This document shows positions 1 to 64,000 of a stretch of DNA of 64,000 nt, one piece after another. The stretch covers positions 1-64,000 of the forward strand of contig OZ245015.1 in NCBI GenBank assembly GCA_965223705.1. Reading direction: 5' to 3'. The notes under the pieces are model-generated. The model had not been told where the DNA came from, ran no database searches, and was given only the letters and a program-made list of their open reading frames with translations. Each line of letters begins with the position of its first letter. Positions within the stretch are counted from its first letter, which is position 1. This DNA is from Myxococcota bacterium. GTDB taxonomy: Bacteria; Myxococcota_A; UBA9160; UBA6930. Both the position numbers and the translations under genes were made by a program.

Positions 1-568
1 CGTCACGCATCGCGCGTGACACACAAAAGTGGTCGTCTGCGAGCCGACCGAACGCGATCTCGAGCAGACGAACCCCTCTCACGACGGGGTGCCGATTCCC
101 GAGTCGAAGCGCCAGCACGGAGTCTCCGAAGTTGTGCCAATCGATGACGAAGCGCGCTCCGCGAAGGCGAGCCGCGCACCAAGCCACCGGCAGCGTGGGA
201 AGGCTCGGCGGGCTCTGAACGAGTAGGGCGTCGGGACGATCGACCCGGAAGAGCAGCAGACCGAGCAAGTGAGTTGCCTGCACGACGAACCGTAGCAGGG
301 CCACCGGGAGGTAAAGCAGGCGGGGCACGCGATCAAATACCTTCGCAGAGACAAGGGAGTGCACGCGGAGTTGCGCGTGATCTTCCGCTGCGCTGCCGAT
401 TGAAGTCTCGCGATAACCGACCAGATCCACCAGGACGCCGTTGTTCGCGAGGGCGAGCGCGTGGTACAAAATTCTGGGGCTCCGCCCTAGATCGCCGAGC
501 ACGAGCACGAGAACTCGGGAAGGCTCGCCTCGAACGTCGTCGGGCGCTGTGCGGTCGCTGGTAGACAC
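1..568 (-). CDS. ALG1-like beta-1,4-mannosyltransferase (GT33), 5' part only; runs off the left edge
   Basis: Not in the ORF track. Manual translation from GTG at 568 is stop-free to position 1: ...RVLVLVLGDLGRSPRILYHALALANNGVLVDLVGY...DALLVQSPPSLPTLPVAWCAARLRGARFVIDWHNFGDSVLALRLGNRHPVVRGVRLLEIAFGRLADDHFCVSRAMRD. It matches the ALG1 hallmark motifs LGD(V/L)GRSPR..YHA, QNPP, IDWHN, HP(L/V)V and CV(T/S).AM in the right order. Confidence 0.88.
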   Translation of the reverse strand, partial: MSTSDRTAPDDVRGEPSRVLVLVLGDLGRSPRILYHALALANNGVLVDLVGYRETSIGSAAEDHAQLRVHSLVSAKVFDRVPRLLYLPVALLRFVVQATHLLGLLLFRVDRPDALLVQSPPSLPTLPVAWCAARLRGARFVIDWHNFGDSVLALRLGNRHPVVRGVRLLEIAFGRLADDHFCVSRAMRD

Positions 569-603
569 GCGCGTAGGGTGACACGTCCGGCCGGGAGAGA
601 GTA

Positions 604-1764
604 TTGAGCTCGCATCGCCAAGAAGACCGACCGGTTCGCATCGCGATCGCGTGCGGCGGAACGGTCGGACACGTGGCGCCCTCCCTCGCGGTCGTTGAGA
701 CCTTGAAAGAGCGACAGCCCGAAGCCGATGTACTTTTTCTCGGGGCGAACATCGGTCCAGAAGCCGATCTCATCCGTAGCCGCGGACACCGTTTCGAACC
801 TTTGCCCGCGTCCGCGTTCTTCCGTGTGCCCCTGCGGCGTCGCCCCCTCGCTATGTGGAACGCATTAACCGGTGCGCGCCGCGCGCGACGACTCCTGCGA
901 GACCACGGCACGCAACTCCTCCTCGGTTTCGGCGGCTACGGCTCGGTCGGAGCCGTGCTCGCTGCGTCAAGCCTTCGCATTCCGGTCGTTCTACATGAAC
1001 TGAACGCGCAGCCCGGCCTCACGAACTGGGTGCTGGCGCGACTCGCCCGTCGCGTGCTCGGCAGCTTCAACCCGATGGTGCTCGGCGGCCGACCGGCCAC
1101 GTGCGTCGGAACGCCCGTCGAAAGCCATGTCCTCGCGAGCGGGGAGGAACGCGAGCCCCCTCAGCCGGGATCTCTCCGAGTTCTGGTGTGCGGTGGAACC
1201 GCGGGTTCCCGTTTTCTCGACGACCGCGTCCCGGAGCTCTTGGCGCGGCTCGCCCGACGGGGCATCAAGGTCCAGGTTCTTCACTCGGTCGGTTCAACGC
1301 CCGCCGAAGGACCGCGCGCGGCGTATGCGCGCGCCGGCATCGAGGCGCACCTGACGCCTTTCATCGAGCAGATGGCCGGGGCTTATGCGTGGGCCGACGT
1401 TGCCGTGGCCTGCGGCGGGGCGGCCACACTGGCCGAACTCGCATCCGCCGGGCTGCCGGCGTTGCTGGTGCCTCTCGCCGAAGCGGCGCTCGATCATCAA
1501 GCTGCAAACGTCGAACGCTTCTCCGAACGAACCGGCGCCCTGTGGACGACCGAGGCCGAATGGGATCCCGAATCCCTGGTATCGAGCTTGGAAACGCTGG
1601 CCGTGAACCCGGCCGCCTGGCTCGCGGCATCGGACGGAATGCGACGCGCCCACGATCCGCGCGCGGCTGCGAACGTCGTGGCGGCTTGCTTCGAGACGCT
1701 CGGCGCGAACGCGCGAAATGTCTCCACCTTTGAAGCGCGACGCGGTACCGAAGCTCACCCCTAA
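604..1764 (+). CDS. MurG-like glycosyltransferase (GT28), divergent, outside a dcw cluster
   Basis: GGTVGH (cf. GGTGGH), GFGGYGS, HELNAQPGLTN, GTPV, and FIEQMAGAYAWAD...GAATLAELASAGLPALLVP...DHQAAN are MurG motifs with several substitutions. Confidence 0.85.
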   Translation: MSSHRQEDRPVRIAIACGGTVGHVAPSLAVVETLKERQPEADVLFLGANIGPEADLIRSRGHRFEPLPASAFFRVPLRRRPLAMWNALTGARRARRLLRDHGTQLLLGFGGYGSVGAVLAASSLRIPVVLHELNAQPGLTNWVLARLARRVLGSFNPMVLGGRPATCVGTPVESHVLASGEEREPPQPGSLRVLVCGGTAGSRFLDDRVPELLARLARRGIKVQVLHSVGSTPAEGPRAAYARAGIEAHLTPFIEQMAGAYAWADVAVACGGAATLAELASAGLPALLVPLAEAALDHQAANVERFSERTGALWTTEAEWDPESLVSSLETLAVNPAAWLAASDGMRRAHDPRAAANVVAACFETLGANARNVSTFEARRGTEAHP

Positions 1765-1770
1765 CTCGTC

Positions 1771-4380
1771 ATGGCAGTGAATCGACTTCTCTCCTGCGTG
1801 CTCCTCGTAGCCGTGGTCGCCCTCGTCTTTTGGCTCCGCACAGCTCCTCTTTCCTTGGCGGCCGTGAACGACATGGCGGCGCATTTCGTCACGATGGAGA
1901 TCAGCGAGCGAATCGCGCGGGAAACAGAGCCCGATCCTTCTCCAGAGAAATACCGCACCGCCATCCTTCGAAACGTCGAGGAATGGTTCGAGAGCAACGA
2001 GGAGGAGTTCCGAACGAAAGTCGGCGAGCGCGCCGACTCGCTCAAGTCGCAGTTTCGCGTCACGTGGGGTGATGGCCGGAAACAAGCCTATCTCGGAGAC
2101 ACGGACAGCTATCACTGGTTGCGGGCCGCGCGCAACTACATCCGTCGGGGAACGACGTGCGACGACGTCGTCGACGACGAATGCCGAGACACCTACGGCA
2201 ATGCACCGGTGGGCCACCGGATGCTCTACAACCGCTCGGTGCACATCGCCGCCATCGTGGGCGTCGATCGCCTCGTCGACCACTTCGATCCCGAGTTCCC
2301 CCTCGTCGCCGCCGCATTCTGGGTACCCGTCATCGTCGCCGTACTCGGCGTGATTCCCGCCTTCTTCGTCGGGCGCCGATTCGCGGGAAACCTGGGCGGC
2401 CTCTTCGCCGCCGTCGTCACCTCGATTCATCCCGTGCTTCTGATGAGAAGCATCGGGAGCGACAACGATATTTGGCACGGAGTCCTACCACTGTTCGCGT
2501 TTTGGGCTGCGGTCGAAGCGCTTCGCGCGAAGCGCTTTCACCTCCTCGGGCTCGCGGCACTTGCTGGAGGTGTGGCGGGGGTCCATGCGGCGACGTGGCG
2601 TGGGGGGCTCTTCTTCTTTGTCGTGTTTCTCTCCGGCCTGCTGGCCGCGGCTGCACTCTCCTTTTTCCGCGCGATGCTCCGGAAACACGATGGCGTGCCC
2701 TGGTGGCGCAACCCCGAGGCCGGCCGGGCGCTCCTCGTAGCGGGTGCCTATGTCCTGGCCACTGTGGCGGTCGCGGGTGCCGCCGGAACCGAAGAATCTC
2801 GGTCGTTCTTCGCCGCTCCGCTGGAGTTTCTTCAAACGGACGGAGATGTGCCCGAAGCGGCGGTCGGAGACGCGCAATGGCCGAGTGTCTTCAGCACGGT
2901 GTGGGAGCTCAAGAAACCGGAGCTGTCCGACCTCGCCCCGTTTATGGGCGCCGAGATCTATTTGGCGCTCGCCGTCGCCGGCATCGTATCCGCGTTGATG
3001 ATTTCGCTTCGCGCGCCCGGCGAGAGCCGGCCGACCCTCGGTGGGACGTTGATCCTGGTGGCGTGGTTCGTCGGCGCGTTTGATCTGGCGCTGCGCGGTC
3101 AGCGCTTTTCGCTCCTGTTCGTCGTTCCGTTCGGAATAGGGCTCGCGTGCCTCGTCGGTTGGCTCTACGACACCGTCTGCCGACGACTTCCCGAGCCCCC
3201 GAGCGCGCTCGGTAAACGGCTGTTGGAATCCGGTGTCGGTGCGGTTCTCTTGCTGCTCTTGATTCCTCCCGTGATGGCCGGTCACGCGACCGCTCGGAAC
3301 TACCTGCCGCAGATCGACAACGCGTGGTGGGAGACGCTGGTCAAGATCCGGGAAGAGTCGAGCCCCGACGCCATCGTGAATTCCTGGTGGGACTACGGGT
3401 ACTGGATCAAGTATCTGGCCGAGCGACGCGTGAGCGTCGACGGCGGAACGCTCCGCACCCACGCTCATCACTGGATCGCGAAGGCCTTGCTCGCGCGCGA
3501 CGAGACCGAGGCGGTCGGCATCCTCCGCATGCTCAACTGCGGATCCGACGCCACGCCGTTTCCCGAAGGCGAGCTCGGCGCCTACGGGAAATTGATCGCA
3601 GCCGGTCAGAGCGGTGTCGACGCATACACCGCCCTCTCGACGATCGTGGTGATGGACGCGGCCGAAGCCCGCGCGCACTTGGCAGCGATCGGTTTGACGG
3701 AAGACCAACTGAGGGGCGTTCTCGGTTCGAGTCACTGCGATCCCCCCGAGTCTTTCGTGGTTCTCGACCAGTCCCTCGAGCAAAAAAGCGGTGCTTTGAT
3801 GCGTATCGGGTTGTGGGATGTCGCGACAGGCGTCGCACCGGCGTTCCCCATCCGCCCCACCGTCTGGATGCAGTGCTTCGTCGTCTCTCCGGGGTCCCTG
3901 ATCGAATGCCCGCTGGGACCGATGCGCTACGGCCCCCACCTGGGACAGACGGCGTTCTCCTACGACCCTACATCGCCTGAGACGGGGCGCATCGTTCTTC
4001 GCGCGCCTCCGGAGGAAACGGCGGCCCCGCCTCCGGAGGAAGCCGCGGCTGCGCCCGTAGCAGGTCAGACGACCCTGCTCGAGCACACCCTGCCGGCGGC
4101 CGTCCTCGTGGCAGGGGAAGATGGGCTCTCGCGTGGAACCGCGCCTGATGTTCCCCAAATCGAAGTGTTGCTAGATGCCGCGAACGGCCGCGTCTTAGTC
4201 GGCCCGCCCCACTTCGTCGGCTCGACGTTCTCGCAGCTCTTCTTTCTCGAGGGTCGCTACTCGAAACACTTCGAAGCGTTCGATCGACGAGCCACGTTCA
4301 TGGGAAATGTCGTAACCGCTTGGAAGATTCGCTGGAAGTTGGCGGAGAGGGAGGGATTCGAACCCTCGATGGGCGATTAA
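1771..4380 (+). CDS. Oligosaccharyltransferase, STT3/AglB/PglB family
   Basis: Multi-TM N-terminal half with DTDSYHW, RSIGSDND (DxD), STVWE (EL5 TIxE-like) and GQRF; C-terminal NSWWDYG and VDGGT. Confidence 0.92.
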   Translation: MAVNRLLSCVLLVAVVALVFWLRTAPLSLAAVNDMAAHFVTMEISERIARETEPDPSPEKYRTAILRNVEEWFESNEEEFRTKVGERADSLKSQFRVTWGDGRKQAYLGDTDSYHWLRAARNYIRRGTTCDDVVDDECRDTYGNAPVGHRMLYNRSVHIAAIVGVDRLVDHFDPEFPLVAAAFWVPVIVAVLGVIPAFFVGRRFAGNLGGLFAAVVTSIHPVLLMRSIGSDNDIWHGVLPLFAFWAAVEALRAKRFHLLGLAALAGGVAGVHAATWRGGLFFFVVFLSGLLAAAALSFFRAMLRKHDGVPWWRNPEAGRALLVAGAYVLATVAVAGAAGTEESRSFFAAPLEFLQTDGDVPEAAVGDAQWPSVFSTVWELKKPELSDLAPFMGAEIYLALAVAGIVSALMISLRAPGESRPTLGGTLILVAWFVGAFDLALRGQRFSLLFVVPFGIGLACLVGWLYDTVCRRLPEPPSALGKRLLESGVGAVLLLLLIPPVMAGHATARNYLPQIDNAWWETLVKIREESSPDAIVNSWWDYGYWIKYLAERRVSVDGGTLRTHAHHWIAKALLARDETEAVGILRMLNCGSDATPFPEGELGAYGKLIAAGQSGVDAYTALSTIVVMDAAEARAHLAAIGLTEDQLRGVLGSSHCDPPESFVVLDQSLEQKSGALMRIGLWDVATGVAPAFPIRPTVWMQCFVVSPGSLIECPLGPMRYGPHLGQTAFSYDPTSPETGRIVLRAPPEETAAPPPEEAAAAPVAGQTTLLEHTLPAAVLVAGEDGLSRGTAPDVPQIEVLLDAANGRVLVGPPHFVGSTFSQLFFLEGRYSKHFEAFDRRATFMGNVVTAWKIRWKLAEREGFEPSMGD

Positions 4381-4430
4381 CCCATACTCCCTTAGCAGGG
4401 GAGCGCCTTCAGCCGCTCGGCCACCTCTCC
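4340..4430 (-). tRNA. tRNA-Ser (anticodon GCT)
   Basis: Reverse complement reads GGAGAGGTGGCCGAGCGG...CTCCCCT-GCT-AAGGGAG...long variable arm...GGTTCGAATCC...CCTCTCCGCCA, with encoded CCA. Confidence 0.96.
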
Positions 4431-4476
4431 GCGGCGCCAAAGATAGCGAGCCCTTCGGAATCGGTCGGGCCCTTCG

Positions 4477-5355
4477 TCACCCTCGCAGCAGCGATCGCAA
4501 TCCCTTTTCGAGCTCGTCCCAGCGGGTGTCGTACTGCTGTTCCACCCGTGTGACAAGGTAGGCGGTTTGCGAAACCGCCGATAGCTCGCGCGGCCCTCGC
4601 CGCTTGACGAGCCTACTTCCGGGCCGGCTCACCTCATTTCTGAGCTTTGCGACGACATCGGGGACAAACACCGCGCAATGCCCTCTGGATGCCAGCTCGA
4701 GGGCGGTCTGCAGCATCGAGAGCCGGTAGCGCACCAAGCGGGGCACGCGCTCTGGCCAACCGTCGACTGCAGGTGCCCCCGACGGCGCAGCCGCCAGCAT
4801 CGACACCGGGACGGCGAAAGGAAGCTCTCGGAACGGAGCCCCCGCGAATGCTTTCTGTCGCACGTAGATGCCGAAGTTCATTTTCGCGATCGGGCGAAAA
4901 GAAAGCTCCGTGTGGGGATAAGGCACGTACGTGAGGCCGACGTCGACGCGACGGTCGAGGACCGCGCGCTCGATCTGGCGTGTGGGCAAGTCGACGATTC
5001 GCAGCTCACCACCCAACACGCCTCGGTCGACCAACGACGCGAGGATACTCGTCGTGAAGACTTCAAAGGACGCGATCGCTTGTGGCGCTGGATGGAGCCC
5101 CTCAGAGGACAGATCTTCTCGAAGTCGCCGAAGCTCTTCGAAAATTCTCTCGCTCGAGGCGTATAGGCGATGCGCTTCGTCGGTCGGCACCAACTTCCGG
5201 CCAGCACGCACAAAAAGCCGACGATCGATCTCGGCCTCGAGCGTTCGAATCGCTTTCGAAAGCGCGCCGGGCGTCACGTGGGCGAGCCGGGCTGCTCGGG
5301 TGAGGCCACCGGTTTCCATCACCGTCCTGAAGTAGCGGAGACGTTCGAGATCCAT
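4477..5355 (-). CDS. LysR-family transcriptional regulator
   Basis: N-terminal MDLERLRYF...GLTRAARLAHVTPGALSKAIRTLEAEI...LFVR helix-turn-helix; about 292 aa. Confidence 0.9.
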   Translation of the reverse strand: MDLERLRYFRTVMETGGLTRAARLAHVTPGALSKAIRTLEAEIDRRLFVRAGRKLVPTDEAHRLYASSERIFEELRRLREDLSSEGLHPAPQAIASFEVFTTSILASLVDRGVLGGELRIVDLPTRQIERAVLDRRVDVGLTYVPYPHTELSFRPIAKMNFGIYVRQKAFAGAPFRELPFAVPVSMLAAAPSGAPAVDGWPERVPRLVRYRLSMLQTALELASRGHCAVFVPDVVAKLRNEVSRPGSRLVKRRGPRELSAVSQTAYLVTRVEQQYDTRWDELEKGLRSLLRG

Positions 5356-5379
5356 TTGTTTCCTTCGGCTCAACGATCA

Positions 5380-5404
5380 TGTCGTACTTTTCGCTTTGAC
5401 GACA
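5380..5404. promoter_or_regulatory. Inverted repeat in the LysR divergent intergenic region (possible operator)
   Basis: TGTCGT-N13-ACGACA in an AT-richer spacer between the divergent lysR and STAS/SEC14 genes. Confidence 0.3.
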
Positions 5405-5451
5405 GAATAGATGCGGCACCCTCTACGTGACACACGAACCGTGGAGCCCCG

Positions 5452-5847
5452 ATGAACGCGAAGTCCCATCGCTTTTACGACCTCGATTTCAATGCCGCGA
5501 ACAACCTCCTCTCCTTTCTGTGGAAGGAAGACACTTCCGAGATGAACGACGAGGATTTCAAGAACGGCCTGCGCGATTTCGCTTTGACCGCCGGGAAACA
5601 CGGCGCCACTCGTCTGCTCGTCGACCTTCGCAGGTTCCGACATCGACCCGGCGATGAAGTGATGGCGTGGCGAGGAGCCGAAGTGACGCCTCTCTACCAC
5701 CTCGTCGGAGTCGAACGCTTCGCCTATGTGCTGCCGGAAGGGGCTCCCGCACCACCGGCCGACGCCCCCGACCGCAACCCCGGAGAGAACTTCTCAACCC
5801 GCTATTTTGCGAAGCCAGCCGAAGCCGAGGCGTGGGTCACGAGCTAG
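5452..5847 (+). CDS. STAS/SEC14-like (SpoIIAA-like) small protein
   Basis: LLVDLRRF...W...V.P....GVERFAYVLP...TRYF...AEAEAW pattern; divergent from lysR. Confidence 0.6.
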   Translation: MNAKSHRFYDLDFNAANNLLSFLWKEDTSEMNDEDFKNGLRDFALTAGKHGATRLLVDLRRFRHRPGDEVMAWRGAEVTPLYHLVGVERFAYVLPEGAPAPPADAPDRNPGENFSTRYFAKPAEAEAWVTS

Positions 5848-5872
5848 CCAAAGGCCCAGCCGCGCCCCGCAA

Positions 5873-5938
5873 GCCGCGCGTTAGCGCGGCGCGCAGCGAC
5901 GCGAGCGAAGCGGGGCGGGCTCGGCTCCGCCGAGCCCG
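5873..5938. terminator. GC-rich hairpins between convergent STAS/SEC14 gene and tRNA-Ser(TGA)
   Basis: GCCGCGC-GTTA-GCGCGGC (5873-5890) and a perfect 10-bp stem CGGGCTCGGC-TCC-GCCGAGCCCG (5916-5938); no U-tract. Confidence 0.45.
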
Positions 5939-5950
5939 GGCCCACAAGGC

Positions 5951-6040
5951 TGGCGGAGAGGGTGGGATTCGAACCCACGAGGCGCGTGAACGCCTAGCGG
6001 TTTTCAAGACCGCCGCCTTCAACCACTCGGCCACCTCTCC
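5951..6040 (-). tRNA. tRNA-Ser (anticodon TGA)
   Basis: Reverse complement reads GGAGAGGTGGCCGAGTGG...GCGGTCT-TGA-AAACCGC...long variable arm...GGTTCGAATCCCACCCTCTCCGCCA. Confidence 0.96.
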
Positions 6041-6093
6041 GCAACCACGAGAAGACTACAACGAGGCGACTCGGAAGCACCCAGCGTCCGAGG

Positions 6094-7338
6094 CTAATCG
6101 ACGCCGCCCGTCGGGATCTTCCGGAAGGGCAGATCTTTGTCGGCGCGCGCGTCGGGAGGGAGCCTCAGCACGCGCTCCGCGATGATGTTGCGCAGGATGT
6201 CATCGGTACCTCCCGCGATCCGCATGCCGGGCGCCCACAGGAAGAATTCCTGCCAGCTTCCGGAGAAGGCGGTCAGAGAGGGGTCGAGGAGCGCGGCGGA
6301 GCTGCCCTGCAACTCGACCGCAAAGGACGCCATCTCCTGATTGAGTGGAGCCGACACGAGCTTCCCGATCGAGCCCTCCGGGCCTGGAATCGCGCCGCGA
6401 GAAAGCGCCGTCAACGTGCGGTAGCTCGTGTAGCGAAGACCCTCGCTGCGGACGTAGAAGTCGGCGATCCGCTGCTGCACCGCGGAGTCTTCGATCGCGG
6501 GCCGCCCTTCGAGCTCGACGCGCTCGGTGAGCTCGATCAAGTCGAGGACGCCGAGGGCCGGGCCCAGGACGTCATCCGCCGCGACGCGTTCGTTCATCAG
6601 CGTGGTGAGAGCGACGGCCCAGCCGTTTCCCACCTCGGAAATCCGATTGGCGTCGGGGATCCGTACGTCGGTGAGGAAGACCTCGTTGAAGTTCGCCCCA
6701 CCGGTGATCTGGCGGATTGGGCGCACCTCGATCCCCGGACTCTTCATGTCCACCACGAAGTAAGTGAGACCGGCGTGCTTCACCGCATCGGGATCCGAGC
6801 GCGCGACGAGGATGCCCCATTGCGAGTGATGCGCGCCGGAGGTCCAGATCTTCTGTCCCGTGACGATCCAATCCTCCCCATCGCGTTCGGCGCGGGTGCG
6901 AAGGCCGGCCAAGTCCGATCCCGCCCCGGGTTCGCTGAAGAGTTGGCACCAGATCTCCTCTCCCCGGAGCATCGGCGGCAGCCAACGTTCCTGCTGAGCC
7001 GCGCTGCCGTGGGTCATCAGCGTCGGCCCGGCCAGGCCGATTCCCAGGAGAAAGATGTCCGGGGGGACCCGGAAGCGGGATTCCTCTTGGTGCCAGATCA
7101 CCGCCTCGATGGGCGTTCCACCGCGACCGCCGTACGCAACGGGCCAGGTGATGCCCGCCCATCCGGCCGCGGCTTTGCGGGCCTGCCAGCTTTGGGCCTC
7201 CGCGATCGCCGCCGGATCGTCGCCTTCTTCGAAGCCGGGATTCGATTCCCCGGGACCCAGGCGCGTGGCATTCGCTTCGAGCCAGGCCCGCGCCTCGTCT
7301 CGAAAGCGCGCTTCCTCGGGACTATCCCTGAAGTCCAA
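6094..7338 (-). CDS. Acyl-CoA dehydrogenase (FadE17/FadE26-like subunit)
   Basis: Probable TTG start at MDFRDSPEEARFR; WCQLFSEPGAGSDLA, GQKIWTSGA, FNEVFL, IAGGTDDILRNIIAER. Confidence 0.92.
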   Translation of the reverse strand: MDFRDSPEEARFRDEARAWLEANATRLGPGESNPGFEEGDDPAAIAEAQSWQARKAAAGWAGITWPVAYGGRGGTPIEAVIWHQEESRFRVPPDIFLLGIGLAGPTLMTHGSAAQQERWLPPMLRGEEIWCQLFSEPGAGSDLAGLRTRAERDGEDWIVTGQKIWTSGAHHSQWGILVARSDPDAVKHAGLTYFVVDMKSPGIEVRPIRQITGGANFNEVFLTDVRIPDANRISEVGNGWAVALTTLMNERVAADDVLGPALGVLDLIELTERVELEGRPAIEDSAVQQRIADFYVRSEGLRYTSYRTLTALSRGAIPGPEGSIGKLVSAPLNQEMASFAVELQGSSAALLDPSLTAFSGSWQEFFLWAPGMRIAGGTDDILRNIIAERVLRLPPDARADKDLPFRKIPTGGVD

Positions 7339-8446
7339 TGTCTCTCCCCTCGGACGCGCGCTTCTCGCGCAGCTGTCGCACCAGGCGCCGCTTCCAACCG
7401 TCGAGCGCCCCGAGCGCGACCGCCAGGAGCTTCGAGCGGCGCAAGAACAGATGGCAGTCGTACTCCCAGGTGAATCCCACGCCGCCGTGGATTTGGAGGT
7501 TTTCCTGTGCGCACCACTCGAAGGCGTCGGTTGCCGAAATCCGTGCCACACAGGCCGCCAACGGAATCTCGCGCGCGCCGCTCGCAAGTGCCGCGGCGGC
7601 GTAGAAATTGTTGGAGCGCGAAAGCTCGATGGCGACGAACATGTCCGCCAGCCGGTGCTTTGGCGCCTGGAAGGAAGCGATGGGCCGACCGAAGGCGTAG
7701 CGGCCCGTGGCGTAGGCCTGCGCCATCTCGAGGCAGCGCTGTGCGCCTCCCAGTTGTTCGAACGCGACGAGAATCGCCGCGCGCGCCCGGAGCGCTTCGA
7801 GCGAATCCGATCCGGCGGCCTCCAGCGGCTCCGCCTCGACACCGTCGAAGTCAATCACCGACTGGGAACGGGTCGGATCGAGGCTCGCCACCGAGCGCGC
7901 CTGTACGTTCAGTCCGCGCAGATCGACGAGGTAGAGGCCCGGCCCGCTGTCATCGCCCCGCGCGCTCACCACGGCGAGATCCGCTACGTCGCCGTCGGGA
8001 ACACCGACCGCCGTGCCGCGAAGGCGCCCCGAAGCGAAGCGCAGCGGCGCGTCCCGGGACGAGTCGGCAAAAAGCGCCGCCGTTCCGATGCGCTCTCCCG
8101 CGGCGAGCGACGGCAGGTGCTGCTGCCTCTGAGCTTCTGTTCCGAAGAGGAGCAACGCCTCAGTCGCCAGGTAGACCGACGACGAGAAGGGGATCGGCGC
8201 CAGCGAGCGCCCGAGTTCCTCCGCGAGGAGTACGAGCTCGAGATAGCCGAAGCCCGCACCGCCGTACACCTCCGGCACCGCCGTGCCGAGCCAACCCATC
8301 TCGGCGACTTCCGTCCAGAGCTTTCGGTGGTACGGCTCATCGGACTCGAGGACCGAGCGAACGACTTCCATCGACGACTGACGCTCCAGGAACTCGCGGG
8401 CGGTGGATTGGAGGAGCTTCTGCTCGTCGGAAAAATCGAAGTTCAA
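7322..8446 (-). CDS. Acyl-CoA dehydrogenase (partner subunit)
   Basis: MNFDFSDEQ..., R.AFGRPIASFQAPKH, QIHGGVGFTWE; typical partner in a heterotetrameric FadE pair. Confidence 0.92.
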   Translation of the reverse strand: MNFDFSDEQKLLQSTAREFLERQSSMEVVRSVLESDEPYHRKLWTEVAEMGWLGTAVPEVYGGAGFGYLELVLLAEELGRSLAPIPFSSSVYLATEALLLFGTEAQRQQHLPSLAAGERIGTAALFADSSRDAPLRFASGRLRGTAVGVPDGDVADLAVVSARGDDSGPGLYLVDLRGLNVQARSVASLDPTRSQSVIDFDGVEAEPLEAAGSDSLEALRARAAILVAFEQLGGAQRCLEMAQAYATGRYAFGRPIASFQAPKHRLADMFVAIELSRSNNFYAAAALASGAREIPLAACVARISATDAFEWCAQENLQIHGGVGFTWEYDCHLFLRRSKLLAVALGALDGWKRRLVRQLREKRASEGRDIGLQG

Positions 8447-8478
8447 CGCGGATCACTCGGGTTCGGTTCGGTGTGAGT

Positions 8479-9249
8479 CTAGCGCCCCGCCTGCCGTCTA
8501 CCGCGCGCTTCGATGGCCTCGCGGTCTGCGGCGAGCTCGCGCGGGTCGAACCGCGCGAACCAATCGCGATTGTGTTGCCGCTCGCGCGAAAGCGCCGCTT
8601 TGTTGCCCGACGCGTCGCCGACATCGGCGTAGACGCGCTTGATCTCGGCCAGGCTGTCGGGCCGCACGGAGGCGATGTCGCGCGCGAGTTCTGTCGCGAC
8701 AGACAGGAGCTCTGCGTGCGGCACGACGCGATTCACGAGCCCCCAGGTCAGCGCTGTCTGGGCATCGATAAAGTTCCCGCTGAAACTCATCTGCTTGGCG
8801 CGTCGCACGCCGACGGCCTGGGGCAGCAGCACGGTCATCCCCCAGCCCGGCATGACGTTCACCCGTGCGTGGGTATCGGCGAAGCGGGCACGCTCGCTCG
8901 CGATGAGGAAGTCACAACAGAGGGCGTATTCGAGGCCGCCCGTTACCGCAGCGCCGTTCACAGCGCCGATCAGGGGCTTGCCGAGATCGGCGAAGGGCAG
9001 TGCGGAGGAACCTTCGGGACCGCCCGACGGTGGGGACGCATCGCTGAGTTCGCGGAGATCGAGCCCGGCGCAGAATGCCGGATCCGCTCCCGTCAGCACC
9101 AGCGCGCGGACGTCGTCGCGTCGGTCGAGTTCGCGCAACGCCTCGGGCACCCGAGCTCGCAGCTCCCGGTTGAGCGCGTTGCGCGCCTCGGGCCGGTTCA
9201 TCGTGACCACACCAACGCCGTCGTCGACCTCCACCCGTACGACCGGCAT
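8479..9249 (-). CDS. Enoyl-CoA hydratase/isomerase
   Basis: NRPEARNAL, FCAGLDL, KPLIGAVNGAAVTGGLE. Confidence 0.92.
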   Translation of the reverse strand: MPVVRVEVDDGVGVVTMNRPEARNALNRELRARVPEALRELDRRDDVRALVLTGADPAFCAGLDLRELSDASPPSGGPEGSSALPFADLGKPLIGAVNGAAVTGGLEYALCCDFLIASERARFADTHARVNVMPGWGMTVLLPQAVGVRRAKQMSFSGNFIDAQTALTWGLVNRVVPHAELLSVATELARDIASVRPDSLAEIKRVYADVGDASGNKAALSRERQHNRDWFARFDPRELAADREAIEARGRRQAGR

Positions 9250-9251
9250 AG

Positions 9252-10091
9252 CTACGCGCCAAAGACCAGCGGGAACGCGCGATCGTCCGTGGCGAGATCA
9301 CCGGGTGCGAGCTCGACGTCTTCCTGGGTGACGATGGGATCGGTCCCCGGACGCGGATCCCAACGCGCGTCGTCCCCGAGCCAGCGGGTCGAGAGCGCCA
9401 GGCGCCTCATGGTCGGCGAGAAGTTCCCGTGAGAGGTGTGGATGATCGCTGTGTTGAAGATGAGGGCGTCGCCGGCATCCGTGGCGAACGAAAGAAACTC
9501 CTGGCCGTCGCGCTCCCGGTTGAAATCCGGCATCTCCTCCTGATCGCTGGTCCCGATCCACTGCTCGAGCTCTTCGCTCCCGCCCCCGGGCAAGACGGGC
9601 TTGAACCACTGGTTCCAATCGTGCGATCCGCGGACGAATTCGAGGCCGCTCGAGTCGATGTCCACGTCGGTCAGCGACAGCCATACCGAACAAATCTGCG
9701 AGCCCTGAAACGGCCAGTAAGGGAGATCCTGATGCCAGAAGAACTCTTCCTCGGTGTTGGGCTCCTTCACGAAAACGTGGTCGAAGTAGAGCCTTGCGGT
9801 TCGGGAGCCCATCGCCTGCGCAGCCAGCGCGGCGACGCCTGACTCGAAGGCGAACGCCCGAAAGTCCGCGTTGGTCGGCCAGAGATAGCGGTCATGGGCG
9901 AAGCGCCCGCGCTCGGAGCCGGGGTTGGTGTCCTGGCCCCACTGGCTCGGCTGAACGAGCTGCCGATCGATGGCGGCCGTCATCCGGTCGATCCAACCGG
10001 GATCTACACAATTCTTCACGAGAACAACGCCCTCGGTACGGTAGGACTCGCGTTCTTCGTTCGTCAGGTCGCGGTACGGCTGCGCCTGCAT
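9252..10091 (-). CDS. Phytanoyl-CoA dioxygenase (PhyH) family Fe(II)/2OG oxygenase
   Basis: WHQD (HxD) motif, distal H (IIHTS) and RLALSTRW. Confidence 0.88.
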   Translation of the reverse strand: MQAQPYRDLTNEERESYRTEGVVLVKNCVDPGWIDRMTAAIDRQLVQPSQWGQDTNPGSERGRFAHDRYLWPTNADFRAFAFESGVAALAAQAMGSRTARLYFDHVFVKEPNTEEEFFWHQDLPYWPFQGSQICSVWLSLTDVDIDSSGLEFVRGSHDWNQWFKPVLPGGGSEELEQWIGTSDQEEMPDFNRERDGQEFLSFATDAGDALIFNTAIIHTSHGNFSPTMRRLALSTRWLGDDARWDPRPGTDPIVTQEDVELAPGDLATDDRAFPLVFGA

Positions 10092-10273
10092 GAGACCTTC
10101 CCTCCCTCAACGGCCATCGTGCTCGGCAATTTACTGCAGCTTGCGGTCGGCGGTACCCTCGCCACTCGACGGTCGATCACCGTGCCGATGATCGCGCATG
10201 CCCGAGCGCGCTCTGTCGGTTCGCGGCTTGCGAGCGGCGCAGCGAGCGAGGGCGAGCTTCTGGAAGCCCCTCA

Positions 10274-11890
10274 CTACTGCTGAGTTCTGAAGCGCGATCG
10301 CTGCACGACCGCAATCGTGAGGAGCGGCGCCAATCCGCCGATGAGCGCCACCGCGATCAAAAGGACGCCCAACTCGCTGTAGTCGGCGGGTGTCTGCAGC
10401 GCGTCGGTACTTCGGTCCCTGACCTCTCGCGTCACCACGAAGATCTCGTTCAAGTATTTCGTTCCCAGGCTCGCCGCGGAGAGAGCCAGATTTGTGAAGG
10501 ACGCCATCACCGCGAAGAAAGTCGCCTTGAGCTTCGGGGGCGCGTGCCTGGCGATCCACGCGAGCATGGGAATCATCGAAATTTGCCCGAGCGGCGATTC
10601 GACGGCCGTGTCGAGAATCGCGATGAAATGCGCATCTACGATTCCGCCGGTCCGGGGCGCCGTCCACTCGTGAAGCCCGTAGTACAACCCGATGTTCGGC
10701 AGTGCGAGGAACGCGGCGGCGACGGTCAACAACGTCACGACGAAAGCGATGGACCGCGTCGCCATCAACGGACGCAAGACGACCATCCCGACCAACGCGA
10801 GGGACGACGTGATCAAGGTGAGTATCGAGATGAAATGCTGATCGAACCGCAGCACGTCGATCTCGAACCAGGCAAGACCGGGCCCCGGCAGCGGCACCGC
10901 TCGAAAGACGAAGATGATGAGTGCCGTCCCGACGAGAGCGTGTCGCTCGGCGGAGCCGAGTTCGCGAATCAGGCGCCGCATCAGGAACAGGATGATCGCG
11001 AGCGAACCCGCCAGGACGATCTCTTGCGCGTAGGGGACGCCCGCCAAACTGATCCCGAGTGTCAAAACAACGAACGCGAGGCTGCCTCCGAGAATCCATC
11101 CGTTGGGCTGCGCGCCTTCGTCGGAAGGTTCTAGCAACCGGGCAACTTCTTCTGCCGAGAGCCCCTGACTGCGCAACCGGCGTGCGCGATTCCGAAGCGA
11201 CAGGGATGCCAGGAGGACACCGGCGACCGAAATCACGGGAATGGCGAGCGCGCAGAGGTAGATCGTGGCGTAGGTTGCGACCTTCTCGACCTCGGACGCG
11301 CTCTCGATTCCGCTGAACATCCAAACATTGAGCGATGCGACGAGGAGGAGACCGCTCACGATCGCGAATCGGCCGAGGGTCTGCATCGTCGTGTGCTTCG
11401 CCTTGAGCTCCTCCTCGGAGTAAGGCACTCCCTGCGCGTCGACGGTGGGTACCGCTTCCACCGTCATCGCGTCTGCCACGACGTCTTGCAGGACGTAGCC
11501 ACACGGCGCCAGCAACGCACTCGTCACGTACCAGACCTCCGCGCTCGCGAAGCGAAGCATCCAGTCGGTGTGCGCGACGAGGCCGAACATGATGGCGATG
11601 GAGACCGCGATGAGGAGCGCACCGAGATAGACGAGGCCGGCCTTCCGGCGCCAGATCAAATCGACCAGATGCCCGAGAGGCATCTTCAGCACCCAGGGAA
11701 TTCCGGCCCAGAACCCGAGGCCGGCCAAGAAAGCCGCTGAGAGCCCTAAGTACTCTTTGATGAAAAAGGTGCCGACGACGCTGGTCAAGCCGGAGATTCC
11801 GGCCGAGAGATACACCAGCAAGGGCGGAAAATAGGACGCGTGGATCTGCCGTCCGAGGTCAACGACCGTGGCGTCGATCCAGCGAACCAT
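10274..11890 (-). CDS. Folate/biopterin transporter (BT1/FBT, MFS-like)
   Basis: PWVLKMPLGHLVD, QDVVADAMTVE, ATFFAVMASFTNL; multiple TM segments. Start may be 11920. Confidence 0.75.
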   Translation of the reverse strand: MVRWIDATVVDLGRQIHASYFPPLLVYLSAGISGLTSVVGTFFIKEYLGLSAAFLAGLGFWAGIPWVLKMPLGHLVDLIWRRKAGLVYLGALLIAVSIAIMFGLVAHTDWMLRFASAEVWYVTSALLAPCGYVLQDVVADAMTVEAVPTVDAQGVPYSEEELKAKHTTMQTLGRFAIVSGLLLVASLNVWMFSGIESASEVEKVATYATIYLCALAIPVISVAGVLLASLSLRNRARRLRSQGLSAEEVARLLEPSDEGAQPNGWILGGSLAFVVLTLGISLAGVPYAQEIVLAGSLAIILFLMRRLIRELGSAERHALVGTALIIFVFRAVPLPGPGLAWFEIDVLRFDQHFISILTLITSSLALVGMVVLRPLMATRSIAFVVTLLTVAAAFLALPNIGLYYGLHEWTAPRTGGIVDAHFIAILDTAVESPLGQISMIPMLAWIARHAPPKLKATFFAVMASFTNLALSAASLGTKYLNEIFVVTREVRDRSTDALQTPADYSELGVLLIAVALIGGLAPLLTIAVVQRSRFRTQQ

Positions 11891-11968
11891 GACGCCACTC
11901 CGTTTCGGCCGGTTCGGCACGCGACTTGCTCCTCCCTCAGCGGATTAAACCTCACGGAGTCTCTACCA

Positions 11969-12409
11969 ATGTTTGGAACTTTTCGCGTCAAGAGCCTGAT
12001 GACCCCGGATCCGTTCGTGCTTCACGCGGACGATGAGCTGGACATCGCGAAGGACGTCATGCAGCTCAATCGAATCCGCCATATTCCGGTTCTCGCGGAC
12101 CGCGGCGGTGCGCTCGTCGGCGTGATCAGTCAGAGAGACCTCTTTCGCGGCGCCCTCGAACAGCTCCTCGCTCGCGGCGGAGAGCCCGAACAGGGCGAAA
12201 GCCTGCGCGTGGGCGACGTCATGTCCGCGGACGTTGTACACGTCGGGCCCGACACGCCGATTACCGATGCCGCGAACTTGATGACCGAGCGCAAGCTCGG
12301 ATGCCTTCCCGTGGTGGAGGACGACGAGCTGGTCGGGATTCTCACGGAGGGCGATTTCGTGGCGCTGATGGGCTCCGAGGAGCAGAGGGCCAAGGTGCGC
12401 CGGGGCTAA
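11969..12409 (+). CDS. CBS-domain pair protein
   Basis: Two CBS repeats (IRHIPV...LVGVIS.RD; LGCLPVV...LVGILTEGD); GGAG RBS upstream of the ATG at 11969. Confidence 0.88.
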   Translation: MFGTFRVKSLMTPDPFVLHADDELDIAKDVMQLNRIRHIPVLADRGGALVGVISQRDLFRGALEQLLARGGEPEQGESLRVGDVMSADVVHVGPDTPITDAANLMTERKLGCLPVVEDDELVGILTEGDFVALMGSEEQRAKVRRG

Positions 12410-12453
12410 GGAACTCCGCCTGCCGAGGCAATGTGCCACAGAGCTGAGGCGCA

Positions 12454-14202
12454 TTGCCCCACCGACGGTCGTGGATTCAGGACGATTGCGGGAAGTCCGA
12501 TACGCGCTTCGTGGCCACGCACCAAGCCGAGCTCGCGAAACGAATCGTCGCGGAAGGGATCGCCTCCGCAGAGCAAGTCAAGAGCGCCGCGGTAGAGGCC
12601 AAGCGTCGCGGGGTTTCGCTCGGCGAAGTGCTCGCGTCCGAATCGGGAGCTGACGAGCGCCGCCTCTACTTGTTGATCGCGGAGCACTACGGCCTTTCGT
12701 TGACAAACCCCCAGGCGGTCGTGAGTGCGCTCGACCCACGCGTCACGCACTCGGTGCCCGACGCCTACCAAGATCGGAAGCGGGTCCTGCCGATCGCCCG
12801 CCGTGGCGGAAATCTCTTGGTGGCGAGCTGCGATCCCGAACCGCGCACGCTCGACCTCGTCGACGCACTCGACAGCGAAGGCGCAGCGCTTCTCCTGGTG
12901 ACTCCGACGGATTTTCGTCGACTCCGCTGGGCAACGACCCTCGAACAGATCGGTGGAAAGCAGCCCGCGGGCGTCGAACGGTCGGCCGTCGACCTCCTCG
13001 ATCAAGACATCCGGCTCGAATCGCGTCACGCCGGTCTACTCGACGCGTTGCTCGCCGACGCGGTCGGAGAACGCGCGAGCGACATCCACCTCGAGCGCTA
13101 CGACCGTCGCGTGCGGGTCCGCATGAGAATTGACGGCGATCTCCACGACATCGATCGCTACCGGTTGGCCGAGGCCGATGCTCTTGCGGTGATCAGCGTC
13201 GCGAAGATCCGTGCCGATCTCGATATCGCCGAGCGAAGACGCCCTCAAGGCGGGCGATTCTCGGCGAAAGTCGGAGGGCTCCATTTCGACCTACGGGTTC
13301 AGACCCTGCCTTCACCGTATGGGGAAGGCCTCGCGGTCCGACTCCTTCCCCAGAAGCGCGAGCTCTTCACACTCGAGGCTCTCGGTCTTTCGGCATCTCT
13401 AAAGCACCGCTACAAGCGCGTGCTGAACGCTCCCTCGGGTTTGGTGCTCGTCGCAGGACCGACGGGTTGCGGCAAGTCGACCACCCTGTACGCCGGACTA
13501 CAAATTCTCGCTGGTGATCGAAAACGGAAGGTCATTACCGTCGAGGATCCCATCGAGTATTCGATCGACGGGATTCACCAGACCCAGGTGCGCAACTCCA
13601 TCGGTTACACCTTCGCTTCCTCCGTTCGTTCGTTTGTCCGACACGACCCCGATGTCATCTTCGTCGGGGAGATTCGAGACTTCGAGTCGGCCCAAGAAGC
13701 GCTCCGCGCGTCCCAGACAGGGCACCTGGTCCTGTCGACGATCCACGCGAACGATTCCGTCGACGCGGTGCAACGCCTTTACGATCTCGGTGCACACCCA
13801 AACTCCATCGCCGCGGAGCTGCGGGCCGTGCTTTCCCAGCGTCTCGTCAAGCGCGTCTGCGCGAACTGCGCGGAAGTCGAGTCGCCTTCCCAAGAGATTC
13901 GAGAGGAGCTTTTTCCGAAAGGCGTTCCAAGCGACTTTCGCAGTGCCCGAGGTGCTGGCTGCGAGCGCTGCCGGGGTCGCGGCCACTATGGGCGCATCGC
14001 AGTCACGGAGTTTCTCAACTCCACGCGCGATCTGCGGGTCGCCATCGCCCACACGAAACCCTTGGACGAGCTCCGGGAAGTCGCCGCTGTCGCGGGCCAC
14101 GAACCGCTCCGCAATCACGCGCTCGAGCTGATCGCGCAGGGAACGATCTCCGCGAACGAGCTTCCGCGCGTCGTACCGATCGAGTTGCTGCGCCCTTCCT
14201 GA
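12454..14202 (+). CDS. GspE/PilB-family secretion/pilus assembly ATPase
   Basis: ASDIHLE, DIAERRRPQGG, Walker A GPTGCGKSTT, TVEDPIEY, RHDPDVIFVGEIRD, TGHLVLSTIHAN, CxxC...CxxC. Confidence 0.93.
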   Translation: MPHRRSWIQDDCGKSDTRFVATHQAELAKRIVAEGIASAEQVKSAAVEAKRRGVSLGEVLASESGADERRLYLLIAEHYGLSLTNPQAVVSALDPRVTHSVPDAYQDRKRVLPIARRGGNLLVASCDPEPRTLDLVDALDSEGAALLLVTPTDFRRLRWATTLEQIGGKQPAGVERSAVDLLDQDIRLESRHAGLLDALLADAVGERASDIHLERYDRRVRVRMRIDGDLHDIDRYRLAEADALAVISVAKIRADLDIAERRRPQGGRFSAKVGGLHFDLRVQTLPSPYGEGLAVRLLPQKRELFTLEALGLSASLKHRYKRVLNAPSGLVLVAGPTGCGKSTTLYAGLQILAGDRKRKVITVEDPIEYSIDGIHQTQVRNSIGYTFASSVRSFVRHDPDVIFVGEIRDFESAQEALRASQTGHLVLSTIHANDSVDAVQRLYDLGAHPNSIAAELRAVLSQRLVKRVCANCAEVESPSQEIREELFPKGVPSDFRSARGAGCERCRGRGHYGRIAVTEFLNSTRDLRVAIAHTKPLDELREVAAVAGHEPLRNHALELIAQGTISANELPRVVPIELLRPS

Positions 14203-14309
14203 GAACCGCGGAACGCTAGAAGCGCAGGTCGATCCCGAACCGCGGAACGCTAGAAGCGCAGGTCGATCCCGAACCGCGGAACGCTAGAAGCGCAGGTCGA
14301 TCCCGAACC
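14203..14309. repeat. 34-bp perfect tandem repeat x3 (+5 bp)
   Basis: Unit GAACCGCGGAACGCTAGAAGCGCAGGTCGATCCC at 14203, 14237 and 14271; it contains the last codons and stop of the TonB receptor gene. Confidence 0.95.
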
Positions 14310-16500
14310 ATACGCGGCGCGGTGCGCCCAGGGCGTGAAAACGCGCTTCGGTCACCTCGGGCTCAGCGAAGGCGTCGAAGTTGCGCGCCCCCCCGACCTC
14401 GTAGCGGGTGTCGAGGAGATTCTCCATGCGCGCCCAGACACGAACACCGTACGGAAACTCGTACGCCCCGTGGCAATGGACGGTGGCGAAGCCCGGCACG
14501 CGGCGTCTGCGGTTCTCGTCGTCGCCGCGTAGGAACTGACCCGACTGGTAGTAGGATTCGCAACCGAGCTCGAACCGTTGGATCGGGCGCCACAGGGCTC
14601 CGAGTTTCGCGGTGTGGCGCGAGAAACCCGGCAGGCGATCGCCGCTTCCGACGGGGATGCCACCGGCCTCTACCGGGCTCGACAGAACCGCACTGGAATC
14701 GTACTGCGCGTCCAAGAACTGGTAGCTCGCGAACCAGTCGACTTTCCGGACCCGACCTTCGAGCGCGAGCTCGACGCCGCGGCGCAGCGTACGACGGACG
14801 TTCCGGAAGAAGCCAGCGCCGCCGACCTCGCTCTGAACGAACAGCAAATCGTCGTCGAGAACCGTATGAAATCCAGAGACCGACCAGCGGAAGCCGTCGC
14901 TGTAGTGCCCGCGAGCGCCGGCTTCCCACGTCTTCGCCAACACCGGATCGAGCGGCGGGTCGGCGACAAACGCGTTGGGAAGATTGCAGGGATCATCGGG
15001 ATCCGCGCAGGTGAGCTCGGCGGGAGTCGGCACTCGCCAACCCTGCCGGTAGCTCGCAAAGAGCGAAACCCACGACCAGGGCCGGTAGATCAGACCCACA
15101 CCCGGCGTCAGCCGCGCAAAGGTGTGGCTGCCGCGAAGTGATTCGTCATCGGGCCCACCGCGGTTGCGCAAGCGCGTCTTCACGTGCTCAAAGCGAAGCG
15201 CACCCACCAGGCTCCACTCGGGCGAGATCTCGATGACGTCGCGCGCGAAGAGGCTCATGACGCGGAGCTCGGTCCGAACGTCGGTCTCCGTCGCGAAGGG
15301 CCCCGCGGAATTCACGCCGACATTCAGCCCATCGATCTCGAAAAAGCCCTCGGCCTCGGCCTGGTCGAAGTCCGTGGCGCCGATTTCGAACGAGAGACCC
15401 ATTCGAAGGGTGTGGTCGTAACCCAAAAGCGGGCCGCGAGACAGAACTTCCGCGCGACCTGCGTAAGTCCGCGAGTCTGTACCGGTGGTTCGATCTTCCG
15501 CTTCGGTCTCGAGTTCGCCCCCGAAATCGGTGCAGAGAGCCGGGGCTAGATCCGCCAGGGTCGCCCCGTCGCACTCGAGCTCCGCGTCGCCGTTCCGCGT
15601 GTCGCGCTGGAAATCGCGCACGAACGTCGTGAGTCTCAGTTCCGTCGCGTCGGTCAACCACGTGCGAGCTTGGAACGAGACGTGGAGGACCTCATTGATC
15701 GTTGTGTCGGGGAACGTGTACGCCGCCTTCCGATCCCGTCGAAACACCCGTTCGGGAGAGAAAGCGTTCCCTGTGAGATCGTTCTTCGCGTAGAGGCCCG
15801 AAAGGTCGAACTCGACCCAATCACCGCGATGGCTGAGCTTCGCGAAGCCCCGGCGCATGCGGCTCCCGCTGTTGTCGCGCCACTCGTCTTCATCGCGAAA
15901 ATCCGACTGCACGTACCAGCCGAGTGTCCCCTGGCTACCACCGTGTTCGAAGTCTATGCCCCGCGCGTGATCCGCCCCGCCTTCGGCGCCGATGCGGGTG
16001 CCCGGGGACGTGAAGCCGCTCTTCGTTTCGAGAAACAACGTGCCGCCGAGCGAGTTGCGGCCGAAGAGCGCCTCGGGCCCGGAAACGAGCTCCCCTCCTT
16101 CGAGCGCGGCGTCGGGGATGAGATCCCAATTGACCGTGTCGCCAAACACCTCGTTCACCCGGGTGCCGTCCAGGTAGACCGAAACGCCGACGGGGCTGCC
16201 GAGGATCGGAGATGCCGTGAAGCCTCGGAACGTCACGTCTCGCTGAAAGCGATTGCTCGTCGAAGGATTCGCTTGAACCCCGGGCAGCCGACGGACCAAC
16301 GCTTCGCTTACATCCGGGGCGCTCCGAGATTCGAGATCGTCCGGGCCGACGCGTTCGACGCTCGTAGCGGTGCGGCTTTCGGGCAGGCCGAGCGCGTCGG
16401 AATGTGGATCCTCGAGTGCATCGCCATCGGAAACGGCTGCGCTTTGGGTCGCAAACACGAGCAGGGCGGTGACAGCTGCGGCGGAAATCCCGCGGAGCAT
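14284..16500 (-). CDS. TonB-dependent outer membrane receptor
   Basis: Signal peptide from MLRGISAAA; plug motifs RGFTASPILG, YLDG, GPEALFGRNSLGG; ENLLDTRY; C-terminal Phe (GIDLRF). Confidence 0.92.
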   Translation of the reverse strand: MLRGISAAAVTALLVFATQSAAVSDGDALEDPHSDALGLPESRTATSVERVGPDDLESRSAPDVSEALVRRLPGVQANPSTSNRFQRDVTFRGFTASPILGSPVGVSVYLDGTRVNEVFGDTVNWDLIPDAALEGGELVSGPEALFGRNSLGGTLFLETKSGFTSPGTRIGAEGGADHARGIDFEHGGSQGTLGWYVQSDFRDEDEWRDNSGSRMRRGFAKLSHRGDWVEFDLSGLYAKNDLTGNAFSPERVFRRDRKAAYTFPDTTINEVLHVSFQARTWLTDATELRLTTFVRDFQRDTRNGDAELECDGATLADLAPALCTDFGGELETEAEDRTTGTDSRTYAGRAEVLSRGPLLGYDHTLRMGLSFEIGATDFDQAEAEGFFEIDGLNVGVNSAGPFATETDVRTELRVMSLFARDVIEISPEWSLVGALRFEHVKTRLRNRGGPDDESLRGSHTFARLTPGVGLIYRPWSWVSLFASYRQGWRVPTPAELTCADPDDPCNLPNAFVADPPLDPVLAKTWEAGARGHYSDGFRWSVSGFHTVLDDDLLFVQSEVGGAGFFRNVRRTLRRGVELALEGRVRKVDWFASYQFLDAQYDSSAVLSSPVEAGGIPVGSGDRLPGFSRHTAKLGALWRPIQRFELGCESYYQSGQFLRGDDENRRRRVPGFATVHCHGAYEFPYGVRVWARMENLLDTRYEVGGARNFDAFAEPEVTEARFHALGAPRRVWFGIDLRF

Positions 16501-16553
16501 CGCTTGGAAAACCTCAATTCGGTCCGGTGGGAGCGGGACCTGCGATCCTATCA

Positions 16554-16919
16554 CTAGGCGAGTGAGCGCGTCACGGCAGCGAGCAAGTCGCGATTCTCGA
16601 ACGGCTTGACGACGAATCCGGCGAGCGCGTACTGCTCGACCATCATCTCCGCCGTATGGCGCGAAAGTCGGCCCAGCCCAATCGTCGGGATCTTTCGCTC
16701 CGGGGTGACGACGCCGCGAAGCAGGTCGCGCCCCTCGAAGGGCGTGACGCCTACGTCGACCAACACAAGGTCGATAGGCCTCTCCTCGACGATGCGAAAC
16801 GCCTCCGCCGCACGGGCCGCTCCGCACGCCGCGTACCCCTCGGTTTCGAGGCAGGCAATCGTTTGTCTTCTGACGAGCTCGTCGGGATCGACGACGAGAA
16901 CAGCGGGCGCAGGGATCAT
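16554..16919 (-). CDS. Single-domain response regulator receiver
   Basis: VLVVD.D...IDLVLVD...KPF; start may be 16955. Confidence 0.8.
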   Translation of the reverse strand: MIPAPAVLVVDPDELVRRQTIACLETEGYAACGAARAAEAFRIVEERPIDLVLVDVGVTPFEGRDLLRGVVTPERKIPTIGLGRLSRHTAEMMVEQYALAGFVVKPFENRDLLAAVTRSLA

Positions 16920-16970
16920 GGGACGCTTCGACGACGAAGCGCCGGCCGCATTCACCGACGTTGAGAAAAA

Positions 16971-17591
16971 CTAGCCGGGCGTTCGGGGCACGAGGCCGTT
17001 GAGCACCATCTCCGACAGCTCGCGGGCGATCGCCTCGGGAGGCTCCCCCGATTCTTGGTACCACTCGACGGACCAGTTCATGGCGCCGAACAGCAACATC
17101 CGTACGAGCGAGAGGTTCGCGTCGCTGCGGATCGCGCCGCTGGCTGCGGCGTCGGTGAGAAGCCCCTTCCAATACGCGCCGTATTGACGCTGCGCCACCA
17201 AGTGCCGTTGCCGCACGCTTTCGGGAACCTGGCCGAGAATCCGCAGGTTTGCCGCCGCGTAGTGGCTCTCGGTCAGCAGAGAATGAAGATGTGCGGCGAT
17301 CGCGGCGCGCAGCCGCTGGCCCGCATCGGCGTCGCTCGGCAGGTCTTCGACCGCGCGGCGAGTCGCGTCGAAGCTGCGGAGGATCCCCGCGTCGAGGACG
17401 GCCGCGACAATCGCTTCCTTCGAATCAAAATGGTAGTAGAGGCTTCCGGGCTGGAGATCCGCCAGCCCGGCGATGTCCTTCAGGGTCACCGACGCAAAGC
17501 CGTGGCGCCGGAACGCCTCCGCCGCTGCGAGCAGCACCCGGCGGCGCGTGCGATCCGACTTCGTGTCGGCCCGCTCTGCCGGCGGATCCAC
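16971..17591 (-). CDS. TetR/AcrR-family regulator (KstR2-like)
   Basis: HTH AAAEAFRRHGFASVTLKDIA...GSLYYHFDSKE; C-terminal LFGAMNWSVEWY. GTG start inferred. Confidence 0.88.
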   Translation of the reverse strand: MDPPAERADTKSDRTRRRVLLAAAEAFRRHGFASVTLKDIAGLADLQPGSLYYHFDSKEAIVAAVLDAGILRSFDATRRAVEDLPSDADAGQRLRAAIAAHLHSLLTESHYAAANLRILGQVPESVRQRHLVAQRQYGAYWKGLLTDAAASGAIRSDANLSLVRMLLFGAMNWSVEWYQESGEPPEAIARELSEMVLNGLVPRTPG

Positions 17592-17595
17592 GCGA

Positions 17596-18780
17596 CTAGG
17601 CGGCCGTGAGTTCGACGCCGAGGGCAATCCCCATCCCCGAGCCGATGCACAGCGAAGCAACACCTCGCTGTCCACCGCGATCGCGAAGCGCGTAGAGAAG
17701 TGTCGTCAGAATGCGAGCTCCCGACGCTCCCACGGGGTGGCCGAGTGCAATCGCCCCACCGTGGACGTTGACGCGATCGCGGGGCACTTCGGGAAGCTCG
17801 CGCAACACGCCGAGCGTCTGCGCGGCGAACGCCTCGTTGAGCTCCCACAGATCGACGTCCCCATAGCCCCAACCGAGTTTCTTCATCAGGCGGGGGACGG
17901 CGCGCGCCGGGCCGAGACCCATGTGCGAAGGCTCGAGCCCCGCAGAAGCGGCGGCGATGATTTTCGCCATCGGCTTGTAGCCCTTCTCACGCACGGCGTC
18001 TTCCGACGCGAGCAACAGGGCAGACGCCCCGTCGTCGATGTTCGAGGAGTTGCCGGCGGTCACCGTGCCGTCCTGCTTGAACGCCGGACGCAGCGCCGCG
18101 AGCCGATCGAGACCGGTCTCACGCGGATCCTCATCGGTGTCGAACACCAGCGCGTCACCACGGCGTTGGGGAATCTCGAACGCGACGATTTCCTCTTTGA
18201 ACTTGCCCGCCCGCTGCGCCGCGACGGCCTTCGCGTAGCTGCCCGCGGCGTACTCGTCTTGCTCCGCCCGCTCGATTCCGTGCCGTTCGGCGACGTTTTC
18301 TGCGGTGATGCCCATGTGCACGTGCTCGATCGGGCAGGTCAGTGCATCGGTCAGCATGTCGACGGCGTTCTGCGGCCCCATCCGATAGCCCCAGCGCGCT
18401 CCGGGGAGCGCGTAGGGCACGGTGTTCATGCTCTCCATTCCGCCCGCGAGAATGACTTCGGCCTCGCCGGCGCGGATCGCCTGAGCGCCCAAAGCCACCG
18501 CCTTCAAGCCCGAGCCGCAGGCCTTGTTCACCGTGTAGGCGGGAATTTCTTCGGGAATTTTGGCCTCCAGGGCGGCGACGCGCGCGGGCGCGATCTGGAC
18601 GGTCCCCTGGATCACGTTTCCCATGATCACTTCGTCGAGGTCCTCGGCGGACGCCGAAGCACGGCGCAGCGCTTCGGCAAGTGCCACAGCGCCCAAGCGC
18701 TGGATCGGAACGTCCTTGGTGACGCCGCCGAACCCGCCGACCGCCGTACGGCAAGCACTCACGATAAATACGTCTTTCAT
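17596..18780 (-). CDS. Acetyl-CoA C-acetyltransferase (thiolase)
   Basis: [35 protein letters not shown]. Confidence 0.95.
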
Positions 18781-18925
18781 GGGGACTCCTTCTGGCGTTC
18801 GGGCCGGGAAGTTAGCTCACGTCGGCGCTCGGACGGGAGATGGCGACCCCAGGGGGCTTGCAGAATCTCTTTCGGGCGCGCAGGCTGGTCCCCTGGCTCC
18901 CAACACTCCCTTCCGGAGGACTCCC

Positions 18926-19339
18926 ATGGCGATCAAAGTCACCGGCCTTTTGCACCACGGCGTTCGCGTCGGTCGCGATTCCGAATCGGTTGAAGCGGCA
19001 CGAAGCTTCTATCAAGACGTCCTCGGCCTCGAGGTCGACAAGGATCGACCGGACATCCCGAACCTCCCCGGCTATTGGATGAATCTCGGCACCAGCCCGG
19101 AGCAACAAATTCACTTGATGGGCGCCGAGGGACCGTCGCCCTTCGCAAAGTCCGAGCGGGACGATCCCGTCACGCTTCACGTGGCTCTCGCCGTCGAGGA
19201 CGTCAAAGAAGCCATGCGCGTACTCGACGAACGCGGCATCCCCTACTTCACGTTCGGGAACCTCGTCGGGAACTTTCAGCTCTTCGTGCGCGACCCGGCC
19301 GGAAACATGGTCGAGCTCCAAGAGGTTCCGAAAGAATGA
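18926..19339 (+). CDS. VOC/glyoxalase family protein
   Basis: LLHHGV...FYQDVLGL...HVALAV...FVRDPAGNMVEL; GGAGG RBS. Confidence 0.88.
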   Translation: MAIKVTGLLHHGVRVGRDSESVEAARSFYQDVLGLEVDKDRPDIPNLPGYWMNLGTSPEQQIHLMGAEGPSPFAKSERDDPVTLHVALAVEDVKEAMRVLDERGIPYFTFGNLVGNFQLFVRDPAGNMVELQEVPKE

Positions 19340-20268
19340 GCGCTCCGCACTTCGGTGTGACGCTCCCGCAGATCAAGCGCACGTGGCAAGAAGCCCGTGC
19401 GGCGGCACAGGATTTCGAGGGTCTCGGGTTCGATTCGCTCTGGGTATGCGACCACGTCTTCGGCGTGCCCGCCCCGCACCTCCCGATCCTCGAAGCGTTC
19501 ACGGAGCTTTCAGCGGTCGCGGCGATGACGGAACGGGCGGCGTTCGGGACGCTCGTGACGCCCCCGTTTCTGCGCCATCCGGCGCTCCTCGCGAAGCAAA
19601 TCGCGACGCTCGATCAAATCGCACCCGGGCGGCCCATTGTCGGTCTCGGCGCGGGTTGGTTCGAGGCGGAATTCAAAGGCTACGGCGCGCCGTTTCCGAG
19701 TATCGGCAAGAGACTCGAAGCCCTCGAGGAGGGCGTCGAGATCATTCGGGGCTTGTTCCGCGAAGAGCGGTTCAGCTACGAAGGTCGACACTTTTCTGTC
19801 GAAAACAGCGTATGCGAACCAAAACCCGCTTCTCCCCCGCCGATCCTCATCGGTGGCGGCGGAGAACGCGTGTTGCTTCGCATTGCAGCCTGCCACGCCG
19901 ACATCTGGAACAACCTCGCCGTGAACCAAGGCCAGCTCGAGCGCAAGGTCGAGGTCCTGAAGCAGCGTTGCAACGAGGTCGGGCGCGACGTCTCTGAAAT
20001 CACGATCTCTCAGCAATGCCTGGTCGTCATCGACGAGAACGACGGCGCCGCCGAAGCATCCCTGGCCAAGGCGAAGAAGATCTACGGCGAACATATGGGG
20101 CAGAGTCTCGAGGCGCACGGCATTTGGGGATCCCCTGCCCGCGTGATCGACGGGATTGAGCGACACCGCGCCCTCGGCGTTTCACATTTCGTGATCGAGT
20201 TCTTCGGGCGCGATACCCGGGCGCCGGCGCGGCTCTTTGCCGACAAGGTGATGCCCGCCTTCGCGTAA
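19336..20268 (+). CDS. LLM-class (luciferase-like, probably F420-dependent) oxidoreductase
   Basis: GFDSLWVCDH, RHPALLAKQIATLDQI, GLGAGW, ILIGGGGE; ATGA overlap with the upstream gene. Confidence 0.88.
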   Translation: MSAPHFGVTLPQIKRTWQEARAAAQDFEGLGFDSLWVCDHVFGVPAPHLPILEAFTELSAVAAMTERAAFGTLVTPPFLRHPALLAKQIATLDQIAPGRPIVGLGAGWFEAEFKGYGAPFPSIGKRLEALEEGVEIIRGLFREERFSYEGRHFSVENSVCEPKPASPPPILIGGGGERVLLRIAACHADIWNNLAVNQGQLERKVEVLKQRCNEVGRDVSEITISQQCLVVIDENDGAAEASLAKAKKIYGEHMGQSLEAHGIWGSPARVIDGIERHRALGVSHFVIEFFGRDTRAPARLFADKVMPAFA

Positions 20269-20271
20269 ACC

Positions 20272-21321
20272 ATGGAGAGCGGCGCCCCCGGACAAGACCT
20301 CATCGATCAGGCCGCGCTGCTCGACTGGCTCGATGAAGAGGGCATCGCCCCGGGCGCCCCTTTCGAAATTCGGCGCATTACGTCGGGGCACTCGAATGAA
20401 GTATTCGAACTCCGGCGCGGCGATCTCCGACTAGCCCTGCGCCGGCCGCCCCGTACCTACAACGCCGCGAGCGCCCACGACATGCGCCGCGAGTTCCGCG
20501 TGCTCCGCGCTCTCTGGGAACACAGCGAAGTACCGGTTCCCGAACCGATCGCGGTGTGCGAAGACCTCGAAGTTCTGGGCGTACCGTTTTTCGTGATGCA
20601 GTTCGTCGAAGGAGCGGTCGTGCGAAAGCACGTCTTGCCCGGCAGACTGGCGGCGGACCCCACGGCGGCGAGACAAATGTCGGAGCAGATGACCGACGCG
20701 TTGGTGAAGATTCATTCCTTCGATTGGCAGAAGGCCGGCTTGGCAGATCTCGGCCGTCCCGAGGGCTTCCTCGAGCGACAAGCCGTTCGCTGGCAGGGAC
20801 AACTCGATCGGTACCGGACGCGCGACCTACCCGTACTCGACGAAGTCGGCCGCTGGCTGCGTAGGGAGCTCCCGCCGGCGCACGAACCGACGCTCATCCA
20901 CTGGGACTATCGGCTCGACAACGTGGTATTCGACGCGGCTTTGCCGATCCGTGTCATCGCGGTTTTCGACTGGGAAGTCGCAACGATCGGCGATCCGCTG
21001 ATCGACTTGGGCTGGATGCTCGCGTGCTGGCGCGACCCGGAGGAAGACTGGCACATTCACGAAGCGGTCCTCGGTCAGTTTCCCGACAACGCGAACTTTC
21101 TGTCCCGCCAAGCCGTTGCGGAACGCTACGCCGAGTTCTCTGGGCGAAGCATCGAACACCTCTCCTACTTCATCGTGATGGGGTTGTTCAAGCTCGCTTG
21201 CCTCCTCGAGGGCTTTTATACGAAGTTTCTAAAAGGCCAGAGCGACGACGCGACTTTTGGTTCGCAGATGGAGACGTTCGTGCCTGAACTCGCCCAACGA
21301 GCCGTGCGCTTCATGCGCTGA
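20272..21321 (+). CDS. Phosphotransferase family protein (APH/ACAD10-11-like)
   Basis: GHSN, LRRPP, HDMRREF, HWDYRLDN, DWEVATIGDP. Confidence 0.88.
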   Translation: MESGAPGQDLIDQAALLDWLDEEGIAPGAPFEIRRITSGHSNEVFELRRGDLRLALRRPPRTYNAASAHDMRREFRVLRALWEHSEVPVPEPIAVCEDLEVLGVPFFVMQFVEGAVVRKHVLPGRLAADPTAARQMSEQMTDALVKIHSFDWQKAGLADLGRPEGFLERQAVRWQGQLDRYRTRDLPVLDEVGRWLRRELPPAHEPTLIHWDYRLDNVVFDAALPIRVIAVFDWEVATIGDPLIDLGWMLACWRDPEEDWHIHEAVLGQFPDNANFLSRQAVAERYAEFSGRSIEHLSYFIVMGLFKLACLLEGFYTKFLKGQSDDATFGSQMETFVPELAQRAVRFMR

Positions 21322-21327
21322 AAACGG

Positions 21328-23532
21328 ATGCCGAGCCCGGAAACCCATCTCATCCTGGTCGGCGGCGGCCACGCGCACGTGCAGGTGCTGCGGCGACTCG
21401 CCATGCACCCGAACCCCAGGCTTCGGGTCACCGTCGTCCTGGATCGCCCTGAAGCCGTCTATTCCGGCATGGTTCCGGGCTTCGTCGCCGGGGACTACGC
21501 CTATCACGAGCTGGCGATCGATGTGGTTCCGCTGGCTCGGCGTGCCGGCGCGACGGTCGTGCTCGCCCCGGCACACCGAATCGACGCCGACGCTCGCCGC
21601 ATCGAGCTCGTCGGACGCCCGCCGCTCCGGTACGACCTGGCGAGTCTCGACGTCGGCTCGAGCGTGCGCGGAGCCGAACTCCCGGGAGTCGCGCAATTCG
21701 CCCTCTCGACGAGACCGATCGCCCGCTTCGTCAGCGAACTCGGTCCGCGACTCGAAGGGCACGGCGATGCGCCGTCTATCGCCGTGGTCGGCGGCGGCGC
21801 CGCGGGCGTCGAGTTGTGCTTCACCCTCGACGGACGGTTGCGTCGCGAGGGACGGAAGCCCTCGATCCGGCTTATCACCAGCGATTCGGTGTGTCTGCCG
21901 AACTACGAGTCCGCGGTCCGCGGGCGAATCGAAGAGGAAGCCCGGCGTCGGGGGATCGTGTTGACCTACAACGCTCCCGTGGCGAGCGTCACACAAGACG
22001 CGGTCGTGACGGAGGACGACCGCTTCAGTGCCGACCTGTGCGTCTGGGCGGCGGGCGCGGCGCCGACGGAATTGATCACGCGTTCTCCCCTGCCGAAAAA
22101 CGACGACGGGTTCGTCCGCGTTTCGTCCACGCTCCAGGTCGTGGGCCACCCCGAGCTCTTCGCGGTGGGCGATTGCGCGCAACTCGAAGATGCACCCTGG
22201 GTGCCCAAGGCCGGTGTGTATGCGGTGCGCCAAGGACCGTTTCTTTCGCGGAACCTCCGGGCCGCCGCCCGAGGCGGCCGGCTGCGCGCTTACCACCCAC
22301 AGCGAGATTTCCTAAGCCTCCTCCACTTGGGCGATCGCCGCGCCCTCGCTTCGAAATGGGGTCGCGTCGCGACCGGCAGGCTTGCTCTCGTTTTGAAAGA
22401 CCGGATCGATCGCCGCTTCGTCGCGCGCTTCTCGGTCGTCGATCTCAAGGGGCGGGTCACCGACGCGTTGCCTTCTCCGGAAGACATGGGGATGGAAGAA
22501 ATGGAATGCGGCGGCTGTGCGGCCAAGCTCGGCGGGGACGAATTGTCCCGCGCCTTGGGTCGGCTGCCGGTCGCGCCGCCCGATCCCACCGTCGTACAAG
22601 GGCTCGGCGACGACGCGGCCTGGGTTCGGACGCCTTCCGGGGCGACGACGCTCCACACCGTCGACGCCTTTCGCGCCTTCTGCGACGACCCGTGGCTCGT
22701 CGGGCAAGTCGCCGCGGTGAACGCGATCTCGGACATCTACGCCTGCGGCGGCAAACCGCGCCATGCCCTCGCGTGGGTGCAGCTGCCCGAACGCGAAGGG
22801 AGCGCCGCAGAGGAACGGCTGTGGCAAACCCTCCAGGGAGTCCGCGCGGCGCTCGACGCCGACGGCGTGAGCCTGATCGGCGGGCACACCACGCACGGCG
22901 ATGAGCTGGTGGTCGGCCTGTCTGTTTCGGGCGATCTCGACGGCGAGGCGCCACTCGCCAAGTCGGGTGCGACGCCCGGCGACATCCTCGTCCTCACGAA
23001 AGCACTCGGAACAGGCGTCGTGCTGGCGGGCGACATGCGGGGGCTCGCGCGGGGGATCTGGTACGAAGAGGTGACTCGCTCGATGCAGCGATCCAACGCG
23101 GAAGCAGCGGCGATCGCGAGGCGTTTTCGCGCAACCGCGTGCACCGATATCAGCGGCTTCGGATTAGCCGTCCACCTCGCCGAGATGCTCGAAGCTGGAG
23201 AAGTACGGGCCGAGCTCGACGTGGCGTCTCTTCCGGTTCTGTCCGGCGCGGCAGAGCTTCTCGAAGCCGGCGTTCGAAGCACGTTTCACCCCCAAAACGA
23301 GGCGCGAGCCATGTCGCTGGCACTCCGGCACGACGCGGATTGCCCACTTCTGTACGACCCCCAGACCTCCGGGGGATTGTTGTTTTCCGTAGCGCCGTCG
23401 CAGGTCGAACCGTGTCTCGAAGCACTTCGCGCGAGCGGCGCCACGGAAGCGCGCGCGATCGGAACCGTCACGCCCGGGCGAACCAGCGGGGCTCGCTATG
23501 ATCTCGCCTCCTCCGGAAAGGGAGCTCTATGA
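21328..23532 (+). CDS. selD: Selenide,water dikinase fused to an N-terminal FAD/pyridine nucleotide-disulfide oxidoreductase
   Basis: N-terminal LVGGGHAH, YSGMVPG, PKAGVYAVRQG; C-terminal CGGCAAK, DDAA, NAISDIYA, GGHT, TDISGFGL, DPQTSGGLL. Confidence 0.93.
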   Translation: MPSPETHLILVGGGHAHVQVLRRLAMHPNPRLRVTVVLDRPEAVYSGMVPGFVAGDYAYHELAIDVVPLARRAGATVVLAPAHRIDADARRIELVGRPPLRYDLASLDVGSSVRGAELPGVAQFALSTRPIARFVSELGPRLEGHGDAPSIAVVGGGAAGVELCFTLDGRLRREGRKPSIRLITSDSVCLPNYESAVRGRIEEEARRRGIVLTYNAPVASVTQDAVVTEDDRFSADLCVWAAGAAPTELITRSPLPKNDDGFVRVSSTLQVVGHPELFAVGDCAQLEDAPWVPKAGVYAVRQGPFLSRNLRAAARGGRLRAYHPQRDFLSLLHLGDRRALASKWGRVATGRLALVLKDRIDRRFVARFSVVDLKGRVTDALPSPEDMGMEEMECGGCAAKLGGDELSRALGRLPVAPPDPTVVQGLGDDAAWVRTPSGATTLHTVDAFRAFCDDPWLVGQVAAVNAISDIYACGGKPRHALAWVQLPEREGSAAEERLWQTLQGVRAALDADGVSLIGGHTTHGDELVVGLSVSGDLDGEAPLAKSGATPGDILVLTKALGTGVVLAGDMRGLARGIWYEEVTRSMQRSNAEAAAIARRFRATACTDISGFGLAVHLAEMLEAGEVRAELDVASLPVLSGAAELLEAGVRSTFHPQNEARAMSLALRHDADCPLLYDPQTSGGLLFSVAPSQVEPCLEALRASGATEARAIGTVTPGRTSGARYDLASSGKGAL

Positions 23533-24389
23533 CTATCGAACGGGTCGGGGTCGTCGGCGGCGGCCTCATGGGATCGGGAATCGCCGAGGTGTGTGCCCGT
23601 AGCGGCATGGATGTCATCGTTCGAGAGCAGGACGAAGAAGCTCTCCAAGCGGCTCGGGCGCGGATTCAGAAATCCCTCGAACGGGGCGTAAAAGGCGCGA
23701 AGATTTCCGCTTCGGAAGCCGAAGAAACCGAATCCCGGATCGACTTCACGACCGACTACGGCGCGATGCACGACCGCGAGCTCGTCGTCGAAGCCGTGTT
23801 CGAGGACGAAGCGACGAAAGTGGCGTGCTTTCGCCAGCTCGACCAAGCCGTGAAGGCGGACGACGCGATCTTGGCTTCCAACACGTCCTCCATCCCGATC
23901 ATGAAGCTCGCCGTCGAGACCCAGCGGCCGGCCTTCGTGTGCGGCATCCACTTCTTCAACCCCGTTCCGGTTCTCGAGCTCGTGGAGCTCGTGCCGTCAC
24001 TCGTCACGAGTGACGAAACCACCGAACGGGCCGCGAACTTCGCGTCGGAACAACTCGGGAAGATCGTCGTTCGATCTCAGGACCGTGCCGGGTTCGTCGT
24101 GAATGCTCTACTCATTCCGTACATCCTTTCGGCGATCCGCATGGCGGAGTCGGGCTTCGCGACGGCCGAAGATATCGATGCCGGCATGGTCAAAGGCTGC
24201 AACCATCCGATGGGTCCGTTGGCCCTCGCCGACCTCATCGGACTCGACACGACGATGGCGGTTGCGGAGTCGATGTACGAAGAGTTCAAGGAGCCCTTGT
24301 ACGCGCCGCCCCCGCTACTGTGTCGGATGGTCGAAGCGGGACTGCTCGGGCGCAAAACGAAACGCGGCTTCTACCAGTACCAACGCTAG
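23529..24389 (+). CDS. 3-hydroxybutyryl-CoA dehydrogenase
   Basis: GGGLMGSGIA, ASNTSS, GIHFFNP, GFVVN, HPMGPL. Confidence 0.93.
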   Translation: MTIERVGVVGGGLMGSGIAEVCARSGMDVIVREQDEEALQAARARIQKSLERGVKGAKISASEAEETESRIDFTTDYGAMHDRELVVEAVFEDEATKVACFRQLDQAVKADDAILASNTSSIPIMKLAVETQRPAFVCGIHFFNPVPVLELVELVPSLVTSDETTERAANFASEQLGKIVVRSQDRAGFVVNALLIPYILSAIRMAESGFATAEDIDAGMVKGCNHPMGPLALADLIGLDTTMAVAESMYEEFKEPLYAPPPLLCRMVEAGLLGRKTKRGFYQYQR

Positions 24390-24398
24390 GAAAACTCT

Positions 24399-25679
24399 AT
24401 GTTGGATCCGCGTGTCCTAGCCGAGCGGCGCGACGACGTGATGGAGAGCTGTCGGCGTCGCGGCATCGACGTCGACGTCGATCGTGTGATCGAACTCCAC
24501 CAGTCCGTCGCGCGCACTCAAACCGAACTCAACGAGGTCAACCGACGCCGCAAGGAGCATCAGAGCGCCGGGAAGAAGAAGCTCGAGCCGGAAGCGCGAG
24601 AAGCTCATGTCGCCGAGGGGCGCGCGATCAAGGAAACCGTTTCCCGACTCGAAGGAGAGCTCGCGCGAGCGCGCGAACAGCTCGATCAAGGGCTCGGCCA
24701 GCTGCCGAACTTCGTCCATCCTTCGGTGCCCGACGGCGGTGAGGAAGACGCGCGCGAACTGCGCCAGGTGGGAGAGCGCAAGACCTTCGACTTCGAGGCC
24801 CTCGATCATCTCGCTCTGGGTGAGCAGCTCGACTTGTTCGATTTCGAAGCCGGCGCGCGCGTCGCGGGCCAAAAGTTCTACTACTTGAAGAACGGAGCGG
24901 CGCTCCTCGAGCTCGGCCTGCAGCGCTACGCCCTGGAAATCGCGACCCGCGCGGGATACACGCCCTACGTCACGCCGGATCTCGCGCGGCCCGAGGTCGT
25001 CGCGGGTCTGGGCTTCAACCCGCGAGGCGAAGAAACCCAGATCTATTCGCTCGACAACGCGGATTTGTGCCTCGTCGGCACGGCGGAAATCACACTCGGC
25101 GGGCTCCACGCCGATTCGATCCTCGAGGAAAGCTCGTTGCCGGTCCGTATGGCGGGCGTTTCGCACTGCTTCCGGACCGAGGCGGGCGCGGCCGGTCGAG
25201 AGAGCCGCGGCCTCTACCGGGTCCATCAATTTACCAAGGTCGAGATGTTCTCGATCACGCGACCCGAAGATTCCGACGCGATGCACGAGGAGCTGTTGGC
25301 GATCGAAGAAGAGATCTTCCGCGGACTCGAGATTCCGTATCGCGTCGTCGACATCGCCGCCGGCGACTTGGGCGCCCCGGCTTATCGAAAGTTCGACCTG
25401 GAAGCGTGGATGCCGGGCCGTGGCGAGGGCGGTGCGTGGGGCGAAATCACGAGCACCTCGAACTGCACGGACTATCAATCTCGGCGCTTGCGCGTACGCT
25501 TTCGTCGCGACGCAACGCAAAAGAACGAGCTCGTACACATGCTGAACGGCACCGCGATTTCCAACGCGCGCGCCATCCTCGCCCTTCTCGAGAATCATCA
25601 GCAAGCGGACGGCACAGTCCGCATCCCCGAGGCACTCGTCCCGTATGTCGGAATCGAAGTCATCCCCCGACCGTCCTAG
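24399..25679 (+). CDS. serS: Serine--tRNA ligase
   Basis: N-terminal coiled coil, GTAE, FRTEAG...GLYRVHQFTKVE, EITSTSNCTDYQSRRL, HMLNGTA. Confidence 0.96.
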   Translation: MLDPRVLAERRDDVMESCRRRGIDVDVDRVIELHQSVARTQTELNEVNRRRKEHQSAGKKKLEPEAREAHVAEGRAIKETVSRLEGELARAREQLDQGLGQLPNFVHPSVPDGGEEDARELRQVGERKTFDFEALDHLALGEQLDLFDFEAGARVAGQKFYYLKNGAALLELGLQRYALEIATRAGYTPYVTPDLARPEVVAGLGFNPRGEETQIYSLDNADLCLVGTAEITLGGLHADSILEESSLPVRMAGVSHCFRTEAGAAGRESRGLYRVHQFTKVEMFSITRPEDSDAMHEELLAIEEEIFRGLEIPYRVVDIAAGDLGAPAYRKFDLEAWMPGRGEGGAWGEITSTSNCTDYQSRRLRVRFRRDATQKNELVHMLNGTAISNARAILALLENHQQADGTVRIPEALVPYVGIEVIPRPS

Positions 25680-27594
25680 GCTCGTCCTCGGAACCGCGGG
25701 GCACATCGATCACGGCAAGACCACGCTGGTCCACGCCCTGACCGGGGTCAACACAGACCGGCTCCCCGAAGAACAGCGGCGGGGTATCACCATCGAGCTC
25801 GGCTTCGCGCCGCTCGAACTCGGCGACGTGCAGCTCGGCGTTGTCGACGTGCCGGGGCACGAGAAGCTGGTGCGCACGATGGTGGCCGGAGCTTCCGGTA
25901 TGGACCTTGTGTTGCTCGTGGTCGCCGCGGACGAAGGCGTGATGCCTCAAACCCGCGAACACATCGCCGTCTGCGATCTTTTGGGAGTTCGCGCGGGACT
26001 CGTCGCGTTGACGAAGTGCGACATCGCCGATCCCGAGCTCGCGGATCTCGCCGAGATGGAGATCGCGGAGCTCCTCGAGGGAACCTCGCTGCGCGGGGCA
26101 CCGTGCTTTCGCGTCGCAGCGCGCGACGGCACGGGGATTCCCGAGCTGCGGAACGCGTTGGCCGAAGTCGCCCGAGCGAGCCGGACTCACACGCGGCGCG
26201 ACGGTCCGATGCGATTGTCGGTGGACCGCGTATTCTCCGCGCGCGGTTTCGGGTCCGTCGTGACCGGGACGTTGACCGGGTCCTCTGTATCCGTCGGAGA
26301 CGACGTGACGTTTCACCCGGGCGGGCCGTCGGGTCGCGTTCGGGGACTTCAATCGTTCGGCGAGAGCACGGAAACGGTTTCTCCCGGCACGCGATGCGCC
26401 ATCAACGTGCAGGGCGTCGACCGCGCTTCCGTTGCGCGCGGGATGGTGGTTGCTCACCCGGGCGAGCTGCGCGGCGTCGCGACCTTTGACGCCGAAATTC
26501 ACTGGCTCACCGAGGCTCCTGAAATTGCGAAGCCGACGGCAGTCGCCGTGTTGGCGGGCACGGCCGAACGCAACGCCAGGCTGGCCCCCCTCGGCGGCGC
26601 GGCGCTCCCACCGGGAGGGCATGGCTTCGCGCGATTCCATCTCGAGGGTGATCCCATGGTCCTCCTCCCCGAAGACCGCATCATCGTCCGCGGGTTTTCT
26701 CGAACGGAGTACGGGGGCGCGACACTCGGAGGCGGCACGGTCATCGACACGGTCCCGGCGCGCCTCCGACCGAGCGACCCCAAGCTGATCGCACAGCTCA
26801 CCCAACTGCGCGACGGAACCTTGCGGGAGACACTGTCGCTGCGAGTCGAACGCGGCGGCTATAGCGGCGTAAACGAGACCGATCTCGCCGCTGCGATCGG
26901 CCTGACGCCTGCGGAGGTCCGTCGGGAGCTCGAACTCGCGGGCGACGCGTTGTCTCGAAGCTCCCAGGGCACCTGGTTCCCGACGGCACTTCTCGATCGA
27001 TTCGGCGAGCTTTTGCGGGAGACCGTCGCCGAATTCCACCGCACCGAACCGTTGCGCCCGGGCGTTCCCCAGCAAACGCTCGCAGCGACGCTTCCCGACA
27101 ACACCGGAGAAGGCGCGTTCTCGCTCGTTCTAGACGAGCTCGTCGAGCGCGGCGCCTTGGGGATCGCAGACGGACTCGTGAGCGATCCGGAGCACTTGCC
27201 CGTGTTGTCACAGCACCAGGAGGCCATCGTCGCGCATATCCGGGCCGAAGCGATGACGCGCGAGTTCGAGCCCCCGACGTTCCGCGAGTGGCTCGATATG
27301 TTTCGGATCGAAGAGCGCGCTCTCCGCGACCTACTGGCCTACCTCGAGCGAGACGGATCGCTCACCCGCGCACCGTCGGACCTGTGGTTCGATGCTGTTG
27401 CTGTAGACGGGCTGCGCGAACGCGTGCGTTCGTTCCTACGAGAACACGGCGAGCTCGACACGCCCCAGTACAAGGAAATCATCGGCACGACGCGGAAATT
27501 CGCTGTTCCACTGATGGAACTCTTCGATTCGGAACGAATCACCGTTCGCCGCGGAGATGTCCGCGTCGCCGGGCATACCAAGACCCCGTCCTAG
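25645..27594 (+). CDS. selB: Selenocysteine-specific elongation factor
   Basis: [31 protein letters not shown]-terminal winged helix [13 protein letters not shown]. Confidence 0.95.
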
Positions 27595-29111
27595 AAGAGA
27601 AACGCGACGGACGCCTGGGTCCAATCGAGAGCGCGGAGCCAGGAGATCCACGCCATGGATCCCGCGTTGGGGAACACGCCGAGCATCACCCCAAAGAACG
27701 CGCAAACACCGAGGGCCCATCCTTCGCCCGACGCTACGCGGCGCGCATCGGGCTCCCCGAAACCGTCGTCTTTCATGAACATCAAAGCGATGACGCGGAT
27801 GTAAATGAGTCCCAGGACGACGGTCGCAAGCAGGGCGATGAGCGTCAGGAGAACGACGCCCGCATCGATGGACGACGAAAAGATCTGCAAGCGCGCGACG
27901 AAACCCGCGGTTCCCGGGGAGCCAGCCAAGCCGACCAGGAAGAAGGTCATAAACGCGGCGAGAACCGGTTGGCGATACGCCAATGCTCGGAAGTCGTCGA
28001 CCCGCAAAGCGCCCCCTTCCCGGCGCGACACAACCGCGACGACGGCCCACGCCCCGAGGCTCAGGAACGCGAAACTCAGGAGGTAGAAGAGCATCGCGCC
28101 GAATCCGGCGCGGGTCGTCGTCACCAACCCGAGCGACATGATCCCGAGATGTGCCAAGCCGAGGTAGGAAAAAAGGCGCGTGATCTGGGTCTGCAGAACG
28201 GCCATGGCGCAGCCGACGCTCATACTGAGCGCCGCGAGCGTCCACAGCACTTCCGGAAGGAGCGTGTCGCCCGCCGCGATACCGAACGCTTCGGTCGCCA
28301 AGCGCGCCAGCGCGATCAGCGCCGCGCAGCGAAACGTCACTCCGAGGTGGGTTGCGACGCTTGGCGACGCGCCCTGCTCCGCGTCGGGAGTCGACGCGTG
28401 AAACGGCGCCCATCCGATCTTGGCAGCGAACCCGCCGAGAACAAGCGCGGTGCCCAACGCCGCAACGGTTCCGGTGCCGCCTGCCAGGGCATCGCGGATG
28501 CCCGTGTAGGTCACTTGGCCGGTTGCGCCGAACAACAAGACGATTCCGAACAGGAGGATCGCGCTCGACAACGCTCCGTGGAGATAGATTTTGAGTGCGC
28601 CCTCCAACGCAGCGTTGCGGTCTTTGCCTTGCGCCACCAGGGCGTAGACAGGGAAACAAGCGAGCTCCATTCCGACGAACAGCGAAGTCAGGTGGGTCGC
28701 CGATTGAATGAGCAGCATCCCGGCGAGCGAGAGCAAAGACAAGGCAAAGAACGGCCCCGCTCTCCCGGGACGATCCGCCAAGGAGCGCACGGCTACGAGG
28801 CTTCCAAGCAGCGTGACCGCAATGGTGAGACATGCGCCGAACGTCGACAGCCGATCCACCCGGAGGAGCCTCGAGGTCGCGGAGAACGACGCGTAGCCGC
28901 CCTCACCCCACTGTTCCCACGCAAAGAGAAACGCCGTGACAAGCGCCGCGATGCTGACCGCGCCCATCAACGCCACCCGCCATGCTTCTGTGACCGTCCG
29001 CCCCAGCACCCGCTGACGATCTCGCAAGAATAGCTCCGCAATAAGAACCGCGAGGGCGCCCCCGACGACGGCCAGTACAGGCGCGATCACGTTCCATGCG
29101 ACCTCTGCCAT
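27591..29111 (-). CDS. NuoN-like antiporter subunit (divergent)
   Basis: GMEL, EGALK, AKIGWAPFH..TPD..QGA, LAG.PGTAGF. Confidence 0.8.
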   Translation of the reverse strand: MAEVAWNVIAPVLAVVGGALAVLIAELFLRDRQRVLGRTVTEAWRVALMGAVSIAALVTAFLFAWEQWGEGGYASFSATSRLLRVDRLSTFGACLTIAVTLLGSLVAVRSLADRPGRAGPFFALSLLSLAGMLLIQSATHLTSLFVGMELACFPVYALVAQGKDRNAALEGALKIYLHGALSSAILLFGIVLLFGATGQVTYTGIRDALAGGTGTVAALGTALVLGGFAAKIGWAPFHASTPDAEQGASPSVATHLGVTFRCAALIALARLATEAFGIAAGDTLLPEVLWTLAALSMSVGCAMAVLQTQITRLFSYLGLAHLGIMSLGLVTTTRAGFGAMLFYLLSFAFLSLGAWAVVAVVSRREGGALRVDDFRALAYRQPVLAAFMTFFLVGLAGSPGTAGFVARLQIFSSSIDAGVVLLTLIALLATVVLGLIYIRVIALMFMKDDGFGEPDARRVASGEGWALGVCAFFGVMLGVFPNAGSMAWISWLRALDWTQASVAFLF

Positions 29112-29113
29112 CG

Positions 29114-30694
29114 TCAGTGACACCCTTTCCAGTCGTGCTCGCGAAGAAGGTCTCTACGCGCCTTGTCTTCGATGACCGCGCACAGCTCGAGGATCGAGGG
29201 GTGGACGCGACGGAGCACGGGCTCGGGGTGGAAGCCGATCCACAGAGACGGGAGGAGGACGCCGGCGAGGAGCACGCGCTCGGCCCAACCGAAATGGAGC
29301 CCACTGACGCCGGGCGCGCGAAATGCTGCACGCCAACCGAAACGCATCAATACGACTGTGATCAGAGCGAGCCCGAAGGTCGCAGCGAGAGAGGTCTTCG
29401 GGTAGATGGGGTAGCTCGCCAAGAGCACGAGGAATTTCGAAACAAAAAGACTCGAACCGGGGAGGCCCGCCCCGACGAAGACGGCGGCGAGCAAGACGGC
29501 GACTCCCCCGTACAGAGGGATCGAGTGGGCGGGCTCGGAGGTTTCGCGTTGCAGATGTGAAGCGATCAGCGAGAGCCCGGCTGCGGCGAGACCGTAGGCA
29601 CACAGGAACAGAGCCGTGCCCTCTAAACCACCCCCGGTAAAACTGAACAAACCGATGGCTGCCAGGTGAAGCGACGCAAAACAAGCGAAAGCGATCACCC
29701 GACGCGCGTTGTCTTCCGCGAAAGCGACAATACCCCCGTAGAGGAGACCCACCGTACAGAGGAGAACGAGCGGGTAGGACCAAGCCAACACCGTGTCGGG
29801 GAAGAGCGGGAGCGCAAAGCGAAAGAAGCCGAAGGCGCCGAGAAGAGGCGCGATGGCGACCAGCAGGATCGCGGCACTGCGCGGTGCCCGGGAGCTCGCC
29901 TCGGAGAGCCAGGCGTGAGACGGAAACAAACCCATACGACTCGCGAGCGCGAGGCCGAATGCCGCGAACAGCACCGGCTGCGTCTTCCACCAAACCGCTT
30001 CGCCCCACAACGGAACCGCGAGCTCTCGCAACCCCTGCCCGGCCGCCCCGACAGGAGCGATGAAGTCGAGCGCGTGCCGCCCCTCCTCGAGCAACGGATC
30101 CGCGCCGAGCGAGGACAACACGATGATCGCGCCCAACATCGGGAGCGATCCGGCTAGCGCGACCCCCGCGAAAGGAAGTACCGCCTCCTTCGGCGCAGCT
30201 CTGCCACCCGACGCCAGCAGGAACGCAATGGGCAGGATCGACAGCTCCCAGAAGACATAGAAAAGCACCAAGTTGAGAGAACACAGCGCTCCCAACCAGG
30301 CTGTCTCGAGTGCGAGAAGGAAGAACGCTTGAAACTTGCCGCTTTCACAAATCTCGCGACGACACGCGATCCAAACCAACGGACATACCCACGAGATCAG
30401 GACGGCGATGACAAGCGCCACCCCGTCGACGCCCACCAAATAATTCGCTCCGAAGTTCGGCATCCACGGCGCGTACTCGATGAACTGGAAACTGACGTCA
30501 GCGGGCGCAAAAGCCGCCCACAACCGCAGGGAGATGACCGCGTTGACGACCGTTCCAGCGAACCCGACGAACCACCAGCCCACCATCGGAAAGGTGCGAC
30601 TGAAGAGTCCTCGCAACAGGAGCTCGACGCCGGCGAGTCCGACGGCGACGAATGCCGGCACGAAAATCAGCCAGCCCAGGGTCGCGGGAATCAC
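29114..30694 (-). CDS. NuoM-like antiporter subunit (divergent)
   Basis: W.P.FGANYLVGVDG, LFYVFWEL, FP.HAWL, GLPG; GTGA overlap with nuoL-like. Confidence 0.8.
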   Translation of the reverse strand: MIPATLGWLIFVPAFVAVGLAGVELLLRGLFSRTFPMVGWWFVGFAGTVVNAVISLRLWAAFAPADVSFQFIEYAPWMPNFGANYLVGVDGVALVIAVLISWVCPLVWIACRREICESGKFQAFFLLALETAWLGALCSLNLVLFYVFWELSILPIAFLLASGGRAAPKEAVLPFAGVALAGSLPMLGAIIVLSSLGADPLLEEGRHALDFIAPVGAAGQGLRELAVPLWGEAVWWKTQPVLFAAFGLALASRMGLFPSHAWLSEASSRAPRSAAILLVAIAPLLGAFGFFRFALPLFPDTVLAWSYPLVLLCTVGLLYGGIVAFAEDNARRVIAFACFASLHLAAIGLFSFTGGGLEGTALFLCAYGLAAAGLSLIASHLQRETSEPAHSIPLYGGVAVLLAAVFVGAGLPGSSLFVSKFLVLLASYPIYPKTSLAATFGLALITVVLMRFGWRAAFRAPGVSGLHFGWAERVLLAGVLLPSLWIGFHPEPVLRRVHPSILELCAVIEDKARRDLLREHDWKGCH

Positions 30695-32505
30695 GAGGCA
30701 CCCATGACGTACATCGCGATGGCGAGAGTCCCGAGGATCGAGAACGTGAGATACGTCTGAAACTGACCGCTGTGAAGCCGTTTGAGAAACTCTTCGCTGA
30801 TCCCCTCGAATGCGCGCGCGGAGCCACGCATGAACGTCTCCTCGAGCACGGCGCGATCGAGTGCGCGTAGCACGAAGCCGCGCGCGACGAGGCGGAGCGG
30901 GCGGAGAACGCCGTCTTTTGCCAAGCGATCGATCTGAAAATGAGCTTCGACCAGTCGCCGGAAACGTTGTACCGGCTCGGGGAGCCTCCGATTCGGCCGA
31001 CGCTCGAATAGATACGCGACGAGCGCCCCCGACGCTGCGACGGCCGTCGTGGAAACGGCGAGCCACTGACTCGACGCGGAATGAGCGGTGAGCGTGGACG
31101 GTGCCCCGAACCAACCCCCGACAACGCAAAAGACGGCAAGGCCGGCGAGCACGACGTGCTCGAGCTGACGGACGTCTTCGCGCAAAGGTTTTGCGGGGCC
31201 GGGCCCCGCAAAGGTTCTCAGGTAAGCGCGCATCAATCCGAAAGAGAGCCCCGCAACCGACAACAGCGAAACGTAATAGAGCGCCGAGCGCTCCGAGTAC
31301 GCAGCGGCGAGTAAGGAACCGCGCGACGAAAAACCGATCAGAAACGGGAAGCCCGCCGCGGCGAGGAAGCCGACGACGCAGTAGCGGTGGACCCGCGGCA
31401 GTCCGCGGCGCAAGCCGCCGACTGCTTCGAAGGAGGTACTTCCTTTTGTCGCGATCGAGATGGCCCGAGCGGAGAGGAACAGGAGAAGGAAGAACACGGA
31501 AAAGCCCGCAACGTGATGGAGTGCGGCCGCCACCGCACCGCTCGCGACCCCGACGAGCATCCATCCCAAATGGGTGCGGGTTGCCGTGACAAACACGCGA
31601 TCGATTTCGCGCACCACGGCTCCGACAAGCGCGGAATAAAGCGCCAGAAGTGCGCCGAACCACGCGAGCCAGACTGCCGCCGCGTCGACGTGCGCAAGGA
31701 CAGCGCTGAACCGAGCGAGGGGAAGCAATGTGCCGACGCCCGCGACAGCGATCATGAGAAATACCGTGCCGGCGATCGGGAGCGGCTTGTTCGGCGCCAG
31801 CCACACCAGCGAAGCTCGAATTGCCGCAGCGGCGGCAATGGCAAAGGCCGCACCGGTCACTCCTGGTTGGGCGGGAGCAAAACCCGAGTCAAAACGTGAC
31901 CAGAGCAGGGATTGGTGAGCTTCGGAAGCAAGAGCCGAAGACAACAAGAATGCCGCTACCAGGAGCATCACATCGGACAGTCCAAGCCAAGCCAAGGCCC
32001 TTGTTCCGGAACCTCCTTCCGAACCGATCCAGAGGAGGGCGAAGACACCGGCCGCCACCCAACCGACGTAGGCGACCATGACGTCGGCCGCGAGGATCAA
32101 CAAGAGAACCGCGGACGTTTCCGCCAGAACGAAAAGCGTCAGGCGGCGCCCCTGATCTCCGGGCAACGTGCGTGCCGCGAAGCAGCTGACGACCGCCGCC
32201 GACGCCAGCGCGAGCGACGTAAGGCCCGCGACCGGATCGAAACGCAGACTCATCTCGGCAGAGAAGCGGACCGATTCGAACCACGTAAAGAGAGGTGGGT
32301 CGTGCACGATCCGCTCTCCGGGGAGCGAGAACGTCAAGTACCAACCCGCTAGAGCGAGGATCCCGAAGACGCCTCCGGAAACCGCGACTCCGAAGTGAGC
32401 GGCGTAAGCTTTGCTCACGACGGGTTGCTTCCCGGCGACTCCCAACGCCCCGACGAACGGCAATACAATCGCAACGTAGAGGAGGACGAACTCAGAACCT
32501 ACCAT
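30691..32505 (-). CDS. NuoL-like antiporter subunit (highly divergent)
   Basis: LFTWF...LRFDP, GGLRRGLP, AAAGFP..GFSSR, C-terminal HSGQFQTY. Confidence 0.75.
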   Translation of the reverse strand: MVGSEFVLLYVAIVLPFVGALGVAGKQPVVSKAYAAHFGVAVSGGVFGILALAGWYLTFSLPGERIVHDPPLFTWFESVRFSAEMSLRFDPVAGLTSLALASAAVVSCFAARTLPGDQGRRLTLFVLAETSAVLLLILAADVMVAYVGWVAAGVFALLWIGSEGGSGTRALAWLGLSDVMLLVAAFLLSSALASEAHQSLLWSRFDSGFAPAQPGVTGAAFAIAAAAAIRASLVWLAPNKPLPIAGTVFLMIAVAGVGTLLPLARFSAVLAHVDAAAVWLAWFGALLALYSALVGAVVREIDRVFVTATRTHLGWMLVGVASGAVAAALHHVAGFSVFFLLLFLSARAISIATKGSTSFEAVGGLRRGLPRVHRYCVVGFLAAAGFPFLIGFSSRGSLLAAAYSERSALYYVSLLSVAGLSFGLMRAYLRTFAGPGPAKPLREDVRQLEHVVLAGLAVFCVVGGWFGAPSTLTAHSASSQWLAVSTTAVAASGALVAYLFERRPNRRLPEPVQRFRRLVEAHFQIDRLAKDGVLRPLRLVARGFVLRALDRAVLEETFMRGSARAFEGISEEFLKRLHSGQFQTYLTFSILGTLAIAMYVMGAS

Positions 32506-32801
32506 CGCAAACGACTCGCGGATTCGAGATCGGCAGAGCCGCGCGCGCGAACCCACGCCGCGATCAGAGCCGTCGCCACGGGAAGTTCGAGCACCGCGAT
32601 CACGACGACCAGAGTGGCCAAGCCGAGAGAAGAACCGGAGCTCTCCCAACGAGAGGCGTAGCCGACGAGAGCCAGAACGATTCCACCCGTTGTCAACTGG
32701 ACCGACATCCATGCGATCCAGACGTTGCGCCGGAGCAGTGCTCCCCCGATCCCGAGTCCGATCAGCAAGGCTGCGACGGCCAACGTGTGAGAAAGAGGCA
32801 C
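32499..32801 (-). CDS. NuoK-like subunit
   Basis: About 100 aa, 3 TM; IGGALLRRN, AVLE, ends SRLRW. Confidence 0.75.
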   Translation of the reverse strand: MPLSHTLAVAALLIGLGIGGALLRRNVWIAWMSVQLTTGGIVLALVGYASRWESSGSSLGLATLVVVIAVLELPVATALIAAWVRARGSADLESASRLRW

Positions 32802-33262
32802 TACGAATCCCGTCGCGCGCTGTCTTGCAGCGCGCTGACGGCGACGAAGGCCGCAGTGACCAGACAGGAACAAGCTCCGAGGGCGAGAAGGAGATCGCTA
32901 TCGAGGACCGGGTCGGACCTGCCCCGGCTCGGAGCGCGCAGTGCGATGCCCACGACCGCGGCGGTCCCGAACGCCACGACCCCGGCGCCGATCGCCCGGG
33001 CGACGCGTCGCCCGGGCCGCGCTCTCGGCGCGACCTCCTCGGCACCGATCGTGGCGACCATCAGGAGGAGACAAGCGCAGGAGTACGCGACGAGATGGAC
33101 AACGCCCACAAGTGCTGCGCCCGACAAGAGATACAAGCCCGCGAGCGCGACCATCGAGAGCCACAGGCGGGATGCGGCGCGCGCGGGGCTCTGCGCGAGA
33201 ACGACTCCGACGCCGCCCAACAACGCAGCCGCTGCGAGCCCGTAGGGCAGCCACGCCATCAT
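32801..33262 (-). CDS. NuoJ-like subunit (divergent)
   Basis: Hydrophobic; LAGLYLLSGA.LVGVVHLVAY resembles NuoJ TM2-3; lies between H-like and K-like genes. Confidence 0.65.
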   Translation of the reverse strand: MMAWLPYGLAAAALLGGVGVVLAQSPARAASRLWLSMVALAGLYLLSGAALVGVVHLVAYSCACLLLMVATIGAEEVAPRARPGRRVARAIGAGVVAFGTAAVVGIALRAPSRGRSDPVLDSDLLLALGACSCLVTAAFVAVSALQDSARRDS

Positions 33263-34275
33263 GCGGACGAGACCCACCAAGCGGTCCCCAGCGCGTTCAG
33301 AAACGCCAAGGGGATCACGGCCAACTCGACGCGCCCGAAGAACGGCGTCGATCGAGGAGCGGGAAGCACCGCTTCCGCGACGAAAAAGGCACTCATCACG
33401 ACCAAGGTTTTCGCGACAAATGCGCTCACGTGGATCACGGCGCAAATCGCAGTGCCGAGCCCGGTCCCCAGGAAGGACGCGGCTTCGATGATATGCGCCT
33501 GATCCGCGTACGGTACGGACCACGCCCCCATGTACAACGTGACGATCCAGGCCGCGATCAGGGGGCGCCACAGCAAACGCGTCGCGCGCGTCAGCTCGCC
33601 GTAGGGCCCCGACCGACCGTCCGGCACGTAGCTGCCGAAGAGCCGACACACGGTCAACGCGACAGCGACAAACAGCAAGCAGCCGATGGGTTGCAGCACG
33701 ATTCCCCAAGCGGGGAGCGGCGGGAGCGCGTCGGCGATCCGGATGACCCGATCCTGCGCGGCGGCGATTGCGGCCAGGCGCGTAGAGCCGAAGGCGATCG
33801 CAGTGCCCGCCACAATGAGGGTCCAAGCGGCGGCCGCCGCCAGCGAGAAGACCGAGCGGCCGGAGACCTTGAGCGAGCCCGCGGCGACCCAAGCAGTCGC
33901 CGTCGCGCCGGCCACCAGTACGAGTAGGCTGCCGGGGAGATCCGAAAGCGTGAGTTGGACCGTACCGACGCCAAAGCTATAAGCGCCACCGAACGGCAGC
34001 AGGGCGAACAAGGACGTCGCCCCCACAAAGCCCGCGGCAACGCCGAATCGCGAAGTGCCGCTGTGGTCGTACCCGCGCGTGTCGCTCTTCGCGGCGGCCT
34101 TCACCACGTCGGCGATCGGACGAAGGAGCCCGAACATCCGCGCGGTCGATAGCTCGATCCGATCCGGCAGCACGCGTCCTTCGACGAGCGCCGGGACCTT
34201 CCGAGAAAGCCAAGCCGCGCAGGGAAGGAAGAAGCCCAACACGACCAGGACCAAAACGATCGACGGCCCGATCAC
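33259..34275 (-). CDS. NuoH-like subunit (divergent)
   Basis: GLLRPIADVVK...K, LLPFG, IAAAQ, WGIVLQPIG, FVAK; ATGA overlap with the next gene. Confidence 0.7.
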   Translation of the reverse strand: MIGPSIVLVLVVLGFFLPCAAWLSRKVPALVEGRVLPDRIELSTARMFGLLRPIADVVKAAAKSDTRGYDHSGTSRFGVAAGFVGATSLFALLPFGGAYSFGVGTVQLTLSDLPGSLLVLVAGATATAWVAAGSLKVSGRSVFSLAAAAAWTLIVAGTAIAFGSTRLAAIAAAQDRVIRIADALPPLPAWGIVLQPIGCLLFVAVALTVCRLFGSYVPDGRSGPYGELTRATRLLWRPLIAAWIVTLYMGAWSVPYADQAHIIEAASFLGTGLGTAICAVIHVSAFVAKTLVVMSAFFVAEAVLPAPRSTPFFGRVELAVIPLAFLNALGTAWWVSSA

Positions 34276-34631
34276 GGACCCTCGGTCGTGGTTCGCGGGG
34301 GTACCCGACGGCGAGACGCGTATACGAAGCCGAGGAACCCGGGGATTCCGAGGGCCATCAACGCAGGCGTCGCCGAGCCGATCCGCGAAAGAGGCGCGAC
34401 CACGACCAACAAGAGGGCCGCCCCGACGACGAGTGTGAACAGAAGTGGAGTCGTCAACGCTGCGGAAGTCGCGGGCGGCTCCAAAGCCTCGTGGCGGCGC
34501 TCGGTGCGGGGGCCCGCCACGGGCCGTCGCCGACGCAGGGCAAGAAGGAACAACGCGGTTGCAACGCTCGCCGTCGCGACGAAGGTCGCAAAGGACGCGA
34601 GCTCACCGCGGGTGGCGAGCACTTCGGGCAT
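34272..34631 (-). CDS. NuoA-like small 3-TM protein (very divergent)
   Basis: 119 aa with 3 hydrophobic segments, ending GFVYASRR (cf. GLVYxxR); first gene of the cluster. Confidence 0.5.
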   Translation of the reverse strand: MPEVLATRGELASFATFVATASVATALFLLALRRRRPVAGPRTERRHEALEPPATSAALTTPLLFTLVVGAALLLVVVAPLSRIGSATPALMALGIPGFLGFVYASRRRVPPRTTTEGP

Positions 34632-34749
34632 ACCGTGCGCTAACCCCCCGTTAGAGCAGCGGAAACGCGGCGAACCTAGCCAGCGCTCGGAACGCCGTCA
34701 AGAAAAGGCGAAGCCGAGAAAAGGCGCACGCGCGGTGTAGACTCGGATC

Positions 34750-35754
34750 ATGGCCACTCCGATCGCGGTGCTCGGTGCGGGGAGCTTCGGGACGTGTCTC
34801 GCGATGCTCTGCGCGCGAAAACACGACGTGCTGTTGTGGGCTCGCGATCCGGAAGTTGCGAAATCGATCAACGAAACGCGTCACAACCCGCGCTACTTGA
34901 CCGACGTCGCGTTGCCGACGGGCGTGCGCGCGACCTCGAGCATCGAAGAGGCGCTCGAGGGGCGCGAGCTCGTCGTGGTCTCGGTCCCGAGTCACGGCGT
35001 GCGCTCGGTGATGACGAAAGCCCACACCTACCTCGATGAAAACGCGGTTCTGGTTCTGACGTCGAAAGGCATCGAAGTCGACACGGGCCTCACGATGGAT
35101 CGGGTCTTGCGCGAAGTGCTGGATCCGATTTTCCATCCGCGCATCGTCTCGCTCTCGGGCCCGTCCTTCGCGCGCGAGATCGCCGAGGAACGACCCACAG
35201 CGGTGACCCTGGCGAGCTACGACGAGACCTACGCCATCTCCGTGCAGGCGGAAATCTCCTGCCCGTGGTTCCGGTGCTACTCCCATGACGACGTGATCGG
35301 CGTCGAGATCGGGGGCGCGATGAAGAACGTCATCGCCATCGCCGTCGGCATGTGTGATGGACTCGGGCTGGGTTTGAACGCGCGCGCGGCGCTGATGACG
35401 CGGGGCTTGCGAGAAATGACGCGGCTGGGGGAGCGCCTCGGGGCGAATCCGCTGACTTTTCAGGGCCTCTCGGGAATGGGGGATCTCCTGCTCACCTGCA
35501 CCGGGGACCTGTCTCGAAACCGAAGTGTCGGACTCGAGCTCGGCCGCGGACGGAGCTTGGCGGACATCACGTCGGGGATGAACCAAGTCGCGGAGGGCGT
35601 GCGCACCACGAGCGCGGTGTGCCGGCTGGCGGACCAACTGGAAGTGGACATGCCGATTGCTCAAGCCGTACGCCTCGTGATCGAGGGACGCGCGAATGCC
35701 ACGGAAGCCGGCGGCATCCTCATGAGCCGACAGTTGCGCGCTGAACTCGACTGA
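34750..35754 (+). CDS. gpsA: NAD(P)H-dependent glycerol-3-phosphate dehydrogenase
   Basis: GAGSFGT, SKGIE, SGPSFA, GAMKNVIAI, GMGDLLLTC..DLSRN. Confidence 0.96.
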   Translation: MATPIAVLGAGSFGTCLAMLCARKHDVLLWARDPEVAKSINETRHNPRYLTDVALPTGVRATSSIEEALEGRELVVVSVPSHGVRSVMTKAHTYLDENAVLVLTSKGIEVDTGLTMDRVLREVLDPIFHPRIVSLSGPSFAREIAEERPTAVTLASYDETYAISVQAEISCPWFRCYSHDDVIGVEIGGAMKNVIAIAVGMCDGLGLGLNARAALMTRGLREMTRLGERLGANPLTFQGLSGMGDLLLTCTGDLSRNRSVGLELGRGRSLADITSGMNQVAEGVRTTSAVCRLADQLEVDMPIAQAVRLVIEGRANATEAGGILMSRQLRAELD

Positions 35755-35777
35755 ACCCGCCGGGTCTCGTACTCTGA

Positions 35778-35792
35778 TGAAATCGAATTTCA
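35778..35792. promoter_or_regulatory. Fur-like operator upstream of feoAB
   Basis: AT-rich palindrome TGAAAT-CGA-ATTTCA (7-1-7 type) about 50 bp upstream of feoA. Confidence 0.6.
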
Positions 35793-35843
35793 CTTTCACT
35801 TACGAGCGACGATGAATCTCCGAACCGCAGAACAGGTCGTTCG

Positions 35844-36107
35844 ATGAGCCGACCCGATGCGCGTGCGAACCTCGCGGCCCTTCGCCCGGGCGATGCCGCG
35901 ACGGTCACCGAAGTCGTCGCGGACGGTCCCATCGCGCAGCGCCTCTGTGACCTGGGGTTCTTGCCGGGCACCGAGGTGGCGTTGCTGCGGCGCGCGCCGC
36001 TGGGGGACCCACTGTGCTTCTCCGTTCGCGGGACCGAGCTCTGCCTGCGCGGGAGCGAAGCGGCACAGGTCCTCGTCGCACCGGCGGGGTCCGCGAAGCT
36101 CTCGTGA
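35844..36107 (+). CDS. feoA: Ferrous iron transport protein A
   Basis: RLCDLGFLPG...APLGDP...RG..L.LR. Confidence 0.92.
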   Translation: MSRPDARANLAALRPGDAATVTEVVADGPIAQRLCDLGFLPGTEVALLRRAPLGDPLCFSVRGTELCLRGSEAAQVLVAPAGSAKLS

Positions 36108-37984
36108 CCGCCGCCGCCCTTCGACTGGGCCTCCTCGGCGCGCCCAACTCCGGCAAGACCACCCTCTTCAACGCACTGACCGGTCTTCGCGCAAAAGTCG
36201 CGAACTACCCGGGAGTGACGGTCGAGCACCGCGAAGCCACCCTCGCGCTCGGAGATCGGACCGCCACCCTGATCGACCTGCCGGGGACCTACAGCTTGTC
36301 GCCCGTGTCCGCCGACGAGGCAGTCGTCTCCGATCTGCTGGCCGGACGTCTTTCGGGCAGCGCTCCGCCGGACGCGCTGGTGATCACGGCCGATGCGTGC
36401 AGCCTCGAACGCGGGGTGCTCTTCATCTCCCAGGCGCTGCGACTCGGTCTCCCGACGTGTCTGGTCCTTACGATGATCGACGAGCTCAGCGCTCGCGGGG
36501 GTCACATCGCACCGGAGGCGCTCGAAGTCGCACTCGGCATCCCGGTCGTGGGTGTCGTCGGGACCCGCGGCGTCGGACTCGATCGCCTGCGCGGTCTCTT
36601 GGATCGGCCGGAGGCGTGGCCGCGACCGGTCATCCGCCCTCCCGAGTCGGGTCCCGAACGCGACGGTTGGGGTCAATCCGTCCTCGGGCGCGGGGAATGG
36701 CGCGCCCCGGAGCCGCATCGCCCGTCCCGCCAAATCGATGCGGTTCTACTTCACCCGGTTTGGGGTCTTCTGATCTTCCTCGGCGTCATGCTGTTCTTCT
36801 TCCAGACCATCTTCGCCTGGGCCGCCCCGGCCATGGACGGGATCGACGGTGCGATCGGCGCCGCCGCCTCGGCGGTTCGCGGCGGACTTCCAGAAGGCGC
36901 GTTCGCGGACTTCCTCGCCGACGGCGTCATTGCCGGTGTCGGCTCCGTCGTGATCTTCCTGCCCCAGATCGTTCTGTTGTTCGCCCTGCTCACATTTCTC
37001 GAGGGCCTCGGCTACATGGCACGCGCGGCTTTTGTCGTCGATCGGGCGATGGCGCGGGTCGGGCTCGAAGGCCGCGCGTTCGTCGCCCTGCTGAGCTCCT
37101 ACGCGTGTGCAGTCCCCGGCATCATGGCCACGCGGACGGTCCCCTCTGCGCGGCTCCGCTTGGTCACCATCCTCGTCGCGCCGCTGATGACGTGCTCGGC
37201 CAGACTTCCCGTGTACGCACTCCTCATCGGAGCCTTCGTCCCCGCGACGGCCCACGTCGGCCCGCTCGGCGCCCAGGGACTTGCGCTGTTCGGGCTCTAT
37301 CTGCTGGGCGGTGTCGCCGCACTGGTCGCCGCACTCGTGTTGCGGCGCACCGTCGGGAAGGGCGAGGGCCTTCCCTTCTATCTCGAGTTGCCGTCCTACC
37401 GTTGGCCGCAGCCGCGCGTCGTCGCTTTGCAGGTGTGGGACCGGGCGAAGAGTTTCTTGAAGCGCGCCGGCACGATCATCCTGGCGGCTGCGATCGTCCT
37501 TTGGGTCCTACTGAACTTCCCGCGACAAGAGGGAGCGCCCGGCGTCGCGCCGGAGGAAGTCGCGCGGCATGCGATCGAAAACAGTTACGCGGGGCGGCTC
37601 GGGCATGCGATCGAACCTTGGATCGCACCCCTCGGTTTTGACTGGAAGATCGGCGTGGGCTTGGTTGCGAGTCTCGCCGCCAGGGAAGTGATCGTCGCGA
37701 CACTCGCGCAGATCTACGCGGTCTCCGATGCGGAAGAACGCTCCCTGCGAGACGCGGTGCGCAACGATCGCGATCCAGAAACGGGCGCTCCGGTCTTCAC
37801 GACCGCGACGGTGGCGTCGCTCCTCGTCTTTTTTGTGTTCGCGCTGCAGTGCACGTCCACGATTGCTGTAATCGCTCGAGAAACCCAGTCGTGGCGTTGG
37901 CCCGCCTTCGCCTTTGGCTACCTCTTGGTGCTGGCATATGCTGCAAGCTTCATCACGTATCGAGTCACCCTTGCAATCACGTAG
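36104..37984 (+). CDS. feoB: Ferrous iron transport protein B
   Basis: G-domain GAPNSGKTT, ANYPGVTVE, DLPGTYSL; membrane domain CAVPG, CSARLPVY, QCTST. Confidence 0.95.
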   Translation: MTAAALRLGLLGAPNSGKTTLFNALTGLRAKVANYPGVTVEHREATLALGDRTATLIDLPGTYSLSPVSADEAVVSDLLAGRLSGSAPPDALVITADACSLERGVLFISQALRLGLPTCLVLTMIDELSARGGHIAPEALEVALGIPVVGVVGTRGVGLDRLRGLLDRPEAWPRPVIRPPESGPERDGWGQSVLGRGEWRAPEPHRPSRQIDAVLLHPVWGLLIFLGVMLFFFQTIFAWAAPAMDGIDGAIGAAASAVRGGLPEGAFADFLADGVIAGVGSVVIFLPQIVLLFALLTFLEGLGYMARAAFVVDRAMARVGLEGRAFVALLSSYACAVPGIMATRTVPSARLRLVTILVAPLMTCSARLPVYALLIGAFVPATAHVGPLGAQGLALFGLYLLGGVAALVAALVLRRTVGKGEGLPFYLELPSYRWPQPRVVALQVWDRAKSFLKRAGTIILAAAIVLWVLLNFPRQEGAPGVAPEEVARHAIENSYAGRLGHAIEPWIAPLGFDWKIGVGLVASLAAREVIVATLAQIYAVSDAEERSLRDAVRNDRDPETGAPVFTTATVASLLVFFVFALQCTSTIAVIARETQSWRWPAFAFGYLLVLAYAASFITYRVTLAIT

Positions 37985-38822
37985 CAACCGGTTCGCGAAC
38001 GCGATTCTTCTCCTCCTGCTGTCAACCGCCGTTTCATGGCTGGCCACGGCCTGCGGCCCCAGATACGCCCGGGTCAAGGTTCAAGACTCGGGTGGGATCT
38101 CGATCAAGCTGCGCTCGCAAAAGGGCGTCGAGCGCGGCTTCGCGCATCCGGCGACGATCTCGGGAGCGCGACTCGCTCACATCCTCTCGTTCGTCGACGT
38201 CCGCGCTGAGAAAGACGGCCGAAAGCCGGCGGTTCATCTCGACTCGGTCTATCCCCTGGGCGAATCGCTGTCACGTGCGTTCGCGCGGGCCGAGTCCCAC
38301 CAGGAATTGGTCGTCGAAGTAACGCGCACCGAACGACGCCTCGGCCTGTTTACCGACAAACACCTGACGAGCTTCGTCACGTATCTCGAGGGTGATTCCC
38401 TCATCATCCATTGGTCCCGAGTGGACTGGCCGGTGCCCAAGCAACGCGAAGACGATTCCCTCGAGCCGTGGCCGAATAAACGGGTTCAGTCGTTTCGCGT
38501 TCTGCCTTCGGAGTACATCGCCGCGGTCGGCACCCAGGGCGTTTCTGTCGACTGGCGTGACAAGCGGTTCCGCCACGCGTCGAACCTGCGCTTCAGTGCC
38601 GGCGGCAAGCTGCGCCGAAAGCAAATGCTTCTCGACGCGGGAGGCGGTGCCGAGGTGGAAAACGAAGTGCGGAGTGACGAGCCGGTGTTGCCGAAGGGGC
38701 TGTCACCCGCGCAGCTCCGCGATCTTGCCGATCTCGAGGAAGCGCGACGCCAGGGTGAGGTTGCGGAAGCGGAGTATCACCGGCGACGGCGCGAGATTCT
38801 CGAAGCGGCTTCTGCGCCCTAA
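37971..38822 (+). CDS. Putative lipoprotein with C-terminal SHOCT-like domain
   Basis: Signal ending LATAC; C-terminal LRDLADLEEARRQGEVAEAEYHRRRREIL. Confidence 0.65.
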   Translation: MQSRSNRFANAILLLLLSTAVSWLATACGPRYARVKVQDSGGISIKLRSQKGVERGFAHPATISGARLAHILSFVDVRAEKDGRKPAVHLDSVYPLGESLSRAFARAESHQELVVEVTRTERRLGLFTDKHLTSFVTYLEGDSLIIHWSRVDWPVPKQREDDSLEPWPNKRVQSFRVLPSEYIAAVGTQGVSVDWRDKRFRHASNLRFSAGGKLRRKQMLLDAGGGAEVENEVRSDEPVLPKGLSPAQLRDLADLEEARRQGEVAEAEYHRRRREILEAASAP

Positions 38823-39316
38823 CGCGCCAGCTCGTCAAACAGCGCGCGCAGAGAGACGCGTTCGAGGCTGCCGTCGCCGCGCTCGCCTTCGATCTCGCGC
38901 AGCGCGTCCTCCCGCGGTCCCAGCTCGAGACAGTGCTCCGGCGGCAGCGTTTCGAGCGCCGGACCGTCTTCGTTGACCGGGCAGATATCTCGCCGTTCGA
39001 CGCGCGCGTCGTGATCGAGCCAGCGGAGCGGCAACCCTTGGGTGCGGCAAACGTAGGGGCGGCGCTCGTAGATCCGGCAGCGGCCGTCGCCGCCCAAGAA
39101 CGCACAAGCGCCCGGAGGATGCGGTGCCTGGCCCCGCAAACGGCCCGTGTTCGCCGCTCGAATTTCGTCCGCTTCGACTGTGAAGACCGTGATGTCATCT
39201 CGACAGCAGGACACGCAGCCGAGTTTGCAGCGAAGGCGACCCGCGTTACGCCGCTCGAGTTCCGCGACATCGGAATCGACACGGTCGTAGAAATCGGCGA
39301 GTCGCCCGCGGCTCAC
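38819..39316 (-). CDS. YkgJ-family cysteine-cluster (CxxCxxCC) protein
   Basis: CKLGCVSCC, CAFL...CRIYERRPYVCR. Confidence 0.85.
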   Translation of the reverse strand: MSRGRLADFYDRVDSDVAELERRNAGRLRCKLGCVSCCRDDITVFTVEADEIRAANTGRLRGQAPHPPGACAFLGGDGRCRIYERRPYVCRTQGLPLRWLDHDARVERRDICPVNEDGPALETLPPEHCLELGPREDALREIEGERGDGSLERVSLRALFDELAR

Positions 39317-39323
39317 AGTAGCC

Positions 39324-39848
39324 CTACAACAATCGGTCGTCGCTCGGTGAGGCCCCTTCCATCGCGAGGAGACGCCGCTTGAGCGGAAGACCGCCCCCAA
39401 AACCGCCGAGCTTTCCGCCGGCGGCGACAACTCGGTGACACGGAATCACCAACGGCAGCGGGTTCGCGCCGCTAGCTGCTCCGACCGCCCGCATCGCGCC
39501 GGGCTTTCCGATCGAGGAAGCGATTTCCCCGTAGGTCCGGGTCGCACCGTAGGGAATGGCTCGAAGCGCCGACCAGACTTCCCGCTGGAAGACCGTGCCG
39601 TAGAGCTCGAACTCGAGCTCGAAACCGTGGCGCTTGCCTTCCAGGAACTCCTGCACCTGGCGAATTGCGCCCCGATTGTGCGCATAGCCCTCTTCGATCG
39701 GCGCCGACGCCAAGTGCTGCGCGACGAACCCCTGGAAACCGCGCCCCGAGGCGCGAGGCAGACCGAGATAGATGAGTTTTCCGCAACAGCTCGCGGCCAA
39801 CATGCCGCCTTCCGATGTTTCGAAACGAGCCGTGTGGACGATCTCCAT
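39324..39848 (-). CDS. ogt: Methylated-DNA--protein-cysteine methyltransferase
   Basis: GTVFQREVW, IPYG.TRTYG, RAVG, PCHRVV active site. Confidence 0.93.
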   Translation of the reverse strand: MEIVHTARFETSEGGMLAASCCGKLIYLGLPRASGRGFQGFVAQHLASAPIEEGYAHNRGAIRQVQEFLEGKRHGFELEFELYGTVFQREVWSALRAIPYGATRTYGEIASSIGKPGAMRAVGAASGANPLPLVIPCHRVVAAGGKLGGFGGGLPLKRRLLAMEGASPSDDRLL

Positions 39849-39885
39849 GAGATCGCCACAATACCATGCTTGCGGAGGTTCCGGG

Positions 39886-40869
39886 TTGGCACACGTGTTG
39901 GTTACAGGCGGCGCTGGTTACATCGGGAGCCACGCACTGCGCGCGATCGTGGCGGCGGGGCATCGGGCGGTTGTCGTTGACGATCTACGCACCGGGCGGG
40001 CGGAGTTTGTCGGCGACGCCCCCCTCGAACGTTGCGACGTCGGTGACGCTGACGCGCTCGATCGAGTCTTTCGAAAGCACTCGTCGATCGACGGCATTCT
40101 CCACTTCGCGGCTTCGACGTCCGTTCCCGAATCGACCCGCGATCCGGTCGGCTATTACGACAACAACACCGTTGCGAGCCTCCGGCTACTCGACGTCGCA
40201 CGGCGCCACGGTGTGCGCGCCTTCGTGCTGTCTTCGACGGCGGCGGTGTACGGGAATCCGTCTCGCGTGCCGATCGACGAAGAAGCGGCTTGCGAGCCCA
40301 TCAATCCCTACGGCCGCTCGAAGCTCGTCTTCGAACAAATGCTCTCGGACGTCGGAGCGAGCGAACACCTCGCGTGGTGTGCGTTGCGCTACTTCAACGC
40401 GAGCGGTGCGGATCCCAACGGTGATTTGGGCGATTGTCGTCGCCCGGCATCGCATCTCGTACCGGCTGCTCTCGAAGCTGCGAGCGGCCTGCGCGAGAGA
40501 CTCGAGCTCTTCGGGACGGACTACCCGACGGCGGACGGAACCTGCATCCGCGACTATATCCACGTCAGCGATCTCGCGAGCGCACACGTACTGGCGCTCG
40601 AATCGCTGCTCGACGGCGGCGATTCCGGTGTCTTCAACTTGGGGACGGGGCGGGGCGCATCCAATCGCGAAGTCATCGAGACAGCCGCGCGCGTGTCGGG
40701 CCGCGCCGTTCCGATGGTCGAAGTGGGCCGTCGGCCCGGGGATCCCGCAGAACTCGTGGCAGATGCTTCGCGCTTCAAGCAGCGCTTCGGTTGGCAGCCT
40801 CGGCATTCATCGCTCGACGAAATCGTCGAAACGGCCTGGCGCTGGATGCGTGACGGCGGAACTCCCTAA
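39886..40869 (+). CDS. galE: UDP-glucose 4-epimerase
   Basis: TGGAGYIGSH, SSTAAVYG, YGRSK, LRYFN, RDYIHVSDLA. Confidence 0.92.
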   Translation: MAHVLVTGGAGYIGSHALRAIVAAGHRAVVVDDLRTGRAEFVGDAPLERCDVGDADALDRVFRKHSSIDGILHFAASTSVPESTRDPVGYYDNNTVASLRLLDVARRHGVRAFVLSSTAAVYGNPSRVPIDEEAACEPINPYGRSKLVFEQMLSDVGASEHLAWCALRYFNASGADPNGDLGDCRRPASHLVPAALEAASGLRERLELFGTDYPTADGTCIRDYIHVSDLASAHVLALESLLDGGDSGVFNLGTGRGASNREVIETAARVSGRAVPMVEVGRRPGDPAELVADASRFKQRFGWQPRHSSLDEIVETAWRWMRDGGTP

Positions 40870-40878
40870 CCGCTAAAT

Positions 40879-40935
40879 CGCCGCGCCCCTGCGCGGGGCG
40901 GCGTAGGCGGCGAAGCGGTTGCCCGCCTCGCCGCC
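40879..40935. terminator. Twin GC hairpins between convergent galE and histone-like gene
   Basis: Imperfect stem CGCCGCGCCCC...GGGGCGGCG and 8-bp stem GGCGGCGA...TCGCCGCC. Confidence 0.4.
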
Positions 40936-40955
40936 CAGCGATACCGCGGGGGCTT

Positions 40956-41447
40956 CTAGCGACGTGCGCGAGCGCGCGTCGTCTTTCGCCGGGCCGTGGT
41001 CGTCTTCCGCCGCGCGGTCTTCTTGCGCGCCGTAGCCTTCTTGCGCGTGGTCTTCTTGCGGGCGGTCGCCTTCTTTCGCGTCGCCTTCTTGCGACCGGTC
41101 GCTCGACGCGCGGTCTTCTTCCTCGCGGGCTTGCGGGTCGTCTTCTTGCGCGTGGTCTTCTTGCGCGCCGTGCTCTTGCGCCGCGTCGCCTTCTTGCGCG
41201 TCGCTTTCTTCCGACCCGTCCCGCGTCGCGCCATCTTCGTGCGCGCTACGTCACCGTCTTTGTCGATGAAGTAGAGCCAGCCCTCTTCGCGTTCGACTCC
41301 CGCCTTGGCGACGACTTCGCGTCGGCCTCGGCCGGGCTTCCCGCCTCCGCGCGCCATCGGCGCTCGACTCACGTGACCCTTCTTGTCGAGGTAATAGAGC
41401 CAACCCTTGGCTCGTCGGACACCGGTTTTCGCAACCTTTGTGGCCAT
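40956..41447 (-). CDS. Histone H1-like basic protein (duplicated N-terminal module plus K/R/A/T tail)
   Basis: Two roughly 32-aa repeats GWLY(Y/F)(L/I)DK.G.V.R..MAR followed by many KKATR/KKTTR units; AGGAG RBS. Confidence 0.85.
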   Translation of the reverse strand: MATKVAKTGVRRAKGWLYYLDKKGHVSRAPMARGGGKPGRGRREVVAKAGVEREEGWLYFIDKDGDVARTKMARRGTGRKKATRKKATRRKSTARKKTTRKKTTRKPARKKTARRATGRKKATRKKATARKKTTRKKATARKKTARRKTTTARRKTTRARARR

Positions 41448-41561
41448 TGGTTTCTCCTCGCTCGCTGTGCGGCGATCTCTTTTTCCACTCTGTTCGCAAC
41501 AAAGTCCGCTGGAGGGGTGGCGGACGCGGGGGGATCCCGTCGCTATCGACGGAATGGGCGG

Positions 41562-41590
41562 ATCATCGGTCGCTCCACCGACGGTGTCAA
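41562..41590 (-). promoter_or_regulatory. Sigma70-type promoter for the histone-like gene
   Basis: TTGACA-N17-GATGAT on the minus strand. Confidence 0.55.
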
Positions 41591-41605
41591 TGGTTTTCCG
41601 GAGCC

Positions 41606-42565
41606 TTACACCTCGGAGTTGCGACTCGCGCGAGCTTCCACAGCGTCGATGACGCGAGCGGGATAGTCGATGCCGTCGAGGCGCGTCATCTCTTGGATAC
41701 CCGTCGGGCTCGTCACGTTGATCTCGGTGAGACGGCCGCCGATCACGTCGATACCGACGAAGAACAACCCGTCGCGCCGCAGACTCGCCGCGATCCGCGA
41801 GACGATTCGGTGGTCGGCGTCGTCGAGTTCCGCCCGAGCGGCTCTGCCACCGACATGGAGGTTCGCTCGTGCCTCGCCCTCGGCGGGCACGCGCAACACG
41901 GCACCGAGCGGCTCTCCATCGAGGAGCAGGACGCGCTTGTCGCCCTCTTTCACCTCGGGCAGGAAGCGCTGGGCCATGGCCCGTCGCGTGCCGAAGGCGG
42001 TGCTTTGCTCGAGGAGGGATTGCAGGTTGGCGTCGCCGCGCCGCAGGACGAAGATGCCCTCGCCGCCGCGACCGTCGAGCGGCTTGATGATCATTTCTCC
42101 GCCGAGCTCATCGAGGAATCCGATCAATCGTTCGCGCGAAGACGTGACCAGGGTCTCGGCCATCAGCTCGGGGAAATGCAGCGCGTAGAGTTTTTCGTTG
42201 GAGGACAGAATGCCCTCGGGACGGTTCAGCACCGTCGCGCGGTGACACAGCGTGAGGATTTGCGTCGCTGTGACGTATTCCGCATCGACCGGCGGGTCTT
42301 TGCGTTGCCAGACCACATCCGCCGCATCATCCAGCACCACGTCCTCGGGGTCGCCCAGGGAGGCCGGCTTCCCGGCGACGCGCTGAAGCGCCATCGGATA
42401 GATTCGAGCCGTCGCGCGGCCTCCTTCGACGCCGAGATCGCCGGGGTCGGCGTAGTAGACCCGATGACCGCGCGACTGTGCTTCGATCGCTAATGCAAAG
42501 GTGGTGTCCGCGTCGATATCCATGATCGACGGCGGGTCCATGACGAAGACCAGTCGAAGCCCCAT
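41606..42565 (-). CDS. gshB: Glutathione synthetase
   Basis: FVMDP, DTTFAL, RKDPP, NEKL, KPLDGRGG, GDKRV, RANLHVGG, EINVTSPTG. Confidence 0.95.
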   Translation of the reverse strand: MGLRLVFVMDPPSIMDIDADTTFALAIEAQSRGHRVYYADPGDLGVEGGRATARIYPMALQRVAGKPASLGDPEDVVLDDAADVVWQRKDPPVDAEYVTATQILTLCHRATVLNRPEGILSSNEKLYALHFPELMAETLVTSSRERLIGFLDELGGEMIIKPLDGRGGEGIFVLRRGDANLQSLLEQSTAFGTRRAMAQRFLPEVKEGDKRVLLLDGEPLGAVLRVPAEGEARANLHVGGRAARAELDDADHRIVSRIAASLRRDGLFFVGIDVIGGRLTEINVTSPTGIQEMTRLDGIDYPARVIDAVEARASRNSEV

Positions 42566-42631
42566 GGGGTCAGTCGGTAGCGCACGCGCTGGGGCGTCGG
42601 CTACGGTCGCCCACCCCCGAGGAGTTTTCCT

Positions 42632-45112
42632 GTGGCTCGAGGCCGCTTCCGGGTCCTGCGTTTCCTTCTGATCGGCTGCTTCGCGGTGGGCACACTCGCC
42701 GTTGCGGGTGGTATTGCCCTCTATTTTGTCTTGTTGCGGGATCTACCGGATCTGGCCCCGCTCGAGGACTATCGCCCGGCCCTGACGAGCGTCGTCCTCG
42801 ACCGAAGCGGCCAAACGGTCGGCGAGTTCTACGAGCACCGGCGCAGGATCACCCCCTTGGCCGAGCTGCCGAACCATCTGATCCAGGCCTTTGTCGCCGC
42901 CGAAGACGACACGTTCTACGAACACGCCGGCGTCGATTACGTCTCCATCGCGCGCGCTGCGTGGGCAAACCTGCGCGCCGGAGGTGAGACTCGGCAAGGC
43001 GCGAGCACGATCACCCAGCAGATGGTGAAGCAGCTCCTGCTGTCCCCTGAGCGGACCTATCGCCGCAAGCTGCGCGAGATGATCCTCGCGAGGCGTATCG
43101 AGCAGCGCTTCAGCAAGGACGAAATCCTCTTCCTGTATCTGAACGAGATCTATTTCGGATCTGGGGCGTACGGGGTCGGCGAGGCCGCGCGGACGTACTT
43201 CGCCAAGGACGTGCGAACGATCACGGTGTCGGAGGCGGCGCTCCTCGCGGGCCTGCCCAAAGCTCCCGGGCGGAATTCTCCCTACCGCAACCCGGAGCGC
43301 GCCGAAGCGCGGCGTCGCTACGTCGTCGAGCGGATGTTCGAGGAGGGCTACATCGACGCTGCGACCTACGCGGTCGCCGAGGCGGAGCAACCCGAGCTCG
43401 CGGCACCTCCCGGCGAGAGCGATTTCGACGTAGCCGCGTACTTCGTCGAAGAAGTGCGACGCAGCCTCGTCGAGCAGCTGGGCAACGAAACGGTGCTCCG
43501 TGGAGGGCTCACCGTCGAGACGACGCTCGACCTCGATTTGCAGCGAGCGGCCGTGGGGTCGGTACAGGGCGGCCTGACGCAACTCGATCGTCGCCAGGGC
43601 TACGCGGGCCCCGTGCGTCGTGTCGAACTCGCGGACCGCGACGCAGAGCTCGAACGGCTGGCGCAGCAGAACGACCTCCTGAGTGTAGAAGGCGAGCTCC
43701 TCGCCGAGTTCCCCGAGCGCGAGGCTCTGCTCGGCCTGGTCCTAGGCGTCGACCGTCGATCGCAGACTGCGGAGATCGGATTCGCGCCGGGCTTCTACGG
43801 AACTGCGCACCTCGATGACGTCGCCTGGGCCCGTCCCCGCGATCTCAAGACGCGCGCTCGCGACATGAAAGCGATCGCCGAGATCTTTTCGGTCGGCGAC
43901 GTCGCGCACTTCCGGCCCGTTCCGAACCCGGACGAAGGTGACGACGCCCTTCGGGTCGCGCTGGTGCAGACACCGGAAGCCCAGGCGGCCCTGCTGTCGT
44001 TCGACCTCGAAAGCGGGGAAGTGCTCGCCATGGTCGGGGGCTACGACTTCGCGGCTTCGGAGTTCAACCGCGCGACCCAAGCCCTCCGCCAACCCGGCTC
44101 GGCATTCAAGCCGCTCATCTACGCCGCTGCGCTCCACCACGGCTATACGCCGGCTTCGATCCTCTACGACCGGCCCGTCGTCTACGAAGACAAGACGACA
44201 GGCTTCGTATGGCGTCCCGAGAACTACGGGCGCCGCTTTCTCGGGCCGCTCACCATGACCGAGGCATTGGCCCGCTCTGTCAACAACGCGACGATTCATC
44301 TGTTGCGCGACGTCGGTGTCAGCAAGGTGATTCGCTTCGCGCGACAACTCGGAATCGAGTCTCCTCTCACGAAAGACCTCTCCCTCGCGTTGGGCTCGAG
44401 CCCCGTGACGCTCCTCGAGCTGACCCGCGCGTACGCCGTGCTGGCCGCTTCCGGAAAGCGCGTGACGCCGCGTTTCGTGCGGCGTGTGCTCGATCGCGAC
44501 GGCGAGGTATTGCTCCAGAACTTGGAGCTCCGCGCCGGCGGGGACCCGCAGGCAGCCGACCGTCTCGATCGCGAGACCGTGGCCTTCGCAGGAGACGAGA
44601 CGGACCTCACCGCACCCGACGGTGAGGGTCGGATTCTGCAGGAGCAAGAGGCCTATCTCGCGGGGAGACTCGTTCGAGCGGTAGTGGATCATCCCCGAGG
44701 CACGGGACGGCGCGCGCGCGCGCTCGGTCGACCGCTCGGCGGAAAGACCGGCACGACCAACGACCAAGGCGACGCCTGGTTCGTCGGCTTTTCGCCCGAG
44801 ATCGTGACCGGCGTCTGGGTGGGATTCGATTCCAAACAAGTCTTGGGGGTCAGTGAGACCGGCGGACGCGCCGCGCTTCCGATTTGGCTCGACTACATGA
44901 AAGCCGCCCTCGCCAACCGCCCGGTTCGCGACTTCGCGATTCCCGAGGGCATCGTATTCGCGCGGGTCGACGCGAAGACCGGCGAGCTCGCCAGCAATCG
45001 CAGTGAAGCGACGGACTTTCTCGCGTTTATTTCCGGCACCGAGCCCCGGCGAGACCGCACGGCGGGCACGACCACCGCCGAGGATCGCCGCGGCCTCCGA
45101 AGCGACTTCTAG
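42632..45112 (+). CDS. mrcA: Penicillin-binding protein 1A
   Basis: TG motifs EDDTFYEH.G, GASTITQQ, RKLRE, LYLNEIYFG; TP motifs SAFK, SVN, KTG. Confidence 0.93.
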   Translation: MARGRFRVLRFLLIGCFAVGTLAVAGGIALYFVLLRDLPDLAPLEDYRPALTSVVLDRSGQTVGEFYEHRRRITPLAELPNHLIQAFVAAEDDTFYEHAGVDYVSIARAAWANLRAGGETRQGASTITQQMVKQLLLSPERTYRRKLREMILARRIEQRFSKDEILFLYLNEIYFGSGAYGVGEAARTYFAKDVRTITVSEAALLAGLPKAPGRNSPYRNPERAEARRRYVVERMFEEGYIDAATYAVAEAEQPELAAPPGESDFDVAAYFVEEVRRSLVEQLGNETVLRGGLTVETTLDLDLQRAAVGSVQGGLTQLDRRQGYAGPVRRVELADRDAELERLAQQNDLLSVEGELLAEFPEREALLGLVLGVDRRSQTAEIGFAPGFYGTAHLDDVAWARPRDLKTRARDMKAIAEIFSVGDVAHFRPVPNPDEGDDALRVALVQTPEAQAALLSFDLESGEVLAMVGGYDFAASEFNRATQALRQPGSAFKPLIYAAALHHGYTPASILYDRPVVYEDKTTGFVWRPENYGRRFLGPLTMTEALARSVNNATIHLLRDVGVSKVIRFARQLGIESPLTKDLSLALGSSPVTLLELTRAYAVLAASGKRVTPRFVRRVLDRDGEVLLQNLELRAGGDPQAADRLDRETVAFAGDETDLTAPDGEGRILQEQEAYLAGRLVRAVVDHPRGTGRRARALGRPLGGKTGTTNDQGDAWFVGFSPEIVTGVWVGFDSKQVLGVSETGGRAALPIWLDYMKAALANRPVRDFAIPEGIVFARVDAKTGELASNRSEATDFLAFISGTEPRRDRTAGTTTAEDRRGLRSDF

Positions 45113-45117
45113 GCCCC

Positions 45118-46257
45118 ATGGAAACCGGATCGACACACGGCGCAGAGATACACGCGGCCACTCTCTCGGGGCGGCTGGCGACGCTGCGGGAGAAGACGGC
45201 GATCGAGCACGTCGCGCTCCTCGTGTGCGAGTCCGCCGAAAGCGCACGAATCGTCGCGGCCGACGGCCCCGACCGAGAGTCGCGTACCCGCCCGGGCGCT
45301 TCGTTTCCGTTGCAAGCGGGCGCGCTCGCGAGCCGCGGGGCGCGCGACGTCTCCGATTTGGGAGACGAGGGGAAACCGCTCAAAGATTTAGGCTTTTCGG
45401 GCATCGCCTTCGTTGCACTCGGCATCGACGGGGAGCGCGTACTCCTCGCCGCCGGCGGTCCCTCGGGAAAGGCTTTGCGCCCGAGAGACCTCGCCGAACT
45501 CGACGCGCTGGCCAAGCAGCTGGCGCGCGACGCGTCGAGCGAAAGCCTTTCCGAAAAGCTTGAAGGACTCGACGAGCAAGTCCGCGAGCTCGATCGGTTG
45601 GCCGCCCTCGGAAGTCTCGTCGCGGAGATCGTCCACGAAATCCGGAACCCCTTGGTCTCCGTGAAAACCCTGCTCGAGCTCCTGCCCGAACAGGGAGACG
45701 ACCCCGAGCTCATCGAAGATTTCCTACCCGTCGCACTCGATGAAGTGCGCCGCGTCGAACGCCTCCTCGAGAACGTGCTGACCCACGCCCGGCCGAGTTC
45801 GCGATCCGGAAACGCCGCAGTCGGCGAGGCGATGACCTCCGTGGTCGGGCTTCTCTCTCAACGCGCGCGCGCGCGTGTCGTCGAACTCGAGAGCGACTGC
45901 GAGAAAACGTTGCCGCCGGCGAAGATCGACGACGACAGCCTGCGCCAGGTGCTCCTCAACCTGGCGATCAATGCGATCGACGCGTCGCCCGAAGGGGGGC
46001 GTGTTCGAATCGTCGCTCGCAGGGAGGGCGACCGGCTGACGATCGACGTGAGCGATGAGGGCCCGGGCGTTCCGAAGGCGTTGCGAGAAAAACTCTTCGA
46101 ACCGTTCTTCTCGACCAAGCGTGACGCCGCTGGCGGCCTCGGGCTCGCGATCTCGAAACGGCTGGCGGACGCGTGCGGCGGACAACTCTCGGTGCGAGAC
46201 GCGGACGGCGGCGGGGCGTGTTTCCGCTTGGAAGTCCCGGCTGCCACGTCGGCCTAG
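45118..46257 (+). CDS. Cytoplasmic sensor histidine kinase
   Basis: HEIRNPL, QVLLNLAINAIDA, DEGPG, FEPFFSTK, GLGL; no obvious TM segment. Confidence 0.9.
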   Translation: METGSTHGAEIHAATLSGRLATLREKTAIEHVALLVCESAESARIVAADGPDRESRTRPGASFPLQAGALASRGARDVSDLGDEGKPLKDLGFSGIAFVALGIDGERVLLAAGGPSGKALRPRDLAELDALAKQLARDASSESLSEKLEGLDEQVRELDRLAALGSLVAEIVHEIRNPLVSVKTLLELLPEQGDDPELIEDFLPVALDEVRRVERLLENVLTHARPSSRSGNAAVGEAMTSVVGLLSQRARARVVELESDCEKTLPPAKIDDDSLRQVLLNLAINAIDASPEGGRVRIVARREGDRLTIDVSDEGPGVPKALREKLFEPFFSTKRDAAGGLGLAISKRLADACGGQLSVRDADGGGACFRLEVPAATSA

Positions 46258-46313
46258 AAGCGCTCGAACCAGCGGCTGCCACGTCGGCCTAGAAGCGTTC
46301 GAACCAGCGGCTG
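46238..46313. repeat. 35-bp tandem duplication (1 mismatch) at a convergent gene junction
   Basis: CGGCTGCCACGTCGGCCTAGAAGCG(C/T)TCGAACCAG at 46238 and 46273, then CGGCTG. Confidence 0.93.
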
Positions 46314-46915
46314 GCAAACCGTCCGACGTCGGCCAACCCACTCGAAAAGAAATGATCCGCGCCTTCGATCACGTCGAGGGTCGCCTGGGCCGCACCCTCG
46401 CAGTGCGCCTCGAGATCTGCGAGGGCGGCGATGTCGTCGTCCTCGGCAGCGATGATCAAACACGGCGCCTCGAGATTGCGGATCGCGTCGTCCGGCAGAT
46501 ACATCGGCGGCGGCGCCACGAGGAGAATCCCGGTGACGCGAGGCTCGGTCGCGGCCGAGCGCAGCGCCGCGACCGAGCCAAAGGAATAGCCACCGACGAT
46601 GAGGTCCCCGTCGACCGTCTCCGCCAGATGCGCGAGAGCGGCGCGGTAATCCGCATCGGCGTGCTCGGCCTCGCCGCTCCGTTCCCCGGCGCTTGCGCCG
46701 ACACCGCGCCAGTTGAAGCGCAGCGACGCGAGTTCGTGCTTCCCTGCGGCATAGGCCACTTCATTCACCACGGGCGAGTCCATGCTGCCCCCGTACAAGG
46801 GGTGCGGCGGCGCCATCACAACACCGTGCGCCGACTTCCCAGACAGGAACAAACCCTCGAGAATCTCTCCCTCGCCGGCCGGGGCGATCGTCACCATTCG
46901 CTCATCGCTCGTCAT
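46289..46915 (-). CDS. Alpha/beta hydrolase
   Basis: PHPLYGGSMD, RFNWRGVG.S, GYSFG nucleophile elbow, GADHFF. Confidence 0.9.
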   Translation of the reverse strand: MTSDERMVTIAPAGEGEILEGLFLSGKSAHGVVMAPPHPLYGGSMDSPVVNEVAYAAGKHELASLRFNWRGVGASAGERSGEAEHADADYRAALAHLAETVDGDLIVGGYSFGSVAALRSAATEPRVTGILLVAPPPMYLPDDAIRNLEAPCLIIAAEDDDIAALADLEAHCEGAAQATLDVIEGADHFFSSGLADVGRFASRWFERF

Positions 46916-46941
46916 GTGTCTCTCCGGCTAAGCTCGCCTGT

Positions 46942-47460
46942 ATGAGTGAACGCGTAGCCTACCAGGGCCGGGTTCTGCAGGTCCTCGTCGAATCCGCTCG
47001 GCTGCCAAACGGCCGGGAAGTCGAGCTCGAGATGATTCACCACCCGGGCGCCTCTGCCGTCGTCCCGTTCGAGACGCCGGAAACCGTGCTTCTGATCCGG
47101 CAGTTCCGCCACGCGGCGGGGGGCGTGATCTGGGAAGTACCGGCGGGAAAACTCGAGGACGAAACACCGGCCGAGTGCGCGGCGCGAGAACTCGTCGAGG
47201 AAGCTGGACGATCGGCGGGCCGACTCGAAAGCCTCGGTAGCGTGCTCACCACGCCGGGATTCACGGACGAAGTCATCCATTTGTTCGCCGCTTACGACCT
47301 GACTCGAGTCGCGACGCAGCACGAAGAGGACGAGTGCATCGAGGTCGTGGCGACCCCGCTCCGCGAAGCCCTCGAGCTCGTCTGGCGGGGCGAGCTGCGC
47401 GATGCGAAAAGTGCCCTCGCGTTGATCCACGCAGCACGGCGCGCGGGGTGCCTTTCGTGA
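46942..47460 (+). CDS. NUDIX hydrolase (ADP-ribose pyrophosphatase-like)
   Basis: HPGASAV, RQFR, EVPAGKLE...AARELVEEAG, DAKS. Confidence 0.9.
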   Translation: MSERVAYQGRVLQVLVESARLPNGREVELEMIHHPGASAVVPFETPETVLLIRQFRHAAGGVIWEVPAGKLEDETPAECAARELVEEAGRSAGRLESLGSVLTTPGFTDEVIHLFAAYDLTRVATQHEEDECIEVVATPLREALELVWRGELRDAKSALALIHAARRAGCLS

Positions 47461-48389
47461 AGCTCGGGGTCGCGTTCGCGTGGCATCACCTGTCGTGGCC
47501 CGAGCTGCTCTCCGTCGTTGCGAAAGCCGAGGCGTTGGGTTTTCAAGCGGCGTTCGTCGACGGCGACGTGTCGCAGCTGCCGAGCCGGGGAGACCACGAC
47601 ATCCTGGACGGCTGGACGGCGACGACCGCCCTGCTCGCAAAGACCGAGCGCATCGAGATCGGCTCCATCCGACTCGTGTATCACTGGAATGCCGCTCGCT
47701 TGGCGCAAGCCGTGGCCACCCTCGAGCGGATCGAACCGGGTCGGCTCCGCTTCATGATCTCGATCGGCGGCCAAGCCTCGGACCGGCGGTTCGGCTTCCC
47801 GAAACTGGGCGCCGGCGAGCGAATCCTCTGGCTGGAAGAAGCACTTCACGTCGTTCGGGGTCTGTGGAAAGGCGAGCGCGTCACGTTCGATGGTCGCTAC
47901 GTCCACGTGTCGGGAGCGCAAGTGCGACCGACCCCCGTCGGCGGCGCGATCCCGATCCAAATCGCTGCCCGGGGACGACGCCTCCTCGAGGTCGTCGCCA
48001 AGCACGGGGACCGTTGGGACATCAACCTGCCGCCGATTCCCGAACGGGTCGCTGTGCCGGTCGCGCACCTGGAACGCGCGTGCCGCCAAATCGAGCGGGA
48101 TCCGGCTTCGATCGAACGCTCTATGTGGATCTTCACCCGGGTCGGGCGAGACGCCACCGATCCCGCGCTCCATGCGGAATTTCGTCGACTCAACCCGTGG
48201 TTCTCGGACGTACCGGATCGCGATCTCCCGCGCGCCGTCGTGGCCGGATCCCCGGAAGCGTGTCGCGCGCGCCTCGAGGAAATCCGGGAACAGCTCGGGC
48301 TCGCGCTCCCCGTCGTGGATTTGTCCGGACTTCCCGTCGAAGAAGCGACGCGCCAGCTCGACGGGCTCGCGCCCCTCACCGCCGTCTGA
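47457..48389 (+). CDS. LLM-class flavin-dependent oxidoreductase
   Basis: AEALGF, DGWTATTALLAKTERIEIG, LAQAVATLERI.PGR, VTFDGRY. Confidence 0.82.
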   Translation: MKLGVAFAWHHLSWPELLSVVAKAEALGFQAAFVDGDVSQLPSRGDHDILDGWTATTALLAKTERIEIGSIRLVYHWNAARLAQAVATLERIEPGRLRFMISIGGQASDRRFGFPKLGAGERILWLEEALHVVRGLWKGERVTFDGRYVHVSGAQVRPTPVGGAIPIQIAARGRRLLEVVAKHGDRWDINLPPIPERVAVPVAHLERACRQIERDPASIERSMWIFTRVGRDATDPALHAEFRRLNPWFSDVPDRDLPRAVVAGSPEACRARLEEIREQLGLALPVVDLSGLPVEEATRQLDGLAPLTAV

Positions 48390-48403
48390 GCTAGGTTCGG
48401 TCC

Positions 48404-49138
48404 ATGTACGGACGAGGCTATCAGTCGGTGAGTTTCGGGCCGCCCACCACGCCGAACATCATCAAGGTCTTGATGATCATCAACGTCGGTGTGTTCATCC
48501 TCCAAGAGCTCTTCGAGAACATGTCGCTCTTCTTTGCGGCGACTCCCGCGCTGTTCTGGACAGAGGGTTATTTCTGGCAGCCGGCCACCTACATGTGGCT
48601 TCACGCGCCAAAGAGCCTCGCGCATATCGGGTTCAACATGTTGGCCTTGTGGATGTTCGGCTCGCCGCTCGCGTCCGCCTGGGGCGACAAACGCTTTCTC
48701 CGCTTCTACTTGTTGTGCGGGATCGGCGCGGGTCTGTTCATCGTCACCTGGCCTGCGTTTCCAGGTTGGTTCGGCGGGCCGAACTCTCCGAGCTATTTCA
48801 TGCCGACCGTCGGCGCTTCCGGGGCGGTGTACGGCGTCCTCCTCGCCTATTCGCTGACGTGGCCCGACCGCACGATCATGCTCTTGTTCCCGCCGATCCC
48901 GATCAAGGCGCTCTATTTCATCCCGTTCCTGTTCCTCATGAGCTACGTGTTCGGCCCGCCGAACTTGAGCCATGTCGGTCATCTGGGCGGCGTCGCTATC
49001 GGTTGGTTGCTCTTTCGGCGCCACCGCGGCGAGGGGCTCCTCCCCTCTTTGTCGTCGCTGAAATACCGTTGGCGCCGCTATCGCATGCGCCGGAATCTCC
49101 GAGCGGTGCGCGACGACGACAGCCCGTGGCAGCACTAG
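48404..49138 (+). CDS. Rhomboid intramembrane serine protease
   Basis: WQ..TY..LH, HIGFNM, GASGA, HVGHLGG. Confidence 0.92.
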   Translation: MYGRGYQSVSFGPPTTPNIIKVLMIINVGVFILQELFENMSLFFAATPALFWTEGYFWQPATYMWLHAPKSLAHIGFNMLALWMFGSPLASAWGDKRFLRFYLLCGIGAGLFIVTWPAFPGWFGGPNSPSYFMPTVGASGAVYGVLLAYSLTWPDRTIMLLFPPIPIKALYFIPFLFLMSYVFGPPNLSHVGHLGGVAIGWLLFRRHRGEGLLPSLSSLKYRWRRYRMRRNLRAVRDDDSPWQH

Positions 49139-49142
49139 GCCG

Positions 49143-49952
49143 GTGACCGAAGCCGCTCCGTTCGAGATCACGCGCGAACTCGACTCCGCGATCGACGAAG
49201 CGGCAGAACGGCTGGCGGGCTCCGAGTTTCCCATCGCGCTCACCGGCGCCGGTCTATCCGTCGAAAGCGGAATCCCACCGTTTCGAGGGCCGGGCGGACT
49301 GTGGACGAAGTACGGCGAACCCCCGCTCGACGGCTACCAGCGCTTTATGCGCGATCCCGTCGCCGCCTGGAGAGAACTGCTCGAGCCCTCGGAGCCGTGG
49401 CTCAAGGGACTGCGCAGCACACTCGACCGGGCCGCCCCGAACGACGGCCATCGGGCGCTCGTGGCCCTCGAATCGGCGGGCCTCTTGCGCAGCCTCATCA
49501 CGCAGAACGTCGACGATCTCCACCGCGAAGCCGGACAGCGAGAGCTGCTCGAGATTCACGGAAACTATCGCCTGCTCCGCTGCGTCGGATGTGGTGAACG
49601 CTTTCCCGCCGAGACGATCGAAATCGATCGCGAAAAGCTTCCGCCGGCGTGTCCGAAATGTCAGGCGATGCTCAAGGACGACACCGTGCACTTCGGCGAG
49701 CCGATTCCACCGGCGGTGCTCGTGGCGTGCGAGCGTGCGGCCGAGCGCGCCGATTGCATGCTGGTGGTAGGCACCTCGGCGACGGTCTACCCGGCGGCGG
49801 GTTTCGCCGTCGACATCGCGCGCCGGGGCGGCTGCTTGATCGAAGTGAATCCCGAACCGAGCGATCTCACGGAGCTCGCCACGATCTTCCTGCGCGGGCC
49901 CGCTGGCGCTGTGCTTCGGCGTCTGTCGGAGCGGGCGACCGCTAAGACCTAG
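49143..49952 (+). CDS. cobB: Sir2-family NAD-dependent deacylase
   Basis: GAGLSVESGIPPFRG, TQNVDDLH, HG, CxxC...CxxC, GTS..VYPA. Confidence 0.9.
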   Translation: MTEAAPFEITRELDSAIDEAAERLAGSEFPIALTGAGLSVESGIPPFRGPGGLWTKYGEPPLDGYQRFMRDPVAAWRELLEPSEPWLKGLRSTLDRAAPNDGHRALVALESAGLLRSLITQNVDDLHREAGQRELLEIHGNYRLLRCVGCGERFPAETIEIDREKLPPACPKCQAMLKDDTVHFGEPIPPAVLVACERAAERADCMLVVGTSATVYPAAGFAVDIARRGGCLIEVNPEPSDLTELATIFLRGPAGAVLRRLSERATAKT

Positions 49953-49965
49953 CGCGGAGGCGCTC

Positions 49966-50883
49966 CTAGCGGGCGCCGACTTGTCGGCGGAGCTCTTCGC
50001 CTCCGTGTAGGAACACCACCGCCGACGGTTCGATCGACACGACGACGAGGGTGCCCACGGCATCTCCTTCGCGAAGCTCGACGCTTTCCGGGAAACCCTC
50101 GACTTCGATCCGCGCGGAGCGTCGGGTGGCGTCCGGATGCCAGGCGGTCTTGAGAACAGCGATGTCGGGCGGAGGCGGTATCACCACGGGCGTCTCGACG
50201 GGAGCCGGCCGCGGGGGCGGAGGCGCCGAGACGGCCGGCGGCTTGCCGACGGGCGCTCGGGCCGGATCGGGCACGACCTGATGCGCTGGAACAGCGGCGA
50301 CTTGCGCGGGCTCTTCCCTCGGCGGTTCGGAAGCAGTGGTCCACGCTGTGGGGGGAGGCGTTTCGACCGCCACAGGTTCTCCAAGCGGAGGCTCGGGAGC
50401 GTTCGCTTCCGCGCTCGGAAGCGGAGGCTCGGGAGCGTTCGCTTCCGCGCTCGGAAGCGGCGGCAGTGCGAAGCTCTCGACCGTATCCGGAGTCCCCGGC
50501 GCGACGTCGGGAGCGATCGCGGGTTCCCGGAGATTCGGCGCCGCCGAGACGGCGGGTCTCTCGGGATTCGGCGCCGACGACACGGCGGGTCTCTCGGGTT
50601 CGGCGGGAGCCGGCTGGCTCTCGGCAATCGTCGCGCTCTCGGGCGCGTCCCATCCCCAGTAAGCGCGCAGGCCGCCCCAGGCCACGGCCCAAAACGCCAG
50701 TACCACCAGGGCCCACACCCAAGCGCGTGTGCCCTGTTCTCGCGAGCCCCGCATGCTCGCGGGAATCGTCTCCGGATGTCTCGCGTGGGTCGCGAGCGGC
50801 ACGTCGTCGAGCAGGGGATCTCGCTCGAGCTCCGGTTCTTTTCGGGTCTCGACGCGGTCGAGAGCCTTCAGGATGGTGCTCAA
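49966..50883 (-). CDS. gspB: GspB/ExeB-like protein
   Basis: TTG start MSTILKALDRVE (cf. ExeB MS.IL.AL), single TM, Pro-rich linker, C-terminal LREGD...I.P..V; overlaps the gspA stop. Confidence 0.7.
   Translation of the reverse strand: MSTILKALDRVETRKEPELERDPLLDDVPLATHARHPETIPASMRGSREQGTRAWVWALVVLAFWAVAWGGLRAYWGWDAPESATIAESQPAPAEPERPAVSSAPNPERPAVSAAPNLREPAIAPDVAPGTPDTVESFALPPLPSAEANAPEPPLPSAEANAPEPPLGEPVAVETPPPTAWTTASEPPREEPAQVAAVPAHQVVPDPARAPVGKPPAVSAPPPPRPAPVETPVVIPPPPDIAVLKTAWHPDATRRSARIEVEGFPESVELREGDAVGTLVVVSIEPSAVVFLHGGEELRRQVGAR
50386..50600 (-). repeat. In-frame tandem repeats in the GspB linker
   Basis: PERPAVS(S/A)APN x2 and PPLPSAEANAPE x2. Confidence 0.85.
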
Positions 50884-52742
50884 CCGGCACCTCCTTCCGA
50901 ATCGAGTCGCGGCGCGGGGTAGCCGGCGAGCGCACTGTAGAGCGCCATCTTCGTGACGGGGCCGACGGCGCCATCGACGCGCAGTCCGTTTCGCTCTTGG
51001 AACGCGCGAACCGCGCTGACGGTGGCTGCGTCGTAGTCGCCGTGCGGCTCGCCCCGGTAGAGGCCGAGCCCTTTGAGCGATTGCTGCAGCCACGCGACGG
51101 GCGTCCCGCGAGAGCCGCTGACAAGAACACCCGGGAGCTGCTCGAAATCTCTCCAAACGATGATCGCGTGTCCGTTCCAGCGCCGCGCGAGGCTTTGCCA
51201 CGGCACGTCGCGCGCTTCGCCGTCATCGAGGCCGTAGATCGTCGCCGATCCGCCGCGCAACCCGACCAGGGCTGCACTGCGCATCGCACCGTCGTCGGCT
51301 TCGAGCTCGACGATCGCCGGAAGGTTCAGCACTTCGAGCGTTCGGCGCGTGGATTGCGTCAGCACCAAAGGGAAGAGACCGCGATCGCGGAGCTCGCTTT
51401 GCGCTTGCGAGATCGACAGGCGGCCGGCGCGGCTCGGCGCCTCGCCCCAAGCGCGGAGAAGCCCGTTGACGGCGGCGAGCGTCGTTCGACCCGGCGTCCG
51501 CTCGGCGAGCGCGTCACCGAAATCGATCGGCGTGCGACGCGGCGCCGCCGCTTGCTCCGCCGGCGGAGGCGGCGCACTCACCGCCGGAACCGTGCTTGGC
51601 ACCGAAGCTGCCCCGGCGGCAGAGATCTCCGCGCGAGCGTCCGCCATCGACGGAAGTTCGGGTGTGATGAGGCGCGCCGGGGGTAGCGGCGCCAGAGGAT
51701 CGAGCGGCGCTGCCGCGGGCGCATCCAGCGCCGCGACTTCCGGCGCGTCGGCGGGCGACGCGGCGACGTCGGCTGTCGCGGGCGGGGCCGATTCCGCAGC
51801 CACCGCGCTCGGCGCTGCCCCGGATGCCTGCCAACGGTTGACGCCCACACCGACGGCGATTCCGAATAGCGCGATCGCGAGGGCGGGGACCGCCCAGCGC
51901 CAAAAACCCCACCAGCTCTGACCGGGTGCCGACGGGGCGGGGCCTCGCAGCTCGCGATCGGTTTGCGTGACAAGTCCCAACCCGATGGTCGACGCGCCCG
52001 CCGCGTAGCCGGCGAGAAGCGCTCGGTCGCAAAGCAAGTTGATGACGCGGGGGATCCCGCCAGAGCGGCGGTGGATTTCGCGAAGCGCCAGCTCGCTGAA
52101 AATATCCCGCGGTCCGCCCGCCGCCGTCCGCAGACGGTGCCGGACGTAGTCCCGGGTCTCGGCTGGCGAGAGGGGCGTGAGGCGCCAGCGAACGGTGATG
52201 CGTTGGCGCAGTTGGCGCAGACTCTGCGACTCGAGCATCGCGTCGAGCTCGGGCTGACCGATGAGAATGATCTGGATGAGCTTCGACGTCTCCGTCTCGA
52301 GATTCGACAGCAGGCGCACCTGTTCGAGCGTCTCGGGCGCCAGGTTCTGCGCCTCGTCGATCAACAGCAGCACCCGTCGGCCCTCGGACTTCTTCGCGAG
52401 CAGGAAGTGGTTGAGCGCTTCGTGGATCTCGCGTCGCGAGTCCGTTTCAACTCCGAGCCCGAGCTCGGATGCAATCTCCTGCAGCAACTCGGTGGCCGAG
52501 AGCTGGGGATTGAAGATGAACGCGACTTCGGTGCCGGGCTCGATGCGTTGCAACAGCGCGCGACAGACCGTCGTCTTGCCGGTGCCGACTTCGCCCGTGA
52601 TCGCGATGAAGCCCTCGCCCTGCTCGATTCCGTAGAGCAGGTGGGCGAGCGCTTCCCGATGCGAGTCGGCCAGGAAGAGGTAGCGAGGATCGGGGCCTAA
52701 ACCGAAGGGTTTTTCCCTCAACCCGTAGAACTGGGTGTACAT
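50880..52742 (-). CDS. gspA: GspA/ExeA AAA ATPase with C-terminal peptidoglycan-binding domain
   Basis: MY..FYGL.EKPF...PDP, GEVGTGKTT, IDEAQNL, GQPEL, GGIPR.IN; PG-binding AVRAFQERNGLRVDGAVGP. Confidence 0.92.
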   Translation of the reverse strand: MYTQFYGLREKPFGLGPDPRYLFLADSHREALAHLLYGIEQGEGFIAITGEVGTGKTTVCRALLQRIEPGTEVAFIFNPQLSATELLQEIASELGLGVETDSRREIHEALNHFLLAKKSEGRRVLLLIDEAQNLAPETLEQVRLLSNLETETSKLIQIILIGQPELDAMLESQSLRQLRQRITVRWRLTPLSPAETRDYVRHRLRTAAGGPRDIFSELALREIHRRSGGIPRVINLLCDRALLAGYAAGASTIGLGLVTQTDRELRGPAPSAPGQSWWGFWRWAVPALAIALFGIAVGVGVNRWQASGAAPSAVAAESAPPATADVAASPADAPEVAALDAPAAAPLDPLAPLPPARLITPELPSMADARAEISAAGAASVPSTVPAVSAPPPPAEQAAAPRRTPIDFGDALAERTPGRTTLAAVNGLLRAWGEAPSRAGRLSISQAQSELRDRGLFPLVLTQSTRRTLEVLNLPAIVELEADDGAMRSAALVGLRGGSATIYGLDDGEARDVPWQSLARRWNGHAIIVWRDFEQLPGVLVSGSRGTPVAWLQQSLKGLGLYRGEPHGDYDAATVSAVRAFQERNGLRVDGAVGPVTKMALYSALAGYPAPRLDSEGGAG

Positions 52743-52805
52743 GGGACGGCGCGTGACTCACTCTTCGGGGGTGGTGGACTGGCTACCGATCAAGCTTATC
52801 CAACG

Positions 52806-53699
52806 ATGAACGAATCGCGAATTCAAGCCGAATCCCTCGGGGATCGGATTCTCGGCATCGACTTGGGCGCGAGCCTGATCAAGATCGCGGAGCTTTCCCC
52901 CGAGGGAAGTCTCGCCTATCGGTCGATGGCGAGTGACCGAGCGGATGAGCTGGGCGCCGTAGTGGCGGGCAACCCCGTCGCCGTGTTGGCCGCCACCGGG
53001 GCCGGCGCCGTGCCCTGGCTCGAGCGCTTTGCGCCCACCGGAACGCACGTTCGAGAGTTCGTCGCGTGGAGCGCGGGCGGGCACGATCTCCGTCGGGCGC
53101 AACCACCGCAACCGGAACTCCCGTTTCTCTTGGTCTCGTTGGGTACCGGAACTTCGGTTCTCCGCGTCGGGGGGGAGGGAGGCGGCCGTGTCGAACGCGT
53201 CGGCGGATGCGCTCTCGGAGGTGGAACACTGTACGGGCTCGCGGTCAGCCTACTCGGTTGCCGAGACTTCTCAGCGCTGGTCGCGCTGGCGAATCGCGGC
53301 GACCGAGGCCGCGCGGATCTTCGCGTCGGAGACATCTACGGGGATCGCGGCCCCGACGCGATCGGTCTGCCGGGCGAAGTGACGGCGGCGAACCTCGGCA
53401 AGCTTCACCGCGAAGACCTAGACCGCGATGCCGCTGACGTGGCGCGCGGCATCATGGGGCTGGTCGGTGAAAACGTCGGCCTGCTCGCCGCCCACCTCGC
53501 AACACAACACGGCGCGCGTGAAATCGTTTTCGCGGGATCTCCGCTGGCTGGGAACGAACCACTCGCCGAGATCCTCATCCGCATCGCTACAGCGCTCGGA
53601 CACCGGGCGTGCGTATTGACCCAGGGCGCCTACGCGGGGGCCTTGGGCGCTTTGCTCTCGGTGTTTCCCGAAGCGCGTGCCGCGACCCCGAGCCCTTAG
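52806..53699 (+). CDS. coaW: Type II pantothenate kinase (Fumble family)
   Basis: GIDLGASLIK, TGAGA, EF, VSLGTGTS, RVGG.ALGGGT, DLRVGDIYG, AANLGK, GALGA. Confidence 0.85.
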   Translation: MNESRIQAESLGDRILGIDLGASLIKIAELSPEGSLAYRSMASDRADELGAVVAGNPVAVLAATGAGAVPWLERFAPTGTHVREFVAWSAGGHDLRRAQPPQPELPFLLVSLGTGTSVLRVGGEGGGRVERVGGCALGGGTLYGLAVSLLGCRDFSALVALANRGDRGRADLRVGDIYGDRGPDAIGLPGEVTAANLGKLHREDLDRDAADVARGIMGLVGENVGLLAAHLATQHGAREIVFAGSPLAGNEPLAEILIRIATALGHRACVLTQGAYAGALGALLSVFPEARAATPSP

Positions 53700-53712
53700 G
53701 CTCGGTCCTCGG

Positions 53713-55419
53713 TCAGACTTTCGGGACCGGTTCCGTCGCTTCTTCGTCGGTTCGAGCCACGGTTCTCAGTACGCGCTGCGTCCTTGCGATCGCCGCGCGC
53801 TGCACACGCAACTCTTCGCTCTGCGCGGCCAGCTGGCGCTCGATGCGATCCTTCGCCTCTTCGAGGTCCTTGAGCTTTCGTTCGAGGTGCGCGAGGCGCT
53901 CGTCGGCAAAGAGCTCTTCGGACTGCGCCGCGTTCGCACCGGAAAATGCGGGCGCGGAATCTCCCGGCGAAGCGTCGAACGGCGAGTTCGCAGCGGAGTC
54001 ATCGGCAAACGCCGCGACCGGAGCCGGCGTGTCATCGGGCGCGCCGAACGCCGGAGCGGGCGTGTCATCGGGCGCGCCGAACGCCGGCGCGGGCGTATCG
54101 TCGGGCGCGCCGAACGCCGGCGCGGGCTCGTCTTTTCGCAACAAGGGCGGCGGCGCACCCGCAGAACCCACGACTGCGGGAAGGTCATCGTCGGGATCGC
54201 CACCGAGCGGTATATCGGGTTGCGTTTGACCTTCGTGATCGACGTCGGCGGCGGGCATCGTTCCGTCGACGGCTTCGGAAACTTCCGAGGCGTCGAGCGA
54301 GAACGGCTCGTCGTTCGCAAACGGCGAGTCGGTGTCAAACCCATCGCTCCGTCGCTGACCGCGCAAAATCAAGACAATCAAAAGCAACAAGAGAACGACG
54401 CCAACTCCGCCCAGGATCAGCGGGTGGTCGATCGCTGCGGGGAGAAAGCCCGTAAAGCCCTTGCGTGGTTCCGCGGCCGACGCGGGCTCGCTGCGCCGGT
54501 CGAAGCCCGCCGCGCCCGAGCCATAGGTCGGAGCCGAATCACCCCCGCCGTAGCTCGAAGGCGATTCCCCCGTCGCGTTTTGGGCGAGCTCGATTTCTTC
54601 GCTCGCGCCGTCCGCGAGCGCGGAGCCGGCGTCGGAGTCCGCCGCTTCGAGGATCTCTCGAAAACTCGAAGTCGTGTTGAAGGCGTCGACCGCATCGCTC
54701 GCTTCGGCGAGTGCATCGCTGCTCGCGTCTCCGAGCATGCCGGCGGTATCCGACATCGCATCCGATGCGTCATCCGCGAGCTCGCCCAGGCGATCGGCTC
54801 CCTCGGCCACGCGATCCGCCACGGCGCCTCCGGCCGTAGCTGCGGTTTCACCGAAATCGCGCCCCATGCTGTCGAGTGCGCCGGTACGTCGGTGATCCCG
54901 TAGGGACTCGCGCAAAGCGCTGTCGGTCGGCATGCGGTCGGTGTCCGGTTCGATTTCGACCGGCGGTGACGTGCGGGTGGGTTCGGGCGGCGGCTCGGCG
55001 GCACGCACCGGAGCCGCTTGGGCGACGGCGGACCGCTTCAAGTCGATCACCAAGCGCGCCGGGCCGCTCAGCGACATTTCGGAATAGGAGACCCCCGAAT
55101 CGCGCAATGAAAGAACGGCGATGGTCGAGCCGTCCGGTTGCGGTTCGAGGCTCACGGAGCGCAGATGGCCCGACCCCGACGCCAGAACCCGGCGTTGACT
55201 GCTCGCATCGACCCGGACCCGCAGCTCGGCTTCGTCGGAGCGGCGGATCGAGTGTTCCACCTCACCCGTCGTTTGAAGCACGACGCGCGTGTAGCGGGGA
55301 TGCAGGCCGACGCGGACATCGACGACTTCGCCGGCCCGAGCTGCCCCTGCGATGAGCAGGGCCGCGAAGGCCAGCGAGAAGAACTTCCCCAGGTTTCCGT
55401 TACTGCCGATTCTTCGCAT
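53713..55419 (-). CDS. AMIN-domain membrane protein with acidic low-complexity regions and C-terminal coiled coil
   Basis: Signal peptide, VRVG.HPRYTRVV...PARLVIDL (AMIN-like), TM GVGVVLLLLLIVLIL, coiled coil. Confidence 0.65.
   Translation of the reverse strand: MRRIGSNGNLGKFFSLAFAALLIAGAARAGEVVDVRVGLHPRYTRVVLQTTGEVEHSIRRSDEAELRVRVDASSQRRVLASGSGHLRSVSLEPQPDGSTIAVLSLRDSGVSYSEMSLSGPARLVIDLKRSAVAQAAPVRAAEPPPEPTRTSPPVEIEPDTDRMPTDSALRESLRDHRRTGALDSMGRDFGETAATAGGAVADRVAEGADRLGELADDASDAMSDTAGMLGDASSDALAEASDAVDAFNTTSSFREILEAADSDAGSALADGASEEIELAQNATGESPSSYGGGDSAPTYGSGAAGFDRRSEPASAAEPRKGFTGFLPAAIDHPLILGGVGVVLLLLLIVLILRGQRRSDGFDTDSPFANDEPFSLDASEVSEAVDGTMPAADVDHEGQTQPDIPLGGDPDDDLPAVVGSAGAPPPLLRKDEPAPAFGAPDDTPAPAFGAPDDTPAPAFGAPDDTPAPVAAFADDSAANSPFDASPGDSAPAFSGANAAQSEELFADERLAHLERKLKDLEEAKDRIERQLAAQSEELRVQRAAIARTQRVLRTVARTDEEATEPVPKV
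54000..54130 (-). repeat. 33-bp in-frame repeat (PAPAFGAPDDT x3 plus a degenerate copy)
   Basis: Seen directly in DNA and protein. Confidence 0.85.
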
Positions 55420-55500
55420 GACGACCTCGTCCTAGGCCCAATGGTAAACGACGCGCGGATCCGTGTGCCGGAGCGGAAAGGGTCCGCGCAAAAAATTCGC

Positions 55501-56295
55501 TCAGATTGTTGGGGGGACCGACCGCTCGACGAGCCCCCGCAGGACCTCGATCGCGCGCCGGATGCGAGGACCGTACCACGACACCAGAGTCCCGTCGATG
55601 CAATGAATTCGCCCGTCGCGAGCCGCGGGAATGGGCCAGCTTCGCAGCTCCGCGGCATCCGCCGGTCCGAAGCGGTACGGCTCATCGGGAAGGAGCACGA
55701 CATCCGGCCGAGCGGCGATGATTTGTTCCTCCGTCACGCGCGGATAGCGCCGATCTGGAAGCTCCGCGAAGACGTTCATGCCGCCGCAGACTTCGATGAG
55801 ACTCTGGGCATAGGTGTCATGACCCACAGACATCCAAGGATCTTTCCAAATGGGGCAAAAGACCCTCGGGCCAGGGAAAGTCACTTCAGCTTCGGCTGCT
55901 TCCAGCGCTTCGAATACTGGGTCGACCACCGCGCGGACCGCGGAGTTCGAGGCGCCGAGCTCCGCCATTTCGCCGAGCAACGTCGCTCCTTCGCGCACGG
56001 TCGTCGGGTACGTGACCCAGACATCGAGGCCCTGCTCCCGAAGCTTTGCGACGTCGCTCTTGCGATTTTCCTCTCGGTTGGCGAGGACCAAGTCGGGCCG
56101 TAGTTCCCGAATCGCGTCGAGGTCCGGATTCTTGGTTCCTCCGATTTTCGGGAGCTTCGCGACACCCGCTTCCGGGTAGATGCACCACTCGGTTACCCCG
56201 ACGACGCGCTCGCCGAGACCGAGCGAGAACAGCGCCTCGGTCAGGCTCGGCACCAGGGACACAATGCGCTCCGGGCAACGCGAACTCACGCGCAC
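55501..56295 (-). CDS. BtuF-like helical-backbone metal/cobalamin-binding protein
   Basis: RIVSLVPSLTE, GGTKNPD, PDLVLANREEN, PDEPYRF, WYGPR. Confidence 0.85.
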   Translation of the reverse strand: MRVSSRCPERIVSLVPSLTEALFSLGLGERVVGVTEWCIYPEAGVAKLPKIGGTKNPDLDAIRELRPDLVLANREENRKSDVAKLREQGLDVWVTYPTTVREGATLLGEMAELGASNSAVRAVVDPVFEALEAAEAEVTFPGPRVFCPIWKDPWMSVGHDTYAQSLIEVCGGMNVFAELPDRRYPRVTEEQIIAARPDVVLLPDEPYRFGPADAAELRSWPIPAARDGRIHCIDGTLVSWYGPRIRRAIEVLRGLVERSVPPTI

Positions 56296-56307
56296 CTCCG
56301 ATAGGCC

Positions 56308-57195
56308 TCACGCGCGTGGGGCATGGAACCCGACGCTCAAAACGCCTGTCTCGACGCGAACATCGCTCACGGAAGCACCGGCGAGTGCCCCCGGTAATGC
56401 GATGCGGCGTTCGATATCACACACACGGACCAGTAAATCGCGATCTTCCAAAAAGATCGAGATGTCGTCTTCGGGAACTTCGGATACGGCGAGCTCAAAT
56501 CGGAAGCCGCCGTCGCGCTGTACGAACCGGGCAGGGTTTCCGGCGGCCAGAACGCCCTCGGCGTCGAGCTCGCCATAGACCTCTCGCGCCAGCTCGCGCA
56601 GCGCGGGCTGGCCTCGAAGCTCCCGATGCCGGAGAGTCGCCGTGAGAAGTGGCGTCGCGCCCAGCGCGCGAAGGGCGTCGAGTTCGCGCCGCTGGTGCTC
56701 CGCCCAGGACGCGAAATAGCCGTCGCAAGCGGACGCCGGCAAGACGCGGTTCGCGATGACCGCGTCGACGTGCCCGCCGAACAGCTGCAGCTGGGCGAGC
56801 GCGCGACGCGTGCGGTGGGTCGCACTCCTCGTCGGACGCGTCACCCAGCGAATGCTGGTTCGCTCTTCGGTGATCGTCCGCAGGAAACCCACGGTGGTGG
56901 CAATCGACGGACTGTCGACGACGCATACGTCGGCTTCTTCGGAGAGAGCTGTGCGTCGGAGCGCACCGAGCATCGGCGATGGGTCGTGCGACGCGAGTTC
57001 TCGTGCCGCGACTCCGGGAAAAACGGTCACGCGCGTCGCCCCGACACCCCGACCGAGAGCGCGCGCGGCGCCGCCCGCCGGATCGCCGCCGACCAGCGCC
57101 ACGCGGAGCCCCCGAAGTGCACACGCGATCGCTGTTGCGACGGCAAGGCTGGTCTTGCCCGTGCCTCGATCCCCGGTCAGCAAGATGACACGCAT
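56308..57195 (-). CDS. Degenerate ArsA/Get3-like ATPase with C-terminal HSP20-like domain
   Basis: MRVILLTGDRGTGKTSLA, VDAVIANRVLP..ACDGYFASW...Q, beta-rich C-terminus (DLLVRV...RRIALP). Confidence 0.75.
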   Translation of the reverse strand: MRVILLTGDRGTGKTSLAVATAIACALRGLRVALVGGDPAGGAARALGRGVGATRVTVFPGVAARELASHDPSPMLGALRRTALSEEADVCVVDSPSIATTVGFLRTITEERTSIRWVTRPTRSATHRTRRALAQLQLFGGHVDAVIANRVLPASACDGYFASWAEHQRRELDALRALGATPLLTATLRHRELRGQPALRELAREVYGELDAEGVLAAGNPARFVQRDGGFRFELAVSEVPEDDISIFLEDRDLLVRVCDIERRIALPGALAGASVSDVRVETGVLSVGFHAPRA

Positions 57196-57208
57196 GGGGG
57201 CGGAGGGG

Positions 57209-58201
57209 TCAACTCGCGAGGGCTGCGAGGTTGTCCTCGAAGCGCGGTACCAAACGGGGCGTCGCGGAAGAGACGGCGGACGGCGCCTCCCGGCCGAAGA
57301 GGCCATCGGCATGGCGGCCGAGACGCTCGAGCCCTCGCACTTCGTCTTCTTGCAGGACGCCGTGCAGGACGGGCATGGCAGCGAAGCACTCGGCGAGGCG
57401 CGCTTCACAGTCGCGCTGAACGGCCCACCATTCGCGGAAGAACGGCTCTCGAGCGGCAACGGGTGGTAGCAGCCGGTTGATGACGACACCGTCGCAGCGA
57501 ATGCCGAAGCCTTGCAGATCGGCATACACGCGTTGCGCCTCATCGACCGCTGCACTTTCCGGCGTCACCACGAGACGCATCGTCGTTCGAGCATCTGAAA
57601 ACAGCGCCTGGAGCGACTGGAAGCTTCGCCGAAAGAGTGCGTCGACCTCGTGGAGAGGACGCCGATCACAGGCCGGCCGATGCTCGATCTCGCTCCGGAA
57701 CCCCGCGGCCGCAGCGGCGACTACACGGCCCGCGCGGATGAACGCACTGCGCGTGGCGCGCGCGGCGCGCGGGGACATGAGCCAGTGCAACAATGCGCGG
57801 CTCGGAGCGCAATCGACCACAACGATGTCGTACTGACCCGACCTTGCCCGCTCGTCGGCCACCAACAGCGTGGTCAGTTCTCGAGCCCCCGGTAGCCACG
57901 CGAGCTCTCTCGCAAATACGTCCTCGGCACCGCGATCGCGAAAGGCCTCGAAAAATCTGCGAGCCGTTGTCGACGGCCGATCCACTCCGGTGGATCGATC
58001 GACCTCGATGGCGTCGAGGCGCGTTGCCACCCGTGTCGCGCGACGTGACAAGCGCCGCTGCAGAATGGTGTGAAGACCATGTGGCGACGCGCCCGAAACG
58101 ACGAGCACGCGCTCTCCGCGCCGAGCGGCCCAAAGTGCCGTAGCCGCCGCCGTTGTGGTCTTGCCGACGCCGGCGGGGCCTGTGTAGAGCACCACGCGCA
58201 T
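57209..58201 (-). CDS. ArsA/Get3-like ATPase (divergent)
   Basis: MRVVLYTGPAGVGKTTTAAATAL, LPGARE, YDIVVVDCAP, RLVVTPE, VVINRLLP, EVRGLERL. Confidence 0.82.
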   Translation of the reverse strand: MRVVLYTGPAGVGKTTTAAATALWAARRGERVLVVSGASPHGLHTILQRRLSRRATRVATRLDAIEVDRSTGVDRPSTTARRFFEAFRDRGAEDVFARELAWLPGARELTTLLVADERARSGQYDIVVVDCAPSRALLHWLMSPRAARATRSAFIRAGRVVAAAAAGFRSEIEHRPACDRRPLHEVDALFRRSFQSLQALFSDARTTMRLVVTPESAAVDEAQRVYADLQGFGIRCDGVVINRLLPPVAAREPFFREWWAVQRDCEARLAECFAAMPVLHGVLQEDEVRGLERLGRHADGLFGREAPSAVSSATPRLVPRFEDNLAALAS

Positions 58202-58234
58202 GTCTCTTCCCTCCCCGAGGTGGTGCGTCCGCAC

Positions 58235-58438
58235 CTACGCGGCGGACACGGCGGGAGGTTCCGCAACAAAACGAACAGGCACCGTGACGCGCCGCACCTC
58301 TCGGTGCCGACAACGCGAGCACTCGCTGAGACGCCAGTGTCGATGCCCGTCGACCACATCGTCTCGCTCGATGTCGGGACAGCCGCAGACCGCGCAGGGG
58401 AGTTCGCAAGGAAATTCGGAAGGGGAAGTCGAAAGCAT
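58235..58438 (-). CDS. Small Cys-rich (zinc-ribbon-like) protein
   Basis: CAVC...CSRC pairs; AGGAGG RBS upstream of the ATG; co-oriented with the ArsA pair. Confidence 0.6.
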   Translation of the reverse strand: MLSTSPSEFPCELPCAVCGCPDIERDDVVDGHRHWRLSECSRCRHREVRRVTVPVRFVAEPPAVSAA

Positions 58439-58530
58439 GGCTCACCTCCTGGGTGACACCCAAGAAACCCCAGTCGGGTGACACCTCCGGTCACGCCCGC
58501 AAAAAAAAGAACGCCGTTTCGAAGCGAGGA

Positions 58531-59088
58531 TCAGGACAGAGGAAGATCGCCGCGCCCGAACAGGGCCTCGAGCTCGAGACCACGCGCGGCGAACGCCTCA
58601 CGCGCTCCCTCACCCCGATCGACCAGGCAGAGCACCCGAGCCACCTTGCCCCCGGCCTCCTCGACGCGCGCCACGGCGTCGAGCGTCGAGCCGCCAGTGG
58701 TCGTGGTGTCCTCGACGAGAGCCACCTGCTGCCCCGGCTCGAAGCCCCCCTCGATGACGCGGCCGAGGCCGTGGGATTTCGCTTCTTTGCGAACGAAGAA
58801 ACCTACGAGTTCCGAGGCCTTAGGCTCCTGCGCGGCAGCGGCCAGCACTGCGGCGACAAACGGCACCGCGCCGACGGCCATCCCGCCGACGGCCGCGACG
58901 GGCGGCCCGGAGAGAAGACGCTCGAGCGTCAAACGCCCCGCCAGCGCGAGCCCTCGCGGCCGCATCAGGGTCTGGCGCAGATCGAGGTAGAAATCACTTT
59001 CGCGGCCACTCGCGAGAACCACTTTGCGGCGCTCGAACGACACGTCGAGGATGAGTTGGAGCAGCTCTGCGCGGTCCGTCTCGGCCAT
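58531..59088 (-). CDS. pyrE: Orotate phosphoribosyltransferase
   Basis: LASGRESDFYLDLR, VRKEAKSHG, VEDTTTTGGS, LVDR. Confidence 0.94.
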   Translation of the reverse strand: MAETDRAELLQLILDVSFERRKVVLASGRESDFYLDLRQTLMRPRGLALAGRLTLERLLSGPPVAAVGGMAVGAVPFVAAVLAAAAQEPKASELVGFFVRKEAKSHGLGRVIEGGFEPGQQVALVEDTTTTGGSTLDAVARVEEAGGKVARVLCLVDRGEGAREAFAARGLELEALFGRGDLPLS

Positions 59089-59224
59089 GAGGCGATCTCC
59101 CCCTTGGGGCAATGGGTTCGGCCCTACAAACGCCTTTGCGCGAGGCCTCGAAGACCGCAATTATCTAGCGCCCTTCGAGCGCAGGCCACACCCACGGACG
59201 GCCGCGAGAACAAGAGGAAAGCGC

Positions 59225-59827
59225 GTGAGGTTCAACGGAGCCAAAGTCAAGCTGTCGCGAAAGCTCGGTGTCGCCCTGACGGCGAAAGCCGCAAAGTACA
59301 TGGAGCGCCGCCCCTACGGGCCGGGCGTCCACGCTTCGGGCGGACGTCAAAGACGGTTGTCGGACTACGGCGCACAGCTCCTCGAGAAACAGAAGCTGCG
59401 CTTCCAGTACAACGTTCACGAGCGGCAGATGCGCAACTACTACAAGAGCGCATCGCAGATGAAGGGGCGCACCGGCGATAATTTGGTGCTTCTCCTCGAG
59501 ACGCGCCTCGATTCCATGGTGCTGCGCGCGGGTCTCGCCCCGTCGATCTTCGCCGCCCGCCAGGTCGTCGGGCACGGACACATCCTGGTCAATGGCAAGA
59601 AGGTCGACATCCCGTCGTACCGGGTCAAAGTGAACGACTTGATCTCGGTTCGGCCGAAGAGCCAGAACCTGCAGAACTTCGACCTCGACTACGAGTCCTA
59701 CCAGTTGCCGTCCTATATGGAGCGCGGCGAGACGAACTTCGAAGCGAAGCTGACGTCGTATCCGGTTCGCGAAGAAGTACCGATCATCTGCGACGTGCAG
59801 TACGTCGTCGAGTACTACAACCGGTAA
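59225..59827 (+). CDS. rpsD: 30S ribosomal protein S4 (stand-alone, no Zn ligands)
   Basis: PYGPGVH, SDYGAQLLEKQKLR, LETRLD, ARQVVGHGHI.VNGKKVDIPSY, VEYYNR. Confidence 0.96.
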   Translation: MRFNGAKVKLSRKLGVALTAKAAKYMERRPYGPGVHASGGRQRRLSDYGAQLLEKQKLRFQYNVHERQMRNYYKSASQMKGRTGDNLVLLLETRLDSMVLRAGLAPSIFAARQVVGHGHILVNGKKVDIPSYRVKVNDLISVRPKSQNLQNFDLDYESYQLPSYMERGETNFEAKLTSYPVREEVPIICDVQYVVEYYNR

Positions 59828-59832
59828 GCCCG

Positions 59833-59961
59833 ATGAAAAAATCGACGAAGCTGCCCCACCGAAAGCGCAACAAGAGCGCGCGCCACCGCTCGAAGCTCAA
59901 GGCGAAACACCGCCGAGCGCGACTCCGGCGAAGCTCTGGCCAGCGCAAAACCTACCGCTAG
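59833..59961 (+). CDS. 42-aa highly basic peptide
   Basis: ATG 5 nt after the rpsD stop; MKKSTKLPHRKRNKSARHRSKLKAKHRRARLRRSSGQRKTYR*; below the ORF-track size cutoff. Confidence 0.65.
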   Translation: MKKSTKLPHRKRNKSARHRSKLKAKHRRARLRRSSGQRKTYR

Positions 59962-59962
59962 C

Positions 59963-60892
59963 TCACGATAGTCGGACGGCCCGCCCGAGATCTTCGGACG
60001 CTGTGGCGACCGCGGCATCGATCGCCCGTTCCCACGTGGCGACGTCGTCCGCAACCGCGGCTTCCGCCGGAAACAGCACCGAACGCGATGCGTTGACGAG
60101 ACCCCCTTCGAGGAACCCGACGGGCCCCGGAACGAAGCCCGCCACGGCGTCCTTCGCCGAACCGCCCTGTGCACCGTAACCGGGTACCAAGAAAAGCGAG
60201 CGGGGCAGGGCAGCGCGCAGCCGCGCGGCATCGGTCGGGTAGGTCGCACCCGCCACCACGCCGAGGTTCGACCACGCCTCGGTGCCGGTCAAACGGTCGG
60301 CCAGCGGCGCGAGTGCGGCCGCCACGCGCGCGAAGAGCGGGTCCGCTCCGACGATTAAATCCTGGAAGTCCCGTGCACCGGGGTTGCTCGTTCGGACGAG
60401 GACGAAGAGCGCTTTCCCGTGTGCGCTCGCTCGAACCACGAACGGTTCGAGGGCTTCGACACCGAGGTAGGGATGCAGCGTGAGTGCGTCGGCTTCGAGG
60501 GGCGCCCCCGGCTCGAGATACGTCGCGGCGTAAGCATCGGACGTCGCTCCGATGTCACCCCGCTTGGCGTCGAGGATGACGAGTAGACCGGCCTCTCGCG
60601 CCCTGCGCGTCACGTTCTCCAGGACTTCGAGCCCGCGCCAGCCGAGACATTCGAAATAGGCGCTCTGCGGTTTCACCGCCCCCACCCGCCCGGCGAGTCG
60701 CTCGATCAGCGCGAGACAGAATCGACCCACCGCCGTCGCGGCCGACGCCGCGTCGCGTTCCGGCCCGTCGAAAAAGAGGGCCGGTATCCGGTCGGCGCGC
60801 GGATCGAACCCGACGCAAAGGGGATGCCCCAGAGACCGTTCTGCGGCGATCCAGCGAGCCGCAAAGGAATCGGTGTCGTCGGGGTTCCGCAC
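59963..60892 (-). CDS. pyrF: Orotidine-5'-phosphate decarboxylase
   Basis: LCVGFDP, KPQSAYFE, DAKRGDIG.T, RTSNPG, VAGAT, LVPGYGAQGG, NASR. Confidence 0.94.
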   Translation of the reverse strand: MRNPDDTDSFAARWIAAERSLGHPLCVGFDPRADRIPALFFDGPERDAASAATAVGRFCLALIERLAGRVGAVKPQSAYFECLGWRGLEVLENVTRRAREAGLLVILDAKRGDIGATSDAYAATYLEPGAPLEADALTLHPYLGVEALEPFVVRASAHGKALFVLVRTSNPGARDFQDLIVGADPLFARVAAALAPLADRLTGTEAWSNLGVVAGATYPTDAARLRAALPRSLFLVPGYGAQGGSAKDAVAGFVPGPVGFLEGGLVNASRSVLFPAEAAVADDVATWERAIDAAVATASEDLGRAVRLS

Positions 60893-60949
60893 GGTCGGCA
60901 GAGTACCGAATTCGCTCTCGCGAGCGTCCGAGAGCTACGCTTGCGCGCC

Positions 60950-62092
60950 ATGCCGCGCCGCCTGCCGAACCCGATCCGTTTCTCTCTCGAAGCGCGAGAC
61001 GATCACGCGCGCGCGGCGCGCCTATCGACGCCTCACGGCGATGTCGAAACGCCTGCATTCATGGTCGTCGGCACCCACGCTGCGGTTCGTGCCCTCACGC
61101 CGGAACAAGTCGATGCGACGGGCACGGATGTCGTTCTCGCGAACACGTACCACTTGATGTTGCGCGGTCGCAGCGGGGTCATCGAGAAACTCGGCGGCCT
61201 GCACGACTTCATGAACTGGCCGAAAACCATCCTGACCGACAGCGGAGGCTTTCAGGTCTACTCGCTTCCGAAGAAGGCGATCACCGAGCGCGGTGTCACG
61301 TTCAAGAACGAACTCGACGGCTCGGAGAGCGAGCTCACGCCCGAGCGCTCGATTGAAGTTCAAAACGCACTCGGCGCCGATATCATCATGGCGTTCGACG
61401 AATGCACGCCGTTTCCCGCGACGGAGAAGGAGGCGCAGCGTGGCGTGGGTCGCACGCTCCGGTGGCTCGAGCGGTGCCTGCGCGCGCACGAGAAGCCGAG
61501 GGAGCAGGCGCTCTTCGGCATCGTCCAGGGGAGTGTGTATCCGGATTTGCGGGCTTCCTGCGCCCAGGGTGTCGTCGCGATGGATCTACCGGGGTACGCG
61601 ATCGGCGGCGTTTCGGTCGGCGAGGGACACGAGCTTCTATGCGACATCACACGTCGCACCGCGCCGCTCTTGCCGGAGAACAAGCCCCGCTATCTGATGG
61701 GCGTCGGACTTCCGGAAGATCTCGTCGCCTGCATCGGCTACGGAATCGACCTGTTCGATTGTGTGATCCCGACGCGCTACGCGCGCTCCGCCAGCGTCTT
61801 CACCCGAAGCGGGCGGCTCCGCCTGACGCACCGGCGATTCCGGCGCGACCGCTACCCGATCGATACGCGCTGCCCCTGCGCTGTATGCAGTCGCGGTGTG
61901 TCGCGCGCGTACTTGCACCACCTGTTTCAGGCCAACGAAATCCTGTCCGCGGTCTACGCGTCGATTCACAATGTCCACTTCTATCAGGAACTCCTGCGGG
62001 ACGCGCGACACGCTGTGGCTCGCGGCGACTACAAGGCGTTCCAAGAGGATTTCCTCGGCCGTTACGGCGCCGCCGGAGGGGGCTCGTCTTGA
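60950..62092 (+). CDS. tgt: tRNA-guanine transglycosylase
   Basis: TPAFM.VGT, NTYHL, TDSGGFQV, FGIVQG, GGVSVGE, PRYLMGVG, FDCV.PTR, CxCxxC...H. Confidence 0.95.
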   Translation: MPRRLPNPIRFSLEARDDHARAARLSTPHGDVETPAFMVVGTHAAVRALTPEQVDATGTDVVLANTYHLMLRGRSGVIEKLGGLHDFMNWPKTILTDSGGFQVYSLPKKAITERGVTFKNELDGSESELTPERSIEVQNALGADIIMAFDECTPFPATEKEAQRGVGRTLRWLERCLRAHEKPREQALFGIVQGSVYPDLRASCAQGVVAMDLPGYAIGGVSVGEGHELLCDITRRTAPLLPENKPRYLMGVGLPEDLVACIGYGIDLFDCVIPTRYARSASVFTRSGRLRLTHRRFRRDRYPIDTRCPCAVCSRGVSRAYLHHLFQANEILSAVYASIHNVHFYQELLRDARHAVARGDYKAFQEDFLGRYGAAGGGSS

Positions 62093-62143
62093 GGGCGCGT
62101 CGTCCCTTGCGCCGACGGACCGATCCCCCTACCTAAAGCGCCC

Positions 62144-63247
62144 ATGGCTCTCCGCTGCGGCATCGTCGGACTACCGAACGTCGGAAAGAGCACGCTCTTC
62201 AACGCGCTCACAGAGGCCGGTATCGCCGCGGAGAACTACCCGTTCTGCACGATCGAGCCGAACTCCGGCGTCGTTCCGGTGCCCGATCCGCGGCTCGCCG
62301 CACTCGACGCGATCGTCCACTCGGCCCAGGTCATCCCGGCGACGGTCGAGTTCGTCGATATCGCGGGGCTCGTGCGCGGCGCCTCCCAGGGAGAGGGCCT
62401 CGGCAACCAGTTTCTCGGTCACGTGCGCGAAACCCGCGCCATCCTTCATGTGGTCCGGTGCTTCGACGATCCGGACGTCACCCACGTCGACGGCGGCGTC
62501 GATCCCGTGCGGGACACCGCGACGATCGAGACCGAGCTGGGATTGGCCGATCTCGAAACGCTGGAGAAACGCCTCGAGCGCCTGCGCAAGAATGCGAGAG
62601 CCGGAGGGAAGGCCGGGGAAGAAGCGCGACGCGATGTGGGCTTCCTCGAAGAACTCGTCGCCCACGTGGGCGACGGCCAGCCCGCGCGGAGCTTCGAAGT
62701 CGCCGACGCGTTCGTCGATTTGTTCCACAGCTGCCATCTGCTGACCGCGAAGCCGGTCCTCTACGTCGCCAACGTCGACGAAAAAGGGCTCGAAGAAGAC
62801 GATGTTGCCACCCGAGCTCTCGAGGCGCATGCCGCCGCGAACGGCGCGGGCTGCGTGCGCATCTGCGGAAAAATCGAAGCGGAGCTCTCCGAGCTTTCGG
62901 CTGAAGAACGCGCGCTCTTTCTCGAAGATTTGGGCGCCTCAGAGCCCGGCCTCCACCGCCTCATTCGCGCCGCCTACGAACTTTTGTCGCTCATCACCTA
63001 CTTCACCGCGGGACCGAAGGAAGTGCGTGCCTGGACGATTCGGCGCGGCACGCTGGCGCCGCAGGCGGCGGCGGAGATCCATACGGATTTCGAGCGGGGA
63101 TTCATCCGCGCTGAGATCATCCCGTTTGATGCGTACATCGAAGCCGGCGGCGAAGCGGGCGCCAAGGCGGCGGGAAGAATGCGCGTCGAAGGCAAAGACT
63201 ACGTCGTACAGGACGGCGACGTCGTGCTCTTCCGCGTGGGAACCTGA
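62144..63247 (+). CDS. ychF: Ribosome-binding ATPase YchF
   Basis: [53 protein letters not shown]. Confidence 0.96.
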
Positions 63248-63738
63248 TGTCGCGCCGCCCCTCCCCCTTGACTCCGGAAGAAGTGCTCGACCGCTACACG
63301 AGCGGCCCGACGACCGGGGTGTTCACCGACGGTTCGTGTGAGGGGAATCCCGGTCCGGGGGGTTGGGCCGCGGTCTGGGTCGACGGCGACGTCGTCGTTC
63401 GCGAAGAGAGCGGCTCCGAGGCCGATACGACGAACAACCGCATGGAGCTCGCGGCGATGATCGCCGGCTTGCGCATGCTCTCCGCCGATTCGGAAATCAC
63501 GCTCTATTCCGACAGCAACCTGTGCGTCCAGACCGTGAATCAGTGGGCAAAAGGGTGGGAAGCGCGTGGTTGGAAACGAAAAAGCGGCCCCATCGCGAAC
63601 CTCGAACTCGTCCAAGAGCTGTATCGGCTGAAACAGGAGCGTCCGCGGGTACGCATCATGTGGATTCGAGCGCACGACGGCTCTCGTTGGAACGAATACG
63701 CCGACGCACTGGCTTTTCAGGCGTCCCCGGCCTCGTAG
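63247..63738 (+). CDS. rnhA: Ribonuclease HI
   Basis: TDGSCEGNPGPGGW, TTNNRMEL, DS, WIRAH...NEYADALA. Confidence 0.93.
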   Translation: MSRRPSPLTPEEVLDRYTSGPTTGVFTDGSCEGNPGPGGWAAVWVDGDVVVREESGSEADTTNNRMELAAMIAGLRMLSADSEITLYSDSNLCVQTVNQWAKGWEARGWKRKSGPIANLELVQELYRLKQERPRVRIMWIRAHDGSRWNEYADALAFQASPAS

Positions 63739-64000
63739 CGCTCCCACGAAAGCAGCGCATCGATGGATTTGCGCGGCGGCCGACCGTAGCGTCCCAAGGG
63801 CCATCCGATCGGAAGCAGTGCACACGTCGGAATTTCCGGCGGTAAGCCCAAGCGACGATCGAGCTCCGGACCGAATTCACGGTGGATCGTCGTGAGCGAC
63901 GCTCCGAGCCCCACGGCTCGGCAAGCGAGCAGAATATTCTGCACCGCGGGCATCAGCGCCTGGAGTTGCGGCTTGCCGCGGCGGGTAAAGCCCGCGACGA
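63717..64000 (-). CDS. Nitroreductase family protein (3' part; start beyond the window)
   Basis: PAVQNILLACRAVGLGASLTT...LLPIGWP...RK. Confidence 0.8.
   Translation of the reverse strand, partial: VAGFTRRGKPQLQALMPAVQNILLACRAVGLGASLTTIHREFGPELDRRLGLPPEIPTCALLPIGWPLGRYGRPPRKSIDALLSWERYEAGDA

Follow-up and report, generated by a model that had tools for sequence, protein, structure and literature searches.

Does the left end of this DNA encode a eukaryote-like N-glycosylation system in a bacterium? An earlier note had read three adjacent genes in this way, namely an ALG1 homologue, a MurG-like gene and an oligosaccharyltransferase (OST). ALG1 was for a long time regarded as an innovation of eukaryotes whose source was unknown (Lombard 2016, PMC4973528). 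A 2025 preprint describes active bacterial ALG1 homologues; their role in bacteria is not described in its available text (bioRxiv 10.1101/2025.10.15.682550). From the sequence, the locus is probably a member of a recurrent bacterial N-glycosylation cluster, which would assemble a eukaryote-like core on undecaprenyl pyrophosphate and move it to asparagine residues of exported proteins.

Genes of the locus

The window, i.e., the whole stretch of 64,000 nucleotides that was analysed, is C1:1-64000 of a circular contig (C1) of 4,542,233 bases and starts at base 1. The three adjacent genes were all found where the earlier note had placed them. The ALG1-like gene's C-terminal half, an ABC exporter and a second GT4 gene (GT4b) sit at the opposite end of the contig from the window start. 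The features are as follows.

Window 1..568, minus strand: ALG1-like GT-B glycosyltransferase, N-terminal half, 189 aa (Pfam, orthologue alignment)
C1:4541525-4542232 (L006:19292-19999), minus strand: ALG1-like, C-terminal half, 235 aa (Pfam Glycos_transf_1)
Window 604..1764, plus strand: cluster-linked MurG paralogue, GT28, 386 aa (Pfam GT28 N and C domains)
Window 1771..4380, plus strand: single-subunit OST of the STT3/AglB/PglB family, 869 aa (Pfam STT3, STT3-PglB_core)
C1:4539648-4541528: MsbA/PglK-like ABC exporter (Pfam ABC_membrane and ABC_tran)
C1:4538490-4539644: second GT4, GT4b (EX7E motif EHFGIGPAE)
C1:1061178-1062284: WecA-like GlcNAc-1-P transferase, the only non-MraY copy, outside the cluster

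The ATG of the STT3 gene lies 6 nt downstream of the GT28 stop.

Recurrence in other genomes

The same gene set is clustered in three distant MAGs: GT2, WecA-like, STT3, GT28, ALG1-like, ABC and GT4b in L013; WecA-like, STT3, GT28, ALG1-like and ABC in L016; STT3, GT28, ALG1-like, half a GT4, ABC and GT4b in L014. These three account for the co-location of ALG1-like, GT28 and STT3 genes in three of the four related bacterial STT3 loci whose flanks reach 5 kb or more on each side. The exception, L019, has STT3 with none of the other cluster genes within 10 kb, which counts against the N-glycan reading. An ALG1-like gene occurs in 7 of the 9 genomes carrying the STT3 type of the window. In the same-family relative G017, the ALG1-like, ABC and GT4b genes stand beside a different STT3/AglB_L1 gene.

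Metagenome loci were chosen by the ALG1-like gene alone, and the best 80 of 541 confirmed ones were used. Among these 80, STT3 was found in 30, GT28 in 45, the ABC exporter in 27, GT4b in 17 and a WecA-like gene in 26; GT28 is next door in 33 of the 54 having room on that side. In fifteen of the best 80 of 541, each flank was 5 kb or longer; among these fifteen, STT3 was present in 9, GT28 in 10, ABC in 11, GT4b in 5 and WecA-like in 8. All nine of these long-flank loci with STT3 also contain GT28. Neither gene is present in five of the 15, and this is counted against the N-glycan reading. Weak STT3 tblastn matches beside ALG1-like genes were put through Pfam in 16 of 19 cases; all 16 belong to the STT3/AglB family (PF02516 in 15, 12 of them with an AglB_core-like domain too), L189 matching AglB_L1 and AglB_core-like. 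The synteny counts in related and metagenome loci thus place the adjacency far above chance, and the three genes, expected to stay together in relatives, do so in most of the long-flank loci. The gene set recurs in many soil bacteria; a literature search found no paper describing this cluster. The relatives carrying it are labelled Binatia, 'Deltaproteobacteria' and others.

Flippase, second GT4 and precursor genes

The earlier note had suggested looking left of the window for the remaining genes of such a pathway. The rest of the ALG1-like gene, a flippase and an extra GT4 are there; a WecA-like gene is absent from the cluster and an ALG2-like gene from the whole genome.

The ABC exporter matches the NCBIfam models MsbA (2.8e-85) and PglK (3.7e-69), both under their equivalog cut-offs. 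Its start overlaps the ALG1-like stop as ATGA, an arrangement of translational coupling, and an exporter also adjoins the ALG1-like gene in L013, L014, L016 and L099. It is by sequence a PglK/MsbA-type half-transporter encoded with glycan-assembly genes, and a flippase function is predicted.

GT4b carries the motifs PPGGGGAV and EHFGIGPAE. It has generic names only, and the atlas clusters closest to it come from bacteria or archaea, not one being named ALG2 or ALG11; the generic identity counts against the N-glycan reading. The ALG2 motifs, a GIGGAER loop and the EX7E sequence EHFGIVPLE as given in the available text of bioRxiv 10.1101/2025.10.15.682550, are absent from every ORF of the genome that is 250 aa or longer. 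This is likewise counted against that reading, and an ALG2-type gene adjoins ALG1-like in many related loci. Since the genome has no ALG2-like gene, the predicted product would be only Man1GlcNAc2 plus whatever GT4b adds. The lack of a WecA-like/Alg7 gene in the cluster of this genome is a further point against. The single WecA-like gene is located at 1.06 Mb, in an EPS-type cluster that also contains a tyrosine kinase and gmd; a nearby ManC-like gene, together with gmd, could supply GDP-mannose.

The oligosaccharyltransferase

The product of 1771..4380, named earlier as an STT3/AglB-type OST, matches Pfam PF02516 (1.3e-23, 84.7 bits against a gathering cut-off of 24.5) and PF21436, STT3-PglB_core (4.1e-9, 37.5 bits against 23). 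The motifs LGD110xD112SY, GSD231ND233, TVWE379 and W539WDYG543 show little or no variation across 12 relatives. We take the first three to be the acidic D in EL1, the DxD/DxE after TM3 and the E of TIxE/SVSE in EL5. WWDYGYW aligns with Pyrococcus AglB and human STT3A, and DND with the DNE motif of the latter. The AlphaFold model (pLDDT 78.8, pTM 0.77) returned only PglB, STT3 or AglB at Foldseek ranks 1-19, the best being PglB 6gxc (E 9.1e-18, TM 0.64 by target). Thus, the Pfam domain, the catalytic and WWDYG motifs and the GT-C-type fold of a GT66 enzyme, with its multi-pass membrane domain and periplasmic C-terminal domain, are all present, which bears out the earlier assignment. Sequence matches are 2zag (2.5e-8), STT3B (1.3e-4) and C. 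lari PglB 5ogl (0.0099), and NCBIfam gives archaeo_STT3 at 6.5e-15 versus PglB at 2.9e-6. The gene is by sequence an archaeal/eukaryotic-type OST, with transfer of a glycan to asparagine predicted. None of the 40 nearest relatives yielded the STT3 type of the window, which counts against the N-glycan reading; STT3-family genes as such occur in 24 of 41 genomes of the order, often several per genome.

Such multiplicity hints at varied roles, and the cluster could instead make a non-protein envelope glycoconjugate (surface polysaccharide, glycolipid or LPS-like), in which case the STT3-family enzyme would be a ligase or polymerase whose acceptor is not a protein. The location of the sole WecA-like gene in an EPS-type cluster is consistent with this, as are the ALG1-like/ABC modules that lack STT3 in five of the 15 long-flank loci (best 80 of 541) and the position of the related STT3 of L019 next to LPS-core genes (heptosyltransferase, Kdo kinase, Kdo transferase). 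However, in the solved OSTs (PglB, AglB, STT3) the sequon's +2 Ser/Thr is bound by the WWDYG motif, and conservation of this motif in the relatives argues against a non-protein acceptor. The invariant DxD, DxD and E motifs, the protein OSTs heading the fold matches and a GlcNAc2-Man logic that fits N-glycan cores point the same way and make the envelope product unlikely.

The ALG1-like gene and the contig junction

The N-terminal half matches Pfam Glyco_trans_4_4 (4.4e-10) and the C-terminal half Glycos_transf_1 (9.1e-7). Against the family profile the halves cover model positions 2-187 (E 3.8e-93) and 195-428 (E 1.1e-109). Identity with the intact orthologues in L013, L014 and L016 is 45-53%, and the Binataceae orthologue L014 gives 44-46% with the two halves. 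Many listed members of the family bear the JGI name 'beta-1,4-mannosyltransferase', and the nearest protein-atlas clusters of the L014 orthologue include four named 'Chitobiosyldiphosphodolichol beta-mannosyltransferase', at 0.98, each 98-100% Eukaryota. No solved ALG1 structure matched the protein, and an N-terminal membrane anchor is not obvious.

According to the available text of bioRxiv 10.1101/2025.10.15.682550, 204 bacterial ALG1 homologues have BLASTp E values of 6e-22 to 1e-104 with human ALG1. Three of five tested had beta-1,4-mannosyltransferase activity on GlcNAc2-PP-lipid in vitro; these, from Binatia, Polyangia and Gammaproteobacteria, also complemented yeast alg1. The other two, from Deltaproteobacteria and Methylomirabilota, were inactive, which is counted against the N-glycan reading. 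Together with the JGI names and the atlas neighbours of L014, these homologues lend indirect support to the label of a predicted ALG1 homologue that the gene had been given.

As assembled, the frame shifts by one base between the two halves where the contig ends meet, a point against the N-glycan reading; reading through leaves two bases over and meets a stop 86 codons further on. The first two bases of the contig are the same as its last two ('cg'), and removal of one copy yields a single open frame of 424 aa aligning end to end with the orthologues. The duplicated 'cg' would explain the break, which is probably a 2-base artefact of circularisation. The alternative is that the cluster in this genome is a decaying, recently acquired remnant with a truly frameshifted ALG1-like gene and no glycan. 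Besides the broken frame, the absence of the window STT3 type from the 40 relatives and the lack of the WecA and ALG2-like genes that many relatives have in the cluster would fit such decay. Nevertheless, the break coincides exactly with the point at which a circular contig was arbitrarily opened and disappears with removal of the extra 'cg', the remaining cluster genes are all intact with conserved motifs, and the ALG1-like stop is still coupled to the ABC start. Decay is thus quite improbable.

The MurG paralogue

GT28 (604..1764) contains both Pfam domains (1.9e-28 and 1e-27) and matches E. coli MurG 1f0k at 5.1e-44; GGTVGH and GGY loops are visible in its translation. With the NCBIfam model murG TIGR01133 it scores 227.5 bits, under the equivalog cut-off of 250.25. 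A stronger GT28 match lies at C1:3854804 beside MraY (C1:3851525), so the cluster gene is not the dcw MurG, which is 3.85 Mb away and 35% identical to it. In the tree, cluster-linked GT28s form their own clade (support 100/99) apart from five other MurGs, with members that belong to this kind of cluster in other phyla. G041, G042 and G043 have exactly two GT28 genes each. G017 has the module and lacks a second strong GT28, which counts against the N-glycan reading. The possibility raised earlier, that this GT28 is the only MurG acting on lipid I, is contradicted by the stronger dcw gene and the separate clade. By sequence the cluster GT28 is a MurG-family paralogue other than the housekeeping MurG, and it is proposed to be a UDP-GlcNAc:GlcNAc-PP-undecaprenol beta-1,4-GlcNAc transferase (chitobiose synthase).

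That it is rather a second peptidoglycan MurG (e.g., a developmental or stress isoform on lipid I), its adjacency to STT3 having no functional meaning, would suit the close MurG homology and the retained G-loop motifs but is highly improbable given the sub-cut-off score, the strongly supported clade apart from the other MurGs of those genomes, and the GT28 neighbours of ALG1-like genes in 33 of 54 loci with room (best 80 of 541).

Proposed pathway and its significance

In the N-glycosylation pathway proposed here, a WecA-like GlcNAc-1-P transferase, encoded elsewhere in this genome and within the cluster in relatives, would form GlcNAc-PP-Und. The MurG paralogue (604-1764) would add beta-1,4-GlcNAc to give GlcNAc2-PP-Und, as homology, its own clade and synteny suggest. 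The ALG1-like enzyme would then add beta-1,4-mannose from GDP-Man, a reaction known in vitro for homologues in other bacteria. GT4b may add one or more further sugars, possibly alpha-mannose. The MsbA/PglK-like exporter would flip the lipid-linked glycan to the periplasmic face, and the STT3/AglB-type enzyme, by its catalytic and WWDYG motifs and fold, would transfer it to asparagine in N-x-S/T. The earlier reading of a eukaryote-like N-glycosylation locus is supported; neither the gene order in relatives nor the set of MurG genes contradicted it.

A wider proposal, to which we give somewhat less than an even chance, is that bacteria of several phyla build the eukaryotic Man(1-3)GlcNAc2 core on undecaprenol and attach it natively, as an N-glycan, to their exported proteins, and that one portable cluster, as opposed to single scattered genes, could have been the bacterial source of the ALG1/ALG2 part in eukaryotes. 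The portable cluster would comprise a WecA-like enzyme, a MurG-derived chitobiose synthase, ALG1, often ALG2, an ABC flippase and an AglB/STT3-type OST.

The locus and dozens like it in metagenomes place bacterial ALG1 homologues in a native setting, namely a probable N-glycosylation cluster that looks complete and has a predicted MurG-derived enzyme of its own for the chitobiose step as well as an archaeal/eukaryotic-type OST. A possible bacterial origin of the core of eukaryotic N-glycans, and of some of the machinery behind it, becomes a testable question. For glyco-engineering, the cluster would offer compact native bacterial parts acting on undecaprenol for eukaryote-type core glycans: a putative chitobiose synthase, an ALG1-like enzyme, a predicted flippase and an OST of one subunit that presumably accepts GlcNAc2-based glycans.

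Comparison with known systems

The pgl system of Campylobacter jejuni/lari (PglB, PglK, PglC, PglA/H/I/J, PglDEF) likewise brings together in a bacterial cluster an STT3-family OST of one subunit, an ABC-type flippase of lipid-linked oligosaccharides (the cluster exporter matches the PglK model) and cytoplasmic glycosyltransferases on undecaprenyl-PP, and PglB is the best structural match of the cluster OST. In contrast, the present cluster lacks bacillosamine genes and a PglC-type initiating enzyme and in their place a MurG paralogue and an ALG1-like enzyme would be used together with a starter of WecA type; by sequence its OST is nearer to archaeal AglB and eukaryotic STT3 than to C. lari PglB. 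The Desulfovibrio OSTs (D. marinus, D. gigas) are also single-subunit enzymes outside Campylobacterota, some with eukaryote-like relaxed sequons. Unlike the cluster OST, they belong to the PglB lineage and were studied with heterologous glycans, and the available text of the source links them to neither ALG1-like nor MurG-paralogue genes (PMC12229607).

Crenarchaeal N-glycosylation with a chitobiose core, as in Sulfolobus acidocaldarius with AglH, Agl24 and AglB, shares with the pathway predicted here a prokaryotic lipid-linked GlcNAc2, a fused enzyme of MurG/Alg14-13 fold with a GGH loop and transfer by AglB. As far as the available text goes, Agl24 falls on the Alg13/14/EpsEF side of the family whereas the cluster GT28 falls on the bacterial MurG side, and the crenarchaeal carrier lipid is different (PMC8993221). 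Archaea have no ALG1 homologues according to the accessible part of bioRxiv 10.1101/2025.10.15.682550. The bacterial ALG1/ALG2 homologues of that study (Xu et al. 2025) are of the same protein family as the ALG1-like gene and are treated singly and as phylogenetic markers. The words STT3 and 'operon' do not occur in its available text, where 'cluster' is used for tree clades only, and that text mentions no link between ALG1-like genes and an OST, a MurG paralogue and a flippase.

Where the eukaryotic pathway (Alg7, Alg13/14, Alg1, Alg2, Alg11, STT3) has the split Alg13/14, the cluster has a fused paralogue derived from MurG; undecaprenol presumably serves as carrier and an ABC exporter as flippase, and the OST has a single subunit. 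This genome lacks ALG2 and lumenal ALG3/9/12-type enzymes, and an N-terminal membrane anchor is not obvious in its ALG1-like protein. The latter protein is nevertheless a probable sequence homologue of ALG1, and the cluster STT3 keeps the DxD, DNE-like, (S/T)VxE and WWDYG motifs of its eukaryotic counterpart. The predicted order of chemistry is the same in both: HexNAc-1-P transferase, MurG-fold GlcNAc transferase, ALG1-family beta-mannosyltransferase, one or more EX7E GT4 enzymes, flipping and transfer by an STT3-family enzyme.

Structure of the Locus and the Contig Junction

The genome consists of two contigs, is 95% complete and has a GC content of ~65%. The window covers bases 1-64000 of contig C1, which is 4,542,233 bases long. 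The three adjacent genes named in the earlier note (ALG1-like, MurG-like GT28 and STT3/AglB) were confirmed by ORF listing and Pfam. Reading to the left of the window, which leads to the other end of the contig (locus L006, the last 20 kb of contig C1), revealed the rest of the ALG1-like gene, an ABC exporter and a second GT4, designated here GT4b.

Window 2..568, (-): N half of the ALG1-like gene; open-ended ORF with GT4 N-terminal domains (Pfam)
Window 604..1764, (+): GT28; both GT28 domains (Pfam)
Window 1771..4380, (+): STT3; STT3 and STT3/PglB core domains (Pfam)
Window 4477..5373, (-): LysR regulator; next gene after STT3
L006:19292-19999, (-): C half of the ALG1-like gene; Glycos_transf_1 9.1e-7
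L006:17415-19295, (-): ABC exporter, 626 aa; ABC_membrane and ABC_tran
L006:16257-17411, (+): GT4b, convergent; cluster gene at the far end of C1

STT3 starts 6 nt past the GT28 stop. Since the LysR regulator and, beyond it, fatty-acid metabolism genes come next, the cluster boundary on this side is placed at 4380. The ABC exporter lies directly downstream of the ALG1-like C half on the same strand, its ATG overlapping the ALG1-like stop as ATGA; it matches MsbA (2.8e-85) and PglK (3.7e-69), both under the equivalog cut-offs. The ALG1-like C half, ABC exporter and GT4b at the far contig end indicate that the chromosome is circular, and thus the five-gene cluster spans the arbitrary contig start.

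As assembled, the ALG1-like halves are one base out of frame, with two bases left over, and the in-frame continuation across the junction meets a stop after 86 codons. This may be a real frameshift. An overlap of 10-2000 bases between the contig ends was not found; the identity is limited to two bases, the final two of the contig (C1:4542232-4542233, or L006:19999-20000) being the same 'cg' as the first two, from window position 1. Dropping one copy of 'cg' merges the halves into a single 424-aa frame, which aligns with intact orthologues over the junction; its SRAM and VLYD blocks are 12 residues apart, versus 14 in L014, a locus of a Binataceae MAG. The break is therefore likely an artefact of circularisation. 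With this apparent 2-base duplicate at the contig ends splitting the frame, an annotation pipeline would report the gene in two pieces or as a pseudogene.

Two other regions of the window were recorded. A 734-aa ORF (21328-23532, (+)) combines a pyridine-nucleotide-disulfide oxidoreductase domain with AIRS/AIRS_C (SelD-like) domains, and SelB is located nearby (25645-27594), so that this region resembles a selenium-utilisation locus with a fused SelD. Further on (27591-33045, (-)), three long ORFs carry Proton_antipo_M domains and resemble Mrp/Nuo antiporter subunits, two of them overlapping in different frames; the AT skew is strong there, at 0.33-0.38 over 28-34 kb.

The ALG1-Like Enzyme

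The ALG1-like family profile found 3,487 proteins among the 8,000 scored candidates, and many of these bear the JGI name 'beta-1,4-mannosyltransferase'. The Binataceae orthologue of L014 is 44-46% identical to the ALG1-like halves of the window. Its protein-atlas neighbours include mainly or wholly eukaryotic clusters, four of which, with a eukaryotic share of 98-100% each, bear the name 'Chitobiosyldiphosphodolichol beta-mannosyltransferase', at 0.98. This neighbourhood is a lead, distinct from an alignment. PDB sequence searches with the orthologue from L013, a deltaproteobacterial locus, and with profile A2 gave no GT match.

According to the accessible text of Lombard 2016 (PMC4973528), prokaryotic relatives of Alg1 were not found and the origin of Alg1 was called unknown. 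A recent preprint (Xu et al. 2025, bioRxiv 10.1101/2025.10.15.682550), as far as its accessible text goes, reports ALG1 homologues in bacteria, 204 in number. Three of them, from one gammaproteobacterium, one member of Polyangia and one of Binatia, complement yeast alg1 and convert GlcNAc2-PP-phytanyl into Man1GlcNAc2; one deltaproteobacterial and one Methylomirabilota homologue were inactive. In that text neither 'STT3' nor 'operon' occurs, 'cluster' denotes tree clades only, and gene neighbourhoods are not discussed. Literature searches, with most subscription journals outside their coverage, retrieved this preprint, Lombard 2016, the Agl24 papers and engineering papers, and no paper describing the cluster.

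GT28 as a MurG Paralogue

The match of GT28 to E. coli MurG has an E value of 5.1e-44, and on the murG equivalog model the protein reaches 227.5 bits, under the cut-off of 250.25. Two loops are retained, GGxxGH (in the form GGTVGH) and GGY, whose roles are taken from PMC8993221. The possibility that this gene is the only MurG of the genome is ruled out by a stronger GT28 match at C1:3854804, beside MraY (C1:3851525), which is the dcw MurG; the two proteins are 35% identical.

Exactly two GT28 genes are present in each of three other genomes, G041, G042 and G043, which hold loci L013, L014 and L016, respectively. In a 9-row maximum-likelihood tree, which has no outgroup and so shows a split and not a root, the cluster-linked GT28s of the window, G041 and G043, together with that of G042 (entered as its C-terminal part only), form one clade with support of 100/99. 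The complementary group contains the dcw MurG of the window's genome, the GT28 of G017 (a genome of the same family) and the second copies of G041, G042 and G043. The cluster-linked GT28 of the Binataceae MAG (L014:12940-14026, (-), on G042:C4) is split over two reading frames, either as a MAG error or as a pseudogene.

The Oligosaccharyltransferase

The window STT3 contains the motif WWDYGYW. Its closest sequence match is Pyrococcus AglB (2zag, 2.5e-8), followed by eukaryotic STT3 (STT3B, 1.3e-4), whereas the match to C. lari PglB is weak (5ogl, 0.0099). On NCBIfam, archaeo_STT3 scores 6.5e-15 versus 2.9e-6 for PglB, both far under the cut-off. A word-index search of 5.8 billion proteins found 11 relatives, with an identity of at most 53%. 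In the alignment with these, D110/D112 (LGDxDSY), D231/D233 (GSDND), E379 (TVxEL) and W539-G543 are fully or almost fully conserved, and in a profile search GSDND aligns to the SYDNE motif of human STT3A. A two-helix insert of ~46 residues, present in 10 of the 11 relatives, is absent from the window protein.

The AlphaFold model (pLDDT 78.8, pTM 0.77) contains four helices past the EL5 segment and, at the C terminus, a domain rich in beta structure. Foldseek ranks 1-19 were all PglB, STT3 or AglB structures, with 6gxc at the top (E 9.1e-18, TM 0.64 by target).

GT4b and ALG2

GT4b has the EX7E motif EHFGIGPAE and a PPGGGGAV loop, and its sole PDB sequence match is 2f9f, 'first mannosyl transferase (wbaZ-1)', at 5.1e-4. 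The names that sources give GT4b are generic, and in the atlas it lies near GT4s of bacteria and archaea. In the preprint (bioRxiv 10.1101/2025.10.15.682550), the signature of ALG2 is stated as GIGGAER with EHFGIVPLE, which the motifs of GT4b do not match. On all these counts, the assignment of GT4b as ALG2 or ALG11 was rejected as unproven. An ALG2-type gene with G[IVL]GG[AS]ER occurs in many related loci, mostly right after the ALG1-like gene, and ten of these genes also carry EHFG[IL]VP[LV]E in the same ORF. The motif search found none in the window genome, L013 or L016.

Gene Neighbourhoods in Other Bacteria

Related loci were picked with the STT3 alignment in a scan of one genome per species. 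The nearest STT3 relatives come from MAGs labelled Deltaproteobacteria (L013), Binataceae/Binatia (L014, L015, L019), Verrucomicrobiia (L016) and others; archaea come next after the bacterial MAGs. The genes found at three of the loci are as follows.

L013: GT2, WecA-like, STT3, GT28, ALG1-like, ABC, GT4b, then tig-clpP-clpX-lon
L014: STT3, GT28 (two frames), ALG1-like, half GT4 with GVGGAER loop, ABC, GT4b
L016: WecA-like, STT3, GT28, ALG1-like, ABC, then tig-clpP-clpX

The co-location of the three genes in relatives, which the earlier note had proposed to check, thus holds in L013, L014 and L016 and fails in L019, where none of the cluster genes lies within 10 kb on either side of STT3. The cluster genes are also absent from the visible sides of L017, L018 and L023. 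The genomes of L015, L017 and L019 do have an ALG1-like gene, at a different place; searches of the L018 genome and of the L023 genome, which is only 1.5 Mb, found none. Altogether, 7/9 genomes with the window-type STT3 have an ALG1-like gene, and these are not all independent because G041 and G043 look closely related. In L016, a radical-SAM/SPASM and cupin fusion (10871-12739, (+)) separates GT28 from the ALG1-like gene; it is a possible accessory enzyme of glycan or peptide modification.

The reciprocal metagenome scan with the ALG1-like protein confirmed 541 relatives, of which the best 80 were kept, and partner genes were found by tblastn. Most contigs are short, so the counts over 80 loci are lower bounds.

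Partner genes near ALG1-like genes (best 80 of 541 loci; 15 loci with at least 5 kb on both sides)
STT3: 30; 9
GT28: 45; 10
ABC exporter: 27; 11
GT4b: 17; 5
WecA-like: 26; 8

All nine long-flank loci with STT3 also have GT28, and five of the 15 (L165, L178, L184, L185, L195) have neither. Pfam was applied to 16 of the 19 weak STT3 matches adjoining ALG1-like genes, and all 16 belong to the STT3/AglB family: 15 have PF02516, 12 of those with an AglB_core-like domain in addition, and the match in L189 has AglB_L1 and AglB_core-like domains. These profiles indicate at least 2-3 oligosaccharyltransferase lineages beside ALG1-like genes.

Occurrence in the Window's Own Lineage

The 40 nearest genomes gave only two weak matches to the window STT3, near 1e-4, and in none of them was an STT3 of its type found. 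The absence of oligosaccharyltransferases from these relatives, suggested by the weak matches, was overturned by the Pfam family search: STT3-family matches occur in 24/41 genomes (G000-G040, the window's own genome, G000, counted), often in several copies and up to four per genome, while in the control set only the four archaea matched. Such an abundance of the family in the window's order is unusual for bacteria.

The ALG1-like gene is present in 1/40 nearest genomes and the window-type STT3 in none, and the cluster is therefore sporadic in the lineage, which fits transfer or loss. In G017, the ALG1-like gene, ABC exporter and GT4b adjoin another STT3 with an AglB_L1 domain; a second strong GT28 is absent from this genome. 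Two genes of its locus L099 follow the module.

L099:13374-16058 (G017:C12), (+): divergent STT3 with archaeal AglB_L1, after the ALG1-like/ABC/GT4b module
L099:16138-19901 (G017:C12), (+): 1254-aa protein with C-terminal subtilase domain, after the divergent STT3

The subtilase-domain protein is a possible glycoprotein substrate or partner.

Proposed Pathway and Comparison with Known Systems

In the proposed pathway, a WecA-like enzyme would form GlcNAc-PP-Und, which the MurG paralogue would convert into GlcNAc2-PP-Und. The ALG1-like enzyme, judging by assays of its homologues, would then produce Man-beta1,4-GlcNAc2-PP-Und. GT4b might extend the chain, the ABC exporter would flip the lipid-linked glycan, and the oligosaccharyltransferase would move it to Asn. 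The chitobiose step is mechanistically the weakest link. Since ALG1 requires a GlcNAc2 acceptor, this step is favoured by the GT28 clade and the tight divergent pairing of GT28 with the ALG1-like gene.

The Alg7/WecA-like and GDP-mannose genes that the earlier note proposed to look for are present in the genome, in an EPS-type cluster and not in the five-gene cluster.

C1:1061178-1062284: WecA-like, the only non-MraY HexNAc-1-P transferase in the genome; WecA model 1.2e-43, under cut-off

This gene shares the EPS-type cluster with a tyrosine kinase, gmd and a ManC-like gene; its product has 37-39% identity to the WecA-like proteins encoded in the L013 and L016 clusters and could serve both pathways. 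At the level of gene content, gmd and the ManC-like gene show that GDP-mannose would be made.

The window instance is a reduced form: ALG2 and WecA are missing from the cluster, and there is the frame problem at the assembly junction. Literature searches, with most subscription journals outside their coverage, gave no description of a bacterial cluster that unites an ALG1 orthologue with a MurG-derived paralogue and an archaeal/eukaryotic-type oligosaccharyltransferase. Lipid-linked N-glycosylation by an STT3-family oligosaccharyltransferase is known in all three domains, and the interpretation of the present locus as a eukaryote-like N-glycosylation system is supported as far as sequence analysis goes.

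Follow-up and report, generated by a model that had tools for sequence, protein, structure and literature searches.

The eukaryotic ALG1 protein is the chitobiosyldiphosphodolichol beta-1,4-mannosyltransferase of CAZy family GT33, and an N-terminal transmembrane anchor, which is not known to be needed for catalysis, is typical of many of its eukaryotic forms. The gene has been described as being of unknown origin and possibly a eukaryotic innovation (Lombard 2016, PMC4973528). Two recent bioRxiv preprints extend the family to bacteria: Kifer et al. 2024 (10.1101/2024.10.30.621208) note ALG1 matches in bacteria only, and Xu et al. 2025 (10.1101/2025.10.15.682550) list 204 bacterial ALG1 homologues, of which five were assayed, three being active and two inactive. 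The active PoALG1, BiALG1, and GaALG1, from Polyangia, Binatia, and Gammaproteobacteria, respectively, complement yeast alg1-delta, and the active homologues make Man1GlcNAc2-PP-phytanyl, which is extended by human ALG2. The words STT3, PglB, operon, and gene cluster, and any beginning neighbo-, do not occur in the main text of Xu et al., and therefore the linkage of ALG1 to an oligosaccharyltransferase, a MurG paralogue, and a flippase is not treated there. Two further systems provide points of reference for the present locus, namely the chitobiose-forming MurG relatives Alg13/Alg14 of eukaryotes and Agl24 of Sulfolobus (Meyer et al. 2022, PMC8993221) and the Campylobacter-type pgl loci.

ALG1 in bacteria is already known from the preprints of 2024-25, and it is the gene context that we have not found in print, since no paper describing a bacterial ALG1-oligosaccharyltransferase gene cluster was found in a literature search that ran without most subscription journals or bioRxiv supplements. 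The DNA analyzed here (the window) covers positions 1 to 64,000 of a circular contig of 4,542,233 nt, C1. An earlier note, made from the window alone, had proposed an ALG1 gene at its very edge and called the family essentially eukaryotic. The latter view is outdated, given the bacterial homologues found active in the 2025 preprint and the ALG1 relatives that we found in 135 bacterial species genomes, and many metagenome relatives are already labeled beta-1,4-mannosyltransferase by JGI.

An ALG1-type gene divided between the contig ends

The open frame that the earlier note described as hidden at the window edge is real. It begins with GTG at position 568 of the minus strand and runs for 189 codons, without a stop, to the edge, and its translation contains all five of the strings quoted for it, VLGDLGRSPRILYHALALA, VQSPPSLP, VIDWHNFGDSVL, HPVV, and FGRLADDHFCVSRAMR. 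The ORF track missed the frame for the reason then suspected, that it runs off the sequence; because the window opens contig C1, it is the contig end that interrupts the frame, rather than a stop codon. The remainder of the gene lies at the far end of C1, and the gene looks split because the circular chromosome was linearized inside it. The features of the locus are as follows.

2..568, minus strand: N-terminal half (acceptor-side GT-B domain) of the predicted ALG1/GT33-type beta-1,4-mannosyltransferase gene (eukaryote-only ALG1 profile, 202.2 bits)
604..1764, plus strand: GT28 glycosyltransferase, a second MurG paralogue, divergent from ALG1 (Pfam Glyco_transf_28 N-terminal 1.9e-28, C-terminal 1e-27)
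1771..4380, plus strand: STT3/AglB/PglB-family oligosaccharyltransferase, 869 aa (Pfam STT3 1.3e-23, STT3-PglB_core 4.1e-9)
4340..4430, minus strand: tRNA-Ser(GCU), right-hand boundary of the island (ARAGORN)
19292..19999 of L002, at the far end of contig C1 and outside the window, minus strand: C-terminal half of the predicted ALG1-type gene, 235 codons plus stop
15858-16188 of L002, outside the window: tRNA-Arg and tRNA-Ser(GGA), left-hand boundary of the island (ARAGORN)

Both halves of the gene are open to the contig ends, and their frames join if one or four bases are missing or if two bases overlap. In all 80 related loci the halves follow each other head to tail on the same strand, and in 78 of these they share a frame, with two residues between them in 71 of the 78, which points to about two codons missing at the contig junction. 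Independently assembled contigs from two public runs, which may derive from the sample used for the genome assembly itself, cover window positions 1-2500 with zero differences and extend 3,842 nt beyond position 1, bridging the ends of C1. They also span the junction at 568-604, which the earlier note had singled out for checking. We regard it as very likely, judging from the sequence, that the edge ORF forms the N-terminal half of one intact gene encoding an inverting GT-B mannosyltransferase of the ALG1 (CAZy GT33) type. For annotation, the case is a reminder that a circular contig linearized within a gene renders that gene invisible to ORF callers.

Relationship of the protein to ALG1

A profile was built from 20 named eukaryotic ALG1 proteins and run against all six-frame ORFs of the genome. 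The N half scored 202.2 bits (profile positions 8-182) and the C half 187.6 bits (positions 259-447), and the next-best ORF genome-wide reached 13.4 bits, a gap of approximately 175 bits; the neighboring GT4 and GT28 proteins, taken as controls, gave no score at E <= 10. Frog and tick ALG1 are 45 to 47% identical to the window protein over the N domain, and its nearest relatives are bacterial, at 50 to 59% identity. In the N-domain alignment (A1; 19 sequences, three of them eukaryotic) the protein keeps 14 of 14 invariant columns, and in the C-domain alignment (A3; 22 sequences, six eukaryotic) 20 of 20; in the N half the invariant H36, Q118, P120, P121, D143-W-H-N146, and E170 are all present. 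The Pfam library, which is without a GT33 model, reports only Glyco_trans_4_4 (4.4e-10) and Glycos_transf_1 (9.1e-7) on the gene, while with both halves an NCBIfam search gave no model at E <= 0.01, the WcaI/WbuB types included, and a PDB sequence search gave no relative at E <= 1. The earlier assignment to ALG1/GT33, which had named a generic GT4 of the WcaI/WbuB kind as the alternative for a profile comparison to decide, is thus upheld by the eukaryote-only profile.

The absence of an N-terminal transmembrane anchor, also claimed at the outset, is confirmed by both alignment and hydropathy, as the protein begins 18 residues ahead of the conserved RVxVxVLGD block and the maximum hydropathy of its first 30 residues is 0.37. 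Some eukaryotic sequences in the alignment, P0104 and P0111, likewise are without a long N-terminal extension. An internal hydrophobic stretch peaks at a hydropathy of 1.90 near residue 89, and because the N-terminal anchor is lacking, it is this stretch that would hold the ALG1 homologue at the membrane.

A tRNA-flanked five-gene island

The ALG1 gene sits in an 8.2-kb tRNA-flanked set that comprises a GT4 glycosyltransferase, an ABC flippase, ALG1 itself, the second MurG paralogue, and the STT3 oligosaccharyltransferase. The public-run contigs that hold this island terminate within the two boundary tRNA-Ser genes. The GT28 neighbor is a fused protein with a GGTxGH loop that matches E. coli MurG at 5e-44 and is 35% identical to the product of the genome's true murG; it scores 227 bits with TIGR01133, under the cut-off of 250.25, and lies outside the dcw cluster, whereas the true murG scores 286.8 bits and lies approximately 2.7 kb downstream of mraY. 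The GT28 neighbor is predicted to add GlcNAc to lipid-PP-GlcNAc in the manner of Alg13/14 or Agl24. The STT3 translation contains the WWDYG motif and aligns to the AglB, STT3, and PglB structures, with matches in the WWDYG region to Pyrococcus AglB (2.5e-8), human STT3B (1.3e-4), and Campylobacter lari PglB (0.0099). It also contains the stretches GDTDSYHW, SDNDIW, and TVWE, which we take to fit the DxD and TIXE catalytic motifs. The ABC exporter matches the MsbA model at 5.2e-85 and the PglK model at 6.7e-69.

The GT4 neighbor carries only generic names among its 120 best matches. It was considered as an ALG2 orthologue and dropped, as a protein atlas and a homologue search gave generic GT4 names only, and a look through the genome for a close relative of ALG2 found none; for these two reasons a trimannosyl core is not supported. 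The second half of two 830-aa ALG1 fusion proteins, P0068 and P0069, is 25% identical to the GT4 neighbor, and in this genome it finds weak C-terminal GT4 matches only. The island holds no initiating phosphoglycosyl transferase, and the PF00953 genes of the genome are mraY and one in an exopolysaccharide-type locus at 1.06 Mb, 1 Mb from the island, where this non-MraY transferase accompanies Wza-like and chain-length proteins as well as a ManC gene (for GDP-mannose).

Distribution, linkage, and descent

Linkage was counted in the 80 related ALG1 loci, with an oligosaccharyltransferase scored when it lay within 10 kb. One was found in 24 of them, under six phylum-level taxon labels (nine Binatia, six Terriglobia, four Pseudomonadota, two Rokubacteria, two Delta/Myxococcota-labeled, and one Verrucomicrobiota). 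A GT28 homologue occurs in 29 of the 80, in most divergently adjacent to ALG1, an ABC transporter likewise occurs in 29, and 10 have a PF00953 transferase; the gene order in one of them, L043, is ABC, PF00953, GT28, and then ALG1 and GT4. All four partners are absent from the surrounding DNA examined in 42 of the 80. Five genomes of Acidobacteriota carry an ALG1-like gene on its own, and a genome-wide search of them for STT3 found none over the Pfam cut-off; therefore the family also works without an oligosaccharyltransferase. In the tree these solitary genes group as a single derived clade, which is nested among lineages that bear the cluster.

The trees covered ALG1-family sequences only. 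In a FastTree of 233 rows, 82 of the 83 known bacterial rows, the window sequence, and seven unnamed representatives form one clade with a support of 100, the remainder being eukaryotic ALG1, and IQ-TREE gives the bacterial clade a support of 100 (93 rows, LG+G4) or 99 (37 named rows, C20). The earlier note had looked to a phylogeny to tell transfer from eukaryotes apart from an ancestral bacterial sister clade; the trees do separate bacteria from eukaryotes, with a support of 99 to 100, but they give no direction of transfer. A transfer from algae to bacteria was hinted at by the LG+G4 tree, which joins the bacterial clade to green-lineage eukaryotes with a support of 100. This placement is not relied on, because FastTree supports it at only 30 and 80, many rows deviate in composition, and forcing the greens and stramenopiles into one clade gives a better likelihood (p-AU 0.70).

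Neither the ALG1 half nor STT3 has a match in 200 other genomes of the phylum or in two genomes of the same genus. Given this and the tRNA genes that flank the set, the five genes were most likely gained by horizontal transfer. The GC content of the ALG1 gene (0.64-0.67) and its GC3 (0.72-0.77) are inside the genome's range, and the GC content of the island equals the genome mean, so that composition lends no support to a recent transfer. An empty-site test in 20 genomes of the same family gave partial domain matches only for the flanking CBS-domain gene.

A proposed N-glycosylation pathway and its alternatives

The best explanation overall, and in our judgment a probable one on the sequence evidence, is that an ALG1-type mannosyltransferase acts within an island-encoded N-glycosylation pathway. 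That this pathway builds a Man-GlcNAc2 core for protein N-glycosylation is a reading toward which we lean a little less strongly. From homology, residue conservation, gene linkage, and recurrence in related loci, all of which were observed, we infer every substrate, the acceptor proteins, and the order in which the steps occur. Polyprenol-PP-GlcNAc would be formed by a WecA/Alg7-type transferase whose gene lies elsewhere in the genome, and the MurG paralogue would add the second GlcNAc. [quoted passage not shown] The neighboring GT4 may extend the glycan, the MsbA/PglK-like ABC transporter would flip it, and the STT3 enzyme would move it to the asparagine of exported proteins.

A eukaryotic contaminant, or a contig chimeric at 568-604 or at its ends, might be suspected from a gene cut exactly at a contig end and from an ALG1 and an adjoining STT3 that are unmatched in 202 other genomes of the phylum, and it is scarcely credible when the gene's GC and GC3 are those of the genome, the public-run contigs span positions 1-2500 free of differences and continue past position 1, the nearest relatives at 50 to 59% identity are bacterial, the sequence falls in the bacterial clade, and the divergent GT28-ALG1 arrangement recurs in bacterial MAGs of several phyla. 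The earlier note had likewise argued against eukaryotic contamination, and the island's composition and the GT28 neighbor, kept in 29 of the 80 bacterial loci, agree. It is also very improbable that the ORF is a generic GT4 (WcaI/WbuB-like) with an ALG1 likeness only at superfamily level, as the two Pfam matches might suggest; this is refuted by the ALG1 profile, which separates the gene from every other ORF in the genome by some 175 bits and gives the GT4 and GT28 neighbors no score at E <= 10, and it is opposed by the retained family-invariant motifs, the identity to animal ALG1, and the empty NCBIfam result.

The more serious alternative is that the protein is a true ALG1 relative in a cluster that serves some purpose other than protein glycosylation on a Man-GlcNAc2 core. 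The lipid-linked glycan may instead end up on a polysaccharide or glycolipid, or the enzyme may use another donor or acceptor in this lineage, with STT3 transferring a different glycan. The 42 related loci with none of the four partners nearby, the five solitary-ALG1 genomes without STT3 above the cut-off, the placement of the genome's sole WecA-type gene in an exopolysaccharide export locus, and the two homologues reported inactive as ALG1 by Xu et al. all fit such a role. Against this, WWDYG is retained in the STT3 protein together with stretches consistent with the catalytic loop motifs, the linkage of ALG1, GT28, ABC, and oligosaccharyltransferase genes recurs under six phylum-level labels, the solitary Acidobacteriota genes are a single derived clade among cluster-bearing lineages, and it is difficult to account for a second, dedicated MurG paralogue without a core of the GlcNAc-GlcNAc type. 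We consider this alternative unlikely, if still deserving of attention, and prefer the N-glycosylation pathway.

A wider proposal, which we advance only tentatively, is that of a portable bacterial cassette, consisting of a MurG-type chitobiose synthase, ALG1, an ABC flippase, and an STT3-type oligosaccharyltransferase, joined in some cases by a WecA/Alg7-type initiator and a GT4, that attaches a eukaryote-type Man-beta1,4-GlcNAc-beta1,4-GlcNAc core to asparagines in bacterial proteins and has spread among six or more phylum-level groups. Bacteria would in that case possess the cytoplasmic steps of the eukaryotic N-glycan pathway as a working clustered unit, and this unit could have given rise to eukaryotic ALG1 or could have been captured from eukaryotes in ancient times. 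An oligosaccharyltransferase-dependent pathway whose first three sugars equal those of the eukaryotic N-glycan would bear on the bacterial versus archaeal contributions to eukaryotic N-glycosylation, would raise the possibility of N-glycosylation in phyla of soil and groundwater that are sparsely represented in culture, and would offer native bacterial enzymes for glycoengineering, including an STT3 that should accept glycans with GlcNAc at the reducing end. The recent preprints show active bacterial copies without saying what role these have in bacteria, and the gene context offers a testable answer.

Comparison with known systems

The protein is the same two-domain GT-B protein as eukaryotic ALG1, with which it has in common the LGDxGRSPR...YHA, QxPP, DWHN, and DEDF stretches and the H-x-S...DLPMK...D block. 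It differs in that the bacterial copy is without the N-terminal anchor and is clustered with its presumed partner enzymes, and undecaprenol presumably takes the place of dolichol as the lipid carrier; compared with the eukaryotic pathway, no ALG2 or ALG11 partner was found here. Matches to the window protein fall in the same groups as PoALG1, BiALG1, and GaALG1 (Polyangia, Binatia, and Gammaproteobacteria), and while beta-mannosyltransferase activity was assayed for those three, the activity of the window copy is predicted by homology.

The GT28 neighbor resembles Alg13/Alg14 and Agl24 in adjoining an enzyme that needs a chitobiose acceptor and in being a second copy besides the housekeeping MurG, whereas unlike proteins of the Alg13/14 or EpsE/F type it is by sequence a close MurG paralogue. 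The island as a whole is most readily compared with the Campylobacter-type pgl loci, in which cytoplasmic glycosyltransferases, an ABC flippase, and a single-subunit WWDYG transferase of the STT3 family are also clustered, here within 8.2 kb. Unlike those loci, it has no bacillosamine genes and no initiating transferase, its glycosyltransferases are of the ALG1 and MurG types rather than PglA/H/I/J, and its oligosaccharyltransferase gives lower scores with PglB than with archaeal AglB and eukaryotic STT3.

The ALG1 gene spans the ends of the contig

The earlier note had described a hidden ORF at the window edge, and it is indeed present: the minus strand of window 2..568 holds 189 open codons running from a GTG start at 568 and stop-free up to the window edge, and all five strings quoted from it occur in the translation. 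The genome consists of contig C1 (4,542,233 nt, GC 64.7%) and one 17 kb contig, and the window begins at the first base of C1 and takes in 64 kb of it, so this frame is interrupted by the contig end. The remainder of the gene lies in the locus record of the C1 tail (L002), in a set of five genes of 8,174 nt flanked by tRNA genes.

Features of the five-gene island and its boundaries
L002 15858-16188: tRNA-Arg and tRNA-Ser(GGA), the left boundary of the island (ARAGORN)
Between tRNA-Ser(GGA) and the ABC exporter: GT4 glycosyltransferase, 384 aa
Between the GT4 and ALG1 genes: ABC exporter, matching MsbA and PglK models
L002 19292..19999, minus strand: C half of the ALG1 gene, 235 codons, open at the contig end and closed by a terminal stop
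Window 2..568, minus strand: N half of the ALG1 gene
Window 604..1764, plus strand: GT28 gene, beyond ALG1 on the far side of the junction and divergent from it
Window 1771..4380, plus strand: STT3-family oligosaccharyltransferase, 869 aa, between GT28 and tRNA-Ser(GCU)
Window 4340-4430: tRNA-Ser(GCU), the other island boundary

Pfam assigns the N half to Glyco_trans_4_4 (4.4e-10) and the C half to Glycos_transf_1 (9.1e-7), the two halves of a GT-B enzyme. In every related locus from another genome (80/80) one strand carries both halves head to tail; they share one frame in 78 of the 80, with a two-residue gap between them in 71 of those 78. We therefore read them as a single gene straddling the linearisation point of a circular chromosome. 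At the C1 junction the sequence either lacks about two codons (1 or 4 bases) or contains 2 bases twice, as an overlap. Contigs assembled independently from two public runs, which may share their sample with the genome and so are not fully independent support, cover window 1-2500 with zero differences and extend 3,842 nt past position 1 and 1,868 nt past position 2500. The contig ends are thus bridged, and a chimeric joint at 568-604, where the earlier note had advised a check, is ruled out. Because the chromosome is linearised inside the gene, ALG1 will be overlooked or cut short in any annotation of this assembly.

The edge ORF is an ALG1 homologue

A profile made exclusively from named eukaryotic ALG1 proteins, 20 in all (animals, plants, green alga, oomycete, stramenopile, fungi, and amoebozoans), was run on every six-frame ORF of the genome with 120 aa or more. 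Against it the N half reached 202.2 bits, the C half 187.6 bits, and the next ORF 13.4 bits; the neighbouring GT4 and GT28 genes, taken as controls, were absent from the matches at E <= 10. A generic GT4 as best match, the outcome that the earlier note had named as refuting its reading, is rejected on these scores, and the assignment to ALG1 (GT33) is sound. A search of NCBIfam models gave no match for either half at E <= 0.01. The invariant columns of alignments that include eukaryotes are all kept, 14/14 in the N-domain and 20/20 in the C-domain. At E <= 0.001 a homologue search yielded 358 proteins; those that matched best were metagenomic bacterial proteins at 50-59% identity, many of them called beta-1,4-mannosyltransferase in JGI naming, followed by frog and tick ALG1 at 45-47% identity (E about 1e-36). 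In the protein 18 residues precede the conserved core, and its N-terminus lacks a hydrophobic segment, in agreement with the claim that the N-terminal membrane anchor is missing; an internal hydrophobic stretch at around residue 89 may serve membrane association.

The family had also been called essentially eukaryotic, and that description no longer holds. Lombard 2016 (PMC4973528) found Alg1 unplaceable and considered it a possible innovation of eukaryotes, Kifer et al. 2024 (bioRxiv 10.1101/2024.10.30.621208) reported significant ALG1 matches in bacteria only, and Xu et al. 2025 (bioRxiv 10.1101/2025.10.15.682550) described 204 bacterial homologues, of which proteins from Gammaproteobacteria, Polyangia, and Binatia complement yeast alg1-delta and yield Man1GlcNAc2-PP-phytanyl, and proteins from Deltaproteobacteria and Methylomirabilota do neither. 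Our own searches placed ALG1 relatives at 135 of 149 pattern matches in species-representative genomes. We kept 80 loci, all from MAGs, of Acidobacteriota, Binatia, Pseudomonadota, Rokubacteria, Myxococcota, Verrucomicrobiota, and Planctomycetota. One ALG1-like gene in a MAG labelled Bifidobacterium breve (L064) is near-identical to that of an Acidobacteriota locus, L061 (branch lengths 0.02 and 0.03), and its contig is probably mis-binned.

Bacterial and eukaryotic ALG1 form separate groups

The eukaryote profile found 1,578 proteins at E <= 1e-30 among 1.84 billion cluster representatives. For a FastTree phylogeny of 233 rows we used the window, 16 named proteins, 77 of the 80 locus ORFs (three had frame or stop problems), and the 139 of 150 representatives that passed a length filter. 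One clade with support 100 contains the window, seven unnamed representatives, and 82 of the 83 known bacterial rows; the lone exception, a gammaproteobacterial locus (L046), sits on a long branch among eukaryotes and could represent an artefact or a second bacterial lineage. The 15 sampled representatives outside this clade with an organism name or a eukaryote-transcriptome source are all eukaryotic (15/15). The bacterial clade also has support 100 under IQ-TREE LG+G4 (93 rows), and LG+C20 on 37 named rows splits 16 bacterial from 21 eukaryotic rows with support 99.

The attachment of the bacterial stem is less stable. LG+G4 joins it to green-lineage sequences with node support 100; FastTree gives this placement 30 and 80, many rows are deviant in composition, and the likelihood is better when greens and stramenopiles are held together (p-AU 0.70). 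As the stem is unstable and the trees were built without an outgroup, one ancient transfer, whether from bacteria to eukaryotes or the reverse, with later spread among bacteria, would fit. The trees separate bacteria from eukaryotes but give no direction of transfer; they neither confirm nor contradict the bacterial origin claimed by Xu et al. 2025.

The island genes

The GT28 protein scores 227 bits against TIGR01133 (cut-off 250), compared with 287 bits for the true murG of the genome, which lies about 2.7 kb downstream of mraY and shares 35% identity with it; judged by its sequence, GT28 is a second MurG paralogue. The STT3 protein contains WWDYG, and the closest match of this region is Pyrococcus AglB, with human STT3 second and PglB third; further stretches presumably correspond to the DxD and TIXE loop motifs. 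The GT4 neighbour was rejected as an ALG2 orthologue on the homologue search. Two metagenome proteins, P0068 (834 aa) and P0069 (829 aa), are natural fusions of an ALG1-like and a second GT4 domain; the N-terminus of the latter appears to resemble ALG2, and the domain has only 25% identity to the GT4 neighbour.

The sole non-MraY PF00953 transferase and ManC (GDP-mannose) are encoded in an exopolysaccharide-type locus at 1.06 Mb (C1:1,054,000-1,072,000). This locus also has a Wza-like exporter, chain-length proteins, GDP-mannose 4,6-dehydratase, an epimerase, and a sugar-nucleotide dehydrogenase; its PF00953 transferase is WecA-type, and sigma-54 activators flank the locus. Just upstream of the island, L002 4272-11268 contains three genes with tandem universal-stress-protein domains, grouped with genes for a sigma-54 response regulator and a PAS hybrid histidine kinase.

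Linkage in related loci and origin of the island

Linkage was assessed by profile searches of the 80 loci with up to 10 kb of flank per side, less at contig ends. An oligosaccharyltransferase occurs in 24/80 (nine Binatia, six Terriglobia/Bryobacterales, four Pseudomonadota, two Rokubacteria, two Delta/Myxococcota-labelled, and one Verrucomicrobiota), GT28 and an ABC exporter in 29/80 each, and a PF00953 transferase in 10/80. Plain tblastn with the window's STT3 found only 15 oligosaccharyltransferase loci, as the enzymes of Bryobacterales belong to a divergent, AglB-like type. The gene order in L043 is ABC, PF00953, GT28, then ALG1 and GT4, and L046 has ALG1-like, GT4, ABC, GT28, and STT3 genes in one locus.

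The linkage is not universal: all four genes are absent within these flanks at 42 of the 80 loci, mostly Vicinamibacteria-type Acidobacteriota, and two of the 42 have unrelated neighbours. Five genomes with solitary ALG1-like loci have no STT3 anywhere above the Pfam cut-off. In the tree the solitary genes fall into a single derived clade surrounded by lineages that carry the cluster, a topology that fits later loss of the linkage.

A sample of 200 other genomes of the phylum, seven of the same family, contained no match to the ALG1 half (E <= 1e-15) or to STT3 (E <= 1e-10), and the two genomes of the same genus (87% and 75% complete) gave none either. This absence from relatives, together with the tRNA flanks, points to horizontal gain of the island. 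Its GC (0.647) equals the genome mean (0.647) and its GC3 is within range, giving no compositional signal for transfer. The public-run contigs bearing the island (8,210 and 7,017 nt) terminate within tRNA-Ser(GGA) and tRNA-Ser(GCU), whose first 19 bases are common to both. A third tRNA-Ser (UGA) lies at window 5951-6040, 1.5 kb past the island, with a LysR-like ORF (4477..5373, minus strand) in between.

A candidate pathway and its relation to known systems

From what is known of these families, a WecA/Alg7-type enzyme encoded outside the island would form polyprenol-PP-GlcNAc, and the MurG paralogue would add beta-1,4-GlcNAc as Alg13/14 and Agl24 do. Homology and the assays on relatives suggest that the ALG1 homologue then adds beta-1,4-mannose from GDP-mannose. 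The GT4 enzyme may add one or more further sugars, the ABC transporter would flip the lipid-linked glycan, and the STT3 enzyme would move it onto asparagine, again by family.

In the literature searched we found no description of ALG1 in conserved linkage with a flippase, a MurG paralogue, and an oligosaccharyltransferase. The gene itself is a further member of the kind described in 2024-25, and after those reports a bacterial ALG1 is in itself no longer surprising; what is added here is the conserved linkage with these three partners, which makes the native role of bacterial ALG1 testable.
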